Assembly (NCBI GenBank): GCA_030645735.1
Contig: JAUSNP010000003.1
Span: 27,608 to 91,607 of the forward strand
From: Candidatus Moraniibacteriota bacterium
GTDB taxonomy: Bacteria; Patescibacteriota; Minisyncoccia; Moranbacterales; UBA2206
Direction: 5' to 3'
Length of the DNA stretch: 64,000 nucleotides
Shown: positions 1 to 64,000 of the stretch, piece by piece
How the letters are laid out: every line of letters starts with the position of its first letter
How positions within the stretch are numbered: position 1 is the stretch's first letter
Translations under genes and position numbers: made by a program
The notes under the pieces: generated by a model
Database searches by the model: none
What the model saw: only the letters and a program-made list of their open reading frames with translations
What the model was told of the DNA's origin: nothing

Positions 1-243
1 TCTGAGAATGCCAAAGAGACCATGCTCCAAAATTCAGATTGCAGAATTTCTTGGCCAAACGCGAAAACAGCCATTGAAAAAACTGCCATTGATGTGCCTA
101 GACCTAGGCGAGAAATCAACAGCTTTTTCCGAATGACCCTATCTTTTTCCGCTTCAACAGCCTGAAAAATCCTACCACTCAATTTTGAGTCAGGACCCAC
201 TTCCGGCAGATTCGCAAATATTGTATGCAAATTTCGGTTCATA
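1..243 (-). CDS. Partial CDS running off the window start. Possible anti-sigma-factor-like membrane protein; only the N-terminus is present (MNRNLHTIFANLPEVGPDSKLSGRIFQAVEAEKDRVIRKKLLISRLGLGTSMAVF...).
   Basis: ATG at 243-241 on the minus strand, open to position 1. A hydrophobic segment follows a charged N-terminus. It lies downstream of the ECF sigma gene on the same strand. No homology claim. Confidence 0.3.
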
Positions 244-376
244 TTAGATAATACGAGCGACCCAAGCATTCAGGCGCAATCTATTGACATTTACTTATTA
301 TGCCCCTATTCTATTGATAATTGTTCTTCGACTAAAAGAGTCAAAAAAACCATCAACTTAGCTGCGAGGTACGATC

Positions 377-685
377 ATGAAAAACATGCTGGAAGAAGCA
401 CGCATGGCATTGGCAAAACTACTCAGAAATCCTGCCAACAATGTTGACGAGATTAGGGTTATTTGCCTCACCAAAAGTCCCAAACGTTGCAAGGAGGGTC
501 ATTGCGCGGCAGCACTTTCGCTTGAGAATGATGTTTACACCTGCGTGACGGGCATCATTCCCAATGCCGATTTCTTGGGCAATACCAAATTTCGCCTTGA
601 AGATGTGCAGGATGTCAGTGGAGATGCAGTGCAAATCCAAACACGCAATCACGGCATCATGCGACTTGAGCCAAAGCCTGCTTGA
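377..685 (+). CDS. Hypothetical protein (102 aa)
   Basis: ORF with a GAGGT about 8 nt upstream of the ATG. No recognisable motif. It could be spurious, since it sits between two minus-strand genes. Confidence 0.3.
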   Translation: MKNMLEEARMALAKLLRNPANNVDEIRVICLTKSPKRCKEGHCAAALSLENDVYTCVTGIIPNADFLGNTKFRLEDVQDVSGDAVQIQTRNHGIMRLEPKPA

Positions 686-744
686 GGCAAAGATGAGCAA
701 GTATTCAAAAAATGAGGTTCGGGCAAAACTGCCCCAACCTTATT

Positions 745-1317
745 TTATTTTCTGTAGGGGTGAAACCCCTGCAGAATTTTCTTCAAATTGGCCAACGCTC
801 GTGCGTGTTGACTTTTGACGGTGTTATAGGATAAATTCAAGATTTCAGCGATTTCTTGGAGGGAAAAGTCATCTTTGTAGCGCATAAGCAGAATAATGCG
901 ATAATTGTCGGGCAATTCTTGCAGTTTCTGATCGAGTTCTTTTTCTAAATCCTGTCTTTGTAGAATTTCATCTGGCAAAGGATTTTCTTCACTGATATTC
1001 TCCAAGGGACTATCCCCTTCGCTATTTTCAAAGAATGAAAAAGGAATGGTTTTTTTCTTTTTCAAAAAGTCATAGGCGGTGTTTTTGGCGATGGCGAAAA
1101 GCCAGGTGCGGAAGTTTTTTTCCGGATCAAATTTGCGAATGTTTTTCCAGACCTTGATGAAAGTTTCCTGCGTCAAGTCATCCAACGAATCACGGTCTTG
1201 AGTAAATTGGTACAAAAAATTATAGATCGATTGCAAATGTCGATTCACCAATTCCTCGAAAGCCTCATCTGATCCATCTAGAAATTCAGCAATCAATTGT
1301 TTATCTTCTTTTTCCAT
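745..1317 (-). CDS. ECF-type (sigma-70 family) RNA polymerase sigma factor
   Basis: Region 2-like LVNRHLQSIYNFLYQFTQDRDSLDDLTQETFIKVW and region 4 HTH SLQEIAEILNLSYNTVKSQHARAL. I take the start at the internal ATG (MEKEDKQL) rather than the extended track ORF (745..1464). Confidence 0.8.
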   Translation of the reverse strand: MEKEDKQLIAEFLDGSDEAFEELVNRHLQSIYNFLYQFTQDRDSLDDLTQETFIKVWKNIRKFDPEKNFRTWLFAIAKNTAYDFLKKKKTIPFSFFENSEGDSPLENISEENPLPDEILQRQDLEKELDQKLQELPDNYRIILLMRYKDDFSLQEIAEILNLSYNTVKSQHARALANLKKILQGFHPYRK

Positions 1318-1381
1318 TTTTATTATTTTGTGCGTGTTCCTAAAGCTGAGCTTTTTGAGAACGCCACGCCAACTCAAAAAG

Positions 1382-2695
1382 CTAAGCTTTTTGCGCAGCA
1401 TAAGTTCCCGCGGCATAGCCTGTACTCCAGCAGACTTGCAGGTTATAACCGCCCGTTGGACCATCCAAATCCAAAATTTCCCCAGCTAAGTATAGATTTT
1501 TAATAATCCGCGATTGCATCGTCTTGGAATCAACTTCGCGAATATCCACGCCGCCACTAGTGATGATGGCTTGGTTATAACCGGTGGTGCCATCAGTGGT
1601 CAGGCGCAAATCTTTCAACAAATCAACTAGCTTCTTGCGCTCGTCTTTGGTCACAAAATTTATTTTCTTTCTTGGGTCGATACCCGACAAAGTGATGATG
1701 GTTGCAATCATTTTTTGTGGCAACAATTCCGGCAAATAATTGATAAAATCTTTATTAATATTTTCCTTGAAATCTTTTTGCAAACGCGCGTCCAATTGAT
1801 CGTGCGTCAAAGCCGGCTTCAAATCAATAGAAACAATCACTTCACCTTTTTTTTCCAACTCGCCAACTTTCTTGCTTAAATCTAACACGATTGGCCCAGT
1901 CAAACCGAAATGCGTAAACATCATTTCACCAAAACGCGAATCTTGCTTTTTGTTGTTTTGAAAAAGATTGATGGCCACATTTTTCAAGCTCAAGCCTTGC
2001 ACGTCCTTGACCCACACTTCTTTGGTTTTCACTGGCACCAAAGCAGGCGCTGTTTCTACAATTTTGTGACCACAATCCTTGGCCCACTGATAACCATCTC
2101 CGGTTGAACCAGTCACCGGATAGGACTTGCCACCAGTACATAAAATGAATTTATCGGCAAAAATGCGTTGATCAGAAGACATGGCTTTTTTCTCAGGAGA
2201 CATATATCCTTTGGTTGCCAATTTCACACTGGCAATTTTGCGTCCTCCAGCCAACGGTGTCACGTCAAAACCATCTACTGACACATTATAAACTATCTTC
2301 ACCCCATTTATTTCTAAATATTTTTCCAACACGCGCAACACATCTTGCGCCTTGTCAGATTTGGGAAACACCCGCCCACCTCTTTCAATTTTGGTCATCA
2401 CGCGCCGATCTTCAAAAAATTTGATCACTTCTTCCGGACCAAAGGCTGCCAAAGAAGAAAACAAAAACTTGCCGTTCTTGCCAAACTTCTTGATAATCTC
2501 TTTGTCATCAAATTCAGCCTGAGTGATATTGCAACGGCCCTTGCCCGTGATCAAAAGCTTCTTGCCGAGACTGGCATTTTTCTCGAGTAGCACTACGCGC
2601 GCGCCCAATTCAGCTGCCCGTCCTGCTGCCATCATGCCCGTAGGCCCACCGCCAATCACGGCCACATCAAATTTGTCTATATTATTTTTTGCCAT
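1382..2695 (-). CDS. HI0933-family FAD-dependent flavoprotein (aminoacetone-oxidase/BaiN-like)
   Basis: N-terminal Rossmann motif VAVIGGGPTGMMAAGRAAELGARVVLLEK, about 437 aa, C-terminal GGYNLQ.CWSTG region typical of the HI0933 family. Confidence 0.8.
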   Translation of the reverse strand: MAKNNIDKFDVAVIGGGPTGMMAAGRAAELGARVVLLEKNASLGKKLLITGKGRCNITQAEFDDKEIIKKFGKNGKFLFSSLAAFGPEEVIKFFEDRRVMTKIERGGRVFPKSDKAQDVLRVLEKYLEINGVKIVYNVSVDGFDVTPLAGGRKIASVKLATKGYMSPEKKAMSSDQRIFADKFILCTGGKSYPVTGSTGDGYQWAKDCGHKIVETAPALVPVKTKEVWVKDVQGLSLKNVAINLFQNNKKQDSRFGEMMFTHFGLTGPIVLDLSKKVGELEKKGEVIVSIDLKPALTHDQLDARLQKDFKENINKDFINYLPELLPQKMIATIITLSGIDPRKKINFVTKDERKKLVDLLKDLRLTTDGTTGYNQAIITSGGVDIREVDSKTMQSRIIKNLYLAGEILDLDGPTGGYNLQVCWSTGYAAGTYAAQKA

Positions 2696-2784
2696 ATTTT
2701 TTCTATGCTTTAATCCTAGCAGGTTAGCTCAAAAAATTCCAATCAAAAAAGCTCCACACGAGGCGGAGCTTTTCTGCTTGAAAA

Positions 2785-2985
2785 CTAGATTCTTGAAACG
2801 TTGATAGCGTTTGGTCCTTTTGGAGACTCGCTAACTTCGAATTCAACTGCATCGCCTTCCTTCAAGTCATTGAATTGCGCACCTTGCAATTCTTTTGCAT
2901 GAAAGAAAAGATCCTTATCACTACCCTCTTGAGTAATGAAACCAAATCCACGGTCAGTCAATCTTTTGATTGTTCCTTGTGCCAT
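2785..2985 (-). CDS. cspA: Cold-shock protein (CspA family)
   Basis: MAQGTIKRLTDRGFGFITQEGSDKDLFFHAKEL carries the RNP1/RNP2 cold-shock-domain motifs. Start taken at the internal ATG, giving 66 aa. Confidence 0.9.
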   Translation of the reverse strand: MAQGTIKRLTDRGFGFITQEGSDKDLFFHAKELQGAQFNDLKEGDAVEFEVSESPKGPNAINVSRI

Positions 2986-3088
2986 TTTGATATAGTACAA
3001 ATTGATTAAATACACATACCGCAATGCAAAGGAAGTTCGACTACGCTACTTGCTGCACGCTACTGTGATTAAGACTAGTATAGCATGC

Positions 3089-4540
3089 CTAGCGCTCCAA
3101 GTCAAGCGTTTCATCAATGTGGATCTGCTCCACAAATTCCGGTACATGGGAGACTAAAATCATGGCACCTTCAAATTTATCCAAAGCTTTGGCAATGACT
3201 GGCAAATGACGGAAGTTGATATGATTAGTTGGTTCGTCTAAAATCAACAATCCAGGCTCCAACAGCACTAATTGCGCAAAGGCCACCAAGCCTTTCTGCC
3301 CTTCTGACAGTGTGCCGATTTTGGCATTGATGATTTCTTTGGTTAGCAAAAAGCCTGAGGCTACAGCCCTCATTTGCTCCTCATTTTCTGAAGGCATGAC
3401 GGAAAAAAGCGATTCGCGCACAGTGTGATCAAAATTCAAAGTCGAAAAATCTTGTCGATAATATCCTACTTTCACGCCCTCAGCAATTTTGGCACCTTTG
3501 GCTTTGCCTAGAGCCAAAGCTTCAATCAAGGTGCTCTTGCCAATGCCGTTGGGGCCAGAGATCAAAAGATGTTGTCTTTTTTTCAAGGAAATGCGCGCTT
3601 CTTTTTCCACAATCTCATGATTTTGCATAATCGAAAAAGATGAGATCTTCAAAATTTCTCCGCCCAAGCCCTCCTGAACTGGAATGGTGAAATCACGAAT
3701 AGCCTTGTCTTCTCGACGCACAGCCACCTTGGCTTCTTCCATGGCCGCCGCCTTGTCGCGCATCTTCTTGGCTACCAATCTCATGCCACCACCTTTGTTG
3801 GCAAAGAAGTTGGCCTTATCCTTGTTGGCTTGAATTTCTTTTTCATACTGCGCGTTTTTTCTTTCATCCTTTTCAATCTTGTCCGCAATTTCTGCCACCA
3901 CTACATAGTAGTCACCAATATATTGATCAATTTTCTTGGTAAAAATATCTAAGTAAATTACGCCATCGGTAAACATATTCAAAAAGTCAGCATCATGTGA
4001 AATCACGATGCAGGTCTTGTGATAGCTCATCAAAAATTGCGTCAGATGTTCAATTCCTGCTTTGTCTAAGTTGTTAGTTGGCTCATCAAGAATCAACAAA
4101 TCCGGATCTTGAATCAAGGCGGAAGCCAAAAGCAGACGCGCTTGTTGCCCACCGGAAAAATCTTTGATCAGCCGATCATGAGGCGCTTTCAAATTCACCA
4201 CTTCCAACACATCATCAATCAAGCGATCAATGTCATATCTTTTTTCAGAAAAACAATTTTCAAAAAATTCTCGCATAGTGAGGGTCATTTGCTCACGCGG
4301 AATCACCTGTTTGGCATAAGCAATGGTCATGTCTGGATCAACAAAAATTGAACCGTCATTCTGCTTAAGTTCGCCCGTAATCATATTGAGAATCGTACTC
4401 TTGCCAGCGCCATTCTGTCCCATCAAGGTCATTTTGGTGCCATGACGCAACGCAAAAGACGCCTCGTCCAAGATTTGCTTGTCACGGCTATATTCGAAAG
4501 ACACCTTATTAAACCGAATAGCTACATTGTCCTTGCCCAT
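3089..4540 (-). CDS. ABC-F family ATPase (two ABC nucleotide-binding domains, no TM domain)
   Basis: Two Walker A motifs (GQNGAGKSTIL and GPNGIGKSTLI), two LSGGQ signatures and Walker B LLILDEPTN repeated twice. Confidence 0.85.
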   Translation of the reverse strand: MGKDNVAIRFNKVSFEYSRDKQILDEASFALRHGTKMTLMGQNGAGKSTILNMITGELKQNDGSIFVDPDMTIAYAKQVIPREQMTLTMREFFENCFSEKRYDIDRLIDDVLEVVNLKAPHDRLIKDFSGGQQARLLLASALIQDPDLLILDEPTNNLDKAGIEHLTQFLMSYHKTCIVISHDADFLNMFTDGVIYLDIFTKKIDQYIGDYYVVVAEIADKIEKDERKNAQYEKEIQANKDKANFFANKGGGMRLVAKKMRDKAAAMEEAKVAVRREDKAIRDFTIPVQEGLGGEILKISSFSIMQNHEIVEKEARISLKKRQHLLISGPNGIGKSTLIEALALGKAKGAKIAEGVKVGYYRQDFSTLNFDHTVRESLFSVMPSENEEQMRAVASGFLLTKEIINAKIGTLSEGQKGLVAFAQLVLLEPGLLILDEPTNHINFRHLPVIAKALDKFEGAMILVSHVPEFVEQIHIDETLDLER

Positions 4541-4612
4541 AACTAAATTTGCTCAATTATTACTGAGCTTCTATCATATACTATATTCTTGAATTTGGGA
4601 AGAGCAAGATTA

Positions 4613-5422
4613 TTATTTCTGAACCACCACCATCGCCTTTTTTAATTTTCCAGTAGGCACCGCCACAGATGCGGATCCGCTAGGATATGCCCAAATGGCA
4701 TTGAAGAAAACATTCTCATCATAGCGATAGCCATCACCTTTGCGTGTACCTGGGTCATTAGTAATGAATTCGCGAGTGGCTGGATCATAACCGATGACCA
4801 CCAGCATATGTTCAATGGGCCCAGGCGCCGTGTAGTTTGGATTGCCCAAAGCTTGGCCGAAGGCTGGCACCATCACCAGCTGGCCATTTCGCAGTGCTTG
4901 TTTGATGTCATCTACAACGATGCTTTCTTTGACTTCAACTGACTGATATTGGAAATATCTTTGAAAAATTTTTGCCACATCAAACACATCCGTATCGGCA
5001 TTATATCCAAAATTAGCATCTTCAAAATCCACGATATCCAATATCTGCTTCCTAGCTGAAAATTGAGAAACATCGTCAATCCCGCGAATCCAATTCATCG
5101 CCATGGCAATGGAAGCTTCTTCACATCCATTTTGAAAAACCGGATTGCTCCAATTGCCAAATGGCGCCTGCACGATAAACGGCACATCCAATTGAATTGT
5201 GTTTTTTATCTCAACTGCTGAAGCCGTCGTTGCAGATTGACTAGATTGAATTGTTTGAATTGGTTGAGCTGGTTGATTATTTGAAGTATCTGGCAACATA
5301 ACCTTGTCAGATGAAATATTGGCTATTGGCGCCATTGGCTTATCTAAAAACATCACTAATAAATAGCCCGCTCCCAATAAGAGCAACGCGACACTCAAAC
5401 TAATTAGCAATTTCTTTTTCAT
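4613..5422 (-). CDS. Secreted or membrane-anchored papain-fold (peptidase C39-like) domain protein
   Basis: N-terminal signal/TM MKKKLLISLSVALLLLGAGYLLV. Candidate Cys (NGCEEASIAMAMNW) and His (IEHMLVVIGYD) arranged as in C39_2-type domains. Start taken at the ATG that gives the signal peptide. Confidence 0.5.
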   Translation of the reverse strand: MKKKLLISLSVALLLLGAGYLLVMFLDKPMAPIANISSDKVMLPDTSNNQPAQPIQTIQSSQSATTASAVEIKNTIQLDVPFIVQAPFGNWSNPVFQNGCEEASIAMAMNWIRGIDDVSQFSARKQILDIVDFEDANFGYNADTDVFDVAKIFQRYFQYQSVEVKESIVVDDIKQALRNGQLVMVPAFGQALGNPNYTAPGPIEHMLVVIGYDPATREFITNDPGTRKGDGYRYDENVFFNAIWAYPSGSASVAVPTGKLKKAMVVVQK

Positions 5423-5513
5423 ATATTCTAAAATAATTGACGCCTGCATTATAGCAAAAAACACTGGCCTATGCCAATGCTTTTGTTTTATTTCTATTTG
5501 ATAACATTAGATT

Positions 5514-6218
5514 CTAATTTAACACTTTTTTGGCATACATATCCACGTCTTGCACCCATTTGTCAGCGGCCGCTTGTCCGCCAGTCACCGAACAGTCAGA
5601 GCCACACTTCCAAACAACCATATCCTTGGCTGATTGCGCATCATTTCTTTCAATGATTTGGTCTATTCTAGTAGCCACGGCATTCACTGCTTCTTTGGGC
5701 GTGTCAAAACAAGTGTGTCCGCCACTGCCCATACGATCTCGTTTCGCTCGGAAGCCCCAATAGTTATAACAATCTTCACCATTTAACACCGGCTTTCTTT
5801 CTCCCCAAGCGCTTTCCTTTTTGGCGATACCGATGATATAAGCCGCTGTCTTTCTGTCCTTTGAAGAAATAAAAGGAATCATTTCTTCAATTGGATGACC
5901 TTTCACCAAAGCCTGCAAATCTTTTCTCAGAATTTCTTTTTTAATTTCTTGCGGATTTTTTTGCTCAACAATCTTCGCTTGGCACAAAATATTATTAGAA
6001 TAATATTGTTTTACCAAAACTACATAGCCAGCAAATATAATTAGACCCACCAAAACTACAATTCGCACTTGGACTTGATTGAGTTTGCCAGGCACAAGGC
6101 TTTGTCTGAAATCCTCAACTACCTGCTTGGCATTTCCAGAAAAATCGCTAAAATAAGCGCTTATTTGAAGTTTCGCCTTTTTGGACAGATTATTCAATTT
6201 TGTTTGTATTTTGTTCAT
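5514..6218 (-). CDS. Membrane-anchored hypothetical protein (N-in, single TM, Cys-containing extracytoplasmic domain)
   Basis: TM segment VRIVVLVGLIIFAGYVVLV. An AAGGA SD precedes the internal ATG (MNKIQTK). No family recognised. Confidence 0.5.
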   Translation of the reverse strand: MNKIQTKLNNLSKKAKLQISAYFSDFSGNAKQVVEDFRQSLVPGKLNQVQVRIVVLVGLIIFAGYVVLVKQYYSNNILCQAKIVEQKNPQEIKKEILRKDLQALVKGHPIEEMIPFISSKDRKTAAYIIGIAKKESAWGERKPVLNGEDCYNYWGFRAKRDRMGSGGHTCFDTPKEAVNAVATRIDQIIERNDAQSAKDMVVWKCGSDCSVTGGQAAADKWVQDVDMYAKKVLN

Positions 6219-6360
6219 TTTTTCCTTTAATTTTGTGGAAAAGTGGCTAGAAAAAAGCAAAAAACGGGTTCACCCGCTTTTTCAAATCTCTAGACCTAAT
6301 ATCCCACTACTATTCTATTATACACCACTTTTCGACAAAAAGCAAGCATTTTTGAATCTG

Positions 6361-7176
6361 CTACTTGAAATAATAAACTAGTAACACAATCATTCCGAGC
6401 ATCAAGCGATACCAGAAAAAAATTCCGTAGCCGAATTTTTCCAAAAATTTTAATAAATATTTGATAGCTAGATAACCAAAAAATGCTGAGGATAAAATTG
6501 CAATTATGATTGTAGAATTAATTCCTCCCTTGATCAGATCGGGCAATTTCAAAATAGCTGCACCAGCGATGATTGGTGTGGATAATAGAAAAGAAAATCT
6601 AGCCGCATTGATTTTGTTTAGTCCACAGAAAAGTCCAGCCGTGATAGTTGTGCCAGAACGAGAAAAGCCAGGAATAATCGCCAAAGCTTGTGAAAGACCA
6701 ATAATAATCGCATCTTTCCAAGTGATGCCAGTCACATCCTTTTGACCTTTAGATTTTTTGTCAGCCCAATATAAGACTGCGCCAGCTACGATCAGGGTGA
6801 CAGCGATTAGTGGCAATGAGCGAAAGATTGTTTCGGCTTTTTTCTCAAACAACAATCCAAAAATCACCGCTGGAACAGTGGCTACAATCAAAAAATATAA
6901 TGTCTCTTTTTTGAAACTACTGCCTCCCTCTTTTTTGAAACCCGCCCAGGCGGAAGATAAGATTTCCAACCAATCTTTCCAAAAGAAAGCCACCACTGCA
7001 ATCAAAGTTCCCAGATGCAAAGCCACATCGAAGGACAAGCCTGGGTCTTCCCAGCCCGTGAAAGCTGGCAACAAAATCAGATGCGCGGTGGAAGAAATCG
7101 GCAAAAACTCGCCGATGCCCTGCACTAGGCCAAAAACTACGGGCTGTATAAAATGTAACATAAAATTGAAAAACAT
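6361..7176 (-). CDS. uppP: Undecaprenyl-diphosphatase (BacA/UppP)
   Basis: GxGEFLPISSTAHLIL and GFSRSGTTITAGL motifs. Polytopic membrane protein of 271 aa. Confidence 0.85.
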   Translation of the reverse strand: MFFNFMLHFIQPVVFGLVQGIGEFLPISSTAHLILLPAFTGWEDPGLSFDVALHLGTLIAVVAFFWKDWLEILSSAWAGFKKEGGSSFKKETLYFLIVATVPAVIFGLLFEKKAETIFRSLPLIAVTLIVAGAVLYWADKKSKGQKDVTGITWKDAIIIGLSQALAIIPGFSRSGTTITAGLFCGLNKINAARFSFLLSTPIIAGAAILKLPDLIKGGINSTIIIAILSSAFFGYLAIKYLLKFLEKFGYGIFFWYRLMLGMIVLLVYYFK

Positions 7177-7291
7177 ACTTATATGCTTATATTATCACAA
7201 TATCCCTATGCTGTCGTTAGCCTATAGATACCCTCGTGGTGTATAATAAACACAGAAATAAATAATCTACAAAAAGAAAGGTGGTGAAATT

Positions 7292-7618
7292 ATGATCAAA
7301 CACAGAAATATTTTCCTAGTTTATATTTTTTCATTTATAACTTTTGGGATCTATGCTCTTTATTGGATGGTTTCTACAAAAAATGAAATCAACCGACTGG
7401 GCGCCAACATTCCAACGGCTTGGCTTTTGATAATCCCAATTGCCAATCTATATTGGGCTTACAAATATTGCGAAGGTTTTGCAAAATTTGTAAAAAAGGA
7501 TGACAACACGATTCTTTGGTTCATCCTATACATCTTGATTGGAATCATCATGCCAGCTATTGTTCAATCCGAACTCAACACTTTGGCTGACGCCGGGGCA
7601 GTTAACACCACCGCATAG
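7292..7618 (+). CDS. Small two-TM membrane protein (DUF4234-like)
   Basis: AAAGGTGGTGA SD 6 nt upstream of the ATG. Two hydrophobic hairpin segments (FGIYALYWMV..., WFILYILIGIIMPAIV). Confidence 0.6.
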   Translation: MIKHRNIFLVYIFSFITFGIYALYWMVSTKNEINRLGANIPTAWLLIIPIANLYWAYKYCEGFAKFVKKDDNTILWFILYILIGIIMPAIVQSELNTLADAGAVNTTA

Positions 7619-7637
7619 AAAAAATTGAATAAAAAAA

Positions 7638-7665
7638 CACGATCCCACAAAGGTCGTGTTTTGTT
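7638..7665 (+). terminator. Rho-independent terminator-like hairpin followed by a T-run
   Basis: acacgatcccacaaaggtcgtgt followed by tttgttttt, immediately after the 7292..7618 CDS. Confidence 0.5.
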
Positions 7666-7732
7666 TTTAGAAATAAAAAAGCTGAACCCAAAAAGAGCTC
7701 AGCCTATGTGCCACGCGAGTTTCCGCGTAGGG

Positions 7733-8170
7733 TCAATTTGGATGTAAAATGATTCCCCATCCAAAAGCAGTGACTACGAAGCTCACTGCGAACCAAATCT
7801 CCATAAAAGGCAACAGGGGAAATGCAGGTGTTCCATTGGGATTATGCAAAACCAATGTTTTAATTTCTATCAGAGCATCTCTCCGCTCCAACTGAGATAC
7901 TGACACCGGATTTTTTTCAATTTTTTCTATTATACTTCTGGAGTACCTCCTTACTTCATTAATCTGTTCATACAGGACACCCTTCTGGTCGCTTTCCTCC
8001 AGACAAACAAGTGCCAAACCAAGCACCTCGTTGACTTCTTCGATGGTCGTGGCATTCTCCACGCGATTCAAATGCCCACTAAACTCTTCGAATGAAATCC
8101 CATAAGGGATCACTGCTGAGCTCATGATTAACGATATTGTTGCGATTATTGCTACAATGTACTTTTTCAT
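7733..8170 (-). CDS. Hypothetical exported protein (N-terminal signal/TM, C-terminal TM)
   Basis: MKKYIVAIIATISLIMSSAV signal-like N-terminus and a C-terminal hydrophobic stretch WFAVSFVVTAFGWGIIL. Confidence 0.5.
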   Translation of the reverse strand: MKKYIVAIIATISLIMSSAVIPYGISFEEFSGHLNRVENATTIEEVNEVLGLALVCLEESDQKGVLYEQINEVRRYSRSIIEKIEKNPVSVSQLERRDALIEIKTLVLHNPNGTPAFPLLPFMEIWFAVSFVVTAFGWGIILHPN

Positions 8171-8437
8171 CTTAATCCTCCTTTTGCAAATTGTAAAAGA
8201 AAAGTGACAGGATGTTAAAATTTGAATTCTTTAACTTTATATGATAGCATATACACGCAATTTAGTCAAGTGATTTTCTCCATTCCAACAAAAAAGGCCT
8301 GAATAAGCCTTTGATTTGACGATACTCTCCCTGCTTGATATGTTTTATAATATAAGTCTTACCCGGATTGAGTTAGATATGCAATTACTGTCAATTTCTA
8401 CACAAAGTTGCTGACTTACAAAACGGCGACTGTTTCG

Positions 8438-9355
8438 TTAGACAGTTTTTTCAAAGCCATATTGAGTTTGTTTTTGCTTGGCGGTTGTCAAAAGAAACAG
8501 CCCAAAAAGACTTGGGATTATAGCGAAAATTTGGACAGTGCTTGGCGCATTCTTCAAAATCATCCAAGCAAAAATAAAAGTGAAAACTGGCGCCAATGAA
8601 TTAAAAGAAATAGTGTGTGTAACAGAAGTTTTTTTAAAACTGAAAAAATTTACCATCTTCATTAGACCTAGAAAGACTAAGCCGCTATACAAAAGATAAG
8701 GTAAGCTTTTTAGGATGACTTCGAATGGAATTGTTTTTTCAAAAATTAGAGAAGCAATGGAAAAAATAATTACTCCAGCTAAACTCCTAATAAACAACAG
8801 GTAGTGGATAGAGACTTGGTGCAGAGCTCTTTTGGCAAAAATATTTCCAATCGGAGCAATTATTACTGCGCAAAACATAAGTAAATCTCCAATATTTATA
8901 GATGTTTGGTGATTGTTAAAAAGAACTACTCCGGCCGCGAAAAGCATAAGCATTGCACCAAAAAGATGCTTACGAGAAACTGGTTCTTTCTTGGCAATCC
9001 AACCGATTATTAGGAAACTAAAAGCTGCTTCAGTCATACTTATAAGCGCTACATTTTGTGGAGAAGTGAGGCTAAGAGCTATATAGTACAAAAGATAATA
9101 TCCAATGGCAATAAACAATGTTGCCATCACTATATCTTTAATGGCTTGGATATTGGTAATATTTTTCTTCCATTCTTTTTTTACTGTTAAAATAATTGCA
9201 AAAAAAATAGTTGCGACAATATAACTCCAAGTGAGAGTACTTAGGGGTAAGAGATGGTTTGTATAGGCAATGACAGTAAGAACAGGAAATAATCCGGAAA
9301 AAATATTTTTTATAAGTAAGATGCCTTCAGCCTGTCTTTTCTCTGAAATAATCAT
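8438..9355 (-). CDS. DMT-superfamily (EamA-like) transporter
   Basis: About 10 predicted TM helices in two similar halves, 305 aa. Confidence 0.7.
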   Translation of the reverse strand: MIISEKRQAEGILLIKNIFSGLFPVLTVIAYTNHLLPLSTLTWSYIVATIFFAIILTVKKEWKKNITNIQAIKDIVMATLFIAIGYYLLYYIALSLTSPQNVALISMTEAAFSFLIIGWIAKKEPVSRKHLFGAMLMLFAAGVVLFNNHQTSINIGDLLMFCAVIIAPIGNIFAKRALHQVSIHYLLFIRSLAGVIIFSIASLIFEKTIPFEVILKSLPYLLYSGLVFLGLMKMVNFFSFKKTSVTHTISFNSLAPVFTFIFAWMILKNAPSTVQIFAIIPSLFGLFLLTTAKQKQTQYGFEKTV

Positions 9356-9513
9356 AAGAAGAATAATTTAATAATCTTACAATATTCTATCACGAAAAGT
9401 TCTGGCAGCATATTAGAGCATACATAAAATAGGCTCTTTTAAGCCTTTTTATTATGTTGCTCCACGAGTTGAAAATACTCAGCAAGGACCGTCCTCGATT
9501 AGACACTCATTTC

Positions 9514-9543
9514 CCCAAAATAAAAAAGTGCAAGGCTCCGCGA
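9514..9543. repeat. Left copy of a 30-bp direct repeat (cccaaaataaaaaagtgcaaggctccgcga). It duplicates the 3' end of tRNA-Asn plus 20 bp of flank.
   Basis: Exact 30/30 match to 10586..10615, with 2-3 more similar bases upstream. Confidence 0.8.
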
Positions 9544-9742
9544 GTTAGAAATAATGCGAACCTATCGGTAAATAATTATCAACAACTTTTATACCAAATT
9601 AGACAATACTCAATCTTACAGTTGAAATCTCGCGTCCTTGCCATTTATGCATAAACCTATTACCATTTATACAAGCAAAGAAAAGAGTTGAGTATAACAT
9701 CTAATTCTTTAGTCATTGCACAAACAACCAAGGGAGGCACCA

Positions 9743-10465
9743 ATGGACTCAAAAGGAACTATTTGGGCAGCACTGGACACGGAGAAGAGGAAGGCATTGG
9801 AAATCGCCAAAGCCATCGCTTCAAACCCAGCAATTTTCGGATTCAAGCTCAATCGTCTGATTGACCAGGAGGTTTTTCGCAAAGACGGAGAAGTGGCTTT
9901 GTTTGAGGAATTGGCAAAGCTTGGTCTTCCGCTTTGGGTTGACCTAAAGCTTCATGACGTTCCCAGAACCGTTGTCGAAAGGCTTATGCCGTACATTCAG
10001 TCGGGGTACGTCCAGTTCGTTACAGTTATGGCCAAGGGTGAAGTCGATATGATGTCCGATGCCGTCAACGCAATGGGAGCCAATGGAAACATTATCGCCG
10101 TCACCGAGCTAACATCGTTGTCCGAGGAGCAGATTCACCTGGGAAGCGGACACCCGTCGAAAGCTTCAGTAATCAACCTCGCTCGCCTTTCCGTACTGGC
10201 CGGAGTCCGCCACATGGTCTGCTCATCCCAAGAGCTTGGGGCACTTAAGGAGCGGAAGGAACTGAGAGTTCTTCAAAAATTTGTACCCGGCATAACACCC
10301 GACTGGAAAGGTAAAAATCAACCGGATCAGAAACGTGTCGGCAGTCCCGCATTCGCATTAAGCGGAGGTGCAAGCAAGGTTGTCATCGGCGGAGCCATTG
10401 TCAATGATGATGATCCCCTGGGTGCAGTCGAAAGAACAGCCGAGGAAATCGAGGCGATCAGCTGA
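9743..10465 (+). CDS. pyrF: Orotidine-5'-phosphate decarboxylase
   Basis: LWVDLKLHDVPRTV (the DxKxxDIPxT catalytic motif) and IIAVTELTSLSEEQ, PGITPDW, VVIGGAIV blocks align with PyrF. GC is about 50%, clearly above the neighbours. A strong AGGGAGG SD precedes the ATG at 9743; the track ORF starts at an upstream TTG at 9716. Confidence 0.8.
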   Translation: MDSKGTIWAALDTEKRKALEIAKAIASNPAIFGFKLNRLIDQEVFRKDGEVALFEELAKLGLPLWVDLKLHDVPRTVVERLMPYIQSGYVQFVTVMAKGEVDMMSDAVNAMGANGNIIAVTELTSLSEEQIHLGSGHPSKASVINLARLSVLAGVRHMVCSSQELGALKERKELRVLQKFVPGITPDWKGKNQPDQKRVGSPAFALSGGASKVVIGGAIVNDDDPLGAVERTAEEIEAIS

Positions 10466-10585
10466 ACCACACCATTTTCAATCACAACAGAAAGCCGAAA
10501 GTTCGCAGTGCGAACCGTAGGCTTTTTTATTTTCTAAAAATATAAATTGCCTAGCAAGGACAATTCTCAACTTAGTGCTATTTTT

Positions 10586-10615
10586 CCCAAAATAAAAAAG
10601 TGCAAGGCTCCGCGA
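10586..10615. repeat. Right copy of the 30-bp direct repeat; overlaps the 3' end of tRNA-Asn
   Basis: Identical to 9514..9543. Confidence 0.8.
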
Positions 10616-10679
10616 CCAGGACTCGAACCTGGAACCAATTGATTAACAGTCAACTGCTCTACCATTGAGCTATCGCGGA
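10606..10679 (-). tRNA. tRNA-Asn (anticodon GTT)
   Basis: Reverse complement reads TCCGCGATAGCTCAATGGTAGAGCAGTTGACTGTTAATCAATTGGTTCCAGGTTCGAGTCCTGGTCGCGGAGCC. 7-bp acceptor stem, D-loop AGCTCAATGGTAGAGC, anticodon loop CTGTTAA, T-arm GGTTCGAGTCC. Confidence 0.85.
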
Positions 10680-10772
10680 ACTTTGCACTTTTCTAGTGAT
10701 ACAAAGGTTGAATTTTTAAAGCCTAGTCATTATACCAAACCCAGATAAAAAATCAAGTTTTGGCCTCAAATC

Positions 10773-12248
10773 CTAATAATCCTTGAGTTTCTTGATCCCA
10801 TCATGCTCTCTGATCTTTTCCAAGGCTTTGGCCTCAATCTGACGGATACGTTCGCGGGTGACGCCAAATTCTTGACCCACCTCTTCTAAGGTGTGAACTA
10901 CACCGTCTTCCAAACCAAAACGGATTTTCAAGATTTTTTGTTCACGCGGAGTCAGAGAATTCAAAACTTCGGTCACATGATCTCGCAAAAGTTTGCGGGA
11001 AGCTACATGATGTGGCATGACGGTTTCGGTGTCTTCGATGAAATCTCCCAATACACTGTCGTCATCACTGTCGCCCACTGAAGTTTCCAGAGAAACTGTT
11101 TCTTGGGAAATTTTCATAATGTGGCGAATCTTATCTACTTCAATGCCCATTTCCACGGCCACTTCTTCCGGCAATGGTTCACGTCCCAAGTCTTGAACTA
11201 GTCTTCGAGTTATCTGAGTATACTTGTTGATTGTTTCCACCATATGCACTGGAATACGAATGGTTCGAGATTGATCAGCCAACGCTCGCGTGATGGCTTG
11301 GCGAATCCACCAAGTTGCATAAGTTGAGAATTTATAACCTTTAGTATAATCAAATTTTTCTACGGCGCGGAAAAGTCCAATATTGCCTTCTTGAATCAAA
11401 TCCAACAATGACAAATTGTGTGAGCGACCCACATATTTCTTGGCGATACTCACTACCAAGCGCAAATTGGCTTCAGTCAATTTTTGCTTGGCAATTGGAT
11501 CACCTTTTTCAATTCTTTTGGCCAATGAAATTTCTTCTTCTGTTTTCAGCAAATCTACGCGTCCAATTTCTCGCAAATACATTTGGACAAGATCAGAAGA
11601 TGCTTCTTCCGGCACATCAATTTCTTTTTTCTTTCTTTTCTTGCTAACTTTTTCTTCTTCAAAATCAGACACCACTTTGTCAGTTTCCATCTTGATCATC
11701 TCATCTGACCCCAAGACGCGCACGCCCATATCCTCCAGCTTTTCATAAAGATTACCTAGGTCTTCAATGCTTTTTTCGGCATCTGGAAAAGCATGCAAAA
11801 TTTCATCTTCGGTGATGAAACCTCTTTGCTTGCCACGATAGAGCAATTCTTCAGCGATGCTTTTTTTCTTTTCTTCCTTGGCTTTGTAGGGCACTACTTG
11901 TTTGCCTTGGCTGATTTTTTTCTCAGCACGACTTTGACCAACCTTGGCAGGCTTGGTAGCCTTTTTTGGTTCCACAACTTTGATAGCTTTGATAGCTTGT
12001 TTAGCTTTGACTGGCGCTGTCACTTTTTTCACAACTTTTTTTTCTTTTTTGGCCACTTTTTTCACCACCTTGGCAGTTTTTTTCGCCACAACTTTGCTAG
12101 CCTTTTTTGCAGGCTTAGTGGTTTTTTTAATAATCTTTTTGATAATTTTTTTGGTTACTTTTTTAACGGCTTTTTTGATAGTCTTTTTCACGAGAGCTTT
12201 TTTCTTTTTATTATTTAGAGGCTTTTTGCTGATTTTCTTTTTGGCCAT
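10773..12248 (-). CDS. rpoD: Primary sigma-70 factor RpoD with a ~120-aa Lys/Ala/Val-rich N-terminal extension
   Basis: Regions 1.2 to 4 are present ([40 protein letters not shown]; [24 protein letters not shown]). The N-terminus is KKxxKK repeats ([29 protein letters not shown]...). Confidence 0.9.
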
Positions 12249-12377
12249 ATTTTTGCTAATTTACAATTTCCAATTTTCAGTTTACAATGAATTTTCAATT
12301 ATTAAATTTTCAAAAAATAATAATTGAACATTGTAAATTTATTGTAAATTGTGAATTGATAATTGAAGATTTGTATA

Positions 12378-14252
12378 CTAGTTTATTGCTTTGTTTAGCA
12401 CGGCTTGTTCTGCATTGATGTTAGTGTATTCTTCACCTAAGAATTTCACGGCTAGCGCGTCAGATTTTTTTCTGGCAGCATCCAAGTCTTTTGAGATTTT
12501 ATCTAAACGACTTTTGTTAATTTCATATTTAATTTTTTGCAATCTATTTTTTGCTTCTGCCAAAGGTTTTTCGAGAACAATTTCTTCCAGACTATTGTCC
12601 AGACCGATTTTATATCGAGTTTCGAAATATATTTTTTCAGCCGCAGTTCTGTCGGATTGGGATTCAAGATTTTTAGTTAGCTCATCGAAACTAAAATGAA
12701 ACCCTCCGCCGTTTTGAATCATAACACTTAGAAGGCTATCTTTTGGAACAAAGGATAAATCCTCATTGTCCAACATTTCCTTCCAAACGTCGCTATAGAC
12801 TAGCATTAATCCAATTAGGTCTTTTGTGAGAGTTTCAATTTTGCCACTAGGGGCGAAGATCTTGCTTTCTTGCGGCAAGTCTTGTGAAGTTCTAACTACT
12901 CTATCTCTAAGACTAGCCTTTTTCAGCATATCCGTCAATATGTTCTCCTGAATATCAATTTCAGCCGCCAACTTTTTCAACCAATGGCTCTTCTCAATTT
13001 CATTGGCCAAAAAACCAATCATCTCCAAAAGTTCTTCGGAAATTATTTTTTTATCTTCAACTTTTTCCTTGTTATATTTCGAAAGCACTTTGTCAAAAAA
13101 ATATTCCATCGCCGGTCTCGCCTTCTCCACCGACTCACGCAAAATTTCTGGATTGTTCTTGGCCAAGTCAGCTGCGTCTTTGCCAGATGGCAATTGCACC
13201 ACGCGCACATTCACTTCTTTTTCAAAACACAGCTTGATGCTTTTTTTCGTGGCCAATTCACCGGCATTGTCCATATCAAAACACATATCAATTTTGTCAG
13301 CATATCTCTTGATGATGTTCAAATGTTCTTGCGTCAAAGCCGTGCCCGAAACGGCCACCGTGTTTTTGAGTCCGGCTTGATGCGCCGCAATTACATCCAT
13401 GTTGCCTTCCACTAAAAGTGCTGATTTTTGCAAACGAATTTCGTTCTTAGCGCGACTGATTCCATAGAGAATTTTGCTCTTGTGATAGACTTCGGTTTCG
13501 GGTGTGTTCACATATTTGGCTTGCGATTCATCTCCGCCTGGTGCCACACGGGCGCTATAGCCCACAACTTTGTCATTGGAATCAGCAATGGGAAACATTA
13601 TTCTATCTCTGAAACGGTCGTAGAAATTTGAAGCTACGCCAAGGTTCAACCTTGACGATGCCTGTGCGTTCTCCAAAGGTTGAACCTTTGAGTTGTTAGA
13701 ATTGTCTCTTTTCTCAACCAACAATCCTGTCTTTGCGATTTCTTCAACTGTAAAACCTTTCTTCATTAAAAATGACATTGTATTACTCCAACCATTGGGC
13801 GCATAACCCAAACGAAAATCTTTGATTGATTCATCATTGATGCCACGATCTTTCAAATATTCCAAAATTTTCTTGCCAGGCGCAGTTTGCAACAGATGGG
13901 CTTGATAGAATTTTGTGGCCATTTCCAAGATTTCCAAGGTGCGATTTTTTTCGGCCGCTTGCTTGGGATCAGTTTTTTTGAGTTCGACACCGGCCTTGTC
14001 TGCTAACAGAGTCAAAGCCCCTTTGAAATCCAAACCTTCAATATCCATCACAAAGCCAAAAATGTCGCCACCCTTCTGACAACCAAAACAATGCCAAATC
14101 TGTTTGTCTTCGCTGACCATAAAAGACGGGCTTTTTTCGTTGTGAAACGGACAATTGGCGCGCCAATTAGTGCCGGCTTTTTCCAAGCGGATATACCCTC
14201 CCAGAACATCCACGATGTTCAGACGCGATTTTATATCGTCAATATCAGACAT
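12378..14252 (-). CDS. dnaG: DNA primase
   Basis: Zinc-binding CPFHNEKSPSFMVSEDKQIWHCFGCQKGGD, TOPRIM region EGNMDVIAAHQAG, 624 aa. It sits upstream of rpoD in the classic dnaG-rpoD arrangement. Confidence 0.9.
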   Translation of the reverse strand: MSDIDDIKSRLNIVDVLGGYIRLEKAGTNWRANCPFHNEKSPSFMVSEDKQIWHCFGCQKGGDIFGFVMDIEGLDFKGALTLLADKAGVELKKTDPKQAAEKNRTLEILEMATKFYQAHLLQTAPGKKILEYLKDRGINDESIKDFRLGYAPNGWSNTMSFLMKKGFTVEEIAKTGLLVEKRDNSNNSKVQPLENAQASSRLNLGVASNFYDRFRDRIMFPIADSNDKVVGYSARVAPGGDESQAKYVNTPETEVYHKSKILYGISRAKNEIRLQKSALLVEGNMDVIAAHQAGLKNTVAVSGTALTQEHLNIIKRYADKIDMCFDMDNAGELATKKSIKLCFEKEVNVRVVQLPSGKDAADLAKNNPEILRESVEKARPAMEYFFDKVLSKYNKEKVEDKKIISEELLEMIGFLANEIEKSHWLKKLAAEIDIQENILTDMLKKASLRDRVVRTSQDLPQESKIFAPSGKIETLTKDLIGLMLVYSDVWKEMLDNEDLSFVPKDSLLSVMIQNGGGFHFSFDELTKNLESQSDRTAAEKIYFETRYKIGLDNSLEEIVLEKPLAEAKNRLQKIKYEINKSRLDKISKDLDAARKKSDALAVKFLGEEYTNINAEQAVLNKAIN

Positions 14253-14359
14253 TTTAGTATATATTAAGGTATATACACTATATTATACTAAGAGAAATAA
14301 GGCAAAAAAATATTCAGTATCCTAATTATAATTTAAGAAAAAAATTTAATAATACAAAA

Positions 14360-14391
14360 GACCCTGCCAACCGTTTTCGGCTAGCAGGGTC
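14360..14391 (-). terminator. Rho-independent terminator of the leuB-like gene
   Basis: gaccctgc...gcagggtc is an 8-bp GC-rich stem. On the minus strand it is followed by ttttgtatt. Confidence 0.6.
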
Positions 14392-14411
14392 TTACTCCTC
14401 ATTGTTCTAAA

Positions 14412-15506
14412 TTATTTGTTGCGAATGATTTCAACGACCATGTCGCCAAAACCACTCGTGGAAAGAATCTTCTCCGCGGGATAGCCACCAGCGAGTTCAT
14501 TGGTGGTATAACCCCGTTCGAAGACAGCAAAGAGAGTATCCCAAACCTCTTTGCCTTCCACTGGCAGATTGAGACATTTTTCAAACATTAGGGCAACACT
14601 GCCAATCATCGAATAGGGATTGGCGATGTTTCGGCCAGCAATGTCCGGAGCTGAACCGTGAGCCGGCTCCACATAGCCTTTATTAGGCCCAATGCAGGCC
14701 GAAGGCATCAAGCCCAACGAACCAATCACTCCGCCAGCCTGATCAGTGAGAATATCGCCCATCATGTTTTCCAGCAGACAGACGCCGTTGAACATGCTCG
14801 GATTGATTACCAACTGATAGGCAGCGTTATCAACCAGCACCGATTGATACGGCACTTCGGGATAATCCTTGGCCACTTCCTCAACCACTGCGTTCCAGAA
14901 GCGCGAGGTGGCCAAGACATTGGCCTTGTGAATGTTGATCATCTTACATTTCCGTTTTCGCGCCTCATCGAAAGCGACCAGCGCCACCCGACGTACCTGT
15001 TCTTCGGTGTAACAACAGTCATCCACTGCATACTGCATGTGGGTAGTTGGTCCCTCAACTTTTCCCCCAAAATAAATGCCGCCGACTAATTCCCGAATCA
15101 TCAGAATATCGATGCCGTCACCGAGATTCTCCGGCTTGAGCGGTGAAAAATGAGACAACGCCTTTGGCAATCTGACGGGCCGGTAATTGGCAAAAGTGTC
15201 ATAGCGCTGGCGCAGGGGTAGGATGGCACCGACTTCAGGCCGGTACTGCTGAGGAATCTCGTTCATCCGCTCAACCGCCAAACCGACCGGCCCCTTCATA
15301 ATTACATCGGCCCGATCGCAAACCACTTTGGTCTTCTCCGGGAAGGGCGAGCCCTCACTGAAGTAGGCACCGGCTCCGAAAGGCGCGAATTCCAAAGTGA
15401 ACTGATGGCCGTATTTTTCCTCAACTGCCTTCAGTACCTTTAAGGCCTCGCGCATGATTTCCGGACCAATCCCGTCTCCTTCCAGAACTGCTATCATACT
15501 CTTCAC
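14412..15506 (-). CDS. Isopropylmalate/isocitrate dehydrogenase-family enzyme (LeuB-like)
   Basis: IAVLEGDGIGPEIM N-terminus and HGSAPDIAGRNIANP C-terminal motif. GC is about 50% against about 38% for neighbours. An AAAGGAGG SD precedes a GTG start inside the longer track ORF (14412..15566). Confidence 0.75.
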   Translation of the reverse strand: MKSMIAVLEGDGIGPEIMREALKVLKAVEEKYGHQFTLEFAPFGAGAYFSEGSPFPEKTKVVCDRADVIMKGPVGLAVERMNEIPQQYRPEVGAILPLRQRYDTFANYRPVRLPKALSHFSPLKPENLGDGIDILMIRELVGGIYFGGKVEGPTTHMQYAVDDCCYTEEQVRRVALVAFDEARKRKCKMINIHKANVLATSRFWNAVVEEVAKDYPEVPYQSVLVDNAAYQLVINPSMFNGVCLLENMMGDILTDQAGGVIGSLGLMPSACIGPNKGYVEPAHGSAPDIAGRNIANPYSMIGSVALMFEKCLNLPVEGKEVWDTLFAVFERGYTTNELAGGYPAEKILSTSGFGDMVVEIIRNK

Positions 15507-15723
15507 TTGTACACCTCCTTTTGTTAAAGTATCGACTAAACCACAGTTTAAATAACAACTAAGCAATTTGCTTAGTTAAATAATGTATCAAAACGACGCA
15601 TCAGTGTCAATTTATTTTACAATTTAAAAAACACGTTGTTTGCGTGTTTTCCTTGATATAGATACTTAATATTCTCTTGCTTATATTATGCTACCCATAT
15701 ACTAACAGCGTATGGGCAGTAAA

Positions 15724-16599
15724 TCAATTGCCTATCTTTCTAACTTTTCCACCATGCAACATTTTTGCATTTTTATTTGTAATAACTTTCTTACCTGTTT
15801 TAGTTTCAATGTCTTTACGTGCATTGCCCGCTATGCCCCCACCTTCCCGCGCTACAATCTTGTTTTCATCTAAATTCTTTGGTTCACGAGTTTCAGAAAT
15901 TTCAGTGGTGGCTGTTTCGGCCAACATATTCAAAACCAATTCCAGATTAGTCATATTGTCACGCAAATTTTCTTTCTTGAGATTTTTATAGCTTTTGTAT
16001 TCTTTAGTTGTCATGCCCGCCCATGCCTGTGTGATTTCATTGGTCAAAATTGCAAACTCCAAGCCCTCTTTGACGCCTCGTTTTTCCCACTCATCTGTCA
16101 AAGATTTGCGAATTTCAATGCTCTTCAATCGTTGATTCACCCATTCTGGAGAATAGCCTTTTTGCAAATATGTTTTGAGAGCGCGATTGATTGCCAGTTC
16201 AGGATCAGCCATTTCCTCCAATCTTTCATAACCCACGCGTGCCAACCATAATTTGAATGGCTCTGCATTGGGTGAAGGAATAGATTGGATGAGACGCAAT
16301 AATGTTTCTGTATCAGCAACATCAGTGAGGCGCATTTTTCCATCTTGAGCAATCATTTTCAAACCGTTACATTTTGTAACGGTTTCATTTGAACCTTCAT
16401 CAATTAAACGCTTTTTAAGAACGCGCCAATATACTTGAGGATTATCACTATTTGTCAAAATTGAAATTACATCAACCACTGAAAAATACCACAATTCCTT
16501 TTCGCCATCCCACTGTCGACGGATTTCATTGCCTTCAAAAATTGCAACGACTTTTGTTTTTATTTTTTTCATACTATTTTTTTGAAAAATTAGACTCAC
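15724..16599 (-). CDS. DinD-like protein with an N-terminal Bro-N-type domain (paralogue 1 of 3)
   Basis: N-terminus FEGNEIRRQWDGEKELWYFSVVDVISIL is Bro-N-like. The C-terminus shares the ENLRDNM..ELV..ML and KKGGxIAGxAR blocks with the 20937..21779 and 39980..40828 copies, and from memory with E. coli DinD. An alternative start is the ATG at 16572. Confidence 0.65.
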   Translation of the reverse strand: MSLIFQKNSMKKIKTKVVAIFEGNEIRRQWDGEKELWYFSVVDVISILTNSDNPQVYWRVLKKRLIDEGSNETVTKCNGLKMIAQDGKMRLTDVADTETLLRLIQSIPSPNAEPFKLWLARVGYERLEEMADPELAINRALKTYLQKGYSPEWVNQRLKSIEIRKSLTDEWEKRGVKEGLEFAILTNEITQAWAGMTTKEYKSYKNLKKENLRDNMTNLELVLNMLAETATTEISETREPKNLDENKIVAREGGGIAGNARKDIETKTGKKVITNKNAKMLHGGKVRKIGN

Positions 16600-16600
16600 A

Positions 16601-16615
16601 GTGATATTATATCAT
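16601..16615. promoter_or_regulatory. 15-bp palindromic operator-like site GTGATATTATATCAT (consensus GTGnTATnATAnCAC), directly upstream of dinD-like paralogue 1
   Basis: The same motif with the same spacing occurs upstream of the other two paralogues (21807..21821 and 40852..40866). It is embedded in a TATAAT-like -10 sequence. Confidence 0.5.
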
Positions 16616-16677
16616 CTATCCATAGCCTGTCAATACACCTACGAAAAAACAGCCCAAAAGCTGTTTTGTTCATTTAT

Positions 16678-16765
16678 TGGCGGAAGAGGAGAGATTCGAA
16701 CTCTCGGTGAGTTTCCCCACACACGCTTTCCAAGCGTGCGCACTAGGCCACTATGCGACTCTTCC
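16678..16765 (-). tRNA. tRNA-Ser (anticodon GGA)
   Basis: Reverse complement reads GGAAGAGTCGCATAGTGGCCTAGTGCGCACGCTTGGAAAGCGTG...GAGAGTTCGAATCTCTCCTCTTCCGCCA. It has a long variable arm, anticodon loop TTGGAAA and an encoded CCA. Confidence 0.85.
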
Positions 16766-16780
16766 AGATTGTCACTTTAG

Positions 16781-16870
16781 CATATTAACATATTATCACG
16801 CCAGCATGCTAACAAAAAAGCATATTAACAAAAATAGATTTTTGCTAATATGCTAAAATGCTAGCATGTT
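16781..16870. promoter_or_regulatory. Direct and inverted repeat cluster (agcatattaaca x2, gctaa/ttagc, catgctagcatg) in the pyk upstream region
   Basis: agcatattaaca occurs at about 16781 and 16819. tgctaatatgctaaaatgctagcatg follows. Function unknown. Confidence 0.3.
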
Positions 16871-16878
16871 ACTATGTT

Positions 16879-18288
16879 TTATTCAACTATACGAATCCCA
16901 ACTAGCGCAATATCTTTGCCGCCTGGGACTCGTCCCAAGATGACCACTACTTTGTCTCCAGAAACCAAACGACCAGCGGCTTTGTTGAGTTCAATCATGG
17001 TGGTCACCAATTCTTCGCGATCTTGAGTTTCAAACAGATAGGCGCGGGCACCCCAAACGATGGCCATCTGATTGTAGGTCTTGGGATTGTGTGTGCCAAC
17101 CAGCATCATTTGCTCTGGTCGATGGTGCGCCATCATGCGCGCTGAGACCCCTGATTCACTGAAAAGCACGATGGCCTTGGCGCCAGCATTCATAGCCATC
17201 TCATGTGCACTGTGCATGATTGAGGCATAATCACTGTGCACAAAATTATCTTGGAAATGATCATTGATATCATCATAAGGTGATTCTTCCGTGTCAGTGA
17301 TGATTTGGGTCATAGTTTCCACCGCTTCGATTGGATATTTGCCATTGGCGCTTTCCCCCGACAACATCACCGCATCGGTGTGGTCAATGACCGCATTGGT
17401 CACATCTGACACTTCCGCGCGAGTTGGAATGGGATTGGTTATCATCGAATCTAACATTTGCGTGGCCACAATCACTGTCTTGGCTGCCGTCAAACACTTG
17501 GCAATGATTTCTTTTTGATACAAAATCACTTTGCTTTCAGCCAGTTCAATTCCCAAATCACCTCGTGCCACCATCACCACATCCGTGGCGGCAATAATTT
17601 CGTCGATATTATCAATCGCCTCTTTTCGCTCCACTTTCACAATGATTTGTGGCAAACTATCTTTTCTACCAAGAATTTTCTTGATCTGTTCACGGGTTTC
17701 CAAAACTTCTTGCGCATTGCTCACAAAAGACAAAGCAATGAAATCAACTTCTTCTCCCAAAGCAAATTCCAAATCTTTCTGATCTTTGTCTGTCACTGCG
17801 CCAAAAGGAACTTTTGTATCTGGCACATTAATACCTTTCCTTGGCTTGATTGTTCCACCATTTAAAACTTCAGCTCTGACACAATTTTCCAATTTCTCAA
17901 CAACTTTCAAGCGCATCACACCATCTTCAACCATAATCCGTTCACCCACTTGCAAAGCGGCAGCTACTCGATCAGAATCAATAATCATTTCTTTTTCCTC
18001 AGTAGTCTTTTGATCACTCACAAAAATTGTTTCGCCTTTTTCAATTTCAAAAGGCTCAGTGTTGCCCACCCGAATTCTTGGTCCTTGCAAATCAGCAATG
18101 ATACCTAACGGTCGCTTGATTTCTTTACGTAAGTCCTTAGCTAAATCAATAATTTTTTTGTGTGATTCATGCGTACCATGAGAAAAGTTCAAGCGAAAAA
18201 CATTCACACCCGCTTCCACAATTTTTTTCATATTTTCCTTGCTGTCTGAAGCTGGTCCGATAGTGGCAACTATTCTAGTTTTTTTCAT
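16879..18288 (-). CDS. pyk: Pyruvate kinase
   Basis: MKKTRIVATIGPASDSKENMKKIVEAGVNVFRLNFSHGTHESH and MVARGDLGIE motifs, 469 aa. Confidence 0.9.
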   Translation of the reverse strand: MKKTRIVATIGPASDSKENMKKIVEAGVNVFRLNFSHGTHESHKKIIDLAKDLRKEIKRPLGIIADLQGPRIRVGNTEPFEIEKGETIFVSDQKTTEEKEMIIDSDRVAAALQVGERIMVEDGVMRLKVVEKLENCVRAEVLNGGTIKPRKGINVPDTKVPFGAVTDKDQKDLEFALGEEVDFIALSFVSNAQEVLETREQIKKILGRKDSLPQIIVKVERKEAIDNIDEIIAATDVVMVARGDLGIELAESKVILYQKEIIAKCLTAAKTVIVATQMLDSMITNPIPTRAEVSDVTNAVIDHTDAVMLSGESANGKYPIEAVETMTQIITDTEESPYDDINDHFQDNFVHSDYASIMHSAHEMAMNAGAKAIVLFSESGVSARMMAHHRPEQMMLVGTHNPKTYNQMAIVWGARAYLFETQDREELVTTMIELNKAAGRLVSGDKVVVILGRVPGGKDIALVGIRIVE

Positions 18289-18385
18289 AAAATTTTATTT
18301 ACTTCTTTTATCAGTCTATATAATCGCACATAAAATAAAAACAGGCAACATCATAGTCGCCTGTTTTTATTTTATCGAATTGTAA

Positions 18386-18904
18386 CTAGTTTTTATACAT
18401 ATCCTTCACTTGGAATAGAATATACCATCCGATGATTGTGCCAATAATTGTGCCGACGATACCATGTACCGCAAGGATACCTCCGATCAAGCTGACAATA
18501 CTAGCATAGAAAAGCAATTTCCATGCGCCTTTAGTCCGTTTGAACAATCCTGGCACAGCAATGATTTCCATAACCACAGTAATAACTGCCACAGCAAGGG
18601 AAACGATTGTAGCGAAACCCCAGCCATATCCATAACCATAGCCATAGTAGCCATAGCCACCCATCATTGAAAATGGAGTCAGAACAGCGGTCAAACCGAT
18701 TGCAGCCAAAATAACTGGCAAGCCCATAACCGCAAAAATGATAATCAGATAGGGTGAAACTTTGACGATGAATTCCTTCACTTCTTTTGGCAAAGCAAAA
18801 GGAGCTTTTTTCACCATATATTCATCCAGCATAGCCTCCAATTGATTGGTGGCAGCTGCAGCCGTTTTTTCTGTTTCTTTTGTTTCTTCTGTCATATATA
18901 ACAC
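18386..18904 (-). CDS. Polytopic membrane protein with a GYGYYGYGYGYGWGF aromatic-Gly repeat
   Basis: Four predicted TM helices. The GY-repeat is in a loop. No family assigned. Confidence 0.5.
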   Translation of the reverse strand: MLYMTEETKETEKTAAAATNQLEAMLDEYMVKKAPFALPKEVKEFIVKVSPYLIIIFAVMGLPVILAAIGLTAVLTPFSMMGGYGYYGYGYGYGWGFATIVSLAVAVITVVMEIIAVPGLFKRTKGAWKLLFYASIVSLIGGILAVHGIVGTIIGTIIGWYILFQVKDMYKN

Positions 18905-18976
18905 CTGCCTTTCTAGTTTAAATATATAGATTTTCTAATTTCATTATATCACATATCCGGTTTTTGCCGTTATCCA

Positions 18977-19405
18977 CTATTCCCTGTTGCTTTCCACGAT
19001 TTCCCGCAGAATTTCTTCAGGAATTGGATTGTGCTCCGGACTCACCCCTGGATAGCGCCAGGCGCTGATGATTTTGATTTTGGACGGATTCAGAATCTTT
19101 TGCAAATTGTGAAAATGCAAATTTTGAATTTCATTGGCAATTTTGACTTTGGATTTTTTCTCCTTCTTAGTCTGATACATTGCCCAAATCTCCGTCTTCC
19201 AACTCATCTTGCCTTTGGCATCCATCTTCACTGACACGGGCTGCATCACGGCAATGGTGTTTTTCACAATACCCTCTTCTTTTCTCTTGGGCCGTTTCAC
19301 AATGCCCAGAACTTTCTGTTCGCTCAAACCATAAAACTTCATTTTCTCAATTGAATGAAGTGTCCACTGATATCGATCATTATTTTTTGGAAGTTTGAAT
19401 TGCAT
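18977..19405 (-). CDS. Hypothetical protein (possibly DUF4258-like, weak)
   Basis: 142 aa, Lys-rich. YQWTLHSIEKMKFYGLSEQKVLGIV resembles the H..ERM..RGI motif of DUF4258-type proteins. It ends 4 nt before the TrmB-like gene start. Confidence 0.4.
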   Translation of the reverse strand: MQFKLPKNNDRYQWTLHSIEKMKFYGLSEQKVLGIVKRPKRKEEGIVKNTIAVMQPVSVKMDAKGKMSWKTEIWAMYQTKKEKKSKVKIANEIQNLHFHNLQKILNPSKIKIISAWRYPGVSPEHNPIPEEILREIVESNRE

Positions 19406-19409
19406 AAAA

Positions 19410-20156
19410 TTATCTTTTCCAAATCAAATTAAAAATATTTCTTTGCAAATCTGCAATAGCTTTGTCTTCTATAATCACACCGACTAAATTTTTGAAAGAA
19501 ATCATAGCGACTGTATCATCCACAATCAACAAATCTGTTTCAAACTTGAAACCCTCAGGCAATAGCTTGTTTTTCACAAAAGCATTATATTCTTTTTGTT
19601 TCAATCGTTCAACAGCCTTGTCTGATTTTTCAACTAGATTTCGCAAAATTCCTCCATTGTTATACAGCTTCATCAGCAATTCATGATTTTCTTTCATAGA
19701 AAATAATTTGAAAAAACTAGCAGGTGAAAAAATGGAATAAACATCTTTATGAGTGTTTAGCATTTCTTCATAGACTTTTCTGATTCCTTCCTTGCCTTCA
19801 TAAAAACTGACATTTGGCTTGTTGAACGACAATGAATATAAAAATTCCAACTCGGGAATAATTTTTTCTACTTTTAGTTTCTTATTTTCGAGTTCATTTT
19901 TTCTCCTATCAATCAATTTCATGATTTTTTTTGGATCTTCGGCACAATAGGCTATTCTTTTTTTATAAGCCGTCTTGTAGATCAATCCTTTTCCCAAAAG
20001 ACTTTCAATATACTCATACACAGTCGTTCTTTTCATTTTAGCCTTGCGTGCAACATCAGAAATAGTGCTTTTGCCAAGCACCAAAACAGCCAAATATACT
20101 TCAACTTCTCTTTTCGACAAATCTAGGTCAGCTAGTTTTTCTTTTAATCTATCCAT
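19410..20156 (-). CDS. TrmB-family HTH transcriptional regulator
   Basis: N-terminal HTH LSKREVEVYLAVLVLGKSTISDVARKAKMKRTTVYEYIESLLGKGLIY with a C-terminal sensor-like domain. Confidence 0.7.
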   Translation of the reverse strand: MDRLKEKLADLDLSKREVEVYLAVLVLGKSTISDVARKAKMKRTTVYEYIESLLGKGLIYKTAYKKRIAYCAEDPKKIMKLIDRRKNELENKKLKVEKIIPELEFLYSLSFNKPNVSFYEGKEGIRKVYEEMLNTHKDVYSIFSPASFFKLFSMKENHELLMKLYNNGGILRNLVEKSDKAVERLKQKEYNAFVKNKLLPEGFKFETDLLIVDDTVAMISFKNLVGVIIEDKAIADLQRNIFNLIWKR

Positions 20157-20358
20157 AAATACAATCTATACCTAACTCTACAAAGTGTCAACTTTTTTCG
20201 TCATATAAAATAAACCGGTCATAAAATATAGCCATAATAAAGCAATTACATCTAATTTTATTGTGTAATAGTAGCGCATATCTATAGCATTTGTATAATA
20301 AACTATTCTTTAACAACAGCTTATAAAAGATGCCTTTAAAAAAACATTGGGAGAATTT

Positions 20359-20551
20359 TATGCAAAAGATAGAACCGTTTTGGCTCATATTACCATCCCT
20401 TGCAATAGCCGCATTAATAGTAAATGCAATAGATGCCATTTATCCACTCACTAAGGATAATTGGGACTATATTTGTATACCAGTATATGTAGTAGTTCGA
20501 ATAATATTTGCTGCATGGAGAATGCCAAAAACTACAAGGAGACCGCTATGA
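20359..20551 (+). CDS. Small hydrophobic peptide 1 of 3 (about 63 aa, MQKIEPFWLILPSLAIAALIV...)
   Basis: GGGAGA SD before the ATG. The stop overlaps the next start (ATGA). The start coordinate is +/-1 nt, because my reading of a homopolymer here disagrees with the ORF track. Confidence 0.4.
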
Positions 20552-20742
20552 TTGCAAAGCTGATTGCAGGAACCGTAATAGCCATGTTTATCTTTATGTA
20601 TGGATGGTTAGAAACAGGCGTGGCACTGAAAACAGCTACGGGAATATACAGCGGCTGGTCAGCATTATCACTAGGTATTCTCATTGGCACTTGGTGTCCA
20701 TTCTTTTTAAAAAAAATTAAAATGGAAGGGGGTCGTTTATGA
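20548..20742 (+). CDS. Small two-TM peptide 2 of 3 (64 aa, MIAKLIAGTVIAMFIFMYGWLETGV...)
   Basis: AAGGAG SD 6 nt upstream. Start and stop overlap both neighbours. Confidence 0.45.
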   Translation: MIAKLIAGTVIAMFIFMYGWLETGVALKTATGIYSGWSALSLGILIGTWCPFFLKKIKMEGGRL

Positions 20743-20885
20743 TTAAGCTTTCCTTACTAGCAAGCATTCCGACATTCGCAATTGATGTGCTTCTGCTTTC
20801 TCATGACATAAATATTGGCCCTCTTGGTGCAGCTTTACTATTTTTATTGTGTTTATCCATTACAATCAGAACCAAACTGAGATAA
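20739..20885 (+). CDS. Small hydrophobic peptide 3 of 3 (48 aa, MIKLSLLASIPTFAIDVLLLSHDINIGPLGAALLFLLCLSITIRTKLR)
   Basis: GAAGGGGG SD before the ATG. It is below the ORF-track size cutoff. A bidirectional hairpin terminator follows at about 20911-20940. Confidence 0.4.
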   Translation: MIKLSLLASIPTFAIDVLLLSHDINIGPLGAALLFLLCLSITIRTKLR

Positions 20886-20936
20886 TCCTATTGTCTCTTC
20901 TAAAAGAGCCCACTTTAACACAAGATGGCTCTTTTT

Positions 20937-21779
20937 TTATTTTCCATTTTTCAACAATTTTTTATTCTGCGGAACTTGCAAATAATTTTCTTTTTTAATA
21001 ACCATGCTACCAGATTCTAGTTCTAGATTTTTTCGAGCGTCGCCAGCAATTTTTCCACCCTTTTGGGCGGCCACTTTGTTTTCAGAAAATCCGACGGCAT
21101 TTTTGCTAACAGCGATTCTAGTCGTGGAAGCTTCACCTAACATAGAAAAGATCAACTCCAAGTCATCCATATGATCACGCAAGTTTTCTCTCTTCAATCC
21201 CTTGTGTTCTTTGTATTCGCTGGGTGTCATATCAAAAGTTGCCCTGGATATTTCGGCTGTCAAAATTGCAAACTCCCGATCTTCTTTGATGTCTCGATTT
21301 TTCCATTCATCCGTCAATTCTTCACGAATGGCAATACCTCGCATTCTTTTTTCAATCCATGCTTCTGAATATCCTTTTAGCTTATACAATTCCCTAGTCC
21401 GCTTAGTTGCCAACTCAGGATCTTCAATTTCCTTTATTCTGTCATAGCCAACTTTAGCCAACCACCTTTTCAGTGGTTCAGCCTTTGGCGAAGGAATCGA
21501 TTGAACTATACGAAGCATGGTTTCAGTGTTGGCACAATCAGTTTCTCTAAACTTGCCGTCAGTAGCTTCCATTTTCAACTGTCCGATTTTATCGGACACT
21601 TCAATATAACCCTCACTCACTAACTTTGTTTTAAGATCACTCCAATATTTCCTTGCTCTGTCCGTGCCCGTTAAAATTCCTACTACGTCAATAACCGAAA
21701 ACCACCATTCATCCTGATATACAGCTTTTCTAATTTCCATGCCTTGAAAAATAGCTAATCCTTTATTTGTTTTTTCCAT
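20937..21779 (-). CDS. DinD-like protein with Bro-N-type N-terminus (paralogue 2 of 3)
   Basis: FQGMEIRKAVYQDEWWFSVIDVVGIL and ...ENLRDHMDDLELIFSMLGE...KGGKIAGDARK. It shares a conserved 5' region (tttttatttttattg..cttaYAGTG) and the palindromic site with paralogue 3. Confidence 0.65.
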   Translation of the reverse strand: MEKTNKGLAIFQGMEIRKAVYQDEWWFSVIDVVGILTGTDRARKYWSDLKTKLVSEGYIEVSDKIGQLKMEATDGKFRETDCANTETMLRIVQSIPSPKAEPLKRWLAKVGYDRIKEIEDPELATKRTRELYKLKGYSEAWIEKRMRGIAIREELTDEWKNRDIKEDREFAILTAEISRATFDMTPSEYKEHKGLKRENLRDHMDDLELIFSMLGEASTTRIAVSKNAVGFSENKVAAQKGGKIAGDARKNLELESGSMVIKKENYLQVPQNKKLLKNGK

Positions 21780-21806
21780 GATTTTTATTTTTATTGTTGC
21801 TTATAG

Positions 21807-21821
21807 TGATATAATAACACC
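21807..21821. promoter_or_regulatory. Palindromic operator-like site GTGATATAATAACAC upstream of dinD-like paralogue 2
   Basis: Matches GTGnTATnATAnCAC. Confidence 0.5.
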
Positions 21822-21891
21822 TCTGGAGTTTTCTTGTCAATACATGAAAAAAACGAGGAGCAATCCTCGTTTCCATGAAGTTATATTCAAT

Positions 21892-22344
21892 TTATTTTCT
21901 ATCCTTATCAATTCCGAATCTCTCCTTATTTAATTCTTCGTAAAAACTTTTAATTCGAGCTCCTTTTAATGTCTTCTCGCCAATACATGAATCTTTTGGC
22001 ATTTCTACTTTTTCATTATTTTCAGACGAATTTTCTTGATCTGCTTTGGTTATAATATCTCGAATAACACAACGTAAAATATTCAAAGAGTGCTGACTAA
22101 TATCTCTTGGACAATCCTCCAAAATCAAGCCGACAAAATCATCACTAGCAAGATCTATTGTCCGCCCAGCTTCAACAACTTGCCTTCTCTTCTCCAACAC
22201 GCGATTAATAAAACCTCTGTAATCTACAAATTGATTAAATACATAGTCCTCTTTATCCACAACCTTTTCTTTACCATTGGTCACAACACTTGGATTTTCT
22301 ATGCTCATAAATTTACCTGTAAATATTTTAAACTGACATATCAC
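21892..22344 (-). CDS. Hypothetical protein (150 aa)
   Basis: ORF with a hairpin terminator downstream (aacgaggagcaatcctcgtt at about 21849-21870). No family recognised. Overlaps the htpX 3' end by a few codons. Confidence 0.45.
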   Translation of the reverse strand: MICQFKIFTGKFMSIENPSVVTNGKEKVVDKEDYVFNQFVDYRGFINRVLEKRRQVVEAGRTIDLASDDFVGLILEDCPRDISQHSLNILRCVIRDIITKADQENSSENNEKVEMPKDSCIGEKTLKGARIKSFYEELNKERFGIDKDRK

Positions 22345-23221
22345 GCAATAATTTTACGCGCTCCTCAATTGGCGGATGAGTTTGAAAAAGTGAAGATATT
22401 TTTTTACCTTTGAAAGGATTGGCGATGTACAAATGAGCGGTGGCACGGTTGGCCGCTTCCAGCGGTTCTTGATCGGCCGAGATTTTTTCCAAGGCACTCG
22501 CCAAGCCTTCCGGATAACGAGTGAGCAAAGCGCCTGAAGCATCGGCCAAAAATTCTCGTTTGCGTGAAATAGCCATTTGCATAAACACGGCGGCAATGGG
22601 TGCCAAGATTGAAAGAATGACAGCCAGAATAATCAACACCATTTGCAATTGCCCACCACCTTCATTGTTATCCCGACTGCGACCTCCAAAAAATGCCCAA
22701 TGACGAAACCAGTCCGCCAGCAATGTTACAAATCCTACCAAAATCACCACGACTGTGGACAGTAAAATGTCGCGATTGCCAATGTGTGACAATTCGTGTG
22801 CAATCACACCTTCCAATTCTTTTTTTTCTAATTTTGCAATGATGCCCGTGGTCAAACAAATCACCCCGTGTTCTGGATCGCGCCCTGTGGCAAAAGCATT
22901 CGGTGCACTATCATCAATCGTGTATATTTTTGGCACCGGCAGTCCAGCGGTGATGCACAAATTTTCCACTATGTGATAAATTTCTCTACCATTGTCATGC
23001 GTCAATTCCTTGGCACCACTCATCGCCAACACAATCTTGTCACTCCACCAATAGGACACGAAGCTCATGCCCACAGAAAAGGCCACAGCAATATAAAGAA
23101 TCAAGCTGTTGCGCATTGCCCCCGCAAAGACATAGCCCACGCCCATTACGAAAATCAAAAAGCCTGTGATATAAACCCAGGTTAAGCGCGTGTTTTTGTC
23201 GGCTTGTGTATAAAGAGTCAT
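22328..23221 (-). CDS. htpX: M48 family zinc protease HtpX
   Basis: HELSHIGNRD (HExxH), four TM segments and a downstream Glu-containing motif. Confidence 0.85.
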   Translation of the reverse strand: MTLYTQADKNTRLTWVYITGFLIFVMGVGYVFAGAMRNSLILYIAVAFSVGMSFVSYWWSDKIVLAMSGAKELTHDNGREIYHIVENLCITAGLPVPKIYTIDDSAPNAFATGRDPEHGVICLTTGIIAKLEKKELEGVIAHELSHIGNRDILLSTVVVILVGFVTLLADWFRHWAFFGGRSRDNNEGGGQLQMVLIILAVILSILAPIAAVFMQMAISRKREFLADASGALLTRYPEGLASALEKISADQEPLEAANRATAHLYIANPFKGKKISSLFQTHPPIEERVKLLRDMSV

Positions 23222-23263
23222 AAGGATGTTCTAATGATAAAATTGTTCTATTTGTTCTAGCTG

Positions 23264-23653
23264 TTAAGCGTTACTTGTTTTGTTTGTTAGGAATTTATCT
23301 AAAGCAATGAGCTTAAAATATAGCTCCTGAATTAACTTTTGAGATTTTTCATAGTCCTGCATCGTAATATATTTTTGACTAAGAGAAATCTCTAAACAAG
23401 TCATGGTTTCCATCAATGATCCGAGAGCAATTCTTATGAAAGAGGCAAAGTCCTTCTTAGTTCTTTTTATACTGCCTTCCGCGATATTAAGTGGCCCTGA
23501 AACTGCCGATCTTCTTATTTGAGAGACCAAAGAAAACTTTTCCTCACTTGGAAATTTTTTTGTAATTTCATAAATCATATCAACAAGTTGCATTCCAAGC
23601 TTCCAAACTTCTAGACGATAGAATCCATATTCAACTTTTTGCATAATTTTCAA
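23264..23653 (-). CDS. Four-helix-bundle protein (23S rRNA intervening-sequence protein family)
   Basis: YRLEVWKLGMQLVDMIYEITKKFPSEEKFSLVSQIRRSAVSGPLNIAEGS is characteristic of TIGR02436-type proteins. Confidence 0.7.
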   Translation of the reverse strand: MKIMQKVEYGFYRLEVWKLGMQLVDMIYEITKKFPSEEKFSLVSQIRRSAVSGPLNIAEGSIKRTKKDFASFIRIALGSLMETMTCLEISLSQKYITMQDYEKSQKLIQELYFKLIALDKFLTNKTSNA

Positions 23654-23680
23654 CTACAACAAGTAGATCAATTAGAACAA

Positions 23681-24229
23681 CTAGAACTTTACTTCTACAT
23701 TCTCCTTCTCACCTTCTTTGGCTTCGAAGAATTCTCGCTTGGCAAAGTTCAGCATGCCAGCGATGATGTTGTTGGGGAAAAGTTCGATTTTGATGTTGAA
23801 GTCTCGGACATTTCCATTGTAGAATCGGCGAGAAGCTTGAATTTTGTCTTCAGTGTCAGTCAATTCACGTTGCAGTTCCAAGAAATTTTGATTAGCTTTC
23901 AAATCCGGATAGGATTCAGACACCGCAAACAAACTTTTCAAAGCACCACTTAGCATATTTTCAGCACCAGCCTTTTCTTCAGTTGATCCAGCGTTCATTG
24001 CCATGGTTCGCGCTTGGGTCACTTTTTCAAACACATCTTTTTCATGTGCGGCATAGCCTTTCACCGTGTTGATCAAGTTGGGAATCAAATCATAGCGTCT
24101 TTTCAATTGCACATCAATGTCACTCCACGCTTCGTCCACTCGGTTCTTCAGGGTGATAAGTCCATTATAAATCCCAACTGCCCACAAAACTGCCAACACG
24201 ATAATACCTAGAAATATTAGTCCGAACAT
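23681..24229 (-). CDS. lemA: LemA family protein
   Basis: N-terminal TM followed by YNGLITLKNRVDEAWSDIDVQLKRRYDLIPNL. Confidence 0.8.
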   Translation of the reverse strand: MFGLIFLGIIVLAVLWAVGIYNGLITLKNRVDEAWSDIDVQLKRRYDLIPNLINTVKGYAAHEKDVFEKVTQARTMAMNAGSTEEKAGAENMLSGALKSLFAVSESYPDLKANQNFLELQRELTDTEDKIQASRRFYNGNVRDFNIKIELFPNNIIAGMLNFAKREFFEAKEGEKENVEVKF

Positions 24230-24345
24230 ATATTTTTAACTTAAATAATTAACATCCTGATTCTAGCACTTTTTGCAGAAAAATAAAAGCGGTGCCAAGG
24301 GAAGTTTCCCCCAGCACCGTTTCGGACTACGATGTAATCCATGCC

Positions 24346-24567
24346 CTACCAATTGGCAAAACCACCGCTGCCAGGATCTCTTCTGTCCATACAACGTAGA
24401 TCATCACTCGCAGAAAGGCCATTCGACTGACCGCTTGGTCCAGCTGCAGGATCAGGTGGATATTGCACATCACCTACTGCACTATTCTTGACCAAATCCT
24501 CCCTGGTGTCACTTCCCCCAGCAACATTATCTAGTCCAGGTTGAACAAAATAAGTGCCCTTTTCCAT
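24346..24567 (-). CDS. Small GC-rich hypothetical protein (about 73 aa)
   Basis: AAAGGAGAG SD before the ATG (MEKGTYFVQPG...). GC is about 55-58% in an AT-rich context. It could instead be a non-coding region. Confidence 0.3.
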   Translation of the reverse strand: MEKGTYFVQPGLDNVAGGSDTREDLVKNSAVGDVQYPPDPAAGPSGQSNGLSASDDLRCMDRRDPGSGGFANW

Positions 24568-24917
24568 GACTCTCTCCTTTGGCACAATGTGCCGGCTTGA
24601 TTTGAAAAACGAAAGAACTACTCACAAAACAAAAAACGACCATCTTCCGAGGCCGTTTTCTTTTGATTTTTGACTATACTCTAAAAATCACAAAGAAACG
24701 ACCCCTGAATAAAGGCCATAAAATAAAACCAAAAATTTCTTTGTAACATATTTATCATATTCACAATATATACCCAAGTCGTTTTTTCGTCAATAGGTAT
24801 GCGAAAAGCGCACTACGAATGCGCACATGCGAATAAGTTCGTAGATTCGTGTTCGTTTCGTAGTTTCGAATCGGCTATGTTATAATCAAAATACAATAAC
24901 ATCTAAAAACAAATATT

Positions 24918-25370
24918 ATGAAAATGCTCACTCCCTATCTCGTTGTCTTGATTCCCTTGATTGTTTTGGCCTTGGTTCGAGTTTTGAAATTTGTCATTTT
25001 CTATTTCCGCCACAACCGCGATTTCAAATACACTCTCGAGCATGCCATGACCTATGGTCACATGCCCAGCGTTCATTCAGCCCTGATGGCTTCGATGGTG
25101 GTTTCAGTTGGTCACTATGAAGGCATTGGTTCTGGCGCTTTCGCCATTGCACTTATCATGGCTATCTTGACTATTGATGATGCCACTCGTCTACGAGTTT
25201 ACATGGGTGAGCACAGTCGCTACATCAACATGATCGTCGACAAAATCGGTGCCGATGAAACAGACTATCCCCGCCTCAAAGAAAGAATGGGTCACAAACC
25301 CGAAGAAGCACTAGTGGGTGGAATTCTTGGCCTAGCATTAACTATCCTACTTATAACATTTTTGAAATAA
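24918..25370 (+). CDS. Divergent PAP2-family membrane protein (YuiD/DUF212-like)
   Basis: GHMPSVHSALMASMVVSVG and the helical layout typical of divergent PAP2 proteins. Confidence 0.7.
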   Translation: MKMLTPYLVVLIPLIVLALVRVLKFVIFYFRHNRDFKYTLEHAMTYGHMPSVHSALMASMVVSVGHYEGIGSGAFAIALIMAILTIDDATRLRVYMGEHSRYINMIVDKIGADETDYPRLKERMGHKPEEALVGGILGLALTILLITFLK

Positions 25371-25419
25371 GTCTAAATTCTAAAGACTAAAAACTAAACC
25401 AAGACTAAGGAATTTAAGT

Positions 25420-25773
25420 ATGAAGACTAATAATTTAGAAATTCGTACCGTAAAATTTAGTGGTGAAATTATCGTCCTTGTTAAGAAATTAAAAAGAGAC
25501 ATTATTAATATCCCATTGATAAGTCAAATTGTAAGATCAGCCACAAGTATTGGCGCAAATTATTGCGAATCACAGGGCTCCAGTTCTAAAAAAGATTTCA
25601 AGAACAAGCTTTATATTTGTAAAAAAGAATGCAAAGAAACAAAATATTGGCTAGAAATTATAGCGAAATCAAATCCTGAGCACGCAGAAGAATGTCGAGA
25701 ATTATGGAAAGAAGCTCAAGAATTAACTCTTATTTTTTCTAAGTCCATCCTGACTTTAGAAAACAAATCGTGA
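25420..25773 (+). CDS. Four-helix-bundle protein (23S rRNA IVS protein family), second copy
   Basis: IPLISQIVRSATSIGANYCESQGSSSKKDFKNKLYICKKECKETKYWLEII. Confidence 0.7.
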   Translation: MKTNNLEIRTVKFSGEIIVLVKKLKRDIINIPLISQIVRSATSIGANYCESQGSSSKKDFKNKLYICKKECKETKYWLEIIAKSNPEHAEECRELWKEAQELTLIFSKSILTLENKS

Positions 25774-25828
25774 TTGAAAATTTATACTTTATTACTTTAA
25801 ACTTCTTTTAGTCTTTGGTACTTAGTCC

Positions 25829-27124
25829 TTAGACTTTTATTTTAGCTAATTCTTCTTGAATAACCTTTTTATCATTCCACTCAATTCTCTGATCCCCAAC
25901 TGCCATTGTTTCCTCAGCGCCTTTGCCAGTGACAATTACAATATCATTCGCCTTTGCTAATGACAGCGCTTTGGCGATGGCTTCACGGCGATCAAAGATT
26001 TTCCAAAAGTTTTGTCCTTCGGTTTTGTTCTTCACACCACTAGCCACTTCGTTGATGATTTGTTGTGGGTCTTCATGATAGGGGTCTTCATTGGTGACGA
26101 TGACATAATCAGCAGAAGCCGAAACAATCTCACCCATCAAAGGGCGCTTGCCACGATCACGCTCACCACAGGAACCAAAAACCGCAATGATTCGGCTATC
26201 AGTTTTTTTCACTGAGGTCAGATATTGATAGAGCTTTTGCAAAGAGTCAGGCGTCACCGCATAATCAATCATCACGTTCAAATTTTTGTCGTTGGCAATT
26301 GATTCAAGTCGTCCGGCCACACCAGTGATTTTTGCCAAAGCATTTGCTGATTGTTCCAAGGAAATGTTTTGTGAAATTCCCACAGCCACCGCTGCCAGAG
26401 AATTTTCAATATTAAATTCCCCGGGAAGATTAATTTTAAATTCACAACCTGAAACCTGAAATGCAGAATTATAAATGTCCAACTTGATATTATTCGCAAA
26501 AATATTTTGAGATTTGAGATTTGAGATTTGAGATTTTTTTGTATCTTGTATCTTGTGATTTGTATCTTTCAAGCTGTATCCAAACTTAACTGCATTATTG
26601 TATTGTAAAAACTCCTCGGGTTTTTCCATATCCAAATTCACCACCGCCACATCTGCCATCCCAAATAATTTAGCTTTGGCCTGGCGATATTGCTCAATAG
26701 TCTTGTGATAGTCCAAATGTTCACGCGTCACATTGGTGATGACTGCCACAGCATAGTGAATCCCCCACACGCGACACTGGTCCAAAGAATGTGATGAAGT
26801 TTCCAAAATCAGATAATCACATTTAGCCTCCACCGCTTTTTTGATGAACTTCTGAGTGGCAAATGGAGAAAGGGTGGTGTACTTGGTCACATTCACCCAC
26901 TCCTCAGCGCCCAATTTGAAATTTATAGTTGAAGCCATGGCGACAGTGTGTCCTGCTTCTTCCAAAATTTTGGCAATCATCTGACAAGTGGTGGTTTTGC
27001 CGTTAGTTCCAGTCACCCCAATCACCTTGATATTTCTCGACGGAAAACCATACGCAAAATTCGCCACTACCGCTTGCGCCAAGTGGTAGATGTTTTTGAT
27101 GGATTGTGGGATCAGTTTTTTCAT
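25829..27124 (-). CDS. Mur ligase family protein (MurE-like), carrying an in-frame 7-bp-unit tandem-repeat insertion
   Basis: IGVTGTNGKTTTCQMIAKIL P-loop, Mur ligase middle and C-terminal domains. A (gagattt)x4 plus (gtatctt)n block at 26509..26570 encodes ...KIQDTKKSQISNLKSQ... Confidence 0.75.
   Translation of the reverse strand: MKKLIPQSIKNIYHLAQAVVANFAYGFPSRNIKVIGVTGTNGKTTTCQMIAKILEEAGHTVAMASTINFKLGAEEWVNVTKYTTLSPFATQKFIKKAVEAKCDYLILETSSHSLDQCRVWGIHYAVAVITNVTREHLDYHKTIEQYRQAKAKLFGMADVAVVNLDMEKPEEFLQYNNAVKFGYSLKDTNHKIQDTKKSQISNLKSQNIFANNIKLDIYNSAFQVSGCEFKINLPGEFNIENSLAAVAVGISQNISLEQSANALAKITGVAGRLESIANDKNLNVMIDYAVTPDSLQKLYQYLTSVKKTDSRIIAVFGSCGERDRGKRPLMGEIVSASADYVIVTNEDPYHEDPQQIINEVASGVKNKTEGQNFWKIFDRREAIAKALSLAKANDIVIVTGKGAEETMAVGDQRIEWNDKKVIQEELAKIKV
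26509..26570. repeat. 7-bp-unit tandem repeats (gagattt)x4 followed by gtatctt-like units, inside the Mur ligase CDS
   Basis: ttgagatttgagatttgagatttgagatttttttgtatcttgtatcttgtgatttgtatctttc. The reading frame is maintained. Confidence 0.8.
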
Positions 27125-27164
27125 ATATTCATTATACCTTGATTTTCTTATTTAAAAAAATACA

Positions 27165-27188
27165 GGCCGAGTTCATTTGAACTCGGCC
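27165..27188 (-). terminator. Hairpin terminator for the 27224..28186 gene
   Basis: ggccgagttcatttgaactcggcc is a perfect 9-bp stem, with a T-run on the minus strand. Confidence 0.5.
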
Positions 27189-27223
27189 CTTTTAATATGC
27201 GCTCTCCTTATTTCCAAAGAAAA

Positions 27224-28186
27224 TTATTTGGATTCTAACATCTTGCTGTCAAATAAAGGGATTGCTAACTGGATATTATTTCTATGCATCCAAGCTAGCC
27301 GTAGTTTTCTTGCAAGACCTGGCAAAGACCACGCCCGCAAAAGTTCACCTCCTGGACAGAAAGTGCGTTGACAGCAATGCCAGCAAGCCCTCTCTTGCAA
27401 ACTATAACCCATATCAATCCCCGAATGTATGCCATTGAAAACCAGTCCTTTAGGACATCCGCCAAATTCTGCTAACATCTTGTCTATTGGGACTCCGACC
27501 TCGCCGTTTTCAAGCTCAATAATTGGCAGATTCCAACCATTAACAATAATCCTTCCGCCGCCACAACCGCCAATCAAATCCGCGGCTCTCAGTTGCTGAC
27601 CCATGAGATCGTCATCATCTATAATTGGAAGTGCAGGAATCATGATGATATCTGGATCAAGCTGATCTTCGATGGCTATCTCAGAGACTTCACGCGTGCC
27701 TGAATCTTCATTTGGATATTCAGAAAAAATTCTGGCCACACCTTCTTCTGGTGGATTTTCCAAAAAAGACCTAAGCGTTTCTATGAAATACCTGAAGTCA
27801 TTGTCCTGAAAAAATCCCCCTGCTCCCTGCCAAGACCAACTGCTTTTAACCTCCTCTTTAGCTAAATTTATAAGCCCGTCAACTGCATCTAGAATCAAAA
27901 CTGCTTCTTGTCTATCCTGTTCAGACAATTGCCCGTCTCTGATTCTTGACCAAACTTCATTGAGTATGAACTGAATTTTCATTTTCCAATAGCTCGACAA
28001 CCTCTCAGTATACCCTTGCCTTCTTGAAATATCACGCTCCTCCTTTTCCATGATAGCCAGCATCTCCCTAATCTCAGAATCAAGCTCCGGCTTATACTGT
28101 CTGATCAATTCCCACATCCTTGAATAAAAATGCGGGAGGGATACCAAGATGCCACCAAACATAACTCCACAAATTTCCTGTGTCAT
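27224..28186 (-). CDS. Hypothetical protein (320 aa), moderately GC-richer than neighbours
   Basis: Long ORF with a terminator downstream. Acidic N-terminal half, Gly/Cys-containing C-terminal half (GGCGGGRIIVNGW...CWHCCQRTFCPGG). No family recognised. Confidence 0.5.
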   Translation of the reverse strand: MTQEICGVMFGGILVSLPHFYSRMWELIRQYKPELDSEIREMLAIMEKEERDISRRQGYTERLSSYWKMKIQFILNEVWSRIRDGQLSEQDRQEAVLILDAVDGLINLAKEEVKSSWSWQGAGGFFQDNDFRYFIETLRSFLENPPEEGVARIFSEYPNEDSGTREVSEIAIEDQLDPDIIMIPALPIIDDDDLMGQQLRAADLIGGCGGGRIIVNGWNLPIIELENGEVGVPIDKMLAEFGGCPKGLVFNGIHSGIDMGYSLQERACWHCCQRTFCPGGELLRAWSLPGLARKLRLAWMHRNNIQLAIPLFDSKMLESK

Positions 28187-28295
28187 CTCGCTACCCCCAA
28201 AAGTTTAAGTTTAATAGGATGATTATGTTAAAGGACTGATTAAATATTTAATCATTAAATAACATAAAATGCAAGTGTTCTGCTAAAGCTTATTT

Positions 28296-29318
28296 TTAAA
28301 AGAAACTTTTGATTTTCTGAATAATACGATAGGCCAAATATTTTCTTCGGCCAATTATAATGTCATAACAACCGGGGAACTTGATTGAAACAGTTACTGG
28401 AGAAAAACTTTGTTTGAATCTGGTGATGCCCGCCCAATTATTATCCGCTGTTCCTGTTTTCACTCCGCCGAAATCATACCCAATCGCCCCAAATTTTTTA
28501 GCATCTTGAATTTGCTTCCATTGCAACAGATAGGGCGCCATCACATTGCGAAAACGATCATCCGAGGCGCCATGCAAATAAGTTACTGTGTCATCAAAGA
28601 AAATCACAATATTAGCTGCAATTATTTCCCCGCCTCGCGTCGACGAGCGGTCGTCTCCGCAAGTCGAGGCGGGACCTTCAAATTCTGCATAATATAGTTT
28701 TATATTTTCTCCTGGAATTGCCTCAAACATTTTTTGATAATAATCGCGCGGATGCGGAGTGATGCTTTGACGAGCGGAAGTGATTTCCACTAAGTCGCAA
28801 AATTTGTCCACATATTTTTTTTCATTGGAAATTCCCACTCGCACACCTTTCTTTTCAGCTAGTCTGATGTTATAACGGGTTTTCGGTTTCATCTCAGCTA
28901 GCAATGTTTCTTCACTTTTGGTGATATCAATAATAAATAATTCTCTAGGTTGCATATCATGTGGCGCTTTCACGACAAACGCATCAACACTTTTCTTGGT
29001 CAAATCCAAAATTTCTTGTGACGCGGGTTCAATGCGAATCCAGCCAGCATGATGGTCTTCAGCCAAGCCAATTAGATTTTTAAAATAATTAGAAACATTC
29101 TTGTCTCTGATGTTAAAAATATTGCCCCGCGGGATATAAAAATATTTGCCGACGATTGGCAATTTGTGCTCGATGATGTTGGACCAGAATCGTTCGCCCT
29201 TGATGTTCAAAGTTTTTTTGCCAGCCAATTCTTGAAATTCTCGCCACCAGTCCGACTGTAAAAATCCTTCCCCAGGGGCTTGTTGCATCAGGTCATTAAT
29301 TTTCAAATTATCTCGCAT
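28296..29318 (-). CDS. FemAB-family peptidyltransferase (aminoacyl-tRNA-dependent peptidoglycan branch formation), with an in-frame palindromic-element insertion
   Basis: FemAB-like architecture and length. The insertion encodes GPASTCGDDRSSTRGGE. Confidence 0.65.
   Translation of the reverse strand: MRDNLKINDLMQQAPGEGFLQSDWWREFQELAGKKTLNIKGERFWSNIIEHKLPIVGKYFYIPRGNIFNIRDKNVSNYFKNLIGLAEDHHAGWIRIEPASQEILDLTKKSVDAFVVKAPHDMQPRELFIIDITKSEETLLAEMKPKTRYNIRLAEKKGVRVGISNEKKYVDKFCDLVEITSARQSITPHPRDYYQKMFEAIPGENIKLYYAEFEGPASTCGDDRSSTRGGEIIAANIVIFFDDTVTYLHGASDDRFRNVMAPYLLQWKQIQDAKKFGAIGYDFGGVKTGTADNNWAGITRFKQSFSPVTVSIKFPGCYDIIIGRRKYLAYRIIQKIKSFF
28627..28672. repeat. GC-rich ~47-bp palindromic element, copy A (ccccgcctcgcgtcgacgagcggtcgtctccgcaagtcgaggcggga)
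   Basis: 9-bp terminal inverted repeat cccgcctcg/cgaggcggg with internal palindrome cgtcgacg. About 65% GC inside an AT-rich gene. Near-identical to 36275..36321. Confidence 0.85.
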
Positions 29319-29321
29319 AAT

Positions 29322-29894
29322 TTATTTCTTGCCTAAACTCCGTAAAGCCAAACCAATGCGTTGCCCAATATCAGTCACATCCTTGGCCACCAGCTTCAAA
29401 GCATCGCGCGCCTCGGTCACAGAATAGCCCATAGAAACCAAAGCTTCAATCGCATCAGAATCTGAGACAGCATCCTCCTTTTCGCTCTCTGGCATGTCCG
29501 CCACCTTGTTTCTGAGCTCCAAAATGACCCGCTCAGCGGTTTTCTTACCTACCCCTGAGACTTTGGTCAGAATCGATGAATCCTCGTTCAGAATGGCCGT
29601 TTTGATAGTTTGCGGGGTTGCAATCGACAAAATCCCCAAACCAGCTTTAGGGCCGATGCCTGAGATGGAAATCAAGAGCTCAAACATGTCCAATTCTTCC
29701 AGTGTCAGAAAGCCATACAAATCCAAGGCATCTTCACGCACCGAAGTGTGAATGAAAAAATCCACCCTTTCCACGCCCGCAATTTTGCCCAACGCATAAG
29801 TTGTGAGATGCACTTTGTAGCCCACGCCAGCCACATCCACCACGACAAACTTGTCCTTGCGATATTCAATTGTGCCCTTTATCTTCGCAATCAT
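29322..29894 (-). CDS. ruvA: Holliday junction helicase subunit RuvA
   Basis: MIAKIKGTI..., HhH domains ISGIGPKAGLGIL and VSGVGKKTAERV. Confidence 0.9.
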   Translation of the reverse strand: MIAKIKGTIEYRKDKFVVVDVAGVGYKVHLTTYALGKIAGVERVDFFIHTSVREDALDLYGFLTLEELDMFELLISISGIGPKAGLGILSIATPQTIKTAILNEDSSILTKVSGVGKKTAERVILELRNKVADMPESEKEDAVSDSDAIEALVSMGYSVTEARDALKLVAKDVTDIGQRIGLALRSLGKK

Positions 29895-30005
29895 CCTGTG
29901 TGATTTGCCTATTTATTAACTACTAGAATTCTAGCTTTTTTTCACCAAAAAGAAAAGCGCTGTTGCCAGCGCTTTCCCCCTATTCATATTCCACTCGGGC
30001 TAGCT

Positions 30006-30125
30006 TAGGATTTTTGCAAAAGCTAGCGTTACTACCAAGATGCCATAGCTGGCTAATCCAACAGCAACCATTACAACAGTTGCCATCGAAAGATGAAACA
30101 ACATTTCTAATTTATCCATATGATT
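30006..30125 (-). CDS. Possible 39-aa hydrophobic peptide (MDKLEMLFHLSMATVVMVAVGLASYGILVVTLAFAKILS)
   Basis: Small ORF followed by the hairpin aaagcgctgttgccagcgcttt at about 29958-29980. Below the ORF-track cutoff. Speculative. Confidence 0.25.
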
Positions 30126-30316
30126 TAAAATTAAATAAATTACGATAATTTTATCCATTTACCCTTAAATACAGTGAATATAATGGATATGTGAACTTAG
30201 CACCCAGCCAATTTTTTGTCAAATAAATTTAGCGCTTTTTGCCCCAGCTCTTGCCTAAACCAAAATACTATGCTAAAAATAGTAGGTAACTAAAAAGAGA
30301 TAAATTTCAAAAAACT

Positions 30317-30589
30317 ATGCCAATCAAAACATCCGCTAAGAAATACATGCGCGTGACTGAGCGAAAGACTGAGATTAACAAGAAAATCAAAGGTCTTTTC
30401 CGTAGCGCTATCAAGAAAGCCACTGAAGCCATCGCCAAAAACGATGCCAAGACAGCTGGAGAATGGGCCAAAAAAGCCTTCCAAGCCTTGGATAAAGCTG
30501 CCAAAAAAGAAGTGATCAGCAAAAACACCGCTGCTCGCAAGAAATCGAGATTGAACAAGAAAGTTAAGGCTATTACAATCAAGAAATAA
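30317..30589 (+). CDS. rpsT: 30S ribosomal protein S20
   Basis: MPIKTSAKKYMRVTERKTEINKKIKGLFRSAIKKATEAIAKND, 90 aa. Confidence 0.9.
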   Translation: MPIKTSAKKYMRVTERKTEINKKIKGLFRSAIKKATEAIAKNDAKTAGEWAKKAFQALDKAAKKEVISKNTAARKKSRLNKKVKAITIKK

Positions 30590-30606
30590 TCCTCCTCAAT
30601 CAAAAA

Positions 30607-30632
30607 ACACCCCCGAAGGGTGTTTTTTGATT
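30607..30632 (+). terminator. Rho-independent terminator after rpsT
   Basis: acacccccgaagggtgt followed by tttttga. Confidence 0.6.
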
Positions 30633-30762
30633 GCAAGTCTAATTTCTAAAGTTTAAAGTCTAAAAGAAGTATTTAAGTCTAAAGTTTGAAGTATTTTTTA
30701 ACTTTATACTTTTAAACTTTAGTCTTGCTTTAGACTTTAGTATTTAGACCTTAGACTTTCCG

Positions 30763-31728
30763 TTAAAGTTCAACTACAAACTTATCTAGTGCCACCTTCA
30801 CCTCAATCTGCCCGGTTTTGATTTGCGTGTCGAGCTGGCTGAGTTTTTCATAGACGGCTTTCAATTTCGGCAAAGGGAAATTGCGCAATTGGCCGAGACT
30901 TTTTTTGACCACAAAGGGATGCAAACCAGCCGTTTTGGCTATCGCTGATTCATTGCCAAAAAACTGACCTTGCAAATCCGCCACCTTCAAAAGATTGCGG
31001 AATTGATAAACAAACATCGAGAAGATGTAGAAAGGATCCTCGCCTTTTTTCAAATGTTCCTGCAACAAACGCAAAGCCTCTTTTTTGTTGTTATTGGCCA
31101 ACGCGTCAATGGTATTGAAAATGTTGGTATCCAAATTGGCGCGCACTAGCAAATCTACATCTTCTGATTGAATGACTTTTCCGTGGGCAAAATCAACCAA
31201 CTTGCGCAATTCCTTGTCTAATGAATTGGTATCACTCCCGACAAACAAAATCAATTTTTCCAAAGCGCTTCTGGAGATGCCACTCTTATCATCAAGCTCT
31301 TTGATTCTTTGCACAATCCACTGAGTCAATTTGAGACCGCTCAATTTTTCGAAATTCTGAGACTTGGCAATTTTTTCCAACACTTTATACAGCTTGCCGT
31401 TTTTCTTGGGCTGGCCATCTTCCCAAAAAATCAACACTAGATCTAGATCAGTTTGAATATTTTTTTCATACTTTTTCAAATAATCTAGCAATTCGTCTTT
31501 TTCAATGTCTGTCCCCGCCTCAACCATATCCCGCACAATCACCAATCTTTTAGGCGCCAACAGATTGGGCGTGTTCAAAACATCTAACAATTTCTGTTTA
31601 TTGTTTTGCCCATAATCAAAAACTGACAAACCCGAGCCAATCGTGTCGGTTGCCAAAAACTTATTTTTGATTTCTAGAACTTTTTGACTAGATCGAAATG
31701 AGTCTTCGCCGTACAAAAAAAATAACAT
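30763..31728 (-). CDS. holA: DNA polymerase III delta subunit
   Basis: MLFFLYGEDSF N-terminus, 321 aa, delta-subunit-like helical C-terminal domain. Confidence 0.7.
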   Translation of the reverse strand: MLFFLYGEDSFRSSQKVLEIKNKFLATDTIGSGLSVFDYGQNNKQKLLDVLNTPNLLAPKRLVIVRDMVEAGTDIEKDELLDYLKKYEKNIQTDLDLVLIFWEDGQPKKNGKLYKVLEKIAKSQNFEKLSGLKLTQWIVQRIKELDDKSGISRSALEKLILFVGSDTNSLDKELRKLVDFAHGKVIQSEDVDLLVRANLDTNIFNTIDALANNNKKEALRLLQEHLKKGEDPFYIFSMFVYQFRNLLKVADLQGQFFGNESAIAKTAGLHPFVVKKSLGQLRNFPLPKLKAVYEKLSQLDTQIKTGQIEVKVALDKFVVEL

Positions 31729-31832
31729 GCCTAAATTTTTAGTGATTATTCTCTAATGTCTAGTATATAGCATATCAGGCAAACAAAAAAGAAAGCCCTT
31801 TTTCAAGGGCTTTCTAATGAATTCTATTGAGA

Positions 31833-32990
31833 CTAAACTCCCGGTGTCCACTTCAAGGATTGTCCTGGTTCTAGAATTTCCACCCAGATCTGACCTGGCA
31901 CAAATTTCATTTCTTGACCAGCTTGGTCATAAAAGAATAGTTTGCTATCTAGTCTTGCTTTGTCTTTCTTCCAAGTTCCGATATATTCTTTACCGTTCAA
32001 ATAATAATGCGCTTCGCCTGAATCGGATGAATCATACCATGGGTCACCGATTTGAACATTGTTATAGCGACCAGAAATGCTTTCTACTCCAGTCTTTTTG
32101 ATTTCTTCTACATTCTTCCATGGGTCACTCATACCTTTTCCAACATAATCATAGTCCGCCATAATTTGCTCTGAAGCTGCGGTCAAAACCACAACATTTT
32201 TTGGCGCCACTCGTTGGTCATTGTTGCGATCAGTGTCAATGGCCTCACCCCAAGTTCGCAAATATGAGTTGGTAGCTTTGTCATAATCATATTCAGCATC
32301 ATACGGTTTTTTGAAAGCTACACGCAAATGACCGCCTGTTGGTCTCTGATCTTCTGGAGCCTCTCCTTGATGAGCATAGCCAGAAAATTTTCCTTCCGTG
32401 CGATATTTCTTATCAGCAATCATAGCCAAAATATTGTCCTTAGTGATGTGACCAGTGTCCTCCAAGCGCATTTTGCCAGAAACATCCCAGCGGGCGCAAT
32501 AGTTGCCAGTCATACAATCATAATTGTCGATTACCTTTTCTTTCAAAAGATCTAGTGCAAAATGTGATCCGCCCCAGTGAATGAAGACTGCGTCCAATCC
32601 TTTGGCCAAAGCGATGTAGTCATGTCGTGAACTGCGAATTGCGCCAACCTCCTTCGGGATGTCACAAACATACACGCCCATAAGCCTAGTCACTGAGCCT
32701 GTGAAAGCGGGCATTTCAATCACCATATCCGCTTGAGAAAATCCAGCAGCTGGTCGCGCTTGCACATCCGACGGTTGCATCACGGCCACTGGTCGCTTGT
32801 TCCAATTTTCACAAGCAATGCCAGAAATTGGACTGACTGGTCCTTCGTTGGCAATTGGATATTCCTGTGGTTGACCTCCATTGTTAATTTCGATTTTTTT
32901 GACATCTTTTGATGAGGAGAAAAAATACCATCCTCCTGCCACCACTACGATTGCCACTATAGCAATAATCGCTTTCTGCTTCGTACTCAT
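31833..32990 (-). CDS. DUF3048-domain exported protein (YerB-like)
   Basis: N-terminal TM, then ...RPVAVMQPSDVQARPAAGFSQADMVIEMPAFTGSVTRLMGVY, typical of DUF3048 N/C domains. Confidence 0.65.
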   Translation of the reverse strand: MSTKQKAIIAIVAIVVVAGGWYFFSSSKDVKKIEINNGGQPQEYPIANEGPVSPISGIACENWNKRPVAVMQPSDVQARPAAGFSQADMVIEMPAFTGSVTRLMGVYVCDIPKEVGAIRSSRHDYIALAKGLDAVFIHWGGSHFALDLLKEKVIDNYDCMTGNYCARWDVSGKMRLEDTGHITKDNILAMIADKKYRTEGKFSGYAHQGEAPEDQRPTGGHLRVAFKKPYDAEYDYDKATNSYLRTWGEAIDTDRNNDQRVAPKNVVVLTAASEQIMADYDYVGKGMSDPWKNVEEIKKTGVESISGRYNNVQIGDPWYDSSDSGEAHYYLNGKEYIGTWKKDKARLDSKLFFYDQAGQEMKFVPGQIWVEILEPGQSLKWTPGV

Positions 32991-33053
32991 TTATTTTTTA
33001 GACAGGAAAATGAAATTTAGTGTTTCATGTTTCATGTTTTATGTTATATGAAT

Positions 33054-34001
33054 TTATTTTTGACATTTAGGACAAAAGAAAACACTTCTCTGTCCAATTG
33101 TTTCACGCACGATTATTGTATCACATTTTTGACATTTTTCACCAGCCTTGCGATAAACTTTCAAAACTTTCTGAAATCCACCAGGGGCGCCTGAGGTGTC
33201 GCGATAATCTGAATCAGAAGTTCCGCGCAATTTGATGGCATGGCGCAAAATCTTGCCGATCCAGCCAAAAAGCTTTTTTCTTTCAATTGTTGAGATGTTT
33301 CCTGCCAGCCTAGTTGGTAAAATTCCGGCGACAAACAAAATCTCACTCCGATAGATATTGCCAATGCCAGCAATCAAATTTTGATCCATCAATATGATGC
33401 CTATTGGACTCTTGGCTTTTCTATCCAAAATCTCATTGAATTTTTTGAAAGTGAAATCCGGACTCACCGCGTCAATTCCCAAAGCTTTGATTTCTGGCAA
33501 CTCCAAAACCTTGTCTGTGTCCACCAAAACAATTTTGGCAAATTTACGCACATCTGAAAACTCTATTACTTTATTGAATTTAATATTTTTTTTATCTTTG
33601 GTGTTTTGAGTTTCAGTTTTTGATATTGTTTCGGATTTCGATTTTCGGATTTCGGATTTTAAATAAAATTTATGTCGAATATACTGATTCACCCTATCTT
33701 CAAAATAATCCTTTCCATCCACTTTCGACTTTCGACTTTGGACTTTGGACTTGATTAAAAGGTGTCCCGTCATCTTCAGATGCAAATATAGCGTTTTCTC
33801 GCCCGACAAATCCACAAAAATATTTTTACCGATTCGGCGCACGCCCAAAATTTTTCGTCCCACAATTTCTTTTTTGAAAACAGCCAAGGTTTTTCCTTTG
33901 ATGGCTTTGGGCCACTCACTCCAAAAATCGGTGATTGTGTCACCCTTGATTTTTTCATTCAAATCATTCACCACCGTCTGGACCTCTGGCAATTCTGGCA
34001 T
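33054..34001 (-). CDS. mutM: Formamidopyrimidine-DNA glycosylase, with internal tandem-repeat insertions
   Basis: MPELPEVQTVVNDL N-terminus (Pro2, Glu3), H2TH region, and a C-terminal zinc finger CQKCDTIIVRETIGQRSVFFCPKCQ. Repeat blocks at 33601..33670 and 33719..33756 encode KSKxxxx-type low-complexity segments. Confidence 0.85.
   Translation of the reverse strand: MPELPEVQTVVNDLNEKIKGDTITDFWSEWPKAIKGKTLAVFKKEIVGRKILGVRRIGKNIFVDLSGEKTLYLHLKMTGHLLIKSKVQSRKSKVDGKDYFEDRVNQYIRHKFYLKSEIRKSKSETISKTETQNTKDKKNIKFNKVIEFSDVRKFAKIVLVDTDKVLELPEIKALGIDAVSPDFTFKKFNEILDRKAKSPIGIILMDQNLIAGIGNIYRSEILFVAGILPTRLAGNISTIERKKLFGWIGKILRHAIKLRGTSDSDYRDTSGAPGGFQKVLKVYRKAGEKCQKCDTIIVRETIGQRSVFFCPKCQK
33601..33756. 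repeat. Two blocks of short tandem repeats (tttcggatttcgattttcggatttcggatttt; ctttcgactttcgactttggactttggacttg) about 50 bp apart, inside fpg
   Basis: Seen directly. The fpg frame is maintained. Confidence 0.8.
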
Positions 34002-34120
34002 AAAAATTTATTACTTTTTATTAAGCTATTTTAGCATTATTCACGCATTACATCAATTTGACCATTATAAAAGGGCTCGTGCAGAATCACACAAGCCCTT
34101 TGTTTTGAAGTATTCAGCAT

Positions 34121-34537
34121 TTATGCAGCTAGGTCATAATCGTACGGCGTACATTTACAACTTACGCCGACTAGCATCAGAAAATTTTCACTAGTAATCT
34201 CCTTGACTACATACACTCGACTCTTGCCCCTTACGACAACATTGCAGCCTTTGACAATCCCTTTTCTGGTAATGTTTTCCAAACGACCTGCTATTGCCTT
34301 CGTTCTTGCATTTGCAAACTCGCAGTCCGTTGTTGCCTTGTTTGAAAGAGATGCATCGATCGCTGGTAATGCATGATTTCTTCCTTGATAAACCTTGTAA
34401 CTCTTCCAATTCATATCTCCTTCTAACTGCGACATAGAAAAAATCCTTCTAAATAAAATTATTCTTCCCGTCGAATTTTCGACGACCCATTGCCCAAAAG
34501 AACTAAACACTATCAGAAAATTTACAGCAAAAATCAT
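34121..34537 (-). CDS. Hypothetical exported protein (138 aa)
   Basis: N-terminal hydrophobic segment MIFAVNFLIVFSSFGQW. No family recognised. Confidence 0.4.
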   Translation of the reverse strand: MIFAVNFLIVFSSFGQWVVENSTGRIILFRRIFSMSQLEGDMNWKSYKVYQGRNHALPAIDASLSNKATTDCEFANARTKAIAGRLENITRKGIVKGCNVVVRGKSRVYVVKEITSENFLMLVGVSCKCTPYDYDLAA

Positions 34538-34604
34538 TTTGTGTCAATCAAAAAAGTCGGGAAACCCGACTAATTTTTAATTTTGAGATTTCAATTTTAA
34601 ACTT

Positions 34605-37343
34605 TTATATTTCTCCCCAATTATCCCCAATCTGCACATCCACTACCAATGGAACCTTGAGTTTGATGACTTGTTCCATGGCGGTTTTTATTTTTTGCGC
34701 AAAAGTTTCCGCGATTTCTTCTTTGACTTCAAACAAAAGTTCATCATGCACTTGCAAGATTGTGCGGGCCTGGCCGGCAAATTCAGCCACGACTTTTTCA
34801 GCTTCAATCATAGCCAATTTCATGATGTCAGCCGCCATGCCTTGGATTGGCATATTGATGGCCATACGTTCAGCACCAGATTGCACTTGGAAATTGGCCG
34901 AGTTTATTTCTGGAATGTAACGACGGCGACCCAGTTGTGTTTCCACGAATAAATTTTTCTTGGCTTCCTGCTTGGTGTCGTGCATATATTTGGCCACGCC
35001 CGAGAACTTTTCCATATATTCATTGATGAAATTCTTGGCTTCTTCACGATCAATGCCGGCCGAAGCCGCAAAGCCAAACACGCCCATACCATAGATGATG
35101 CCGAAGTTCAACGCCTTGGCCTTGCTGCGCATTTTTTCTGTGACTTGCGACATGGAAACCTTGTTGATGATGGAAGCAGTCGCGCGATGAATGTCTTCGC
35201 CTTTGGTGAAAGCTTCGATCATGTTTTTGTCGCCCGACACATGCGCCACCACTCGCAAATCAATTTGTGAATAATCAGCACTGACCAATTTGAAACCTTT
35301 CTCTGCCTCAAAAGCCGTGCGCAAAAGTTGCCCCACATCAGTTTTGATCGGAATGTTTTGCAAATTTGGATCAGAAGATGACAGTCGTCCAGTGGCTGCC
35401 ACCGCTTGATTGAACGAGGTGTGAATGCGTGAATTATCATCCACCAACTTCGGCAATGAATCTAGATAGGTTGTCTTCAATTTGAAAATTTCACGATATT
35501 CTTCAATCTTTTCAATGATCTTGTGTTCTCCGCGCAATTTTGTGAGCTCAGCTGAAGCAGTAGAAAAACCAGTTTTCAATTTCTTCACATTGTCTGTCGG
35601 AATCTGCAAAGTTTCAAACAAAACATCCGCCACTTGTTTGGGCGAACTGATATTGAAATCTTTGCCCGCCAGCTGGTGAATGCTTTTTTCCAGAATGGCG
35701 ATGCGTTTTTCAATGGTTTCCGAAATGCCAACAAAAATAGTCTTGTTTAAATGGATGCCATGCATTTCAATCTCAGCCAAAATCTTGACCAAGGGCATTT
35801 CAATTTTTTGCAAAACAGTTTCCAGATTATGCTTCTCACCCTGTTGCATGGAAATATCTTGAATTTTTTTCTGATGAATGCTTTCCACTTTGAAAACATA
35901 GTCTGCGCGCTGACAAATCTGTTGTGCCACTTCAGTCGCCGATTCAATTTCCAAGCCCAGTTGGCCTTTTTTGTTAGCTGCTGACAATTCTTCACCCAAT
36001 TCTTCCAAAACGATGTTTTCCAATTCAACTTTGCCACCGGGATTCAAAACATAGGCCGACAACATCACGTCCCAATAAATATTTTTGAGTTCAATTCCAT
36101 ATTTTCGCAAAACTTCAAACGCATGTTTCAAATCATAACCAATTTTTCTGATTTTTTCATTTTCAAAAATGGTTTTCAACCTGGCAAAACTCTCAACTGA
36201 ATATTCCACATAACCGGCGCGTCCGGTCTTGTGACAAATCGCCACGCCCTGGATGGTGCTGGCAAAATATTTTTCCCCGCCTCGCGTCGACGAGTGGTCG
36301 TCTCCACGAGTCGAGGCGGGTCCAACTGTCTTTAGTGTAATCGCAATTTCTTCTTGCTCACTTAATAATTTCACGAAATCATCCATTTTTTCTGGGGTTA
36401 TCAATTCAAATTTGAAATCTTTCACGCCAGCCGCATCAGTACTACTCGCTTTCATATCTCCACTTCCTTGTCCTGGCAATCGCTTAATCAATGAAAAGAA
36501 ATTCAATTCTTGAAAAAGTCTGACAATCGTCGGCCGATCAAACTCGCGCGTCACCGCTTTTTCCAAATCCAATTGCACCGGCGCGTCCAACACAATGGTT
36601 GCCAACCACTTGCTTTTGAAAGCCAAGACTTTGTTTTTTTCCAATTTGTCTTTCACTGCGCCTTTGATTTCCGCAATGTTTTCATAAACCTTTTCCACCG
36701 TGTCATATTTTTGCAAAAGAGTGGTAGCGGTTTTTTCACCGATGCCTTTGACGCCTGGAATATTGTCCGAAGCATCCCCACGCAAACTCTTGTAATCAAT
36801 CATTTGATCCGGTCGCAAACCGAACCTTTCAAAAACTTCTGGTGCGCCATAGAGCACAGTGTCAGTAATGCCACGACGCAACGCAAAAACTTTGGTAGTG
36901 TCATTCACTAATTGCAAAGTGTCCAAATCGCCAGTCACGATGATATTTTCAATGCCTGCATTCAATTTTTTTGATTGTGTCACGATGGTTCCAATCACAT
37001 CATCCGCCTCAAAACCTTCTTTTTCATAAATCGGAATGTTGAAAGCGCGCACCAATTCCTTGACGCGATCAATCTGCGCATACAACTCATCCGGCGCCTT
37101 GGTGCGAGTGGCTTTGTATTCCGCATATTCCTCATGACGAAAAGTCGGCGCCTTCAAATCGAAAGTGGCGATGATATAGTCCGGCTGAAATCTTTCAATC
37201 ACGCTGAGCAGTGTCGAAGCAAAACCATAAACCGCATTCACCAACTCGCCTGACTTGGTCGACAACGGTGGCAAAGCATGAAACGAACGATGAATAATCG
37301 CATTGCCGTCGATAACTACTAGTTTTTTAGTCTTTTTTTCCAT
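34605..37343 (-). CDS. polA: DNA polymerase I (5'-3' exonuclease, 3'-5' exonuclease-like and polymerase domains), with an in-frame palindromic-element insertion
   Basis: 5'-nuclease N-terminus (VIDGNAIIHRSFHALPPL), and polymerase motifs RRxAKxxNFGxxYG (RSKAKALNFGIIYG) and VHDELLFEV. The insertion encodes GPASTRGDDHSSTRGGE between the nuclease and polymerase regions. Confidence 0.9.
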   Translation of the reverse strand: MEKKTKKLVVIDGNAIIHRSFHALPPLSTKSGELVNAVYGFASTLLSVIERFQPDYIIATFDLKAPTFRHEEYAEYKATRTKAPDELYAQIDRVKELVRAFNIPIYEKEGFEADDVIGTIVTQSKKLNAGIENIIVTGDLDTLQLVNDTTKVFALRRGITDTVLYGAPEVFERFGLRPDQMIDYKSLRGDASDNIPGVKGIGEKTATTLLQKYDTVEKVYENIAEIKGAVKDKLEKNKVLAFKSKWLATIVLDAPVQLDLEKAVTREFDRPTIVRLFQELNFFSLIKRLPGQGSGDMKASSTDAAGVKDFKFELITPEKMDDFVKLLSEQEEIAITLKTVGPASTRGDDHSSTRGGEKYFASTIQGVAICHKTGRAGYVEYSVESFARLKTIFENEKIRKIGYDLKHAFEVLRKYGIELKNIYWDVMLSAYVLNPGGKVELENIVLEELGEELSAANKKGQLGLEIESATEVAQQICQRADYVFKVESIHQKKIQDISMQQGEKHNLETVLQKIEMPLVKILAEIEMHGIHLNKTIFVGISETIEKRIAILEKSIHQLAGKDFNISSPKQVADVLFETLQIPTDNVKKLKTGFSTASAELTKLRGEHKIIEKIEEYREIFKLKTTYLDSLPKLVDDNSRIHTSFNQAVAATGRLSSSDPNLQNIPIKTDVGQLLRTAFEAEKGFKLVSADYSQIDLRVVAHVSGDKNMIEAFTKGEDIHRATASIINKVSMSQVTEKMRSKAKALNFGIIYGMGVFGFAASAGIDREEAKNFINEYMEKFSGVAKYMHDTKQEAKKNLFVETQLGRRRYIPEINSANFQVQSGAERMAINMPIQGMAADIMKLAMIEAEKVVAEFAGQARTILQVHDELLFEVKEEIAETFAQKIKTAMEQVIKLKVPLVVDVQIGDNWGEI
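36275..36321. repeat. GC-rich ~47-bp palindromic element, copy B (ccccgcctcgcgtcgacgagtggtcgtctccacgagtcgaggcgggt)
   Basis: About 43/47 identical to copy A and in the same orientation. Similar A/T-then-CCCC left flank. Confidence 0.85.
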
Positions 37344-37389
37344 ATATTAAGTATATACATTCAAAACACTTATTACAAACAATTTCAAA

Positions 37390-38172
37390 TTAACTTTCTT
37401 TAGCATTTTCCCACAGCTTATCCACGATGCTTTCCATCATCTCAACTAAATATTTATCTTCAATCACAATGGCCAAGGGAGCCAATGGTTGCCAGAAGAT
37501 AACTTTGTTGCCAAAAAGTTGAAAAGACGTCTGAAATGGGAAGAAGCCCTTGAGCAATCTTGTCTCTCGCAATTCCTTCTCATCTGTTTCTTTTAGAGTT
37601 TCGGCATCCTTACTTGGCAAAAGCAAGGCATTGATGAAAAGTTTCTTTTCTAAACGTTCTTTTATCCATTTCTTTTCATCCGCCCAAGAAATAAACCCAA
37701 TAAAATCCTGTACCGATCCACAAAACCAGATTTTTCCATTGGCCTCTTCCAGAATGTTAAAAAATATTTTTCTAAAATCATCATTGCCATGAAATATTTT
37801 TATTTTCGTTGGCATTTCACCTTGTTGATAATTAGCCAACAGACTTGGCATAGCTGACACCAATGCATTTTCTTTTTGAGAATATTCTTGTTTTTTCTCT
37901 CTAAATTTTTCCAAAACTAGAGATGGTGGCTCAACAAAAAAGTTTCTGGAATATTTCTTCTTATCAGAAAATTTTGCCAGGCCTTTTTCTTCCAACCTTT
38001 TAATAATCTTATATACATTTGGTCTAGCAATATTCAAATGCTTGGCAATTCCAGATATCGAAGAAGCGCCCATCTTTAGGGAAATTATGTATGTTTCTAT
38101 TTCCAAATCAGACAAACCAAGCTCCTTTAGAGGATTGTATAGAACATTATAAATGTTATTGTTTTCTTCCAT
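37390..38172 (-). CDS. TrmB-family HTH transcriptional regulator
   Basis: LSDLEIETYIISLKMGASSISGIAKHLNIARPNVYKIIKRLEEKGLAKF. Confidence 0.7.
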   Translation of the reverse strand: MEENNNIYNVLYNPLKELGLSDLEIETYIISLKMGASSISGIAKHLNIARPNVYKIIKRLEEKGLAKFSDKKKYSRNFFVEPPSLVLEKFREKKQEYSQKENALVSAMPSLLANYQQGEMPTKIKIFHGNDDFRKIFFNILEEANGKIWFCGSVQDFIGFISWADEKKWIKERLEKKLFINALLLPSKDAETLKETDEKELRETRLLKGFFPFQTSFQLFGNKVIFWQPLAPLAIVIEDKYLVEMMESIVDKLWENAKES

Positions 38173-38257
38173 GGCTTAAAATCAAGTAAAAATCACTATT
38201 TTTATGTTGTAAGTGTATACTCATGATATACATATCAAAGAAATATGTCAATATTCC

Positions 38258-38286
38258 TTGACTTTTACCAATTTATAGTGTATACT
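38258..38286 (+). promoter_or_regulatory. Sigma-70-like promoter (TTGACT, 17 nt, TATACT) upstream of the 38388..38693 CDS
   Basis: Consensus-like -35/-10 with 17-nt spacing. Direct repeats agtgtatact at about 38211 and 38276 flank it. Confidence 0.4.
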
Positions 38287-38387
38287 ACATAGTCAAGCTA
38301 AGAACAGGAAACGAACCCAAAGCTTGAAGAACCTTAAAAACTCAATAGTCCAATATCGGATAAAACCAATTTTCCAAGGAGAAAACA

Positions 38388-38693
38388 ATGAGAAACAGTA
38401 TCTGCAAAAAGAGTGGGGTTATTACGAGGATAAAAATAACCTTCACTAAGAAGGGTAGCACTTCCGTATCAGAGGCATTCTTTGATACACGAGAAGTGAC
38501 AACGGCGACTAGAGCAGAATCTCCACAATACAGTGATTTGACTAGTTGTGGCTCGTCAATGCCCTTTGTTACAAAAATAAAGGGTACACAAGAGGTCAAG
38601 GCACTGATAAAACAGCGCTACGGGACAGAAATTGAAGTTCAAAAAATACAGACCGAATGTTGGTATTCACCAACATATTCATACGGTCCGTAG
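38388..38693 (+). CDS. Hypothetical protein (101 aa)
   Basis: AAGGAG SD before the ATG and a strong terminator after it. Confidence 0.5.
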   Translation: MRNSICKKSGVITRIKITFTKKGSTSVSEAFFDTREVTTATRAESPQYSDLTSCGSSMPFVTKIKGTQEVKALIKQRYGTEIEVQKIQTECWYSPTYSYGP

Positions 38694-38764
38694 TGTAGTA
38701 ATGCCTTATCCAAACTCCGATTACCACAGGCTTCGAGGCAACCTGACAGCAAGCCTCTCAATCA

Positions 38765-38800
38765 CCCCGAACAATTATCACATTGTTCGGGGCTTTTTAT
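38765..38800 (+). terminator. Rho-independent terminator
   Basis: ccccgaacaattatcacattgttcgggg followed by ctttttatt. Confidence 0.6.
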
Positions 38801-39053
38801 TGTTGAAAAATTTAAAAGCCGCTGGGAAGTTATTCCACAGCGGCTTTGTCATACTAAATAAACAGAATTGCCATAATTTATGGCGACGGGGTCAAGTTTT
38901 GAAGATTTGAAGTCTGACCCTCGAGAATTGGCATGGTTGGGATTTGAATTAGCTAAAACAAATCATTCCACCAATTCAAAGTTAGATTGTCACTACTCGT
39001 GCATCACGCAATGCACATCACAACAGAATTACTAAACAGCGAGTATTGGATGC

Positions 39054-39491
39054 CTAGCACTCCTCATCCTTGTCATCAATTTCCATATCCCATGATTCAA
39101 GCTCGGGATATTCATCCTGATCTAAACCAGGGAATCCATCATCATCAACATCCTCTTCCGAAAAATTGGAATCGTCGTCGTCAGCACCGTCAACAGCGGC
39201 GGCATCTGCAGCATCTTCACGTCGTTGTTCCTCTGCTGCATCATCAATCTTATCTAAGCACTTGTCGCAGTGAAAAAACGGCTGGGATAAAAGCTCCTTT
39301 TTAGCTTCTTCCTGCATTTCTTCATTAGAAACGTTGTATGGATTGTTCTCACTATCCTTAGCGAAGACACCCAATACAAGAACATCTACCGTTTCAGGAC
39401 ACAAGCAACACCTAATTTCCTTGCCTCCCTCTCTGGTTTCACGCTCAATAAAAGCCGTGAAATTACCCATTGGAAAGATATCCATGTGCAT
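39054..39491 (-). CDS. Hypothetical protein with an N-terminal Cys cluster (CCLCPE...HCDKC) and a highly acidic Asp/Glu-rich C-terminal tail
   Basis: 145 aa. GC-richer than its surroundings. Possible zinc-ribbon followed by a disordered acidic tail. Confidence 0.45.
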   Translation of the reverse strand: MHMDIFPMGNFTAFIERETREGGKEIRCCLCPETVDVLVLGVFAKDSENNPYNVSNEEMQEEAKKELLSQPFFHCDKCLDKIDDAAEEQRREDAADAAAVDGADDDDSNFSEEDVDDDGFPGLDQDEYPELESWDMEIDDKDEEC

Positions 39492-39807
39492 GACATACTC
39501 CTTTGTAACTTTACTACGTTATTGCTCAAATGAGCCTAACAAGATCCTACAACTTTAAAAATATCCTCCTTAATTTATTTGTTAAACAACAATTCCTCCA
39601 GTGAACACTATTGTCCACCACAAGCTAGTTTATTTGAAAAGCGTGTCTTTGTCAACGTAAAACTAGCCTGCTGGAAATTCCAGCATACTGAAATTTTACA
39701 ACACACATATCATTATCACGAATTATAACTTCGAGTTTTTGAACTATAAAGAAACTCTTAATAGTTCGAATGGATTTATTTTTTAAATTGCGCTGGCTTA
39801 GCTAAGC

Positions 39808-39834
39808 CAATTCCGGAAATTCCGGAATTGGCTC
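39808..39834. repeat. 27-bp near-perfect palindrome gccaattccggaaattccggaattggc
   Basis: Shares the core TTCCGGAA(A)TTCCGGAA with 39939..39965. Another palindrome, ggcttagctaagcc, sits immediately upstream. Confidence 0.7.
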
Positions 39835-39866
39835 TAATAGTGAATCGCTTATCTTACGAAATATAC

Positions 39867-39889
39867 AAAAAACCCGCCTTTCAGAGGGT
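39867..39889. repeat. Direct repeat aaaaaacccgcctttcagagggt, a degenerate copy of the hairpin at 40904..40926
   Basis: 20/22 identical to 40904..40926. The two copies bracket dinD-like paralogue 3 and its promoter. Confidence 0.6.
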
Positions 39890-39938
39890 AAAAAATTTTC
39901 ATCAGTTTATATTATTTTTTATTTTTAATCCATTTGAG

Positions 39939-39965
39939 TTATCCGGAATTTCCGGATAACTCAGG
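39939..39965. repeat. 27-bp near-perfect palindrome gagttatccggaatttccggataactc
   Basis: TCCGGAAxTTCCGGA core. Lies just 3' of dinD-like paralogue 3. Confidence 0.7.
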
Positions 39966-39979
39966 CAACACTCAAATAA

Positions 39980-40828
39980 CTAATTTTTCAATTTTTTTAC
40001 AGTTTTATTTTTTAGCAAAAAATTCCTGCCAGTCACCACACTTTTGCCAGTTTTTTCTTCCAAGGCTAGTCTCGCGTCTTTGGCGATTTTGCCACCTTTT
40101 TTCGCTGGGATTTTATTTTCTTCCAAACCTCTCGCCTCATCTGTTTCCGCAATTCTTCTGGTAGAAATTTCAGCCAGTGCCGTGAAAATCAATTCTTCTT
40201 CACTCATGTGATCACGCAAATTTTGTGTTTTCAGGCCTTTCAAATTTTTGTGATCTTTGACTGATAAATCTGTCCATTCTTCATGAATGATGTTGGTCAG
40301 GATCGCAAACTCTTCGCCTCTTTTCACTTCATTGCCACTCCAATAATCCGTCAGCTTATTTCTCACTTCCTGCCCCATCATTCTTTGTTGAATCCATGCC
40401 GCACTGCGTCCTTGTTTTTGCCAATATTCTCTGGAACGATTGAGGGCTATTTCCGGATCAGTCATTTCCTGCATTCTTTCATAACCAACTTTCGCTAACC
40501 ACAATTTTACTGGTTCGGCTTTTGGACTTGGTACCGATTGAATCAATCGCAATAAAGTTTCTACATTAGCTGCATCAGTCTCATAATATTTACCATCAGT
40601 AGCCATAAATTTCAGTTGGTGACAATTTGTCACCGACTCATTTCCCTCTTTCCCCAATCTCTCCTTAAGTTTATTCCAGTATTTTCTAGCTGTTTTATAA
40701 TCATTCTGTTGAATTAAGGCTTGCATAATATCAACCACCGAAAAATACCAAACCTCAGTTTTCTCGTCATAATGCCGACGAATCTTAAAGTTTTCAAAAA
40801 TAGCCAGTGAGTTTTGATTTTTTTCCAT
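39980..40828 (-). CDS. DinD-like protein with Bro-N-type N-terminus (paralogue 3 of 3)
   Basis: FENFKIRRHYDEKTEVWYFSVVDIMQAL and ...QNLRDHMSEEELIFTALAE...KKGGKIAKDAR. Confidence 0.65.
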   Translation of the reverse strand: MEKNQNSLAIFENFKIRRHYDEKTEVWYFSVVDIMQALIQQNDYKTARKYWNKLKERLGKEGNESVTNCHQLKFMATDGKYYETDAANVETLLRLIQSVPSPKAEPVKLWLAKVGYERMQEMTDPEIALNRSREYWQKQGRSAAWIQQRMMGQEVRNKLTDYWSGNEVKRGEEFAILTNIIHEEWTDLSVKDHKNLKGLKTQNLRDHMSEEELIFTALAEISTRRIAETDEARGLEENKIPAKKGGKIAKDARLALEEKTGKSVVTGRNFLLKNKTVKKLKN

Positions 40829-40851
40829 AGTTTTTATTTTTATTGCTTACA

Positions 40852-40866
40852 GTGTTATTATATCAC
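40852..40866. promoter_or_regulatory. Palindromic operator-like site GTGTTATTATATCAC upstream of dinD-like paralogue 3
   Basis: Perfect GTGnTATnATAnCAC palindrome. Confidence 0.5.
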
Positions 40867-40903
40867 TAGGCATCTTTCCGTCAAGTCACCTATCCACACA
40901 AGC

Positions 40904-40926
40904 AAAAACCCGCCTTTCAGCGGGTT
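40904..40926. terminator. Hairpin aaaaacccgcctttcagcgggtt. It terminates the cyclophilin gene and is the right copy of the direct repeat.
   Basis: 7-bp stem aacccgc/gcgggtt. On the minus strand it is followed by cttgtgtgga, so the T-run is weak. Confidence 0.5.
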
Positions 40927-40945
40927 TTCAAGTTCAACTAGATTT

Positions 40946-41698
40946 CTATTTTTCCAAAAGTTCCACACCAGTGATCACTACATTCTCCACTGGTCGATCC
41001 CCAGGGACGGTTTTCACGTTTTCAATTTTGAGGGCCACGTCCATGCCAGAGACCACACTACCAAACACGGTGTAGCTGGGTGGCAATGGCGCTTCGGGGC
41101 TGGCAGTCACAATGAAAAATTGTGAACCATTAGTATTTGGTCCTGCATTGGCCATCGCCAGTGTGCCTTGTGGATATTTTTCTGTGCCTTTCAATTCATC
41201 CTTGAAACGATAGTCTGGGCCACCCATGCCCCAATTGCTCGTGTTGGCATTTCTTGAGTTCGGGTCACCACCTTGAATCATGAAGCCCTTGATCACACGA
41301 TGAAATTTCAAATTGTCATAGAAACCAGCACTGGCTAGTTTCAAAAAGTTGCCCACTGTCACTGGAGTTTCAGCGTTGTTGAATTTGAATTGGATGTCCC
41401 CCATACTGGTTTTCAAAACGGCTCCGGTATATTTTTTGACCAAGGCTGAATTATCGCCCAATGTTTTTGCTACGTCTCCCATAGAATTGTTTTCGTTTAA
41501 TGTATTATTTAGTCTTTCGTTTTCTTTGTTGGTCGCATCCTGGACATTTTGTTGCGCTGTGTTTTTCAAAGCAATCATGTCCTTGGTGTTGCCCACCGGA
41601 TCGGTAATCGGATTGGCAATCCCCGTCTTGTCACCACCCGAGCACCCCGCCAGCACCAAGATCGCCAGCATCGGCAAAACAATTCTCATTTTTCGCAT
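40946..41698 (-). CDS. Cyclophilin-type peptidyl-prolyl cis-trans isomerase, lipoprotein
   Basis: Lipobox LAGCSG. Cyclophilin core FHRVIKGFMIQGGDP...GTLAMANAGPNTNGSQFFI. Confidence 0.85.
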   Translation of the reverse strand: MRKMRIVLPMLAILVLAGCSGGDKTGIANPITDPVGNTKDMIALKNTAQQNVQDATNKENERLNNTLNENNSMGDVAKTLGDNSALVKKYTGAVLKTSMGDIQFKFNNAETPVTVGNFLKLASAGFYDNLKFHRVIKGFMIQGGDPNSRNANTSNWGMGGPDYRFKDELKGTEKYPQGTLAMANAGPNTNGSQFFIVTASPEAPLPPSYTVFGSVVSGMDVALKIENVKTVPGDRPVENVVITGVELLEK

Positions 41699-41853
41699 AC
41701 TTTTTTTTATTTTTAATTATTTGGGTTAAGAACTCTTTAACCCGTTAATTCTTTAACTCGTTAATCATCATTATACAGTAAAATAGGAATATGATAAATT
41801 CCCATTTTTTCTCTTTCAAGCTATAATCACATCATAATTATTATTCAATATCA

Positions 41854-42855
41854 ATGACTCATTCCAAGACTTCTGGATTTTGGCCGGTAGCTTCAGCGTT
41901 GGGTGGCAATCTTTTGGTCACTATTTTCAAATTTGTTGGTTTTTTCCTATCCGGCTCGGGGGCGCTTTTTTCCGAGGGCATTCACAGTTTTGCTGACACA
42001 GCTAATCAAGCCTTTCTGATGATTGGTATTCAGAGGTCATCCAAAAAAGCAGACGCTGAATTTTCCTATGGCTATGGCCATGAAAGATTTTTCTGGGCGC
42101 TCATTTCCGCTTGTGGAATTTTCTTTTTGGGCGCTGGCGTGACAATCTACAAGGGCATCACCGATTTGCAACATTCTGTTGCGGTCCACATTTCACCAAT
42201 TATTTTTATCTTGCTTTTTGTTTCTTTTTTGATTGAAGGCGCCACCTTCATCATTGCTTTTCGCGCTATCAAAATCAAAGATCGTAGCATTGCCTATTCC
42301 TTGCGCGTTGGCGACCCATCTTCTATTGCCGTGCTCTATGAAGATGGCGTGGCCGTGTTGGGCATCCTCATTGCTTTTCTCAGTATTGCTCTGACCTATC
42401 TAACTGGCAAACATTATTGGGATGCGCTGGGTTCAATTTTGATTGGAGTTCTCTTGGCCATTGTAGCTGTCATCTTGATTGCCAAAAATCGTGAATATCT
42501 AATGGAAAAATCCATGCCCGAAGAAATGCGCGATCGCATCATCAAAATTTTGGAAAGTGAAATTGCCATTGAAAAAGTCATCGACTTCAAATCCTCAACT
42601 TTGGATTTTGGCAAATATCGCATCAAATGTGAAGTTGAATTTCATGGCCCAGCCTTGATCAAATCGATGTATCGCGATGGCGATCTCAAGGAAGAATTTG
42701 AATATATCAACAATGACTATGATGAATTTGTGCGCTTCTGCGTAGACTACATTGATCGCGTCCCCCGCCTCATTGGTAGCAAAATCGACAAGATTGAAAA
42801 GAAAATTCAACAAGAATTTCCCGAAGTGATCCATGTGGATATTGAAATAAACTAA
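41854..42855 (+). CDS. Cation diffusion facilitator family transporter
   Basis: Six TM helices, then a C-terminal cytoplasmic domain. HSFADTANQAFLMIG in TM2 is typical of CDF proteins. Confidence 0.85.
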   Translation: MTHSKTSGFWPVASALGGNLLVTIFKFVGFFLSGSGALFSEGIHSFADTANQAFLMIGIQRSSKKADAEFSYGYGHERFFWALISACGIFFLGAGVTIYKGITDLQHSVAVHISPIIFILLFVSFLIEGATFIIAFRAIKIKDRSIAYSLRVGDPSSIAVLYEDGVAVLGILIAFLSIALTYLTGKHYWDALGSILIGVLLAIVAVILIAKNREYLMEKSMPEEMRDRIIKILESEIAIEKVIDFKSSTLDFGKYRIKCEVEFHGPALIKSMYRDGDLKEEFEYINNDYDEFVRFCVDYIDRVPRLIGSKIDKIEKKIQQEFPEVIHVDIEIN

Positions 42856-42906
42856 AACAAAGAAAAAAGCCGTCATTCCTGACCGGCTTTGATGTCATGC
42901 CAAACC

Positions 42907-43107
42907 TCATTGCAGAATAATTTCTGCTTCTTCGGGGTATAGCCTGATGAGGCATTTTCTGCAAAGACCATGGCTTACCCAAAACATAGACAAACAACCG
43001 CCCTCACAATCGTGGCAGAGTTTGCCAAAAGAACATTTCAAAACACTGTCGGGACGCCGCTTCTTGCTTTTCTCGCATGCGACACACACAACAACATGTT
43101 CTGGCAT
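42907..43107 (-). CDS. Small Cys-rich protein (66 aa, eight or more Cys; CVACE...CSFGKLCHDCEGGC...CRKC)
   Basis: Strong AGGGAGG SD 6 nt before the ATG. GC-richer than neighbours. A hairpin terminator (aagccg...cggctt) lies downstream. Confidence 0.5.
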   Translation of the reverse strand: MPEHVVVCVACEKSKKRRPDSVLKCSFGKLCHDCEGGCLSMFWVSHGLCRKCLIRLYPEEAEIILQ

Positions 43108-43248
43108 AGTGGCCTCCCTTGGTAAAATTGTTGATAAAAAAATAATATTTTTTTATTTCAATTGCATATTGCAATTCATTCTTTTTAAAGAGCCTGTAAT
43201 AATTGTAGCACTTTTCGACTATATCAAAAAAACGACTGATCGTCGTTT

Positions 43249-43776
43249 TTATTTAAAGCATATTTTTCTTTGATTCTTATCCAGCCATTCAAATTTTATT
43301 TTGAGTGCATCTTTCGGTAATATTTTCTTGACTCGTTCTGACCATTCAACAATGACGATGTTTTTATCATCTGCCACAATTTCCTCCCAACCCAAATTCA
43401 ACAAGTCCTTTTCATCAATCCGGTACGCGTCAATGTGATAAATGCCGTGGATCGTGGATCGTGGATCGTGGATCGCATCGCTTTTTAATTTGCGTTTTGC
43501 GTTCCACGTTTTGCGTTCCACGTTTTGCGTTATGCGATATTCTTTCATTATCAAAAAAGTCGGACTTGTATATGGTCCTTTGACTTTCAATCCCTTCAAC
43601 AATCCTTGCGTGAATGTCGTTTTGCCAGCGCCCAAATCACCTTCCATACACAAAACTTCTCCGCCTTGTAATTCCAAAGCCAATAACTCTCCAAGTTTTT
43701 GGGTTTCTTTGAAATTGTTAGTTATAAATTCTTTACTCATTATTCCCATTACAACGCACAAATCCTCTAAAGTCAA
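43249..43776 (-). CDS. tsaE: tRNA threonylcarbamoyladenosine biosynthesis protein TsaE, with an in-frame repeat insertion
   Basis: P-loop GDLGAGKTTFTQGL and ...YHIDAYRIDE. The 43441..43545 block of gtggatc and cacgttttgcgtt units encodes extra residues. Confidence 0.8.
   Translation of the reverse strand: MTLEDLCVVMGIMSKEFITNNFKETQKLGELLALELQGGEVLCMEGDLGAGKTTFTQGLLKGLKVKGPYTSPTFLIMKEYRITQNVERKTWNAKRKLKSDAIHDPRSTIHGIYHIDAYRIDEKDLLNLGWEEIVADDKNIVIVEWSERVKKILPKDALKIKFEWLDKNQRKICFK
43441..43545. repeat. (gtggatc)x4 plus a cacgttttgcgtt-unit repeat block inside tsaE, related to the block at 57975..58080
   Basis: cgtggatcgtggatcgtggatcgtggatcgcatcgc...ttgcgttttgcgttccacgttttgcgttccacgttttgcgttatgcgatattc. 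Confidence 0.8.
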
Positions 43777-43782
43777 GGATTT

Positions 43783-43945
43783 AAGGCTCTGTTATGAGAT
43801 AAGTTGTGCAAGTCCGTGCTCAGGTTTGCGTCAGATTTGTTTTAAAAAATTTGAAGATGTATCGAGATACTTCGAGAATTTTTTAAAACAAAGATGTCGT
43901 GAAGATGAGTGCGAAATTGTATGAATTATCTCATAACAGAGCCTT
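43783..43945. repeat. Nested inverted repeat. A 20-bp perfect outer stem (aaggctctgttatgagataa / ttatctcataacagagcctt) encloses a 16-bp perfect inner stem (tttgttttaaaaaatt / aattttttaaaacaaa).
   Basis: Outer arms at 43783..43802 and 43926..43945. Inner arms at 43836..43851 and 43877..43892. Located in the tsaE / nrnA-like intergenic region. Confidence 0.8.
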
Positions 43946-44009
43946 AGCCAGATATTTGACACAAACAATTTCAATTGCTATTCTATGAAACTAACTTAAA
44001 CATACCTAT

Positions 44010-45140
44010 ATGAGCCTTGAACCGCAGGAACAATTCAAGAATTTCGTGGAAAAATCTAAGGAGGTTTTGATTTTGATTCCCGAAAATCCCAGTGGCGATG
44101 CAGTCGGCAGTGCTTGGGCGCTCTATTTTTTCCTGCAGAAAAAAGAAATCAATGCCACCATTGCCTTCTCCAATCATTTGTCTGATAAATATTCTTTTCT
44201 GCCCAAACCTGAGCAAATTCTGACAGAAATTTCTGGGGCGCGCGATTTTGTGCTTTCCTTCAACACGACTTATAATAAAATTTCTAATGTCCGCACGGAA
44301 GAATCTGAAGGTAAATTGGAGATTCACCTGACTCCGGAAAAGGGAACCCTCAATCCCAAGGACTTCTCCTTTATCCTAGCCAAGTTCAAATATGACTTGA
44401 TGGTGATTATCGACAGTCCAGACTTGGAAGGTTTGGGCAAGATTTATGAAAAAAATCCGGATCTTTTTTTCGAAGTGCCCATCATCAACATTGATCATCG
44501 CAGTACTAATGATAATTTTGGCCAAATCAATCTAGTAGATATCACCGCTTCATCTTGCAGTGAAATCTTGAGCATTGCCTTGGAACATATTGATTATAAT
44601 TTGATGGACAAAACGATTGCTGATTGTTTGTTGACTGGCATCATCAGTGCTACGGAAAGTTTCCAAAAGAAAAACACCACTCCCAAGGCCTTGTTGGCTG
44701 CCGCCACTCTGATGGACAAAGGCGCAGACCAGCAAACTATCATTCGCTGGCTATATAAAACTCAACCATTGCATGTTTTGAAATTGTGGGGCCGCGCCAT
44801 GGCCAACTTGAATTGGGATGAGCAATCTAAACTTGTTTGGACCAATCTCGGTGTGGAGGATTTTGTGCAAAGCCGTTCCAACCCGACGGATGTTTTGATA
44901 ATTCTCGAGAAATTGCAAGAAAATTATAGCGAAGGCAAGATATTCATGGCACTTTACAATGACACACCAGCAACAACGATAGCCCTACTTAAATCAGTTG
45001 ACCAAGCGCTGTTGAAAAAAATCCAACCCTTTTTCAATGGCACCCTCAAACGCGATGTCCTAGAAATTAAATTGGAAGCTTCAATGTTGTTCGAAGCTGG
45101 AACGGATATTGCCAAAAAGATAAAAGAGATGGGCGCTTAA
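44010..45140 (+). CDS. DHH-DHHA1 family phosphoesterase (NrnA-like)
   Basis: N-terminal DHH-type metal site (PSGDAVGSAW) and the INIDHRSTND motif. C-terminal DHHA1-like region GIISATESFQKKNTTPKAL. Confidence 0.65.
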   Translation: MSLEPQEQFKNFVEKSKEVLILIPENPSGDAVGSAWALYFFLQKKEINATIAFSNHLSDKYSFLPKPEQILTEISGARDFVLSFNTTYNKISNVRTEESEGKLEIHLTPEKGTLNPKDFSFILAKFKYDLMVIIDSPDLEGLGKIYEKNPDLFFEVPIINIDHRSTNDNFGQINLVDITASSCSEILSIALEHIDYNLMDKTIADCLLTGIISATESFQKKNTTPKALLAAATLMDKGADQQTIIRWLYKTQPLHVLKLWGRAMANLNWDEQSKLVWTNLGVEDFVQSRSNPTDVLIILEKLQENYSEGKIFMALYNDTPATTIALLKSVDQALLKKIQPFFNGTLKRDVLEIKLEASMLFEAGTDIAKKIKEMGA

Positions 45141-45259
45141 AAATCCGCTTTCTTTCAGACACACAGTGATCTTTGGACACTGCGTGTCTTTTTTATTTTA
45201 TAAAAGTAGCAAAATTACCTAAAATACAGTAGAATAGAGTTATAAAATAAAAAAATACT

Positions 45260-48200
45260 ATGCCAAAAATACTTCACAAAAAATCATCCGCGGAACCCTC
45301 CAAGGCTGATATGCAAAAACAAGAAGATACCCAAAAAGTTTTGTCCAAAATGCGTCATCAATCTGAAGAAGAACGCGCTTCAGCTTTTGCGGCGGTCATT
45401 GGCATGACTTACATTGATACCAATTTAATTCCCATCGAAACTGACGCTATCAAAACCCTCTCTGAAGAAGAAGCTCACCAATTCAATGTAGCCGTCATCG
45501 CTAAGACTGGTAAAAAAATAACTGTCATCTCGACTGATCCAACCGTGCCAGCAACCTTGGAGTTTTTGAAAAACTTGCGCGAATCCAATGGCTGGGAACT
45601 GAATGTTTTTGTGGTTTCTCAATATAACCTGGAGAAGGTTTTGGACCGCTACAAAAAAATTGTTTTCACTGACATTCTTTCACAACTCAGTGTCAGCCTA
45701 ACAGGCGAAGATTTGCAGAAATTTGATGAGTATTTGAAAGATCTGACCACCCTCAAACAAAGAATCAATGAATTGCCTACTACCCAAATTTTGAATGTAA
45801 TGATGGGTGGGGCCTACAAACTAGGCGCCAGTGACATCCACATCGAACCACAAGAAAAAGAATTTCGTTTGCGCTATCGTATCGATGGAATTTTGCACGA
45901 TGTCGCTTTTTTACCATTGAATGTTTTCAAAACAGTGGTAAATCGTGTGAAAATGATGTCCGATATGAAACTCAATTTGAGAGACATTGCGCAAGATGGA
46001 ACTTTTGAAGTAAATATTGAAGACAAAAAAATTGCCATTCGTGTTTCAATTATTCCTGGTAGCTATGGCGAAAGCATCGTAATGAGAATTCTTGACCCAG
46101 CGTCTATCCAAGTAGCGGTAGAAAATTTGGGTTTACGCGGATTGGCTTATGAAATTATTCAGAAACAAATCAATGCTCCTAGCGGCATGATTCTAACTAC
46201 TGGCCCGACTGGTTCCGGGAAAACCACCACCCTCTATGCTATTGTCAACAAACTCAATGATCCCGAAACAAAAATCATCACTATTGAAGACCCAATTGAA
46301 TATGAAGTGACTGGCATCTCCCAAACTCAAGTTGAAAAATCCCGCGGTTATGATTTTGCCTCAGGCCTTCGAGCTATCGTCCGTCAAGATCCAGATGTAA
46401 TTCTCGTGGGAGAAATTCGCGATGAAGAGACCGTGGACATTGCCATTAACTCGGCATTAACTGGTCACCTAGTGTTATCTACGATTCACACCAACAGTGC
46501 CATCGCCACCATTGCGCGAATGATTGAAATGGGCGTCAAGCCAACTTTGATTGCGCCAGCTACCAATGCCTTCATTGGACAACGTTTGGTGCGCAAATTG
46601 TGTGATTGCAAAGAAGAATACACCCCTGCCAAAGAATCACTAGAATCTTTGAAAAAAATTATTTCTATTATTTCACCAAAATCAAAATTGGAAGTGCCCA
46701 AGGAAATCAAAACGCTCTTCCGACCCAAGGGTTGTCCAAAATGCAACAACCTTGGCTACAAAGGACGCATGGGAATTTTTGAAGTTTTCACCATCAATGA
46801 AGAAATTGAAAAATTGATTGTCAATTTTGCTTCCGAAGCGGAAATCACTATGGCCGCCTTGGAAGCTGGTATGATCACGATGTTGCAAGACGGAATTTTG
46901 AAATCTCTAGAAGGCATCACTTCGATTGAAGAGGTGAAACGCGCTACAGGTGAAGGCGATTTTTTGCAAAATATTTATGAAAAATTGATGGCTTCCACTT
47001 TGGGTCACGGTGTTTTGATTGAACCAATTCATTATTCAACCGCTCTAGAAAATATCAAAGACTTTCAAAAATTGCAGACAGTCATCAGCACTTCTGCCAC
47101 CAAAGATATCAATAAAATAGTTTTTGCAGCTGCTTCAATTTTGCGCACGGGTGACATTCACATTGAACCAGGACCTGATAATGTCAAAGTTCGCTTCCGT
47201 ATTGATGGAATTTTGCAAACTGTTGTCACCTATCCGCTCAATGAATATCCAAATATCTTGGGTGAAATAAAAATCCTGTCTGGTGTCAAAACCGAAGTGC
47301 GAGAAGGTGTGATTGATAGTCGTTTCAGCATCAAGTTTGACGAGGAAATTCCTGATATCAAAGAAAGGTCAGTTGATGTGCGTGTTTCCATCATTCTGGG
47401 TGGCTATGGTGAGACTGTGGTAATGCGTCTTTTGAGCAAAGCTTCGCAAGAATTGGATATCAACAAATTAGGCATCAGTGAACAAAACAAGAAAAAAATC
47501 ATGCATGAAATTTCCAAACCCAATGGCGTGTTTTTGAACACTGGCCCAACTGGCTCTGGAAAAACTACTACATTATATTCAATTGTAAATATCCTCAATA
47601 AACCGGAAGTCAAAATCATCACTGTTGAAGATCCAATTGAATATCAAATAGAAGGTATCTTGCAAACTCCAACCAATGACAAAGAAGGCTACACTTTTGC
47701 CACCGCTTTGCGCGCACTTCTGCGTCAAAACCCTGACATTATGATGATTGGTGAAATCCGTGATGATGAGACCGCTCAAGTGGCCGTACAAGCCGCTTTG
47801 ACTGGTCATATGGTGCTTTCCACCATTCACACCAACAATGCCGCTGGCGCGGTCCAGAGAATGCTCAACATGGGTGTTTCACCATCCGACATCGCCTCAG
47901 CCGTCAACGCTTTTATGGCACAACGCTTAGTGCGCAAATTGTGTGACTGCAAAGAAAAAATTTCTTTGACTACTGAAGACAAAGAAAAGATTGAGCGAGT
48001 CTTGAAAACTATTTCTCCCAAAGCTGGTGTAGAAATTCCCGCCATTGGTGAAATTTATACTCACAAAGGTTGCGAAAAATGCAACAACATCGGCTACAAA
48101 GGCCGAACCACTATCAGCGAAATCTTTGTCATCGATCGCGACATCCAAGAACTCATCAATCGTGGCGCTATCACTTCCGAACTGGCCGACAAAGCCACTG

Positions 48201-48295
48201 AAAATGGCATGATCACCATGGCACAAGATGGAGTTTTGAAAGTGTTGAATGGTGAGACGACGTTGGAAGAAGTGGAGAGAGTTACCGAGATCTAG
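45260..48295 (+). CDS. Tandem-duplicated GspE/PilB-type secretion ATPase. Two complete ATPase cores are fused in one 1011-aa polypeptide.
   Basis: Walker A appears twice (TGPTGSGKTTTLYAIVNKL and TGPTGSGKTTTLYSIVNIL). Asp box / Walker B appears twice (DPDVILVGEIRDEET and NPDIMMIGEIRDDET). His box appears twice (HLVLSTIHTN and HMVLSTIHTN). The tetracysteine motif appears twice (CDCKE...GCPKCNNLGYKGR and CDCKE...GCEKCNNIGYKGR). There is an N-terminal T2SSE_N-like domain. Confidence 0.85.
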   Translation: MPKILHKKSSAEPSKADMQKQEDTQKVLSKMRHQSEEERASAFAAVIGMTYIDTNLIPIETDAIKTLSEEEAHQFNVAVIAKTGKKITVISTDPTVPATLEFLKNLRESNGWELNVFVVSQYNLEKVLDRYKKIVFTDILSQLSVSLTGEDLQKFDEYLKDLTTLKQRINELPTTQILNVMMGGAYKLGASDIHIEPQEKEFRLRYRIDGILHDVAFLPLNVFKTVVNRVKMMSDMKLNLRDIAQDGTFEVNIEDKKIAIRVSIIPGSYGESIVMRILDPASIQVAVENLGLRGLAYEIIQKQINAPSGMILTTGPTGSGKTTTLYAIVNKLNDPETKIITIEDPIEYEVTGISQTQVEKSRGYDFASGLRAIVRQDPDVILVGEIRDEETVDIAINSALTGHLVLSTIHTNSAIATIARMIEMGVKPTLIAPATNAFIGQRLVRKLCDCKEEYTPAKESLESLKKIISIISPKSKLEVPKEIKTLFRPKGCPKCNNLGYKGRMGIFEVFTINEEIEKLIVNFASEAEITMAALEAGMITMLQDGILKSLEGITSIEEVKRATGEGDFLQNIYEKLMASTLGHGVLIEPIHYSTALENIKDFQKLQTVISTSATKDINKIVFAAASILRTGDIHIEPGPDNVKVRFRIDGILQTVVTYPLNEYPNILGEIKILSGVKTEVREGVIDSRFSIKFDEEIPDIKERSVDVRVSIILGGYGETVVMRLLSKASQELDINKLGISEQNKKKIMHEISKPNGVFLNTGPTGSGKTTTLYSIVNILNKPEVKIITVEDPIEYQIEGILQTPTNDKEGYTFATALRALLRQNPDIMMIGEIRDDETAQVAVQAALTGHMVLSTIHTNNAAGAVQRMLNMGVSPSDIASAVNAFMAQRLVRKLCDCKEKISLTTEDKEKIERVLKTISPKAGVEIPAIGEIYTHKGCEKCNNIGYKGRTTISEIFVIDRDIQELINRGAITSELADKATENGMITMAQDGVLKVLNGETTLEEVERVTEI

Positions 48296-48315
48296 CAACT
48301 TCACCCTCACCTCAG

Positions 48316-48433
48316 CCCTCTCCCTTAGGGAGAGGAGGTTCGCTTTTTCTCCTTCTCCCTCAAGGGAGAAGGTGCCCGAAGGGCGGATTCTGAACTTATT
48401 AACATTGTCATCCCGGGCTTGACCCGGGATCTA
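48316..48433. repeat. Cluster of four GC-rich hairpins (cctctccc-tta-gggagagg; ccttctccc-tcaa-gggagaagg; gccc-gaa-gggc; atcccggg-cttga-cccgggat)
   Basis: About 60% GC over about 120 bp, between the gspE fusion stop and the GIY-YIG start. The first two hairpins are variants of each other. Confidence 0.75.
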
Positions 48434-48439
48434 CTTTTT

Positions 48440-48751
48440 ATGCAACACCAATATTGTGTTTACATATTAACTAGCCAAACAAACCGAGTTTTGTATGTTG
48501 GTGTGACAAGTAACTTACCCAAAAGAATCTTCGAACACAAAAATAAATTGGCAGATGGTTTTACGAAAAAATACAATGTCGATAAATTGGTTTATTTTGA
48601 GCAAGGCGAGGATGTGAGTTCTGCCCTGCATAGAGAAAAACAATTGAAAAAATGGAAAAGGGAGTGGAAACTTGAATTGATCGAGAAGTCTAATCCTGAA
48701 TGGAAAGATTTGAGCGATACCTTAGTAGATTCCGGCTCAAGGCCGGAATGA
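48440..48751 (+). CDS. GIY-YIG nuclease-domain protein (small, UPF0213-like)
   Basis: YCVYILTSQTNRVLYVGVTSNLPKRIFEH with Y..Y..G and a downstream R/E (REKQLKKWKREWKLELIE). Start taken at ATG 48440; the track ORF starts at 48419. Confidence 0.7.
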   Translation: MQHQYCVYILTSQTNRVLYVGVTSNLPKRIFEHKNKLADGFTKKYNVDKLVYFEQGEDVSSALHREKQLKKWKREWKLELIEKSNPEWKDLSDTLVDSGSRPE

Positions 48752-48821
48752 CAAATCTTAGACAATTAAAAAACAGCGGCCCCTCCTAGGTCGCTGCTTT
48801 GCTTTCGCCGGCATTACCGAT

Positions 48822-49310
48822 TTAATTTTGAAAATTCACTGCCATCCCAAACATGGCATTTAGAGCCGCCTCCACATTCTTTTTGGGAACAACGATTAGG
48901 CTACCCGATTCATCTTCACCGAGCACCCTAACAAATGCATTGACATGAACCTTGTGAGATTCACTTCCAACTATGGGTTGGTAGCCATAAAAGAATGTGC
49001 CATCAAACCCGCTGGAAGCTATCACCATAAGGCCTTGCATCCTGTTGCTTGCTACGACCATATCGCCTGGCTGGACAGGATCAAGAACCTTCTCAACTTT
49101 TTTCAGAGTCTTCTCGATTCTGTTGGTCGTTGAGATTTTTTCTGGAGACCGCTGAGAAATGTTCATCAAAAGTACTACCACGCAACTGGCCAAAAGCGCA
49201 GCGACAATCAATAAATTTCTCTTAACTTTTCGTTCGTTCATGTCCCGCTCCTCTAAATTTGTAAAGAAGTTGTCTTTAATTTCACCACTCAGTGAAATCA
49301 GTGGTTTCAT
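48822..49310 (-). CDS. Hypothetical membrane-anchored protein
   Basis: TM LLIVAALLASCVVVLLM followed by a soluble domain. No family assigned. Somewhat GC-richer. Confidence 0.45.
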   Translation of the reverse strand: MKPLISLSGEIKDNFFTNLEERDMNERKVKRNLLIVAALLASCVVVLLMNISQRSPEKISTTNRIEKTLKKVEKVLDPVQPGDMVVASNRMQGLMVIASSGFDGTFFYGYQPIVGSESHKVHVNAFVRVLGEDESGSLIVVPKKNVEAALNAMFGMAVNFQN

Positions 49311-49720
49311 GTGCTAATCTGTGATTCTGACAATAATCTGCAGGCAAGTCCCAAGAGTTAGACCCTCGGGGAAGGAACAGTATCGAGGCACGACCCAGCC
49401 GAAACCAGAACGCCCATATCTTGATAAAAAGTTCCCAAAATTGATGACAAAAGATAGAAGTCACCAATTGCCTACAGCTTACTGCTAGCCATATAAAAAG
49501 GCATTGTTTCAGCCGAACTCATATGACTAAGTAGCTTAGCATAGCTTGGGTTTTTTGTCAAGTAATGCTAAGATGAGCCTAGAGCTCAAAAAGGCTAAGG
49601 CCTAAAGACCAAAGACTAAACAAAGCATTAAGACCAAAATAATAACCACTTAAACCTTTCTACTTTTTAAGCTTTAGACTTGTTTTAGTCTTTAGTAATT
49701 AGACTTTAGACTTAAAATTT

Positions 49721-50770
49721 ATGCTAATAGATTCCTCCGAACAATTCAATACTCTTGATTCAGTCGTTGCTCCCAAAGAAAATCCAGATGATAGAAATCT
49801 GGACAATACTTTACGTCCACAAACTTTTGCTGAATACATTGGCCAAGACAAAGTCAAAAAGAATTTGGATTTTTTGATTCGCGCGGCCAAGAAACGTGAA
49901 GAACCGATTGAACATATTTTGCTCTATGGTCCAGCCGGTCTAGGCAAAACTACTTTGGCCAACATCATCGCCAAAGAAATGGGTGTCAACATCAAAACCA
50001 CTTCTGGCCCAGCCATTGAACGCGTCGGCGATTTTGGATCGATCCTCACCAACTTGCAGGATGGCGACATTCTGTTCATTGATGAAATTCATCGTCTAAA
50101 CAAATCCATTGAAGAAATTCTCTATCCAGCCATGGAAGATTTCAAATTGGACATCATCATCGGCAAAGGTCCGTCAGCTCGAACTATTCAATTGGATTTG
50201 CCAAGATTCACTTTGATTGGCGCCACCACCAAACTTGGCTCACTCACCAATCCCCTCAGAAATCGTTTCGGTGCCACCTATCGCTTGGAATTTTATAACC
50301 AGCAACATATTCAGGACATTGTGAAACGCTCCGGTAACATTTTGGGTGTGGACATTCATGAAACTGGTCTAGAAAAAATTGCCAGTTGCGCCAGACAAAC
50401 TCCGCGGGTTGCCAATCGTCTTTTGAAACGCGTGCGTGATTATGCGCAAATCAAAAATCACACACTCGTAGATGGTGTCGTGGCGCAAGAAGCCTTGGAG
50501 ATGATTGATATTGATCCAATTGGCTTGGAACCATCAGACCGCCACATTTTGCGCACCATCATTGAGAAATTCAATGGCGGACCAGTCGGGCTTGGCACCA
50601 TTGCGGCCGCCACCAGCGAAGAAATCAAAACCATTGAAGATGTTTATGAGCCCTATCTTTTGCAAATCGGTTTTATGACCCGCACACCGCGCGGTCGCGT
50701 CATCACCGAACACGCCTACAAACATTTGGGCATTCCCTATTCCAATAAAACTCAAAATGCTTTATTATAA
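49721..50770 (+). CDS. ruvB: Holliday junction helicase RuvB
   Basis: [12 protein letters not shown], Walker [28 protein letters not shown]. Confidence 0.9.
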
Positions 50771-50796
50771 AATTACAATCTCTTAAAAAATAAAAA

Positions 50797-51021
50797 ATGA
50801 TTAATCTAGTTTTGTTGGCCTTGTATGGAATTATTATTTTAACCTTCTTAATTGTTTCTTTTTTTATCGTCTACCACTTAGTTACCTATTCCATAAATTC
50901 AGAGCTGAATTTCATCATGCTCTTTTTGTTTGTAGCCGTAACGGCTGGACTGCTTATTTCGAATTTAGCGCTTTTCTTTTCCATTGACTGGAATATGCTA
51001 ATTACAGACCTGCTACCCTAA
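50797..51021 (+). CDS. Small two-TM membrane protein
   Basis: 74 aa, two hydrophobic helices. Precedes the bPH_2 protein. Confidence 0.4.
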   Translation: MINLVLLALYGIIILTFLIVSFFIVYHLVTYSINSELNFIMLFLFVAVTAGLLISNLALFFSIDWNMLITDLLP

Positions 51022-51040
51022 TTGTTACTAAAATAAATTT

Positions 51041-51643
51041 ATGAGCCTAGGTTCAAATATCCATTTCAAAGGTCAGCGCGATGATGAGACAATCATCAGC
51101 GTCGTTCGTCGCCATTGGTTCAATATCTTGCAACAACTTTTTCTAGTTTTCATCATGGTGGCTTTTGTTTTCGGCAGTCTGACCTACCTGCCTCTGCTTT
51201 TCCCCATCCTCAACACATCCTCAGCGCATGATTTGTTTATATTCCTAACCAACTCCTTTGCGCTAGTAACTTGGATAATGTTTTTCTTGATTTGGATTGA
51301 TTATTATTTTGATGTTTGGATTATCACGACACGCCGGATTGTGAATATCGAACAGAAAGGGCTTTTCATCCGCACTGTCAGTGAATTGGAATTTGATAAA
51401 ATCCAAGATATAACCACAGAAGTTAAAGGTATTATTCCAACCTTTCTCAATTTTGGTGATGTATTCGTACAAACCGCCGCCGAAAAAGACCGCTTCACTT
51501 TCAGACAAATTCCCAATCCTTATGCTGTCAAAGACCTCTTGATGAATCTTGAAGAAAAGGGCGAGAAATCCGAAGCCACACAAAGAGCTCAGGAAGGAGC
51601 TCAAGCACTGGGCAATGTTTTGAAAGATGAAAACTTGCACTAA
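51041..51643 (+). CDS. Bacterial PH-domain (bPH_2, YdbS/YdbT-like) membrane protein
   Basis: Two TM helices, then ...WIITTRRIVNIEQKGLFIRTVSELEFDKIQDITTEVKGIIPTFLNFGDVFVQTAAEKDRFTFRQIPNP. Confidence 0.6.
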   Translation: MSLGSNIHFKGQRDDETIISVVRRHWFNILQQLFLVFIMVAFVFGSLTYLPLLFPILNTSSAHDLFIFLTNSFALVTWIMFFLIWIDYYFDVWIITTRRIVNIEQKGLFIRTVSELEFDKIQDITTEVKGIIPTFLNFGDVFVQTAAEKDRFTFRQIPNPYAVKDLLMNLEEKGEKSEATQRAQEGAQALGNVLKDENLH

Positions 51644-51688
51644 AAACATTTCTCACAATTTAGCTATCCAAGCAAATTTTATTTTAGG

Positions 51689-53671
51689 GTGAAAAATAAA
51701 AACAAAATCAGCTCACTGAAAAAATCGGTTGTAATACTTTTATTTTTCTCCTGCCTCCTGGCAGGTTTTTTTGTACTTGAAAACGATGCCATTGCCGAAG
51801 ACAAAACGATTATTATTAGCGCTGTGCAAACATCAGGACAAACTGCCAATGATGATTTCATAGAGCTATACAACAATACTTGTGCTGATATTGAACTGAC
51901 AAATTGGAAAATCAAACGCAGAACTGCCAGTGGTTCTGAATCAATCATTGGCTCACTAAAAAATACTATTCCTGGCAAAGGCTACTTTCTCTGGAAAAAT
52001 ATCAGCGCCAACTCAGTTGGCAATCCAGATTATGCTACAACTTCTTATTCACTTTCTGATAATTATAGCATTGCTCTTTTTGATTCAACCAACGCGCAAG
52101 TTGATGCATTGACTTGGGGCAACAATCTTTTGCCTTTTGCTGATACCCCATATTATCCTTTGAATTTGAAAGCCTTCGAAACTATTTTACGCAATCTTTC
52201 TGATGAAACCTCTATCCAACTAAATTATGCTCCCAAAAATTCCTCTGTACTCAAAACGGAAGAATTGTCATCTTGCACAATTGAAGATCCAGCACCAGAC
52301 CCAATCGACCCGTCTCCGGCAGAAATTTATTCTGACCAATTGCGCCTCAACGAAATCTTGCCCAATCCAAAAGATGATGAAACCACTGGTGAATTTATCG
52401 AGCTCTACAATGCGGAAGATTTTCCTATTGATTTGGAAAACTGGGGTCTGCAAGATTCTTCCGACACCCAATTTATTTTCCCGGCCGGCTATATTATTGG
52501 TGCTAATGATTATCTAACAATCTACCGTGACATATTTAGATTTGCGCTCAACAATTCTGGACAAGAAGATATTTATCTACTCAATCCCAATGGGGACACG
52601 GTGTCTGAAATAACTTATGAAAACGCCAAAGAAAATGTTTCCTTTAGTTTTGATGAAGCGGATTGGAAATGGACCAAATATTTGACCCCTGACAAAGCCA
52701 ATGAATTTGATGCTGTTTCTCAAATCAAAGCTGAGCATATCAAGGAAGGTTTTGTGGTTTTTCCAATCGAATTTTCACTCGATCCAGATTTTGCTGATTT
52801 TTCTAAAGTAGTTTGGAATTTTGGAGACACCAAAAAAAGTTATCTGAAAAATCCCAAACACACCTATCTCAAAAAGGGCAATTATACTGTAACTGTTTCC
52901 ACTTCTGGAGAAGCTGAAGACACCTCCGATTCATTTGTTTTGAAAATCAAAGATTATCCGCGAGAAAAAGTGGAGATAGTTGGACTCATCCCCAATCCAC
53001 TGGGGACAGACGCGGAGCAAGAATGGATTGAAATCAAAAACAATGAAAAAAATGTGGTGAATCTGAAAGGCTGGAAGCTGGCCACTGGCAAAAAAGTTCT
53101 CGTCAATCACCCAATCAAAGATGATTTTGAAATACAACCAGGCGAAACTGCCCAACTCACACGAGAGCAGGCCTTTTTCACCCTACACAACAAAGCTATG
53201 ATTTTGGAACTGCGCTATCCGGATGGCAAAACTGCTGACCGTGTTTCTTACTCCAAAGAAACTATTGGCGATGATGAGCTATATTCCAAAGAATCTGGTC
53301 GCTGGACTTGGATTTCAGCCGAGGGTGACGAGAGAGCTGCTGAAGATATTTCTGAACCAATCGAAGCCCCTGTGCAAACTGAACCTGAGTCTGAGCCAGT
53401 TCCAGAAGAAGCACTCATAGAAATCGTAGAAGCTGTTCTAGAAGAATCCCCAGAAAACATGGGCAAATTCTCAGTCTCCAATGAGTGGCAAGCCAAGAGA
53501 AAAAATTGGCTAAACTATTTGGCCTATGGGTTGCCAACAAATACTTCGCCGAAATTAGCCTCTGAAAACATCGCTCTGCAAGAAAAATCACAACCCGCAA
53601 CCTCAAATCAAAAAGTTTCCACCAAAAACATTTTCTTGCAAATAAACTCCTTTCTGAATAGTGTTTTGTAA
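51689..53671 (+). CDS. Exported protein with three lamin-tail domains (LTD) and one PKD-like domain
   Basis: Signal/TM anchor, then LTD-like blocks IIISAVQTSGQTANDDFIELYNNTCADIELTNWKIKRR, LNEILPNPKDDETTGEFIELYNAEDFPIDLENWGLQD and IVGLIPNPLGTDAEQEWIEIKNNEKNVVNLKGWKLATGKK. PKD-like WNFGDTKKSYLKNPKHTYLKKGNYTVTVS. Acidic Pro/Glu-rich C-terminal region. Confidence 0.7.
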   Translation: MKNKNKISSLKKSVVILLFFSCLLAGFFVLENDAIAEDKTIIISAVQTSGQTANDDFIELYNNTCADIELTNWKIKRRTASGSESIIGSLKNTIPGKGYFLWKNISANSVGNPDYATTSYSLSDNYSIALFDSTNAQVDALTWGNNLLPFADTPYYPLNLKAFETILRNLSDETSIQLNYAPKNSSVLKTEELSSCTIEDPAPDPIDPSPAEIYSDQLRLNEILPNPKDDETTGEFIELYNAEDFPIDLENWGLQDSSDTQFIFPAGYIIGANDYLTIYRDIFRFALNNSGQEDIYLLNPNGDTVSEITYENAKENVSFSFDEADWKWTKYLTPDKANEFDAVSQIKAEHIKEGFVVFPIEFSLDPDFADFSKVVWNFGDTKKSYLKNPKHTYLKKGNYTVTVSTSGEAEDTSDSFVLKIKDYPREKVEIVGLIPNPLGTDAEQEWIEIKNNEKNVVNLKGWKLATGKKVLVNHPIKDDFEIQPGETAQLTREQAFFTLHNKAMILELRYPDGKTADRVSYSKETIGDDELYSKESGRWTWISAEGDERAAEDISEPIEAPVQTEPESEPVPEEALIEIVEAVLEESPENMGKFSVSNEWQAKRKNWLNYLAYGLPTNTSPKLASENIALQEKSQPATSNQKVSTKNIFLQINSFLNSVL

Positions 53672-53687
53672 AAATAAAAAAAGCCGA

Positions 53688-54032
53688 TCAACCTGACCGG
53701 CTTGCGCTTCTTTTCACAGCGCAGGATATTCCCATACCAAGCACGCCTACTATGAACCACAATGTGACTAAGATTTTTATTGGGTGTATATCCAATAAAT
53801 AGGCCAGCTCCAATAGTGGCGCTGTTTTATACTTAGCCATTTCTTTCAAACCCGAACTAGCGACTGGCAAATATAAAATTTTCAAGCCATCACTCCAAAT
53901 AGAAGCAATGTAAAGCAGAATGCAAAACAAAACCATTGAGCTCATAAAAATCATTGTCCTTATCTTCCGCATACACCACTCCTTGCTATTGGGGTTTCTG
54001 CCTGCAAATAGTCTCCAAAGAACATTCATCAT
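53688..54032 (-). CDS. Hypothetical membrane protein (114 aa)
   Basis: Two or three hydrophobic helices. The 3' end overlaps the aagccgatcaacctgaccggctt hairpin. Confidence 0.4.
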   Translation of the reverse strand: MMNVLWRLFAGRNPNSKEWCMRKIRTMIFMSSMVLFCILLYIASIWSDGLKILYLPVASSGLKEMAKYKTAPLLELAYLLDIHPIKILVTLWFIVGVLGMGISCAVKRSASRSG

Positions 54033-54132
54033 AGCTTATTGTTTTTTCTGTTAAAAGTCAACTGCCACTAAAATTTAAAAGCCCCGCACCTGTTTCAGGT
54101 TTGGGGCTTCTTATTCAAATTAACTCGCCTTG

Positions 54133-54462
54133 TTATTTTTGATTTGGTGGTTTTGATCCACGAACGAATGTATTCACCCATCTTGCCTCTTCTGCTTTTT
54201 TCTCCTCCGTCTTCTTAGGAATTTGCTTGCCAAGTTTCTTCTCTATAGTATTTTTTCTTTCTTCATACTTGCTAAGCAAATTCCTATTTTCTCTGTGATA
54301 ATACCTTGCAGAATCAGGCAATTGCATTGCAATGTCCAGCTCTTCCTTAATTGTTTTGATTTGCCGATCTACCCAAGCAAGCTCCTTTTCCATTTTCTTC
54401 CTGCGATATTCGCTACTAAAAATGGATTTGAAAAGATTTATAATTATTGGTATAAATTTCAT
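54133..54462 (-). CDS. Hypothetical protein (109 aa; N-terminal hydrophobic helix, Lys/Glu-rich)
   Basis: ORF that overlaps the next gene's stop. Confidence 0.35.
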   Translation of the reverse strand: MKFIPIIINLFKSIFSSEYRRKKMEKELAWVDRQIKTIKEELDIAMQLPDSARYYHRENRNLLSKYEERKNTIEKKLGKQIPKKTEEKKAEEARWVNTFVRGSKPPNQK

Positions 54463-54746
54463 TTTTCCTCCTCCGCTTGTTTGAGAATTTCCGCGTACTC
54501 CGGATTTTGTTTGAGAAAATTATGTCTCCAAATCTCCCTATTTCTCTTTTCCAACCTAAATTGGAAAAAATAAAAACCAATTACACAAATAATTACAATC
54601 AACATTCCTAGAGGAAAGATATCACTGGAGGGCTTCTTTTTCATGATGAAATACCAGAAACAAAACCATCCGATCCAGCTTAGACTAGCCAATATTATAT
54701 TAGCAGAAAACATTAATGCTCTAAATTGGTCAACCTTGGCGTTCAC
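54459..54746 (-). CDS. Hypothetical two-TM membrane protein (95 aa)
   Basis: ORF, translationally coupled to 54133..54462. Confidence 0.35.
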   Translation of the reverse strand: MNAKVDQFRALMFSANIILASLSWIGWFCFWYFIMKKKPSSDIFPLGMLIVIICVIGFYFFQFRLEKRNREIWRHNFLKQNPEYAEILKQAEEEK

Positions 54747-54801
54747 AAAGTCATTTTTGGCATCCGTAGCTGATTTTTTTATGTCAGCCGTTTCTCTTGA
54801 G

Positions 54802-55011
54802 TCATTTATAACTACCCCCTAAGCAATAAAACCAGCCTACACAACAACATCCAACAATAAATAATGCCATCACATCAAATCCGCTTTGTACGGCACCTGT
54901 TTCCCCTAGCCAAATACTCTTGCAAACAACTGCAACTACAATTAACATTGCTGCGATTGGAAGTATATTTGTATACTTTCGATATTTTTCGAGTTTCGCC
55001 ATGACTATCAC
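54802..55011 (-). CDS. Hypothetical small membrane protein (69 aa)
   Basis: Two hydrophobic helices. Confidence 0.3.
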   Translation of the reverse strand: MIVMAKLEKYRKYTNILPIAAMLIVVAVVCKSIWLGETGAVQSGFDVMALFIVGCCCVGWFYCLGGSYK

Positions 55012-55185
55012 CTTTTTATGTTTTTAAACAACTTTCCGTTGAAACAACGATTGATGTTGACATATTATTAACAATTTATCAACATAATTGTATTTATATG
55101 TGGCTATTTTTGGCTTAAATTTGATATTTTATTATTTTTTTATCAAAAATATTGACAAATTCTGTCAGTGTGCTACGCTTTTTAT

Positions 55186-55929
55186 ATGGACAAAGATCTC
55201 ATAAAACTCTTAGAACAAACTGGCTTCACCCAAAAAGAAGCTGCAGTGTATTTGGCGCTTTTGGAGTTGAGCCAAGGCACGGTGACGGAAATCGCCAAGA
55301 TAACCAAATTGAAGCGTTCGATTATATATGTACTTCTGGAAGGATTAATCAAAAGAGGCTATGCCAGTGAATTGCCAGACAAAAAAATCAGCGTCTTTCA
55401 AGCCACTGATCCATCATTGATTTTGTTCCAACTCAAAGCCACGACCAAAAATTTTTCTGAAATGTTACCAATGTTTCGCACTTTGCACAACAAGGGCAAA
55501 CGACGACCTAAAATCACCTATCATGAAACTAAAGAGGGCATTTGGAAAGCTTATGAGTCTTTCAATCTAGCCCCGGAAGCTTTTTTCATTTCCTCCTATG
55601 AAAAAATTGAAAAACATTTTCCTGGCGCTATTGATGGATGGGTGCGTGATTATCACAAAAATCTCATTCCAGTCAAAGGCAAACATCTTGTTCCAAACAA
55701 TCCTTTTGAAATTGCGGTCGCCAAAAAACTTTCTGCCAATGGACAACAAGCGCGCTATCTCTCAGAAATACCAACTTTCAATATGGACTTTTCTCTATGT
55801 GAAAATAAACTAGCTATCACCTCTCTCGAAGATGAGCCATTTATTGTCGTTATCGAATCAGAAGAGTTGGTCAAGTCCATCCGCCCAATTTTTGAAATGG
55901 CGTGGAATAATGGCAAAGAAATCAAATAA
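55186..55929 (+). CDS. TrmB-family HTH transcriptional regulator
   Basis: MDKDLIKLLEQTGFTQKEAAVYLALLELSQGTVTEIAKITKLKRSIIYVLLEGLIKRGY. The ATG at 55186 lies inside the longer GTG-started track ORF. Confidence 0.7.
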   Translation: MDKDLIKLLEQTGFTQKEAAVYLALLELSQGTVTEIAKITKLKRSIIYVLLEGLIKRGYASELPDKKISVFQATDPSLILFQLKATTKNFSEMLPMFRTLHNKGKRRPKITYHETKEGIWKAYESFNLAPEAFFISSYEKIEKHFPGAIDGWVRDYHKNLIPVKGKHLVPNNPFEIAVAKKLSANGQQARYLSEIPTFNMDFSLCENKLAITSLEDEPFIVVIESEELVKSIRPIFEMAWNNGKEIK

Positions 55930-56053
55930 TCTTGAACATAAGCTTTTCAAGTGTTATCATAAATTCACAGATAATGAACTAATTCAAACGAATTTAAGTG
56001 AACATATTAGCTTTAATTAGCTAAAAATTCGCGCTCTATTCGTGAGTATCTAT

Positions 56054-56776
56054 ATGTCAGGACATAATAAATGGTCGGGAATCAAGCACAGAAAGGCTGC
56101 TGTGGACTCAAAACGCGCTCAGAGCTTCACTAAGCATGCCAAATTGATCACGATCGCGGCGCGTGATGGAGGTGGGGATCCGATCACCAATTTTCAGTTG
56201 CGCCTAGCCATCGATCGGGCACGCTTGGACAATATGCCCAAGGACAACATTGATCGCGCAGTTAAGCGTGGGACAGGTGAACTCAAGGATGGCGCTGAGA
56301 TTGTGGAAATCATCTATGAAGGCGTGGGGCCAGGCAATGTCATGATGCTCATCAAAACCACTACTGACAATCGCAATCGAACTGTCAGTGAAGTCAAAAG
56401 CATCTTCACTAAAAATGGTGGCAAACTGGGTGAAATGGGCAGCGCAATGTGGAACTTCAAAAAAGTCGGCAGCATCGGTGTGTCCATAACTGAAGGTGCT
56501 GACCGAGATGCCTTGGAAGAACAAGCCATCGATGCTGGAGCAGATGACCTGCTTTTTGTGGATGACATTTTGGTGGTCTACACTGCGCCAGAAAATTTGA
56601 AAACTGTGCAAGAAAACTTGGAAAAAGCCGGCCTCAAAATCGAAGCGGCTGAAATGGCTTATCTCCCGCAGCAAACAGTCACCCTTTCCCCTGACCAACA
56701 AATCGACTACGAAAAACTTCTCGAAGTCTTGGATGAGCATGATGATGTTCAAGAAATTTTCGATAACATCGCATAA
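56054..56776 (+). CDS. yebC: YebC/PmpR family DNA-binding regulator
   Basis: MSGHNKWSGIKHRKAAVDSKRAQSFTKHAKLITIAARDGGGDP; start at the internal ATG. Confidence 0.9.
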   Translation: MSGHNKWSGIKHRKAAVDSKRAQSFTKHAKLITIAARDGGGDPITNFQLRLAIDRARLDNMPKDNIDRAVKRGTGELKDGAEIVEIIYEGVGPGNVMMLIKTTTDNRNRTVSEVKSIFTKNGGKLGEMGSAMWNFKKVGSIGVSITEGADRDALEEQAIDAGADDLLFVDDILVVYTAPENLKTVQENLEKAGLKIEAAEMAYLPQQTVTLSPDQQIDYEKLLEVLDEHDDVQEIFDNIA

Positions 56777-56782
56777 TATAAA

Positions 56783-57292
56783 ATGACACAAACTAAACCT
56801 CAAACAATTCGTGTTCTCGGAATAGACCCAGGCACTGCAACTGTGGGCTGGGCAGTTATTGAGGAAAACAACGGGATTTTGCTTCCGGTGGCTTTTGGGC
56901 ATATTTCAACAGAGAAACATAATACCGAAGAACATCGATTGGCGGAGATTTCCAAGGATTTAATTAGCATCATAGAAAAGTTTCAACCCCAAGAAGCGGC
57001 TGTGGAGCAACTTTTCTTTTTCAAAAACCAAAAAACGATCATTTCGGTGGGGCAATCTAGAGGCGGAATTCTCTTGACACTCGAGCAAAAAGGTGTTAGG
57101 ATAGCTAACTATACGCCATTGCAAGTGAAGCAGTCTGTGACGGGCTATGGCAAGGCTGAGAAGAAACAAGTGCAACTTATGGTCAAAAATATTTTGAAGC
57201 TCCAAGCCGTGCCCAAACCGGACGACACGGCCGATGCTATTGCTTTGGCAATTTGTCACATCAATAGTCGCAAAATTTCCAGTCTCATCTAA
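56783..57292 (+). CDS. ruvC: Holliday junction resolvase RuvC
   Basis: IRVLGIDPGTATVGWAVIE and ...DTADAIALAICH catalytic residues, 169 aa. Confidence 0.9.
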   Translation: MTQTKPQTIRVLGIDPGTATVGWAVIEENNGILLPVAFGHISTEKHNTEEHRLAEISKDLISIIEKFQPQEAAVEQLFFFKNQKTIISVGQSRGGILLTLEQKGVRIANYTPLQVKQSVTGYGKAEKKQVQLMVKNILKLQAVPKPDDTADAIALAICHINSRKISSLI

Positions 57293-57318
57293 TTTGTAAA
57301 TAATAAGTAGAAAACATT

Positions 57319-57975
57319 ATGGAATTAAACATTAGCCCAATAATTCATTTTTTTACTAACGAGGGCGTGCCAATCGAAACAATTATTTTACTTTTGATGT
57401 TACCAATCATCGCCACTTTCATCGCTTTCTTGCGACAAGTGGTTGGAATCAAGGCTTTCGGCATCTACACACCGCTTATTATAACCTTCGCTTTTTTGGC
57501 CACCAATGGCTTGCGCTATGGCGTAGCAATTTTTTTGGCGGTTATTTTTATCGGCATGCTTATGCGTTTTGTGATGAAGCCTTTTCGTTTGCTCTATCTG
57601 CCACGCGTAGCTATTATGCTCACCATTGTTTCCCTAACAATCTTAGTGATGCTAGTTTTAGGTGGCAATCAAAGACGCACGGGACTGGCATCAGTTTCTA
57701 TTTTTCCAATCTTGATTATGATTACACTCGTAGAAAAATTTGTAGCTGTGCAAATCGAGAAGGGCAACAAGACAGCTCTGATTTTGGCTTTTGAAACTTT
57801 GATCATTTCTATCTTCGGTTTCTACATCGCGAGTTGGAAACCACTTATTGAAATCCTGATTGGTTACCCATGGCTTATTCTATTGACTATTCCAATGAAT
57901 ATTGTAATCGGCAAATGGACAGGACTCCGCATCAGTGAATATTTCCGCTTCAGACACATAATCAAACAACTCTAA
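57319..57975 (+). CDS. Seven-TM membrane protein (resembles the 7TM module of 7TM-transglutaminase partners of ATP-grasp systems but lacks the soluble domain)
   Basis: Seven hydrophobic helices in 218 aa. First gene of the ATP-grasp operon. Confidence 0.55.
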   Translation: MELNISPIIHFFTNEGVPIETIILLLMLPIIATFIAFLRQVVGIKAFGIYTPLIITFAFLATNGLRYGVAIFLAVIFIGMLMRFVMKPFRLLYLPRVAIMLTIVSLTILVMLVLGGNQRRTGLASVSIFPILIMITLVEKFVAVQIEKGNKTALILAFETLIISIFGFYIASWKPLIEILIGYPWLILLTIPMNIVIGKWTGLRISEYFRFRHIIKQL

Positions 57976-58080
57976 TCGTGTAACGCAAAACGTGGATCGC
58001 AAAACGCACATCTCCATGACGCAAAGCAAAAAACTGCGTTATGCGATATGCGTTCTACGATTTGCGAATATTCTATGTTT
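57975..58080. repeat. Repeat block related to 43441..43545 (inverted copy aacgcaaaacgtggatcgcaaaacgc plus direct tgcgttatgcgatat), at the boundary between the 7TM gene and the ATP-grasp fusion gene
   Basis: gcgttttgcgatccacgttttgcgtt (the reverse complement here) matches gcgttttgcgttccacgttttgcgtt in tsaE. tgcgttatgcgatat is shared in direct orientation. Confidence 0.7.
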
Positions 58081-59478
58081 GAATTTTTCAAAAACAGTCG
58101 CAAGCTTTTAGGCATGAACTCAAGAAATCTTGAGTTCATTCGGCCGTTCAATCGCGCCAAGGCCAAACGATTGGCGGACAACAAAATGCGCAGTAAGCGT
58201 GTGCTGAAAAAGAATGGCATTTCTGTTTCCAAACTGATTGCCACCATCAAAACAATTGAGGACTTGGAAAATTTTGATTGGCAAAAGTTGCCCAATAGCT
58301 TTGCCTTGAAACCTAATCGCGGTTTTGGTGGTGAAGGAATTGTTGTCGTCTATGGCAAGAAAAAGGGCCGCGATGATGCCTGGGTCAAAGCTGATCGCTC
58401 CCTCATCACCATTGAAGATTTAGTTAGTCACATTCGCAACATTTTGGACGGTTCTTTTTCACTTTCCAACACGCCTGACTTTGCTTTTTTTGAAGAACGC
58501 TTACAACTTTTGAAGTTATTCAAGCCCTATTCATATAAAGGTATTCCTGATATTCGCGTGATTGTTTTCAACAAAATTCCTGTGATGGCCATGTTGCGCT
58601 TGCCTACTAAAGAATCCGGTGGCAAGGCCAACTTGCATCAAGGCGCTATCGGGGTGGGTATCGACTTAGCTACTGGCGTAACAACCACCGCTATTCAAAA
58701 CAATCGCCTGATTGAAAAAATTCCTGGTACGCAACTTTCTACCAGTGGTTTGCGTATTCCCTATTGGAAGGATATTTTATTTTTAGCCACCAAGGCGCAA
58801 GAAATTTCTGGGCTAGGTTATCTGGGGGCTGACATCGCCATCGACAAAGAAAACGGTCCAACCATTTTGGAACTCAATGCCCGCCCAGGACTCGCCATTC
58901 AAGTGGCTAATTTGGCAGGTCTTGCGGAAAGACTCAAAAGAGTTTCTGGGATCAAGATAAAAACCGTCGAAAAAGGCGTACGCGTGGGCATGGATCTTTT
59001 TGGTGGAGAAATTGAAGAAGAACTAGAGGAAATTTCTGGTCGGAAAGTCATTGGCACAGTGGAAAAAGTGAAAATTACTGGTAAAAATGGCAAGGAAGTT
59101 GAGGTTGAAGCTAGAATAGATACTGGCGCCGGCATATCCGCCATCAGCAAAGAATTGGCCATCGAACTAGGCTTTGACGAAGCAGTTCGTTATTGGGAGG
59201 AATTTAATCTGGACAAGGTTCTCTCTGAAGAAGAAATACAAAAACTTAGCGCCAACAAAACTTGGAAGGAATTAGAAAAACATCCTGATATTGTGGGCGT
59301 CGCAAAAACATATTCCGCTCATGGCGCAACTTATCGAATAGAAATCAAAGTTTCATTATTAATAGATAATCTGGCTGTCCTATCAAAACTGTCCATTTCC
59401 AACAGAAGTGGTCTTGCCTATCCAATTCTTATCGGCCGCAGAGATCTGAATAAGTTTTTAATAGATGTAAAAAAATGA
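58048..59478 (+). CDS. ATP-grasp ligase (alpha-L-glutamate-ligase-like / ATPgrasp_ST type) fused to a C-terminal retropepsin-like aspartyl-protease (DUF785 / 'ATP-dependent zinc protease'-type) domain
   Basis: N-terminal GMNSRNLEFIRPFNRAKAKRLADNKMRSKRVLKKNGISVSKL, then an ATP-grasp core (GGEGIVVVYGKK..., ...LGYLGADIAIDKENGPTILELNARPGL). C-terminal EVEARIDTGAGISAISKELAIELGF carries the D-T-G-A signature. The true start is probably downstream (58078 or 58114), because the annotated start lies inside a repeat element. Confidence 0.6.
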   Translation: MRSTICEYSMFEFFKNSRKLLGMNSRNLEFIRPFNRAKAKRLADNKMRSKRVLKKNGISVSKLIATIKTIEDLENFDWQKLPNSFALKPNRGFGGEGIVVVYGKKKGRDDAWVKADRSLITIEDLVSHIRNILDGSFSLSNTPDFAFFEERLQLLKLFKPYSYKGIPDIRVIVFNKIPVMAMLRLPTKESGGKANLHQGAIGVGIDLATGVTTTAIQNNRLIEKIPGTQLSTSGLRIPYWKDILFLATKAQEISGLGYLGADIAIDKENGPTILELNARPGLAIQVANLAGLAERLKRVSGIKIKTVEKGVRVGMDLFGGEIEEELEEISGRKVIGTVEKVKITGKNGKEVEVEARIDTGAGISAISKELAIELGFDEAVRYWEEFNLDKVLSEEEIQKLSANKTWKELEKHPDIVGVAKTYSAHGATYRIEIKVSLLIDNLAVLSKLSISNRSGLAYPILIGRRDLNKFLIDVKK

Positions 59479-60452
59479 TAAAAAATCCGCCACTAATTAA
59501 AAAGATTGTCGAAGAAATGGGTGGGACTTTTGAAGAGGTCGTTCCCGAACGCGGTTGCTATTATATTCATGTGAAAGGCAAGGTTTTTATGATTACCCGA
59601 AAATTTAGAATTGCTAAAAATTTCATTAGTGTTGCTGGAGCAACTGCTTACAAAGATTTAACCTATACTTTGCTCAAGCGGCAGTCCCTTCCTACGCCTA
59701 CTACAGTTTTTTTCTTTAGAAAAAATTTCAAACCAGCAGACATTAAAAACAAATTGTTGGATATGCAATTTCCAATAATTATTAAGGATTCCGCTGGTTC
59801 AAATAGCCAGGGTATTTTTCCATATATAAAAAATTTAAAGGAAGCTCAATCTATTATAAACAAAGAGATTTTGAATTTCAGATCACTCATCGCCCAAGAA
59901 ATGATTTTTGGCAAAGAATATCGCATTTTAATTTTGGACGACAAAGTTATCGGGGCATTAGAAATGATCCCGCCACGAGTTTTTGGTGATGGAAAATCTA
60001 CAATTGCGCAACTAATCGCAGAAAAGCAAAAACATACTCATCGCAAGACGCCTATCGATCCGGCTCTAAAAATAATCCTGCAAGAACAAGGCTTTTCCCT
60101 TGATTCTGTTCTAGCTGCTAATGAGATTGTCTCAATCAAAAAAAGTTCTTCTCTGGCAGAGGGCGGGGAAACTCGCGATGTCACCGAACTAGTTAATAAA
60201 AAAATTGTTGCTATTTGCGCGCAAGCGTCTGACGCTATTGGCGATTATCTAGCTGGTATTGATATAATCTGCGAAGACATTTCAAAAAATCCAACCACGC
60301 AAACATTCGGCATTTTAGAAATAAACGGCAAGCCTGATATTTATATTCACTACAACCCAACTTTTGGAAAATCTAGAAATGTCATAAAGGACATCATAAA
60401 TTTTATTCTGAAATTGAGCACCACACAAAAAAGTGCCCTATCAAAAAAATAA
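59475..60452 (+). CDS. ATP-grasp ligase, cyanophycin-synthetase-N-terminal-like
   Basis: EYRILILDDKVIGALEMIPPRVFGDGKSTIAQLIAEKQ resembles the CphA/Mur-associated ATP-grasp core. C-terminal GIDIICEDI...GILEINGKPDI. The start overlaps the upstream stop (ATGA). Confidence 0.55.
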   Translation: MIKNPPLIKKIVEEMGGTFEEVVPERGCYYIHVKGKVFMITRKFRIAKNFISVAGATAYKDLTYTLLKRQSLPTPTTVFFFRKNFKPADIKNKLLDMQFPIIIKDSAGSNSQGIFPYIKNLKEAQSIINKEILNFRSLIAQEMIFGKEYRILILDDKVIGALEMIPPRVFGDGKSTIAQLIAEKQKHTHRKTPIDPALKIILQEQGFSLDSVLAANEIVSIKKSSSLAEGGETRDVTELVNKKIVAICAQASDAIGDYLAGIDIICEDISKNPTTQTFGILEINGKPDIYIHYNPTFGKSRNVIKDIINFILKLSTTQKSALSKK

Positions 60453-60455
60453 CCT

Positions 60456-61379
60456 ATGAAAAAGATTCTGCTAATTGGCATTGGGGAAGAAAATAGCCCC
60501 AAACAATATCTTCCGCCTGCCTTTAAAAAAAATGCAATGCCTTTTATCTATGCAAAGTGGTCAGACTTATCTTTTCAAGGAAAAGATGTTTTCGTTGGAC
60601 AAATCAAGCTTGACTTCAAAAATATAAAGACTGTTATTTTTGATATTTTTCGCTTTCCTATTATAAAAAAGGTGAGCAAGCAAGCCTTTAACTATAATTT
60701 GGAGAACGAGTTTAATATTTTGCTTAATATTCTAAAAGAAAAAGGAATTTACACGCCTAACCATACATTCTTTTTGCAATACCCTTTTTATAATAAATTC
60801 TCACAGATGCACATATTTGCTAGCAAAAAAATCCCCACTATTTCAACCTTGCACCTGTGCGATAACAAAAAAAACAAAGTCCTTAGTTTGCTCAAAAAAC
60901 AATCCATACCCTTTCCCTTAGTCGCCAAAGAAAGTTATGGAGGTGGCGGAAATAATGTTTGGAAAATATCCAATAAAAAAGCGTTGGAAAGTTTTATTGA
61001 AAATCGCAGGAATATCAATACTGTATTCCAGCCTTATATAAAAAATGATGCTGATTATAGAGCTATTGTGATAAATGGGGAATGTATTGGGCTAATGAAA
61101 AGAAGCGCCCAGAAGGGTCAGTGGAAAAACAATTTTTCGCTCGGTGGAAAAGTACAAAAATATATCGATCCCAAGATGAGTCGTTTTGCCGTCAATGTTT
61201 GCAAGAAAATGGGGCTTGAAATGGTGGGGTTAGATATTCTCGCCACCAAAAATGGGTTTGTGATAATTGAGGCTAATTTATTTTTTGGCCTTGATGGATT
61301 TCAATCAGTCCATCCAGAAATAAATATAGCCGAAAAAATAATAAAATTAATTTCAACTAAAAACATATGCAAAAAGTGA
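60456..61379 (+). CDS. RimK-like ATP-grasp ligase
   Basis: FPLVAKESYGGGGNNVWKI, DYRAIVINGECIGLMKRSAQKGQWKNNFSLGGK, MVGLDILATKNGFVIIEANLFFGLDG. Confidence 0.6.
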   Translation: MKKILLIGIGEENSPKQYLPPAFKKNAMPFIYAKWSDLSFQGKDVFVGQIKLDFKNIKTVIFDIFRFPIIKKVSKQAFNYNLENEFNILLNILKEKGIYTPNHTFFLQYPFYNKFSQMHIFASKKIPTISTLHLCDNKKNKVLSLLKKQSIPFPLVAKESYGGGGNNVWKISNKKALESFIENRRNINTVFQPYIKNDADYRAIVINGECIGLMKRSAQKGQWKNNFSLGGKVQKYIDPKMSRFAVNVCKKMGLEMVGLDILATKNGFVIIEANLFFGLDGFQSVHPEINIAEKIIKLISTKNICKK

Positions 61380-62323
61380 TGATTCTCTTCGGCAAAAGCG
61401 ACTGGCGCAAGGCCAAGCCGTTTGCTAATAAGGACTACCAGTATTCTTATGAATACTTCTATTCTTTGTGTAAAAAAAACAACATTCAGATGTATCGAGC
61501 CTCCTACCAATGGTACGACCACACAAACAATCTTTTCAAATATGCTTGGCTCTATGAAGGAGAGGGTGGCAAGTGGAAGAAAGTTAAAAATATAAAACCC
61601 GCCTTAGTTTATGACAAAACCAAGGCTCGCATGGAAGTCTACCACATCAAGGAATTGATAGGCCAAAATTATCCATTCATAAATGATCAGATTTTTACAA
61701 GATTAATTGATGATAAATTCACTACTAGTTTAATTTTTGAAAAATGGAGTAAAAAAAATTGGCTGATACAAAATCATGCTGACTTGAAAAAAACTCTCCC
61801 AAAAATAACAACTAGTAAAGTCGTGCTAAAGCCACTGATGGAAAGCGGCGGCAAAGGCGTTCAGGTTTTGAACAAAAAAGACGCTGCGAGCAAGGCTCAG
61901 ATTGAGGGGGTGAGTTTGATTCAGGATTTCATCGATTCATCCAACGGCGTTCCGGGCGTAAGCACGGCCATGCATGATTTGCGCGTTGTTATGATCAATG
62001 AAAAAATTATCTATGCCTACATCAGAGAGCCTCAGGCGGGCAGTTACCTGGCTAATTTGGCTCAAGGCGGATCCCTGAAAATTGTACCTAAAGAAAAATT
62101 GCCAAAAGCCCTTTTGCCTATTATAAATTTCGCTAACAACGCTCTCGCCTCGTTTAACCCTAGAATTTTTTCCATCGATTTTATGTTTGATGAAAATAAA
62201 AAACCTTGGGTAGTAGAATTGAATTCTATGCCAGGCCTGTTTTTTACTCCAGAAGAAAAGCCCTATATGCTAGAAATGTATGCTGAGCTACTCCAGGTTT
62301 TTAAAACTGCTTTAAAAAAATAA
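61367..62323 (+). CDS. RimK-like ATP-grasp ligase
   Basis: VVLKPLMESGGKGVQVL, HDLRVVMINEKIIYAYIREPQAGSYLANLAQGGS, IFSIDFMFDENKKPWVVELNSMPGLFF. Overlaps the upstream gene by 13 nt. Confidence 0.55.
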   Translation: MQKVMILFGKSDWRKAKPFANKDYQYSYEYFYSLCKKNNIQMYRASYQWYDHTNNLFKYAWLYEGEGGKWKKVKNIKPALVYDKTKARMEVYHIKELIGQNYPFINDQIFTRLIDDKFTTSLIFEKWSKKNWLIQNHADLKKTLPKITTSKVVLKPLMESGGKGVQVLNKKDAASKAQIEGVSLIQDFIDSSNGVPGVSTAMHDLRVVMINEKIIYAYIREPQAGSYLANLAQGGSLKIVPKEKLPKALLPIINFANNALASFNPRIFSIDFMFDENKKPWVVELNSMPGLFFTPEEKPYMLEMYAELLQVFKTALKK

Positions 62324-62334
62324 TTTGATCCTTT

Positions 62335-63219
62335 ATGCGTATCTGCGTGATTACCGACTCTGCCTCGTCTTATGCCTCAAAAAGATTTCTAGCCGAATCC
62401 CTTCTGTTAAATATTGATCTGACTTTTGTTTCTTGGAAAGACATCTTCTTCAATGGAGAAAGCGGAGATGTTTTTTTTGATACGGATTCGCAAATTTCCA
62501 TAAAAAAATTTGATGCCGTAGTGTTGCGCAGTTCACTCGCTTCCATAACCCCGCAATCGCTGCTTGTTGAATATTGCCAGAGCCAAAAGATTCCACTTCT
62601 CAACGACATTTTTTATTCAAGATACCAGAGCACCAACAAATTGCGCCAGCAAATGCTGTTCTCATCTAAAAATATCCCTTGTCTAAAAACAATTTATAGC
62701 GAAACTGCTCCGTTTAGTTATCTAAAAAAATCTCTTGGCCTGCCTTTTGTCGCAAAAATGGCCAGTGGCAGCCTAGGAAAACAAGTATTTAAAATATGCT
62801 CAGAATCTGAATTTGAATTATTCATAAAAAACCGGAAAAGAGACCGCAAATTATATATTTTTCAAAAATTTTATAAGAACACTGGGGATTATAGGATGTT
62901 TATTATCGGCAAAGAAATTTTTGGCCCCGTTAAACGAATTGCCAAAAAAGGTGAATGGATAACAAACCTAGCTGGCTCGACACATGCACGAGCGCCGAAA
63001 AATAAAAAAACAACTACTTTGGTTGAGGATCTCGCTAAGAAAATAGGCTTAGAATTTGGAGGTATTGACGTTCTTATTGATTCAAAGGGCGTAGCGCGCA
63101 TTATTGAGATAAACACCATGGCCCAATTTAAAGTTTTTGAATCGGTTTTTCCTGAAATAAATATTGCCCAAAAAACCTTATTATTGTTAAAATCTAGGTT
63201 GCGCGCTTCTGGCAAATAA
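62335..63219 (+). CDS. RimK-like ATP-grasp ligase
   Basis: LPFVAKMASGSLGKQVFKI, DYRMFIIGKEIFGPVKRIAKKGEWITNLAGSTHA, GGIDVLIDSKGVARIIEINTMAQF. Confidence 0.6.
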   Translation: MRICVITDSASSYASKRFLAESLLLNIDLTFVSWKDIFFNGESGDVFFDTDSQISIKKFDAVVLRSSLASITPQSLLVEYCQSQKIPLLNDIFYSRYQSTNKLRQQMLFSSKNIPCLKTIYSETAPFSYLKKSLGLPFVAKMASGSLGKQVFKICSESEFELFIKNRKRDRKLYIFQKFYKNTGDYRMFIIGKEIFGPVKRIAKKGEWITNLAGSTHARAPKNKKTTTLVEDLAKKIGLEFGGIDVLIDSKGVARIIEINTMAQFKVFESVFPEINIAQKTLLLLKSRLRASGK

Positions 63220-63340
63220 ACTCTCTCTTAACACTTGATAAATAACCCAAAATATTATAAAATAGTAACTATCTTTGCAAGAAATCTTGCAAAATTTAAA
63301 AAGGCTTTGATCAGCCCTATTAAGCAATAATATCTATTTT

Positions 63341-64000
63341 ATGAAACATGTTTTTATCGCCTTCAAGGACTTCAAAAGTGCTTCTACGCAAGACCGCTGG
63401 AAGATGATTCGCCAATGGTCACTCTACGTGGCCGGTGTTTTTGTCATTCTTACGATTGGAGTTTTTGCCTATTTTGCCAAAGATTTGCCGGATGCCAGCG
63501 GTGTCAGCAAGCGAGCGATGGTGGAGTCAACCAAGATTTATGACCGCACTGGTGATCATTTGCTCTATGATATTCATGGCGAAGAAAAGCGCACCCAGAT
63601 CCAGTTCAAGGATATGCCCGATACCATCAAATTTGCCACCATCTCACTGGAAGACCAAAATTTCTATTCTCACCCTGGCTTTGATGTGAAGGGCTTACTC
63701 AATGCCGTTATCTCAAATGTTTTGCAAAGTGGTGGTGGCCGAGGAGGATCTACTATAACTCAACAATTTGTTAAAAATTCCATCCTGACTGGTGAGCGAT
63801 CAATGTCACGTAAAATCAAAGAATTAATCCTAGCTATTGAGTTGGAATTTAAATTCTCTAAAGATGAGATTTTGGGCATGTACCTCAATGAAATCCCGTA
63901 TGGCTCCAATGCCTATGGGATTGAGGCGGCGGCGCAAACTTTTTTCGGCAAACATGCTTCGCAACTAACGCTAGATGAATCAGCTCTTTTGGCGTCCCTG
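63341..64000 (+). CDS. Class A penicillin-binding protein, N-terminal transglycosylase domain (partial; runs off the window end)
   Basis: N-terminal TM, then GT51 motifs ISLEDQNFYSHPGFD, RGGSTITQQFVKN, KIKELILAIELE, ILGMYLNEIPYG. Confidence 0.8.
   Translation, partial: MKHVFIAFKDFKSASTQDRWKMIRQWSLYVAGVFVILTIGVFAYFAKDLPDASGVSKRAMVESTKIYDRTGDHLLYDIHGEEKRTQIQFKDMPDTIKFATISLEDQNFYSHPGFDVKGLLNAVISNVLQSGGGRGGSTITQQFVKNSILTGERSMSRKIKELILAIELEFKFSKDEILGMYLNEIPYGSNAYGIEAAAQTFFGKHASQLTLDESALLASL

What the first reader, a model, noticed from the sequence alone, without database searches (positions are those of the whole stretch)
57319..63219. Six-gene ATP-grasp operon (7TM protein, ATP-grasp::retropepsin fusion, four more ATP-grasp ligases) ending next to a class A PBP: candidate ribosome-independent peptide-building or peptide-tagging system
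What the sequence shows:
- Six same-strand genes are packed with overlapping or near-overlapping stops and starts. There is an ATGA overlap at 59475/59478 and a 13-nt overlap at 61367/61379. Other gaps are 3-12 nt.
- Gene 1 is a 218-aa protein with seven hydrophobic helices and no soluble domain.
- Gene 2 begins with the GMNSRNLEFIRPFN...KLADNK...SKRVLKKNGI pattern of 'alpha-L-glutamate-ligase-like / sugar-transfer-associated' ATP-grasp enzymes. It has an ATP-grasp C-terminal core (ILELNARPGL). It then ends with VEARIDTGAGISAIS, a D-T-G-A retropepsin-type signature of the kind found in the DUF785 / 'ATP-dependent zinc protease' family.
- Genes 3 to 6 are four further ATP-grasp ligases. One is cyanophycin-synthetase-N-like (EYRILILDDKVIGALEMIPPRVFGDGKSTIAQLI). 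Three are RimK-like (DYRAIVINGECIG...KGQWKNNFSLGG; HDLRVVMINEKIIYAYIREPQAGSYLANLAQGGS; DYRMFIIGKEIFGPVKRIAKKGEWITNLAGSTHA). Each has the E.N..PG nucleotide-binding tail.

Established knowledge: comparative-genomics work on amidoligases has predicted that three-gene modules of an ATP-grasp ligase, a 7TM(-transglutaminase) protein and a retropepsin-like protease make or modify peptides at the membrane. No product has been demonstrated.

Inference: this locus fuses the protease to the ligase, drops the transglutaminase domain, and adds four paralogous ligases, enough for stepwise assembly of a short peptide or poly-amino-acid tail. It sits between ruvC and a PBP transglycosylase gene, so a cell-envelope product is plausible. 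I do not recognise this architecture as described.
Basis: partly seen in the sequence, partly recalled or inferred. Interest (0 to 1): 0.85.

Follow-up and report, generated by a model that had tools for sequence, protein, structure and literature searches.

The report
Rlo-like peptide ligase–protease operon, CPR variant
This is a real six-gene operon in a Moranbacteria (CPR) genome, a fused and expanded version of the recently named Rlo membrane-protein, ATP-grasp ligase and retropepsin system; its two-gene core is conserved across CPR phyla, while its extra ligases and part of its protease are swapped between strains, and its product is still unknown.

Summary
All six ORFs exist at the stated coordinates with the stated overlaps and domains.
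- g1 is a 7TM_transglut membrane protein with no transglutaminase domain.
- g2 is an RloC-type ATP-grasp (PF14397) fused to a retropepsin. The retropepsin fold is confirmed: pLDDT 92, best PDB matches RloA2, RloA and DUF785, then HIV protease.
- g3 resembles the G domain of cyanophycin synthetase. g4 to g6 are RimK-like.
- All five ligase domains keep the catalytic residues. None reaches the cut-off of a primary-metabolism family.

It is rloABC of Pseudomonas (mBio 2025), related to RimK/RimB and the RimBK hybrid (JBC 2025). Those proteases cut poly-glutamate.

The g1-g2 pair is not unique to this locus. It is adjacent in all 79 related loci that have upstream DNA, across many Patescibacteria phyla. 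The accessory ligases vary from 0 to 4 per locus, and the window has the most. PBP adjacency is limited to Moranbacteria.

New here: the segment from the DTGA codons of g2 to the g6-PBP spacer is a recombining cassette, and the retropepsin body is dimorphic.

Best model: a membrane-docked system that writes and trims an acidic peptide tail. I rate it a new variant of a known kind, interest about 0.6.

The parts
57319..57975 (+). g1: RloB-like 7TM membrane protein without the transglutaminase domain. Predicted N-terminus out and basic C-terminal tail in. Conserved cytoplasmic tail motif G-L-R204-x-x-E207-x-x-R210-F211.
   Evidence: PF14402 8.7e-30 and NCBIfam RloB positions 313-507/508. Hydropathy and positive-inside rule. 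Tail motif conserved in 78-79 of 79 homologues. Directly upstream of g2 in all 79 loci with upstream DNA.
58048..59478 (+). g2: RloC-type ATP-grasp ligase fused to a C-terminal retropepsin. The longest ORF starts at 58048; the likely true start is Met10 at 58075.
   Evidence: PF14397 1.1e-68, TIGR02291 304.9 bits, PF05618 27.6 bits, RloA3 1.3e-9. The 120 best-scoring database hits all carry both domains. The alignment across CPR phyla keeps K88, R170, D262, E275, N277 and D358-T359 invariant.
58123..58947 (+). g2 ATP-grasp domain (residues 26-300).
   Evidence: Pfam match. Foldseek of the full model hits ArgX/LysX, CphA1 G domain, RimK and Ddl.
59002..59031 (+). Acidic flexible linker GGEIEEELEE (residues 319-328) just before the protease domain.
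   Evidence: Conserved among close homologues: F318, G319, G320, E321, E325, E327 are invariant. pLDDT is below 50 at residues 322-325. The linker is not acidic in Microgenomates-type homologues.
59047..59469 (+). g2 retropepsin domain (residues 334-474). Catalytic DTGA at 59119-59130. R356, R430 and R453 align with the poly-Glu-binding K46, R114 and R137 of RloA. C-terminal I-G463-R-R-D motif.
   Evidence: Profile against PDB: 9g59 1e-10, 9g58 1e-9, 2pma 2e-7, then Ddi1 and ApRick. Domain model pLDDT 92; Foldseek top hits are RloA2, Lpg0085 and RloA, then HIV-1, SFV and Ddi1 proteases. Residue roles are from PMC12239564.
59131..63229 (+). Variable, recombining cassette: retropepsin body (residues 362-466) plus g3-g6, bounded by the DTGA codons on the left and the g6-PBP spacer on the right.
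   Evidence: Against L003, the flanks are 85-88% (left) and 80% (right) nt-identical, but homology stops at 59130 and resumes at 63230. The same left breakpoint (59129-59131) is seen against L037, L009, L029, L008 and L015. The retropepsin body is dimorphic: 63-86% or 27-40% identity, with no intermediates, decoupled from the ATP-grasp domain.
59475..60452 (+). g3: stand-alone ATP-grasp ligase resembling the G domain of cyanophycin synthetase and the C-terminal domain of GshAB.
   Evidence: TIGR02068 6e-50 over positions 212-473/862 (170 bits against cut-off 850). PDB phmmer: CphA1 5.7e-28, GshAB 6e-23. Catalytic K/R/D/E/N present. Orthologues at 40% identity or more in 7 loci.
60456..61379 (+). 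g4: RimK-like ATP-grasp ligase.
   Evidence: PF08443 1.4e-27. TIGR00768 119.9 bits (cut-off 143.4). PDB RimK 3e-14. Orthologues in 3 loci.
61367..62323 (+). g5: divergent RimK/TTL-like ATP-grasp ligase.
   Evidence: PF08443 1e-13, PF14397 2.8e-11, PF03133 TTL 2.7e-8. PDB RimK only 3.5e-4. Orthologues in 11 loci.
62335..63219 (+). g6: RimK/LysX-like ATP-grasp ligase.
   Evidence: TIGR00768 5e-28 (98 bits against cut-off 143), LysX 3e-21. PDB RimK 1e-9. Orthologues in only 2 loci.
56042..57292 (+). Conserved left flank: yebC (56042-56776) and ruvC (56783-57292). Tightly packed with g1 (26-nt gap), so possibly co-transcribed. This is context, not part of the system.
   Evidence: Pfam. The synteny yebC-ruvC-g1-g2 is found only in Moranbacteria-type loci.
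63341..64000 (+). Conserved right flank: start of a class A PBP (it runs off the window). This is context.
   Evidence: Sequence. The full 839-aa gene with Transgly + Transpeptidase on L001. A PBP lies downstream in 33 loci, all Moranbacteria-type.

Best explanation
The locus encodes a Patescibacteria-type version of the Rlo/Rim ligase-plus-retropepsin system. It makes and trims a peptide tail, without the ribosome, at the cytoplasmic face of the membrane.

Shown:
- g1 is a 7TM protein of the RloB family. It has an invariant cytoplasmic C-terminal motif.
- g2 carries a catalytically intact RloC-type ATP-grasp domain and a retropepsin domain. The retropepsin keeps the DTG(A) and G-R motifs and the three basic residues that bind poly-glutamate in RloA.
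- g3 to g6 are four further intact ATP-grasp ligases. Their nearest characterised relatives (RimK, CphA G domain, LysX/ArgX, GshB) all join an amino acid to a carboxylate at the C-terminal residue of a peptide or protein.
- g1 and g2 are always adjacent.

Inferred:
- g2 docks on the g1 tail. It uses ATP to add acidic residues, most likely glutamate, one after another to the C-terminal carboxylate of an acceptor that is still unidentified, or it makes a free polymer.
- The retropepsin domain acts as a dimer, so g2 must oligomerise. It limits or resets chain length, as RimB does for RimK, and may stimulate the ligase.
- g3 to g6 are optional tailoring ligases that extend, cap or branch the chain with other residues. 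Other lineages add a MATCAP-type carboxypeptidase, a methyltransferase or more ligases.
- g1 anchors, gates or exports the product, which gives the system its link to the envelope.
- The ligase set and the substrate-binding body of the protease are exchanged by recombination, so related strains probably make different tails.
For: Family assignments and thresholds are.

Retropepsin:
- Profile against PDB: RloA structures 9g59/9g58 at 1e-10 and 1e-9.
- Domain model pLDDT 92, with RloA2, DUF785 and RloA as top folds, followed by HIV-1 protease.
- D358 and T359 are invariant; G360, A361, R430 and R453 are nearly invariant; G463 is invariant over 32 sequences from many CPR phyla.
- R430 and R453 align with the ERPVI and DRS arginines of 9g59. 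By spacing these are RloA R114 and R137, the residues whose loss abolishes poly-Glu cleavage and complementation (PMC12239564).

Ligases: all five ATP-grasp domains share the equivalents of K88, R170, D262, E275 and N277. The nearest solved relatives are CphA-G, GshAB and RimK.

Coupling of the parts:
- g1-g2 adjacency holds in 79 of 79 loci with upstream DNA.
- Natural fusions include retropepsin::7TM::ATPgrasp_ST (P0223), ATPgrasp_ST::retropepsin::second ATP-grasp (P0268) and ATPgrasp_ST::retropepsin::MATCAP (P0132, P0269).
- A MATCAP carboxypeptidase occurs in 8 loci and a methyltransferase in 9 loci.

Functional precedent:
- RimB cleaves poly-Glu tails and stimulates RimK, and the RimBK hybrid is proteolytically active (PMC11957791).
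- Loss of rloB or rloC rescues the triple rloA mutant, so the ligase and the 7TM protein make something that the protease must process (PMC12239564).

Cassette exchange is documented.
Against: - No substrate, product or acceptor is known for any Rlo-type system, so 'acidic tail' rests on protease homology alone.
- In Pseudomonas the protease is periplasmic, and in the P0223 fusion it lies on the opposite side of the membrane from the ligase. In g2 it is cytoplasmic. Either the site of trimming differs between variants or the export idea is wrong.
- The window encodes no protein with an acidic C-terminus or a D/E run of 5 or more that could serve as an acceptor.
- D. psychrophila RimBK showed no glutamylation of the heterologous P. 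fluorescens SBW25 RpsF it was tested on, so fused enzymes need not behave like RimK.
- g2 scores just under the TIGR02291 cut-off.
- The Pfam family is named 'sugar-transfer associated'. Some loci carry a GT4 glycosyltransferase, and one fusion carries a YdjC deacetylase. The acceptor could therefore be a glycan rather than a peptide.
- 24 of 80 loci have no accessory ligase directly after g2.
Confidence: 0.55

Rival explanations
1. Cell-wall or surface-glycopolymer tailoring. The ligases attach amino acids to a carboxylate on a peptidoglycan stem or cross-bridge, or on a uronic-acid or teichoic-like polymer. The 7TM protein handles the lipid-linked or exported intermediate, and the protease edits the attached peptide.
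For: - A class A PBP lies immediately downstream in the window and in 33 Moranbacteria loci.
- PF14397 is named 'sugar-transfer associated ATP-grasp'.
- A GT4 glycosyltransferase occurs in 5 loci, and a YdjC-like deacetylase is fused to a g2 homologue in P0137.
- rlo mutants show altered cell shape and ampicillin sensitivity, and the Vibrio rlo genes belong to the VxrAB cell-wall-damage regulon (PMC12239564).
Against: - PBP adjacency is absent from all non-Moranbacteria loci (L039-L081). The flanks yebC and ruvC are housekeeping genes, so the position looks like inherited synteny.
- The nearest characterised relatives act on peptide C-termini, not on sugars.
- Ddl-type and archaeal pseudomurein ATP-grasp models score only 15-34 bits.
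- The protease family is specific for poly-Glu.
Confidence: 0.17
2. Cytoplasmic protein tailing under membrane control. The system works like RimK/RimB and polyglutamylates ribosomal protein S6 or another cytoplasmic protein. g1 is a transmembrane sensor that switches the ligase on or off in response to envelope or osmotic state. Nothing is exported.
For: - In g2 both the ligase and the protease are cytoplasmic (no signal peptide; fusion order), as in RimK/RimB and RimBK.
- Microgenomates g1 homologues carry a signal peptide and an extracellular N-terminal extension of about 80 aa that could sense something.
- The Rlo phenotype is osmotic.
Against: - g2 is of RloC type, not RimK type (TIGR00768 only 46.8 bits against a cut-off of 143.4).
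- In Pseudomonas, Rlo and Rim are genetically separate pathways.
- The window's g1 has only 18 residues outside the membrane, which leaves little to sense with.
- A hypervariable ligase cassette is hard to reconcile with a conserved housekeeping target.
Confidence: 0.15
3. A RiPP (graspetide-type) biosynthetic cluster. The ATP-grasp enzymes macrocyclise a ribosomal precursor peptide, and the retropepsin removes the leader.
For: - Graspetide clusters have been reported in CPR bacteria (PMC8939145).
- There are weak hits of g4 and g6 to MvdC/MvdD/SAV_5884-type maturases (E 6e-3 to 1e-5).
Against: - There is no precursor-like small ORF in or beside the operon. The only intergenic ORFs are not peptide-like and are not conserved.
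- RimK and CphA models score far higher than the maturase models.
- The core pairs with a 7TM RloB-type protein, which graspetide clusters do not have.
Confidence: 0.03
4. A coincidental cluster of unrelated housekeeping ATP-grasp enzymes (Ddl, glutathione, cyanophycin or lysine/arginine biosynthesis) placed beside the Rlo-like pair.
For: All four hit broad ATP-grasp models, including GSH-S_ATP, LysX and CphA.
Against: - None reaches an equivalog cut-off.
- g3 lacks the N and M domains of CphA.
- The genes overlap translationally.
- 67 of 80 loci have same-strand ATP-grasp genes near g2, which form 39 clusters at 40% identity.
- Natural fusions join g2 to a second ATP-grasp.
Confidence: 0.03

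Closest known systems
rloABC operon of Pseudomonas aeruginosa (Lormand et al., mBio 2025, PMC12239564): RloA secreted retropepsin, RloB 7TM plus inactive transglutaminase, RloC ATP-grasp
   Same: - It has the same three protein families: PF05618 retropepsin, PF14402 7TM and PF14397/TIGR02291-type ATP-grasp.
- The genes are adjacent and on the same strand.
- The protease keeps DTG and the basic residues that bind poly-Glu. The best structural matches of the g2 C-domain are the RloA and RloA2 crystal structures.
   Different: - The protease is fused to the C-terminus of the ligase and has no signal peptide, so it is cytoplasmic rather than periplasmic.
- The 7TM protein lacks the transglutaminase domain.
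- One to four extra ATP-grasp ligases follow in most loci.
- The host is Patescibacteria rather than Gammaproteobacteria.
- The ligase cassette and the protease body recombine between strains.
RimK/RimB and the RimBK hybrid (Desulfotalea psychrophila DP2392; JBC 2025, PMC11957791)
   Same: - An ATP-grasp ligase is paired or fused with a cytoplasmic PF05618 retropepsin.
- g4 and g6 are RimK-like.
- It sets the precedent that the protease both trims poly-Glu and stimulates the ligase.
   Different: - The domain order is opposite (RimB is N-terminal in RimBK).
- The g2 ligase belongs to the RloC/ATPgrasp_ST family, not the RimK family (46.8 bits against a cut-off of 143.4).
- The Rim system has no 7TM partner.
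- The Rim target is ribosomal protein S6. No such target is identified here.
Cyanophycin synthetase CphA1 (G domain)
   Same: g3 aligns with the ATP-grasp G domain (positions 212-473), which extends a peptide C-terminus with aspartate.
   Different: g3 is 325 aa and lacks the N domain and the Mur-ligase-like M domain. It scores 170 bits against a cut-off of 850, so it is not a cyanophycin synthetase.
Eukaryotic tubulin C-terminal tail enzymes (TTL/TTLL ATP-grasp ligases with MATCAP carboxypeptidases). This is an analogy from established knowledge; it was not tested here.
   Same: ATP-grasp 'writers' are combined with peptidase 'erasers'. g5 has a TTL-family hit (PF03133, 2.7e-8). MATCAP-family peptidases occur in 8 related loci and are fused to g2 homologues (P0132, P0269).
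   Different: The window itself has no MATCAP gene. No tubulin-like acceptor is known. The resemblance is one of logic, not of orthology.

Membership tests
Rlo system (RloABC) | RloC-type ATP-grasp ligase (PF14397 / TIGR02291 'alpha-L-glutamate ligase-like') | tested here: met
   PF14397 scores 231.9 bits (cut-off 31.4). TIGR02291 scores 304.9 bits, just under its cut-off of 314.2. That TIGR02291 is the RloC family is my own knowledge; I did not check it against the Pseudomonas sequence.
Rlo system (RloABC) | RloB: 7TM module (PF14402) encoded next to the ligase | tested here: met
   PF14402 8.7e-30. NCBIfam RloB matches positions 313-507/508. Adjacent in 79 of 79 loci.
Rlo system (RloABC) | RloB: N-terminal periplasmic inactive transglutaminase domain | tested here: not met
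   g1 is 218 aa with only 18 residues before TM1. The RloB model matches only its C-terminal half, 77 bits against a cut-off of 900. Longer homologues have a signal peptide plus a low-complexity segment, not a transglutaminase domain.
Rlo system (RloABC) | RloA: separate, secreted retropepsin with a signal peptide | tested here: not met
   The retropepsin is residues 334-474 of the cytoplasmic ligase polypeptide. There is no signal peptide and no separate gene.
Rlo system (RloABC) | Retropepsin fold with catalytic DTG and basic poly-Glu-binding residues | tested here: met
   DTGA is conserved. R356, R430 and R453 align with RloA K46, R114 and R137. Foldseek top hits are 9g59, 2pma and 9g58.
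Rlo system (RloABC) | Role in hypo-osmotic tolerance, cell shape and antibiotic tolerance; rloB/rloC loss suppresses rloA loss | not testable with these tools
   This is a genetic phenotype, and the organism is uncultured.
RimK/RimB, RimBK hybrid | RimK-family ligase (TIGR00768) as the partner of the protease | tested here: not met
   g2 scores 46.8 bits against a cut-off of 143.4. g4 (119.9) and g6 (98.2) are closer but also below the cut-off.
RimK/RimB, RimBK hybrid | [quoted passage not shown] | tested here: not met
   The order in g2 is ligase then protease. RimBK order is from PMC11957791.
RimK/RimB, RimBK hybrid | Polyglutamylation of the ribosomal protein S6 C-terminus | not testable with these tools
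   S6 is not in the window, and no acidic-tailed ORF is present.
Cyanophycin synthetase | N domain + ATP-grasp G domain + Mur-ligase-like M domain; score at or above the curated cut-off | tested here: not met
   g3 covers only model positions 212-473, at 170 bits against a cut-off of 850.
Graspetide / RiPP ATP-grasp maturases | Adjacent precursor peptide gene and an MvdC/MvdD-type ligase | tested here: not met
   There is no plausible precursor ORF. Maturase models score 15-25 bits against cut-offs of 350-475.
Primary-metabolism ATP-grasp enzymes (Ddl, GshB, LysX/ArgX, PurD/PurK) | Score at or above the NCBIfam equivalog cut-off | tested here: not met
   The best scores are LysX 75 bits (cut-off 276), GshB 39 bits (272), Ddl 34 bits (243) and PurD 17 bits (288).
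Known anti-phage defence systems (PADLOC) | Any component matching a PADLOC model | tested here: not met
   No hits for any of the six proteins.

The most novel reading that the evidence does not exclude
Patescibacteria carry a conserved, membrane-docked 'peptide-tail code' machine. A core ligase::protease on a 7TM platform is combined with interchangeable writer ligases (39 or more subfamilies) and erasers (retropepsin alleles, MATCAP carboxypeptidases). These are shuffled by recombination between strains. Each strain would then build a different non-ribosomal peptide tail on an envelope or host-contact molecule, in the way capsule or O-antigen loci vary, but made of amino acids. This could matter for the episymbiotic lifestyle of these bacteria.
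Probability: 0.2. Interest if true: 0.85.

Novelty: new variant of a known kind. Interest (0 to 1): 0.6.

Why it matters
The Rlo module affects osmotic tolerance, cell shape, biofilm formation and antibiotic sensitivity in Pseudomonas, yet its chemistry is unknown.

The CPR form is a natural minimal version. It has two core genes, the protease is fused to the ligase, and there is no transglutaminase domain. That should make biochemical reconstitution easier.

Its natural variation gives testable handles on substrate and product. The variation includes 0 to 4 extra ligases, two protease alleles and fusions to MATCAP or to a second ligase.

For CPR biology, a system kept in genomes of about 1 Mb across many phyla, with as many as five ATP-grasp ligases in one operon, is probably important for the envelope or for host interaction. 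The sharp recombination boundaries suggest diversifying selection on whatever it makes.

Tried and rejected
- A single-sequence search of g2 against PDB found nothing. A profile of the C-domain was needed.
- Foldseek of the whole g2 model returned only ATP-grasp hits. A separate C-domain model was needed.
The AFDB library was unavailable.
- Iyer et al. 2009 (PMC3268129) is not held, so the original prediction of the three-gene module could not be read. What I say about it is from memory and from its citation in PMC12239564.
- Literature searches for a description of the CPR architecture found none. A search linking MATCAP/DUF1704 to ATP-grasp found nothing.
- The RiPP/graspetide reading was rejected: there is no precursor ORF and the maturase scores are weak.
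- The defence-system reading was rejected, as there are no PADLOC hits.
- A search for an acceptor with an acidic C-terminus or a D/E run in the window found nothing.
- The promoter and terminator scan was uninformative. Promoter-like sites were near shuffle expectation (22 found against 18.3 expected, sd 4.7). Terminator-like sites were somewhat above it (14 against 8.2, sd 3.4), but none marked an operon boundary.
- An error of mine: the 'pbpN' query used was 1 nt out of frame, because the PBP ATG is at 63341. Its percentage identities are meaningless. PBP presence was re-established from the ORF cluster and the gene call.
- The retropepsin allele type does not correlate cleanly with accessory-ligase content, so strict co-variation of specificities is not supported.
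- The contiguous-ligase count used a 400-nt gap rule and phmmer E<1e-3, so it undercounts more distant or divergent ligases.

Full report
OBSERVATION. The ATGA overlap of g2/g3 and the 13-nt overlap of g4/g5 are real. The g3-g4 gap is 3 nt and the g5-g6 gap is 11 nt. The g1-g2 gap is 72 nt, or 99 nt if g2 begins at Met10 (58075), as in the NCBI model (P0001, 467 aa) and in the homologue alignment. YebC and RuvC precede the operon. A class A PBP follows, with its ATG at 63341. An identical contig and the 100% NCBI hit identify the organism as a Candidatus Moranbacteria MAG, that is, Patescibacteria/CPR. The rest of the window is ordinary chromosome: PolA, DnaG, RpoD, pyruvate kinase and a Mur ligase.

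DOMAINS.
- g1 matches PF14402 7TM_transglut at 8.7e-30 and only the C-terminal 7TM half of NCBIfam RloB (positions 313-507/508). It has about seven hydrophobic segments, 18 residues before TM1 and a basic C-terminal tail (5 K/R), so the predicted topology is N-terminus out, C-terminus in.
- g2 matches PF14397 ATPgrasp_ST at 1.1e-68 (residues 26-300) and TIGR02291 at 304.9 bits, just under the 314.2 cut-off. It also matches PF05618 (now called 'RimB-like') at 27.6 bits against a cut-off of 27 (residues 334-474), and RloA3 at 1.3e-9.
- g3 matches the G domain of cyanophycin synthetase (6e-50, positions 212-473/862) and the GshAB C-domain.
- g4, g5 and g6 match the RimK family at 1e-34, 9e-16 and 5e-28. 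g5 also hits TTL (2.7e-8).
- No gene reaches the curated cut-off of Ddl, GshB, LysX, PurD, CphA or a RiPP maturase.
- All five ATP-grasp domains share the equivalents of K88, R170, D262, E275 and N277, so all look active.
- The closest solved relatives are CphA1 and GshAB for g3 and RimK and LysX/ArgX for g4 to g6.

RETROPEPSIN TEST.
- A profile of the C-domain from 32 CPR homologues hits PDB 9g59 (1e-10), 9g58 (1e-9) and 2pma (2e-7), then Ddi1 and ApRick.
- 9G58 and 9G59 are the RloA and RloA2 structures of Lormand et al..
- A model of residues 328-476 has pLDDT 92 and pTM 0.84. Its best Foldseek matches are RloA2, Lpg0085 (DUF785) and RloA, followed by HIV-1, foamy-virus and Ddi1 proteases.
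- D358 and T359 are invariant. G360, A361, R430 and R453 are nearly invariant. G463 of the I-G-R-R-D motif is invariant.
- R430 and R453 align with the ERPVI and DRS arginines of 9g59. By spacing these are RloA R114 and R137, whose alanine mutants lose poly-Glu cleavage and complementation. R356 matches K46 (PMC12239564).

WHAT IS KNOWN. The ATP-grasp, 7TM-transglutaminase and retropepsin module now has a name and phenotypes.
- It is rloABC of P. aeruginosa (PMC12239564).
- RloA enzymes are secreted retropepsins that cut runs of 8 or more glutamates.
- A triple rloA mutant is sensitive to hypo-osmotic stress, misshapen, poor at biofilm formation and antibiotic-sensitive.
- Deleting rloB or rloC rescues that mutant. 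The product is unknown.
- The related cytoplasmic pair RimK/RimB polyglutamylates ribosomal protein S6 and trims the tail. RimB also stimulates poly-Glu synthesis by RimK.
- A RimB(N)::RimK(C) hybrid from Desulfotalea is proteolytically active (PMC11957791).
- g2 is therefore an independent fusion of the same two activities, in the opposite order and with an RloC-type ligase rather than a RimK-type one.

DISTRIBUTION.
- All 120 listed hits, the best of 7,899 with E <= 1e-5, are 451-503 aa and carry PF14397; 118 of them also carry PF05618.
- Eighty genome loci were recovered. They come from Moranbacteria, Dojkabacteria/WS6, Woesebacteria, Microgenomates, Shapiro-, Kaiser-, Beckwith-, Levyi- and Collierbacteria.
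- Some MAGs are labelled Bdellovibrionales or Gammaproteobacteria. These have CPR-like synteny, and one is an 0.81-Mb chromosome, so I regard the labels as unreliable.
- g1 lies directly upstream of g2 on the same strand in all 79 loci that have upstream DNA.
- The g1 family keeps a cytoplasmic tail motif, G-L-R204-x-x-E207-x-x-R210-F211, in 78-79 of 79 members.
- Microgenomates-type g1 proteins add a signal peptide and an extracellular low-complexity stretch of about 80 aa, not a transglutaminase domain.
- yebC-ruvC upstream and the PBP downstream are found only in Moranbacteria-type loci.

ACCESSORY GENES.
- The number of ATP-grasp genes directly after g2 is 0 in 24 loci, 1 in 30, 2 in 18, 3 in 7 and 4 in only the window. 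Some are double-ligase fusions of 590-646 aa.
- Within 10 kb there are 125 same-strand accessory ligases in 67 loci. They form 39 clusters at 40% identity or more. The window's g3, g4, g5 and g6 types occur in 7, 3, 11 and 2 loci.
- No other locus has the full g3-g4-g5-g6 set. L009 has g3-g4-g5.
- Other recurrent neighbours are a SAM methyltransferase (9 loci), a MATCAP/DUF1704 metallopeptidase (8 loci), an 801-aa ATP-grasp protein (6 loci) and a GT4 glycosyltransferase (5 loci).
- A search of 1.84 billion representatives with the C-domain found 267 clusters at E <= 1e-3. These include several natural fusions:
  - ATPgrasp_ST::retropepsin::MATCAP (P0132, P0269);
  - ATPgrasp_ST::retropepsin::second ATP-grasp (P0268, seen on several contigs);
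  - ATPgrasp_ST::retropepsin::YdjC (P0137);
  - retropepsin::7TM::ATPgrasp_ST (P0223), which holds all three core parts in one chain.
- These fusions support physical and functional coupling of the ligase to the 7TM tail, to further ligases and to a carboxypeptidase.

MOSAIC CASSETTE (new, beyond the finding).
- L003 is the closest relative on the left flank. At the amino-acid level YebC is 95% identical, RuvC 97%, g1 94% and the g2 ATP-grasp domain 95%. The retropepsin domain is only 41% identical.
- At the nucleotide level, homology of 85-88% runs to window position 59130, exactly the DTGA codons. It then vanishes until 63230 in the g6-PBP spacer (80% onward), apart from g5 at 64%.
- The same left breakpoint (59129-59131) appears against L037, L009, L029, L008 and L015. 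In L037 and L009 homology resumes at 59444, the end of g2.
- Among 44 close homologues the retropepsin body (residues 362-466) is either 63-86% identical (26 sequences) or 27-40% identical (18 sequences), with nothing in between. The second group has the higher ATP-grasp identity, 78-94% against 68-86%.
- The window itself is a mosaic. Its core is closest to L003, its protease body to L002, its g3 to g5 to L009 (81, 70 and 72%) and its g6 to L015 (56%).
- The protease allele and the ligase content are not strictly linked.

MECHANISM. I think the most likely mechanism (confidence 0.55) is as follows.
- g2 docks on the conserved cytoplasmic tail of g1.
- Its RloC-type ATP-grasp domain adds acidic residues to a C-terminal carboxylate, or makes a free polymer.
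- The fused retropepsin, active as a dimer, trims the chain and possibly stimulates the ligase, as RimB does.
- g3 to g6 are optional tailoring ligases.
- g1 anchors, gates or exports the product.
- The family memberships, active-site conservation, adjacency and fusions are shown. The substrate, the acidic nature of the product, docking and export are inferred.
- The main difficulty is the location of the protease. It is cytoplasmic here but extracytoplasmic in RloA and in the P0223 fusion.

RIVALS.
- Tailoring of peptidoglycan or a surface glycopolymer (0.17).
- RimK-like modification of a cytoplasmic protein, with g1 as a sensor (0.15).
- A graspetide RiPP cluster (0.03): no precursor ORF was found.
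- Unrelated housekeeping ligases (0.03).
- No PADLOC defence model matches.

NOVELTY. I found no paper that describes the CPR architecture. Iyer et al. 2009 could not be read. The system is a new variant of a known kind (Rlo/Rim ligase-retropepsin systems). What is new:
- the C-terminal fusion to an RloC-type ligase;
- the loss of the transglutaminase domain;
- conservation across CPR;
- the variable ligase cassette with sharp recombination boundaries;
- the dimorphic protease body.

Interest is about 0.6. It remains substantial, because the chemistry is unsolved and this minimal, naturally varied form could make it tractable.

Noticed in passing
window 59131-63229; compared with L003, L037, L009, L029, L008, L015: There are sharp recombination boundaries. 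Nucleotide homology to close relatives stops at the DTGA codons of g2 (59129-59131) and resumes in the g6-PBP spacer (about 63230). In L037 and L009 it resumes at the end of g2 (59444). The accessory ligases and the protease body behave as an exchangeable cassette.
   Followed up: yes
window 59131-59445 (g2 residues 362-466): The retropepsin body is dimorphic among 44 close homologues: 63-86% or 27-40% identity, with no intermediates. It is decoupled from the ATP-grasp domain. It also carries a helical insert of about 45 aa that is absent from Microgenomates-type homologues.
   Followed up: partly
window 59002-59031 (g2 residues 319-328): A conserved, disordered acidic linker, GGEIEEELEE, lies immediately before a protease domain whose relatives cut Glu-rich sequences. 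It could be a self-processing site or a pseudo-substrate. It is not acidic in Microgenomates-type homologues.
   Followed up: no
P0223, P0132, P0269, P0268, P0137 (representative library): These are rare natural multi-domain fusions: retropepsin::7TM::ATP-grasp, ATP-grasp::retropepsin::MATCAP, ATP-grasp::retropepsin::second ATP-grasp and ATP-grasp::retropepsin::YdjC. In P0223 the protease must lie on the opposite side of the membrane from the ligase, unlike in g2. Most have only 1-2 members, so some could be gene-call artefacts.
   Followed up: partly
P0192 (539 aa): A class I lysyl-tRNA synthetase carries a partial PF05618 retropepsin segment at its C-terminus. It is an odd combination and possibly an artefact.
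   Followed up: no
L034:10628-12259 and 7 other loci; L073:7273-7962 and 8 other loci: MATCAP/DUF1704-family metallopeptidase genes and SAM-methyltransferase genes recur downstream of g2 homologues. This points to further 'eraser' and tailoring steps.
   Followed up: partly
window 63274-63293: A perfect 8-bp inverted repeat, TTTGCAAG-AAAT-CTTGCAAA, lies between a promoter-like site (63235-63263) and the PBP start (63341). It could be an operator or a 5'-UTR hairpin for the PBP gene.
   Followed up: no
window 45260-48295 (+): A 1011-aa PilB/GspE-type ATPase (PF00437, 754 bits) matches in two stretches and is about twice the usual length. It may be a tandem duplication or carry an insertion such as an intein.
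   Followed up: no
window 51689-53671 (+); L001 2962-4944: A 660-aa protein with LTD and PKD domains, likely a surface protein, lies a few kb upstream, next to a bPH_2 membrane protein and ruvB.
   Followed up: no
window 59476, 60450, 61377, 62321, 63217 (C-termini of g2 to g6): All five ATP-grasp proteins end in Lys: -VKK, -SKK, -CKK, -LKK and -SGK. This is probably compositional in an AT-rich genome, but it is noted.
   Followed up: no
L008, L010-L012, L045 and others: Several 'binchicken' MAGs labelled Bdellovibrionales, Gammaproteobacteria or Pseudomonadales carry CPR-type synteny. One is an 0.81-Mb chromosome. The taxonomic labels look wrong.
   Followed up: no
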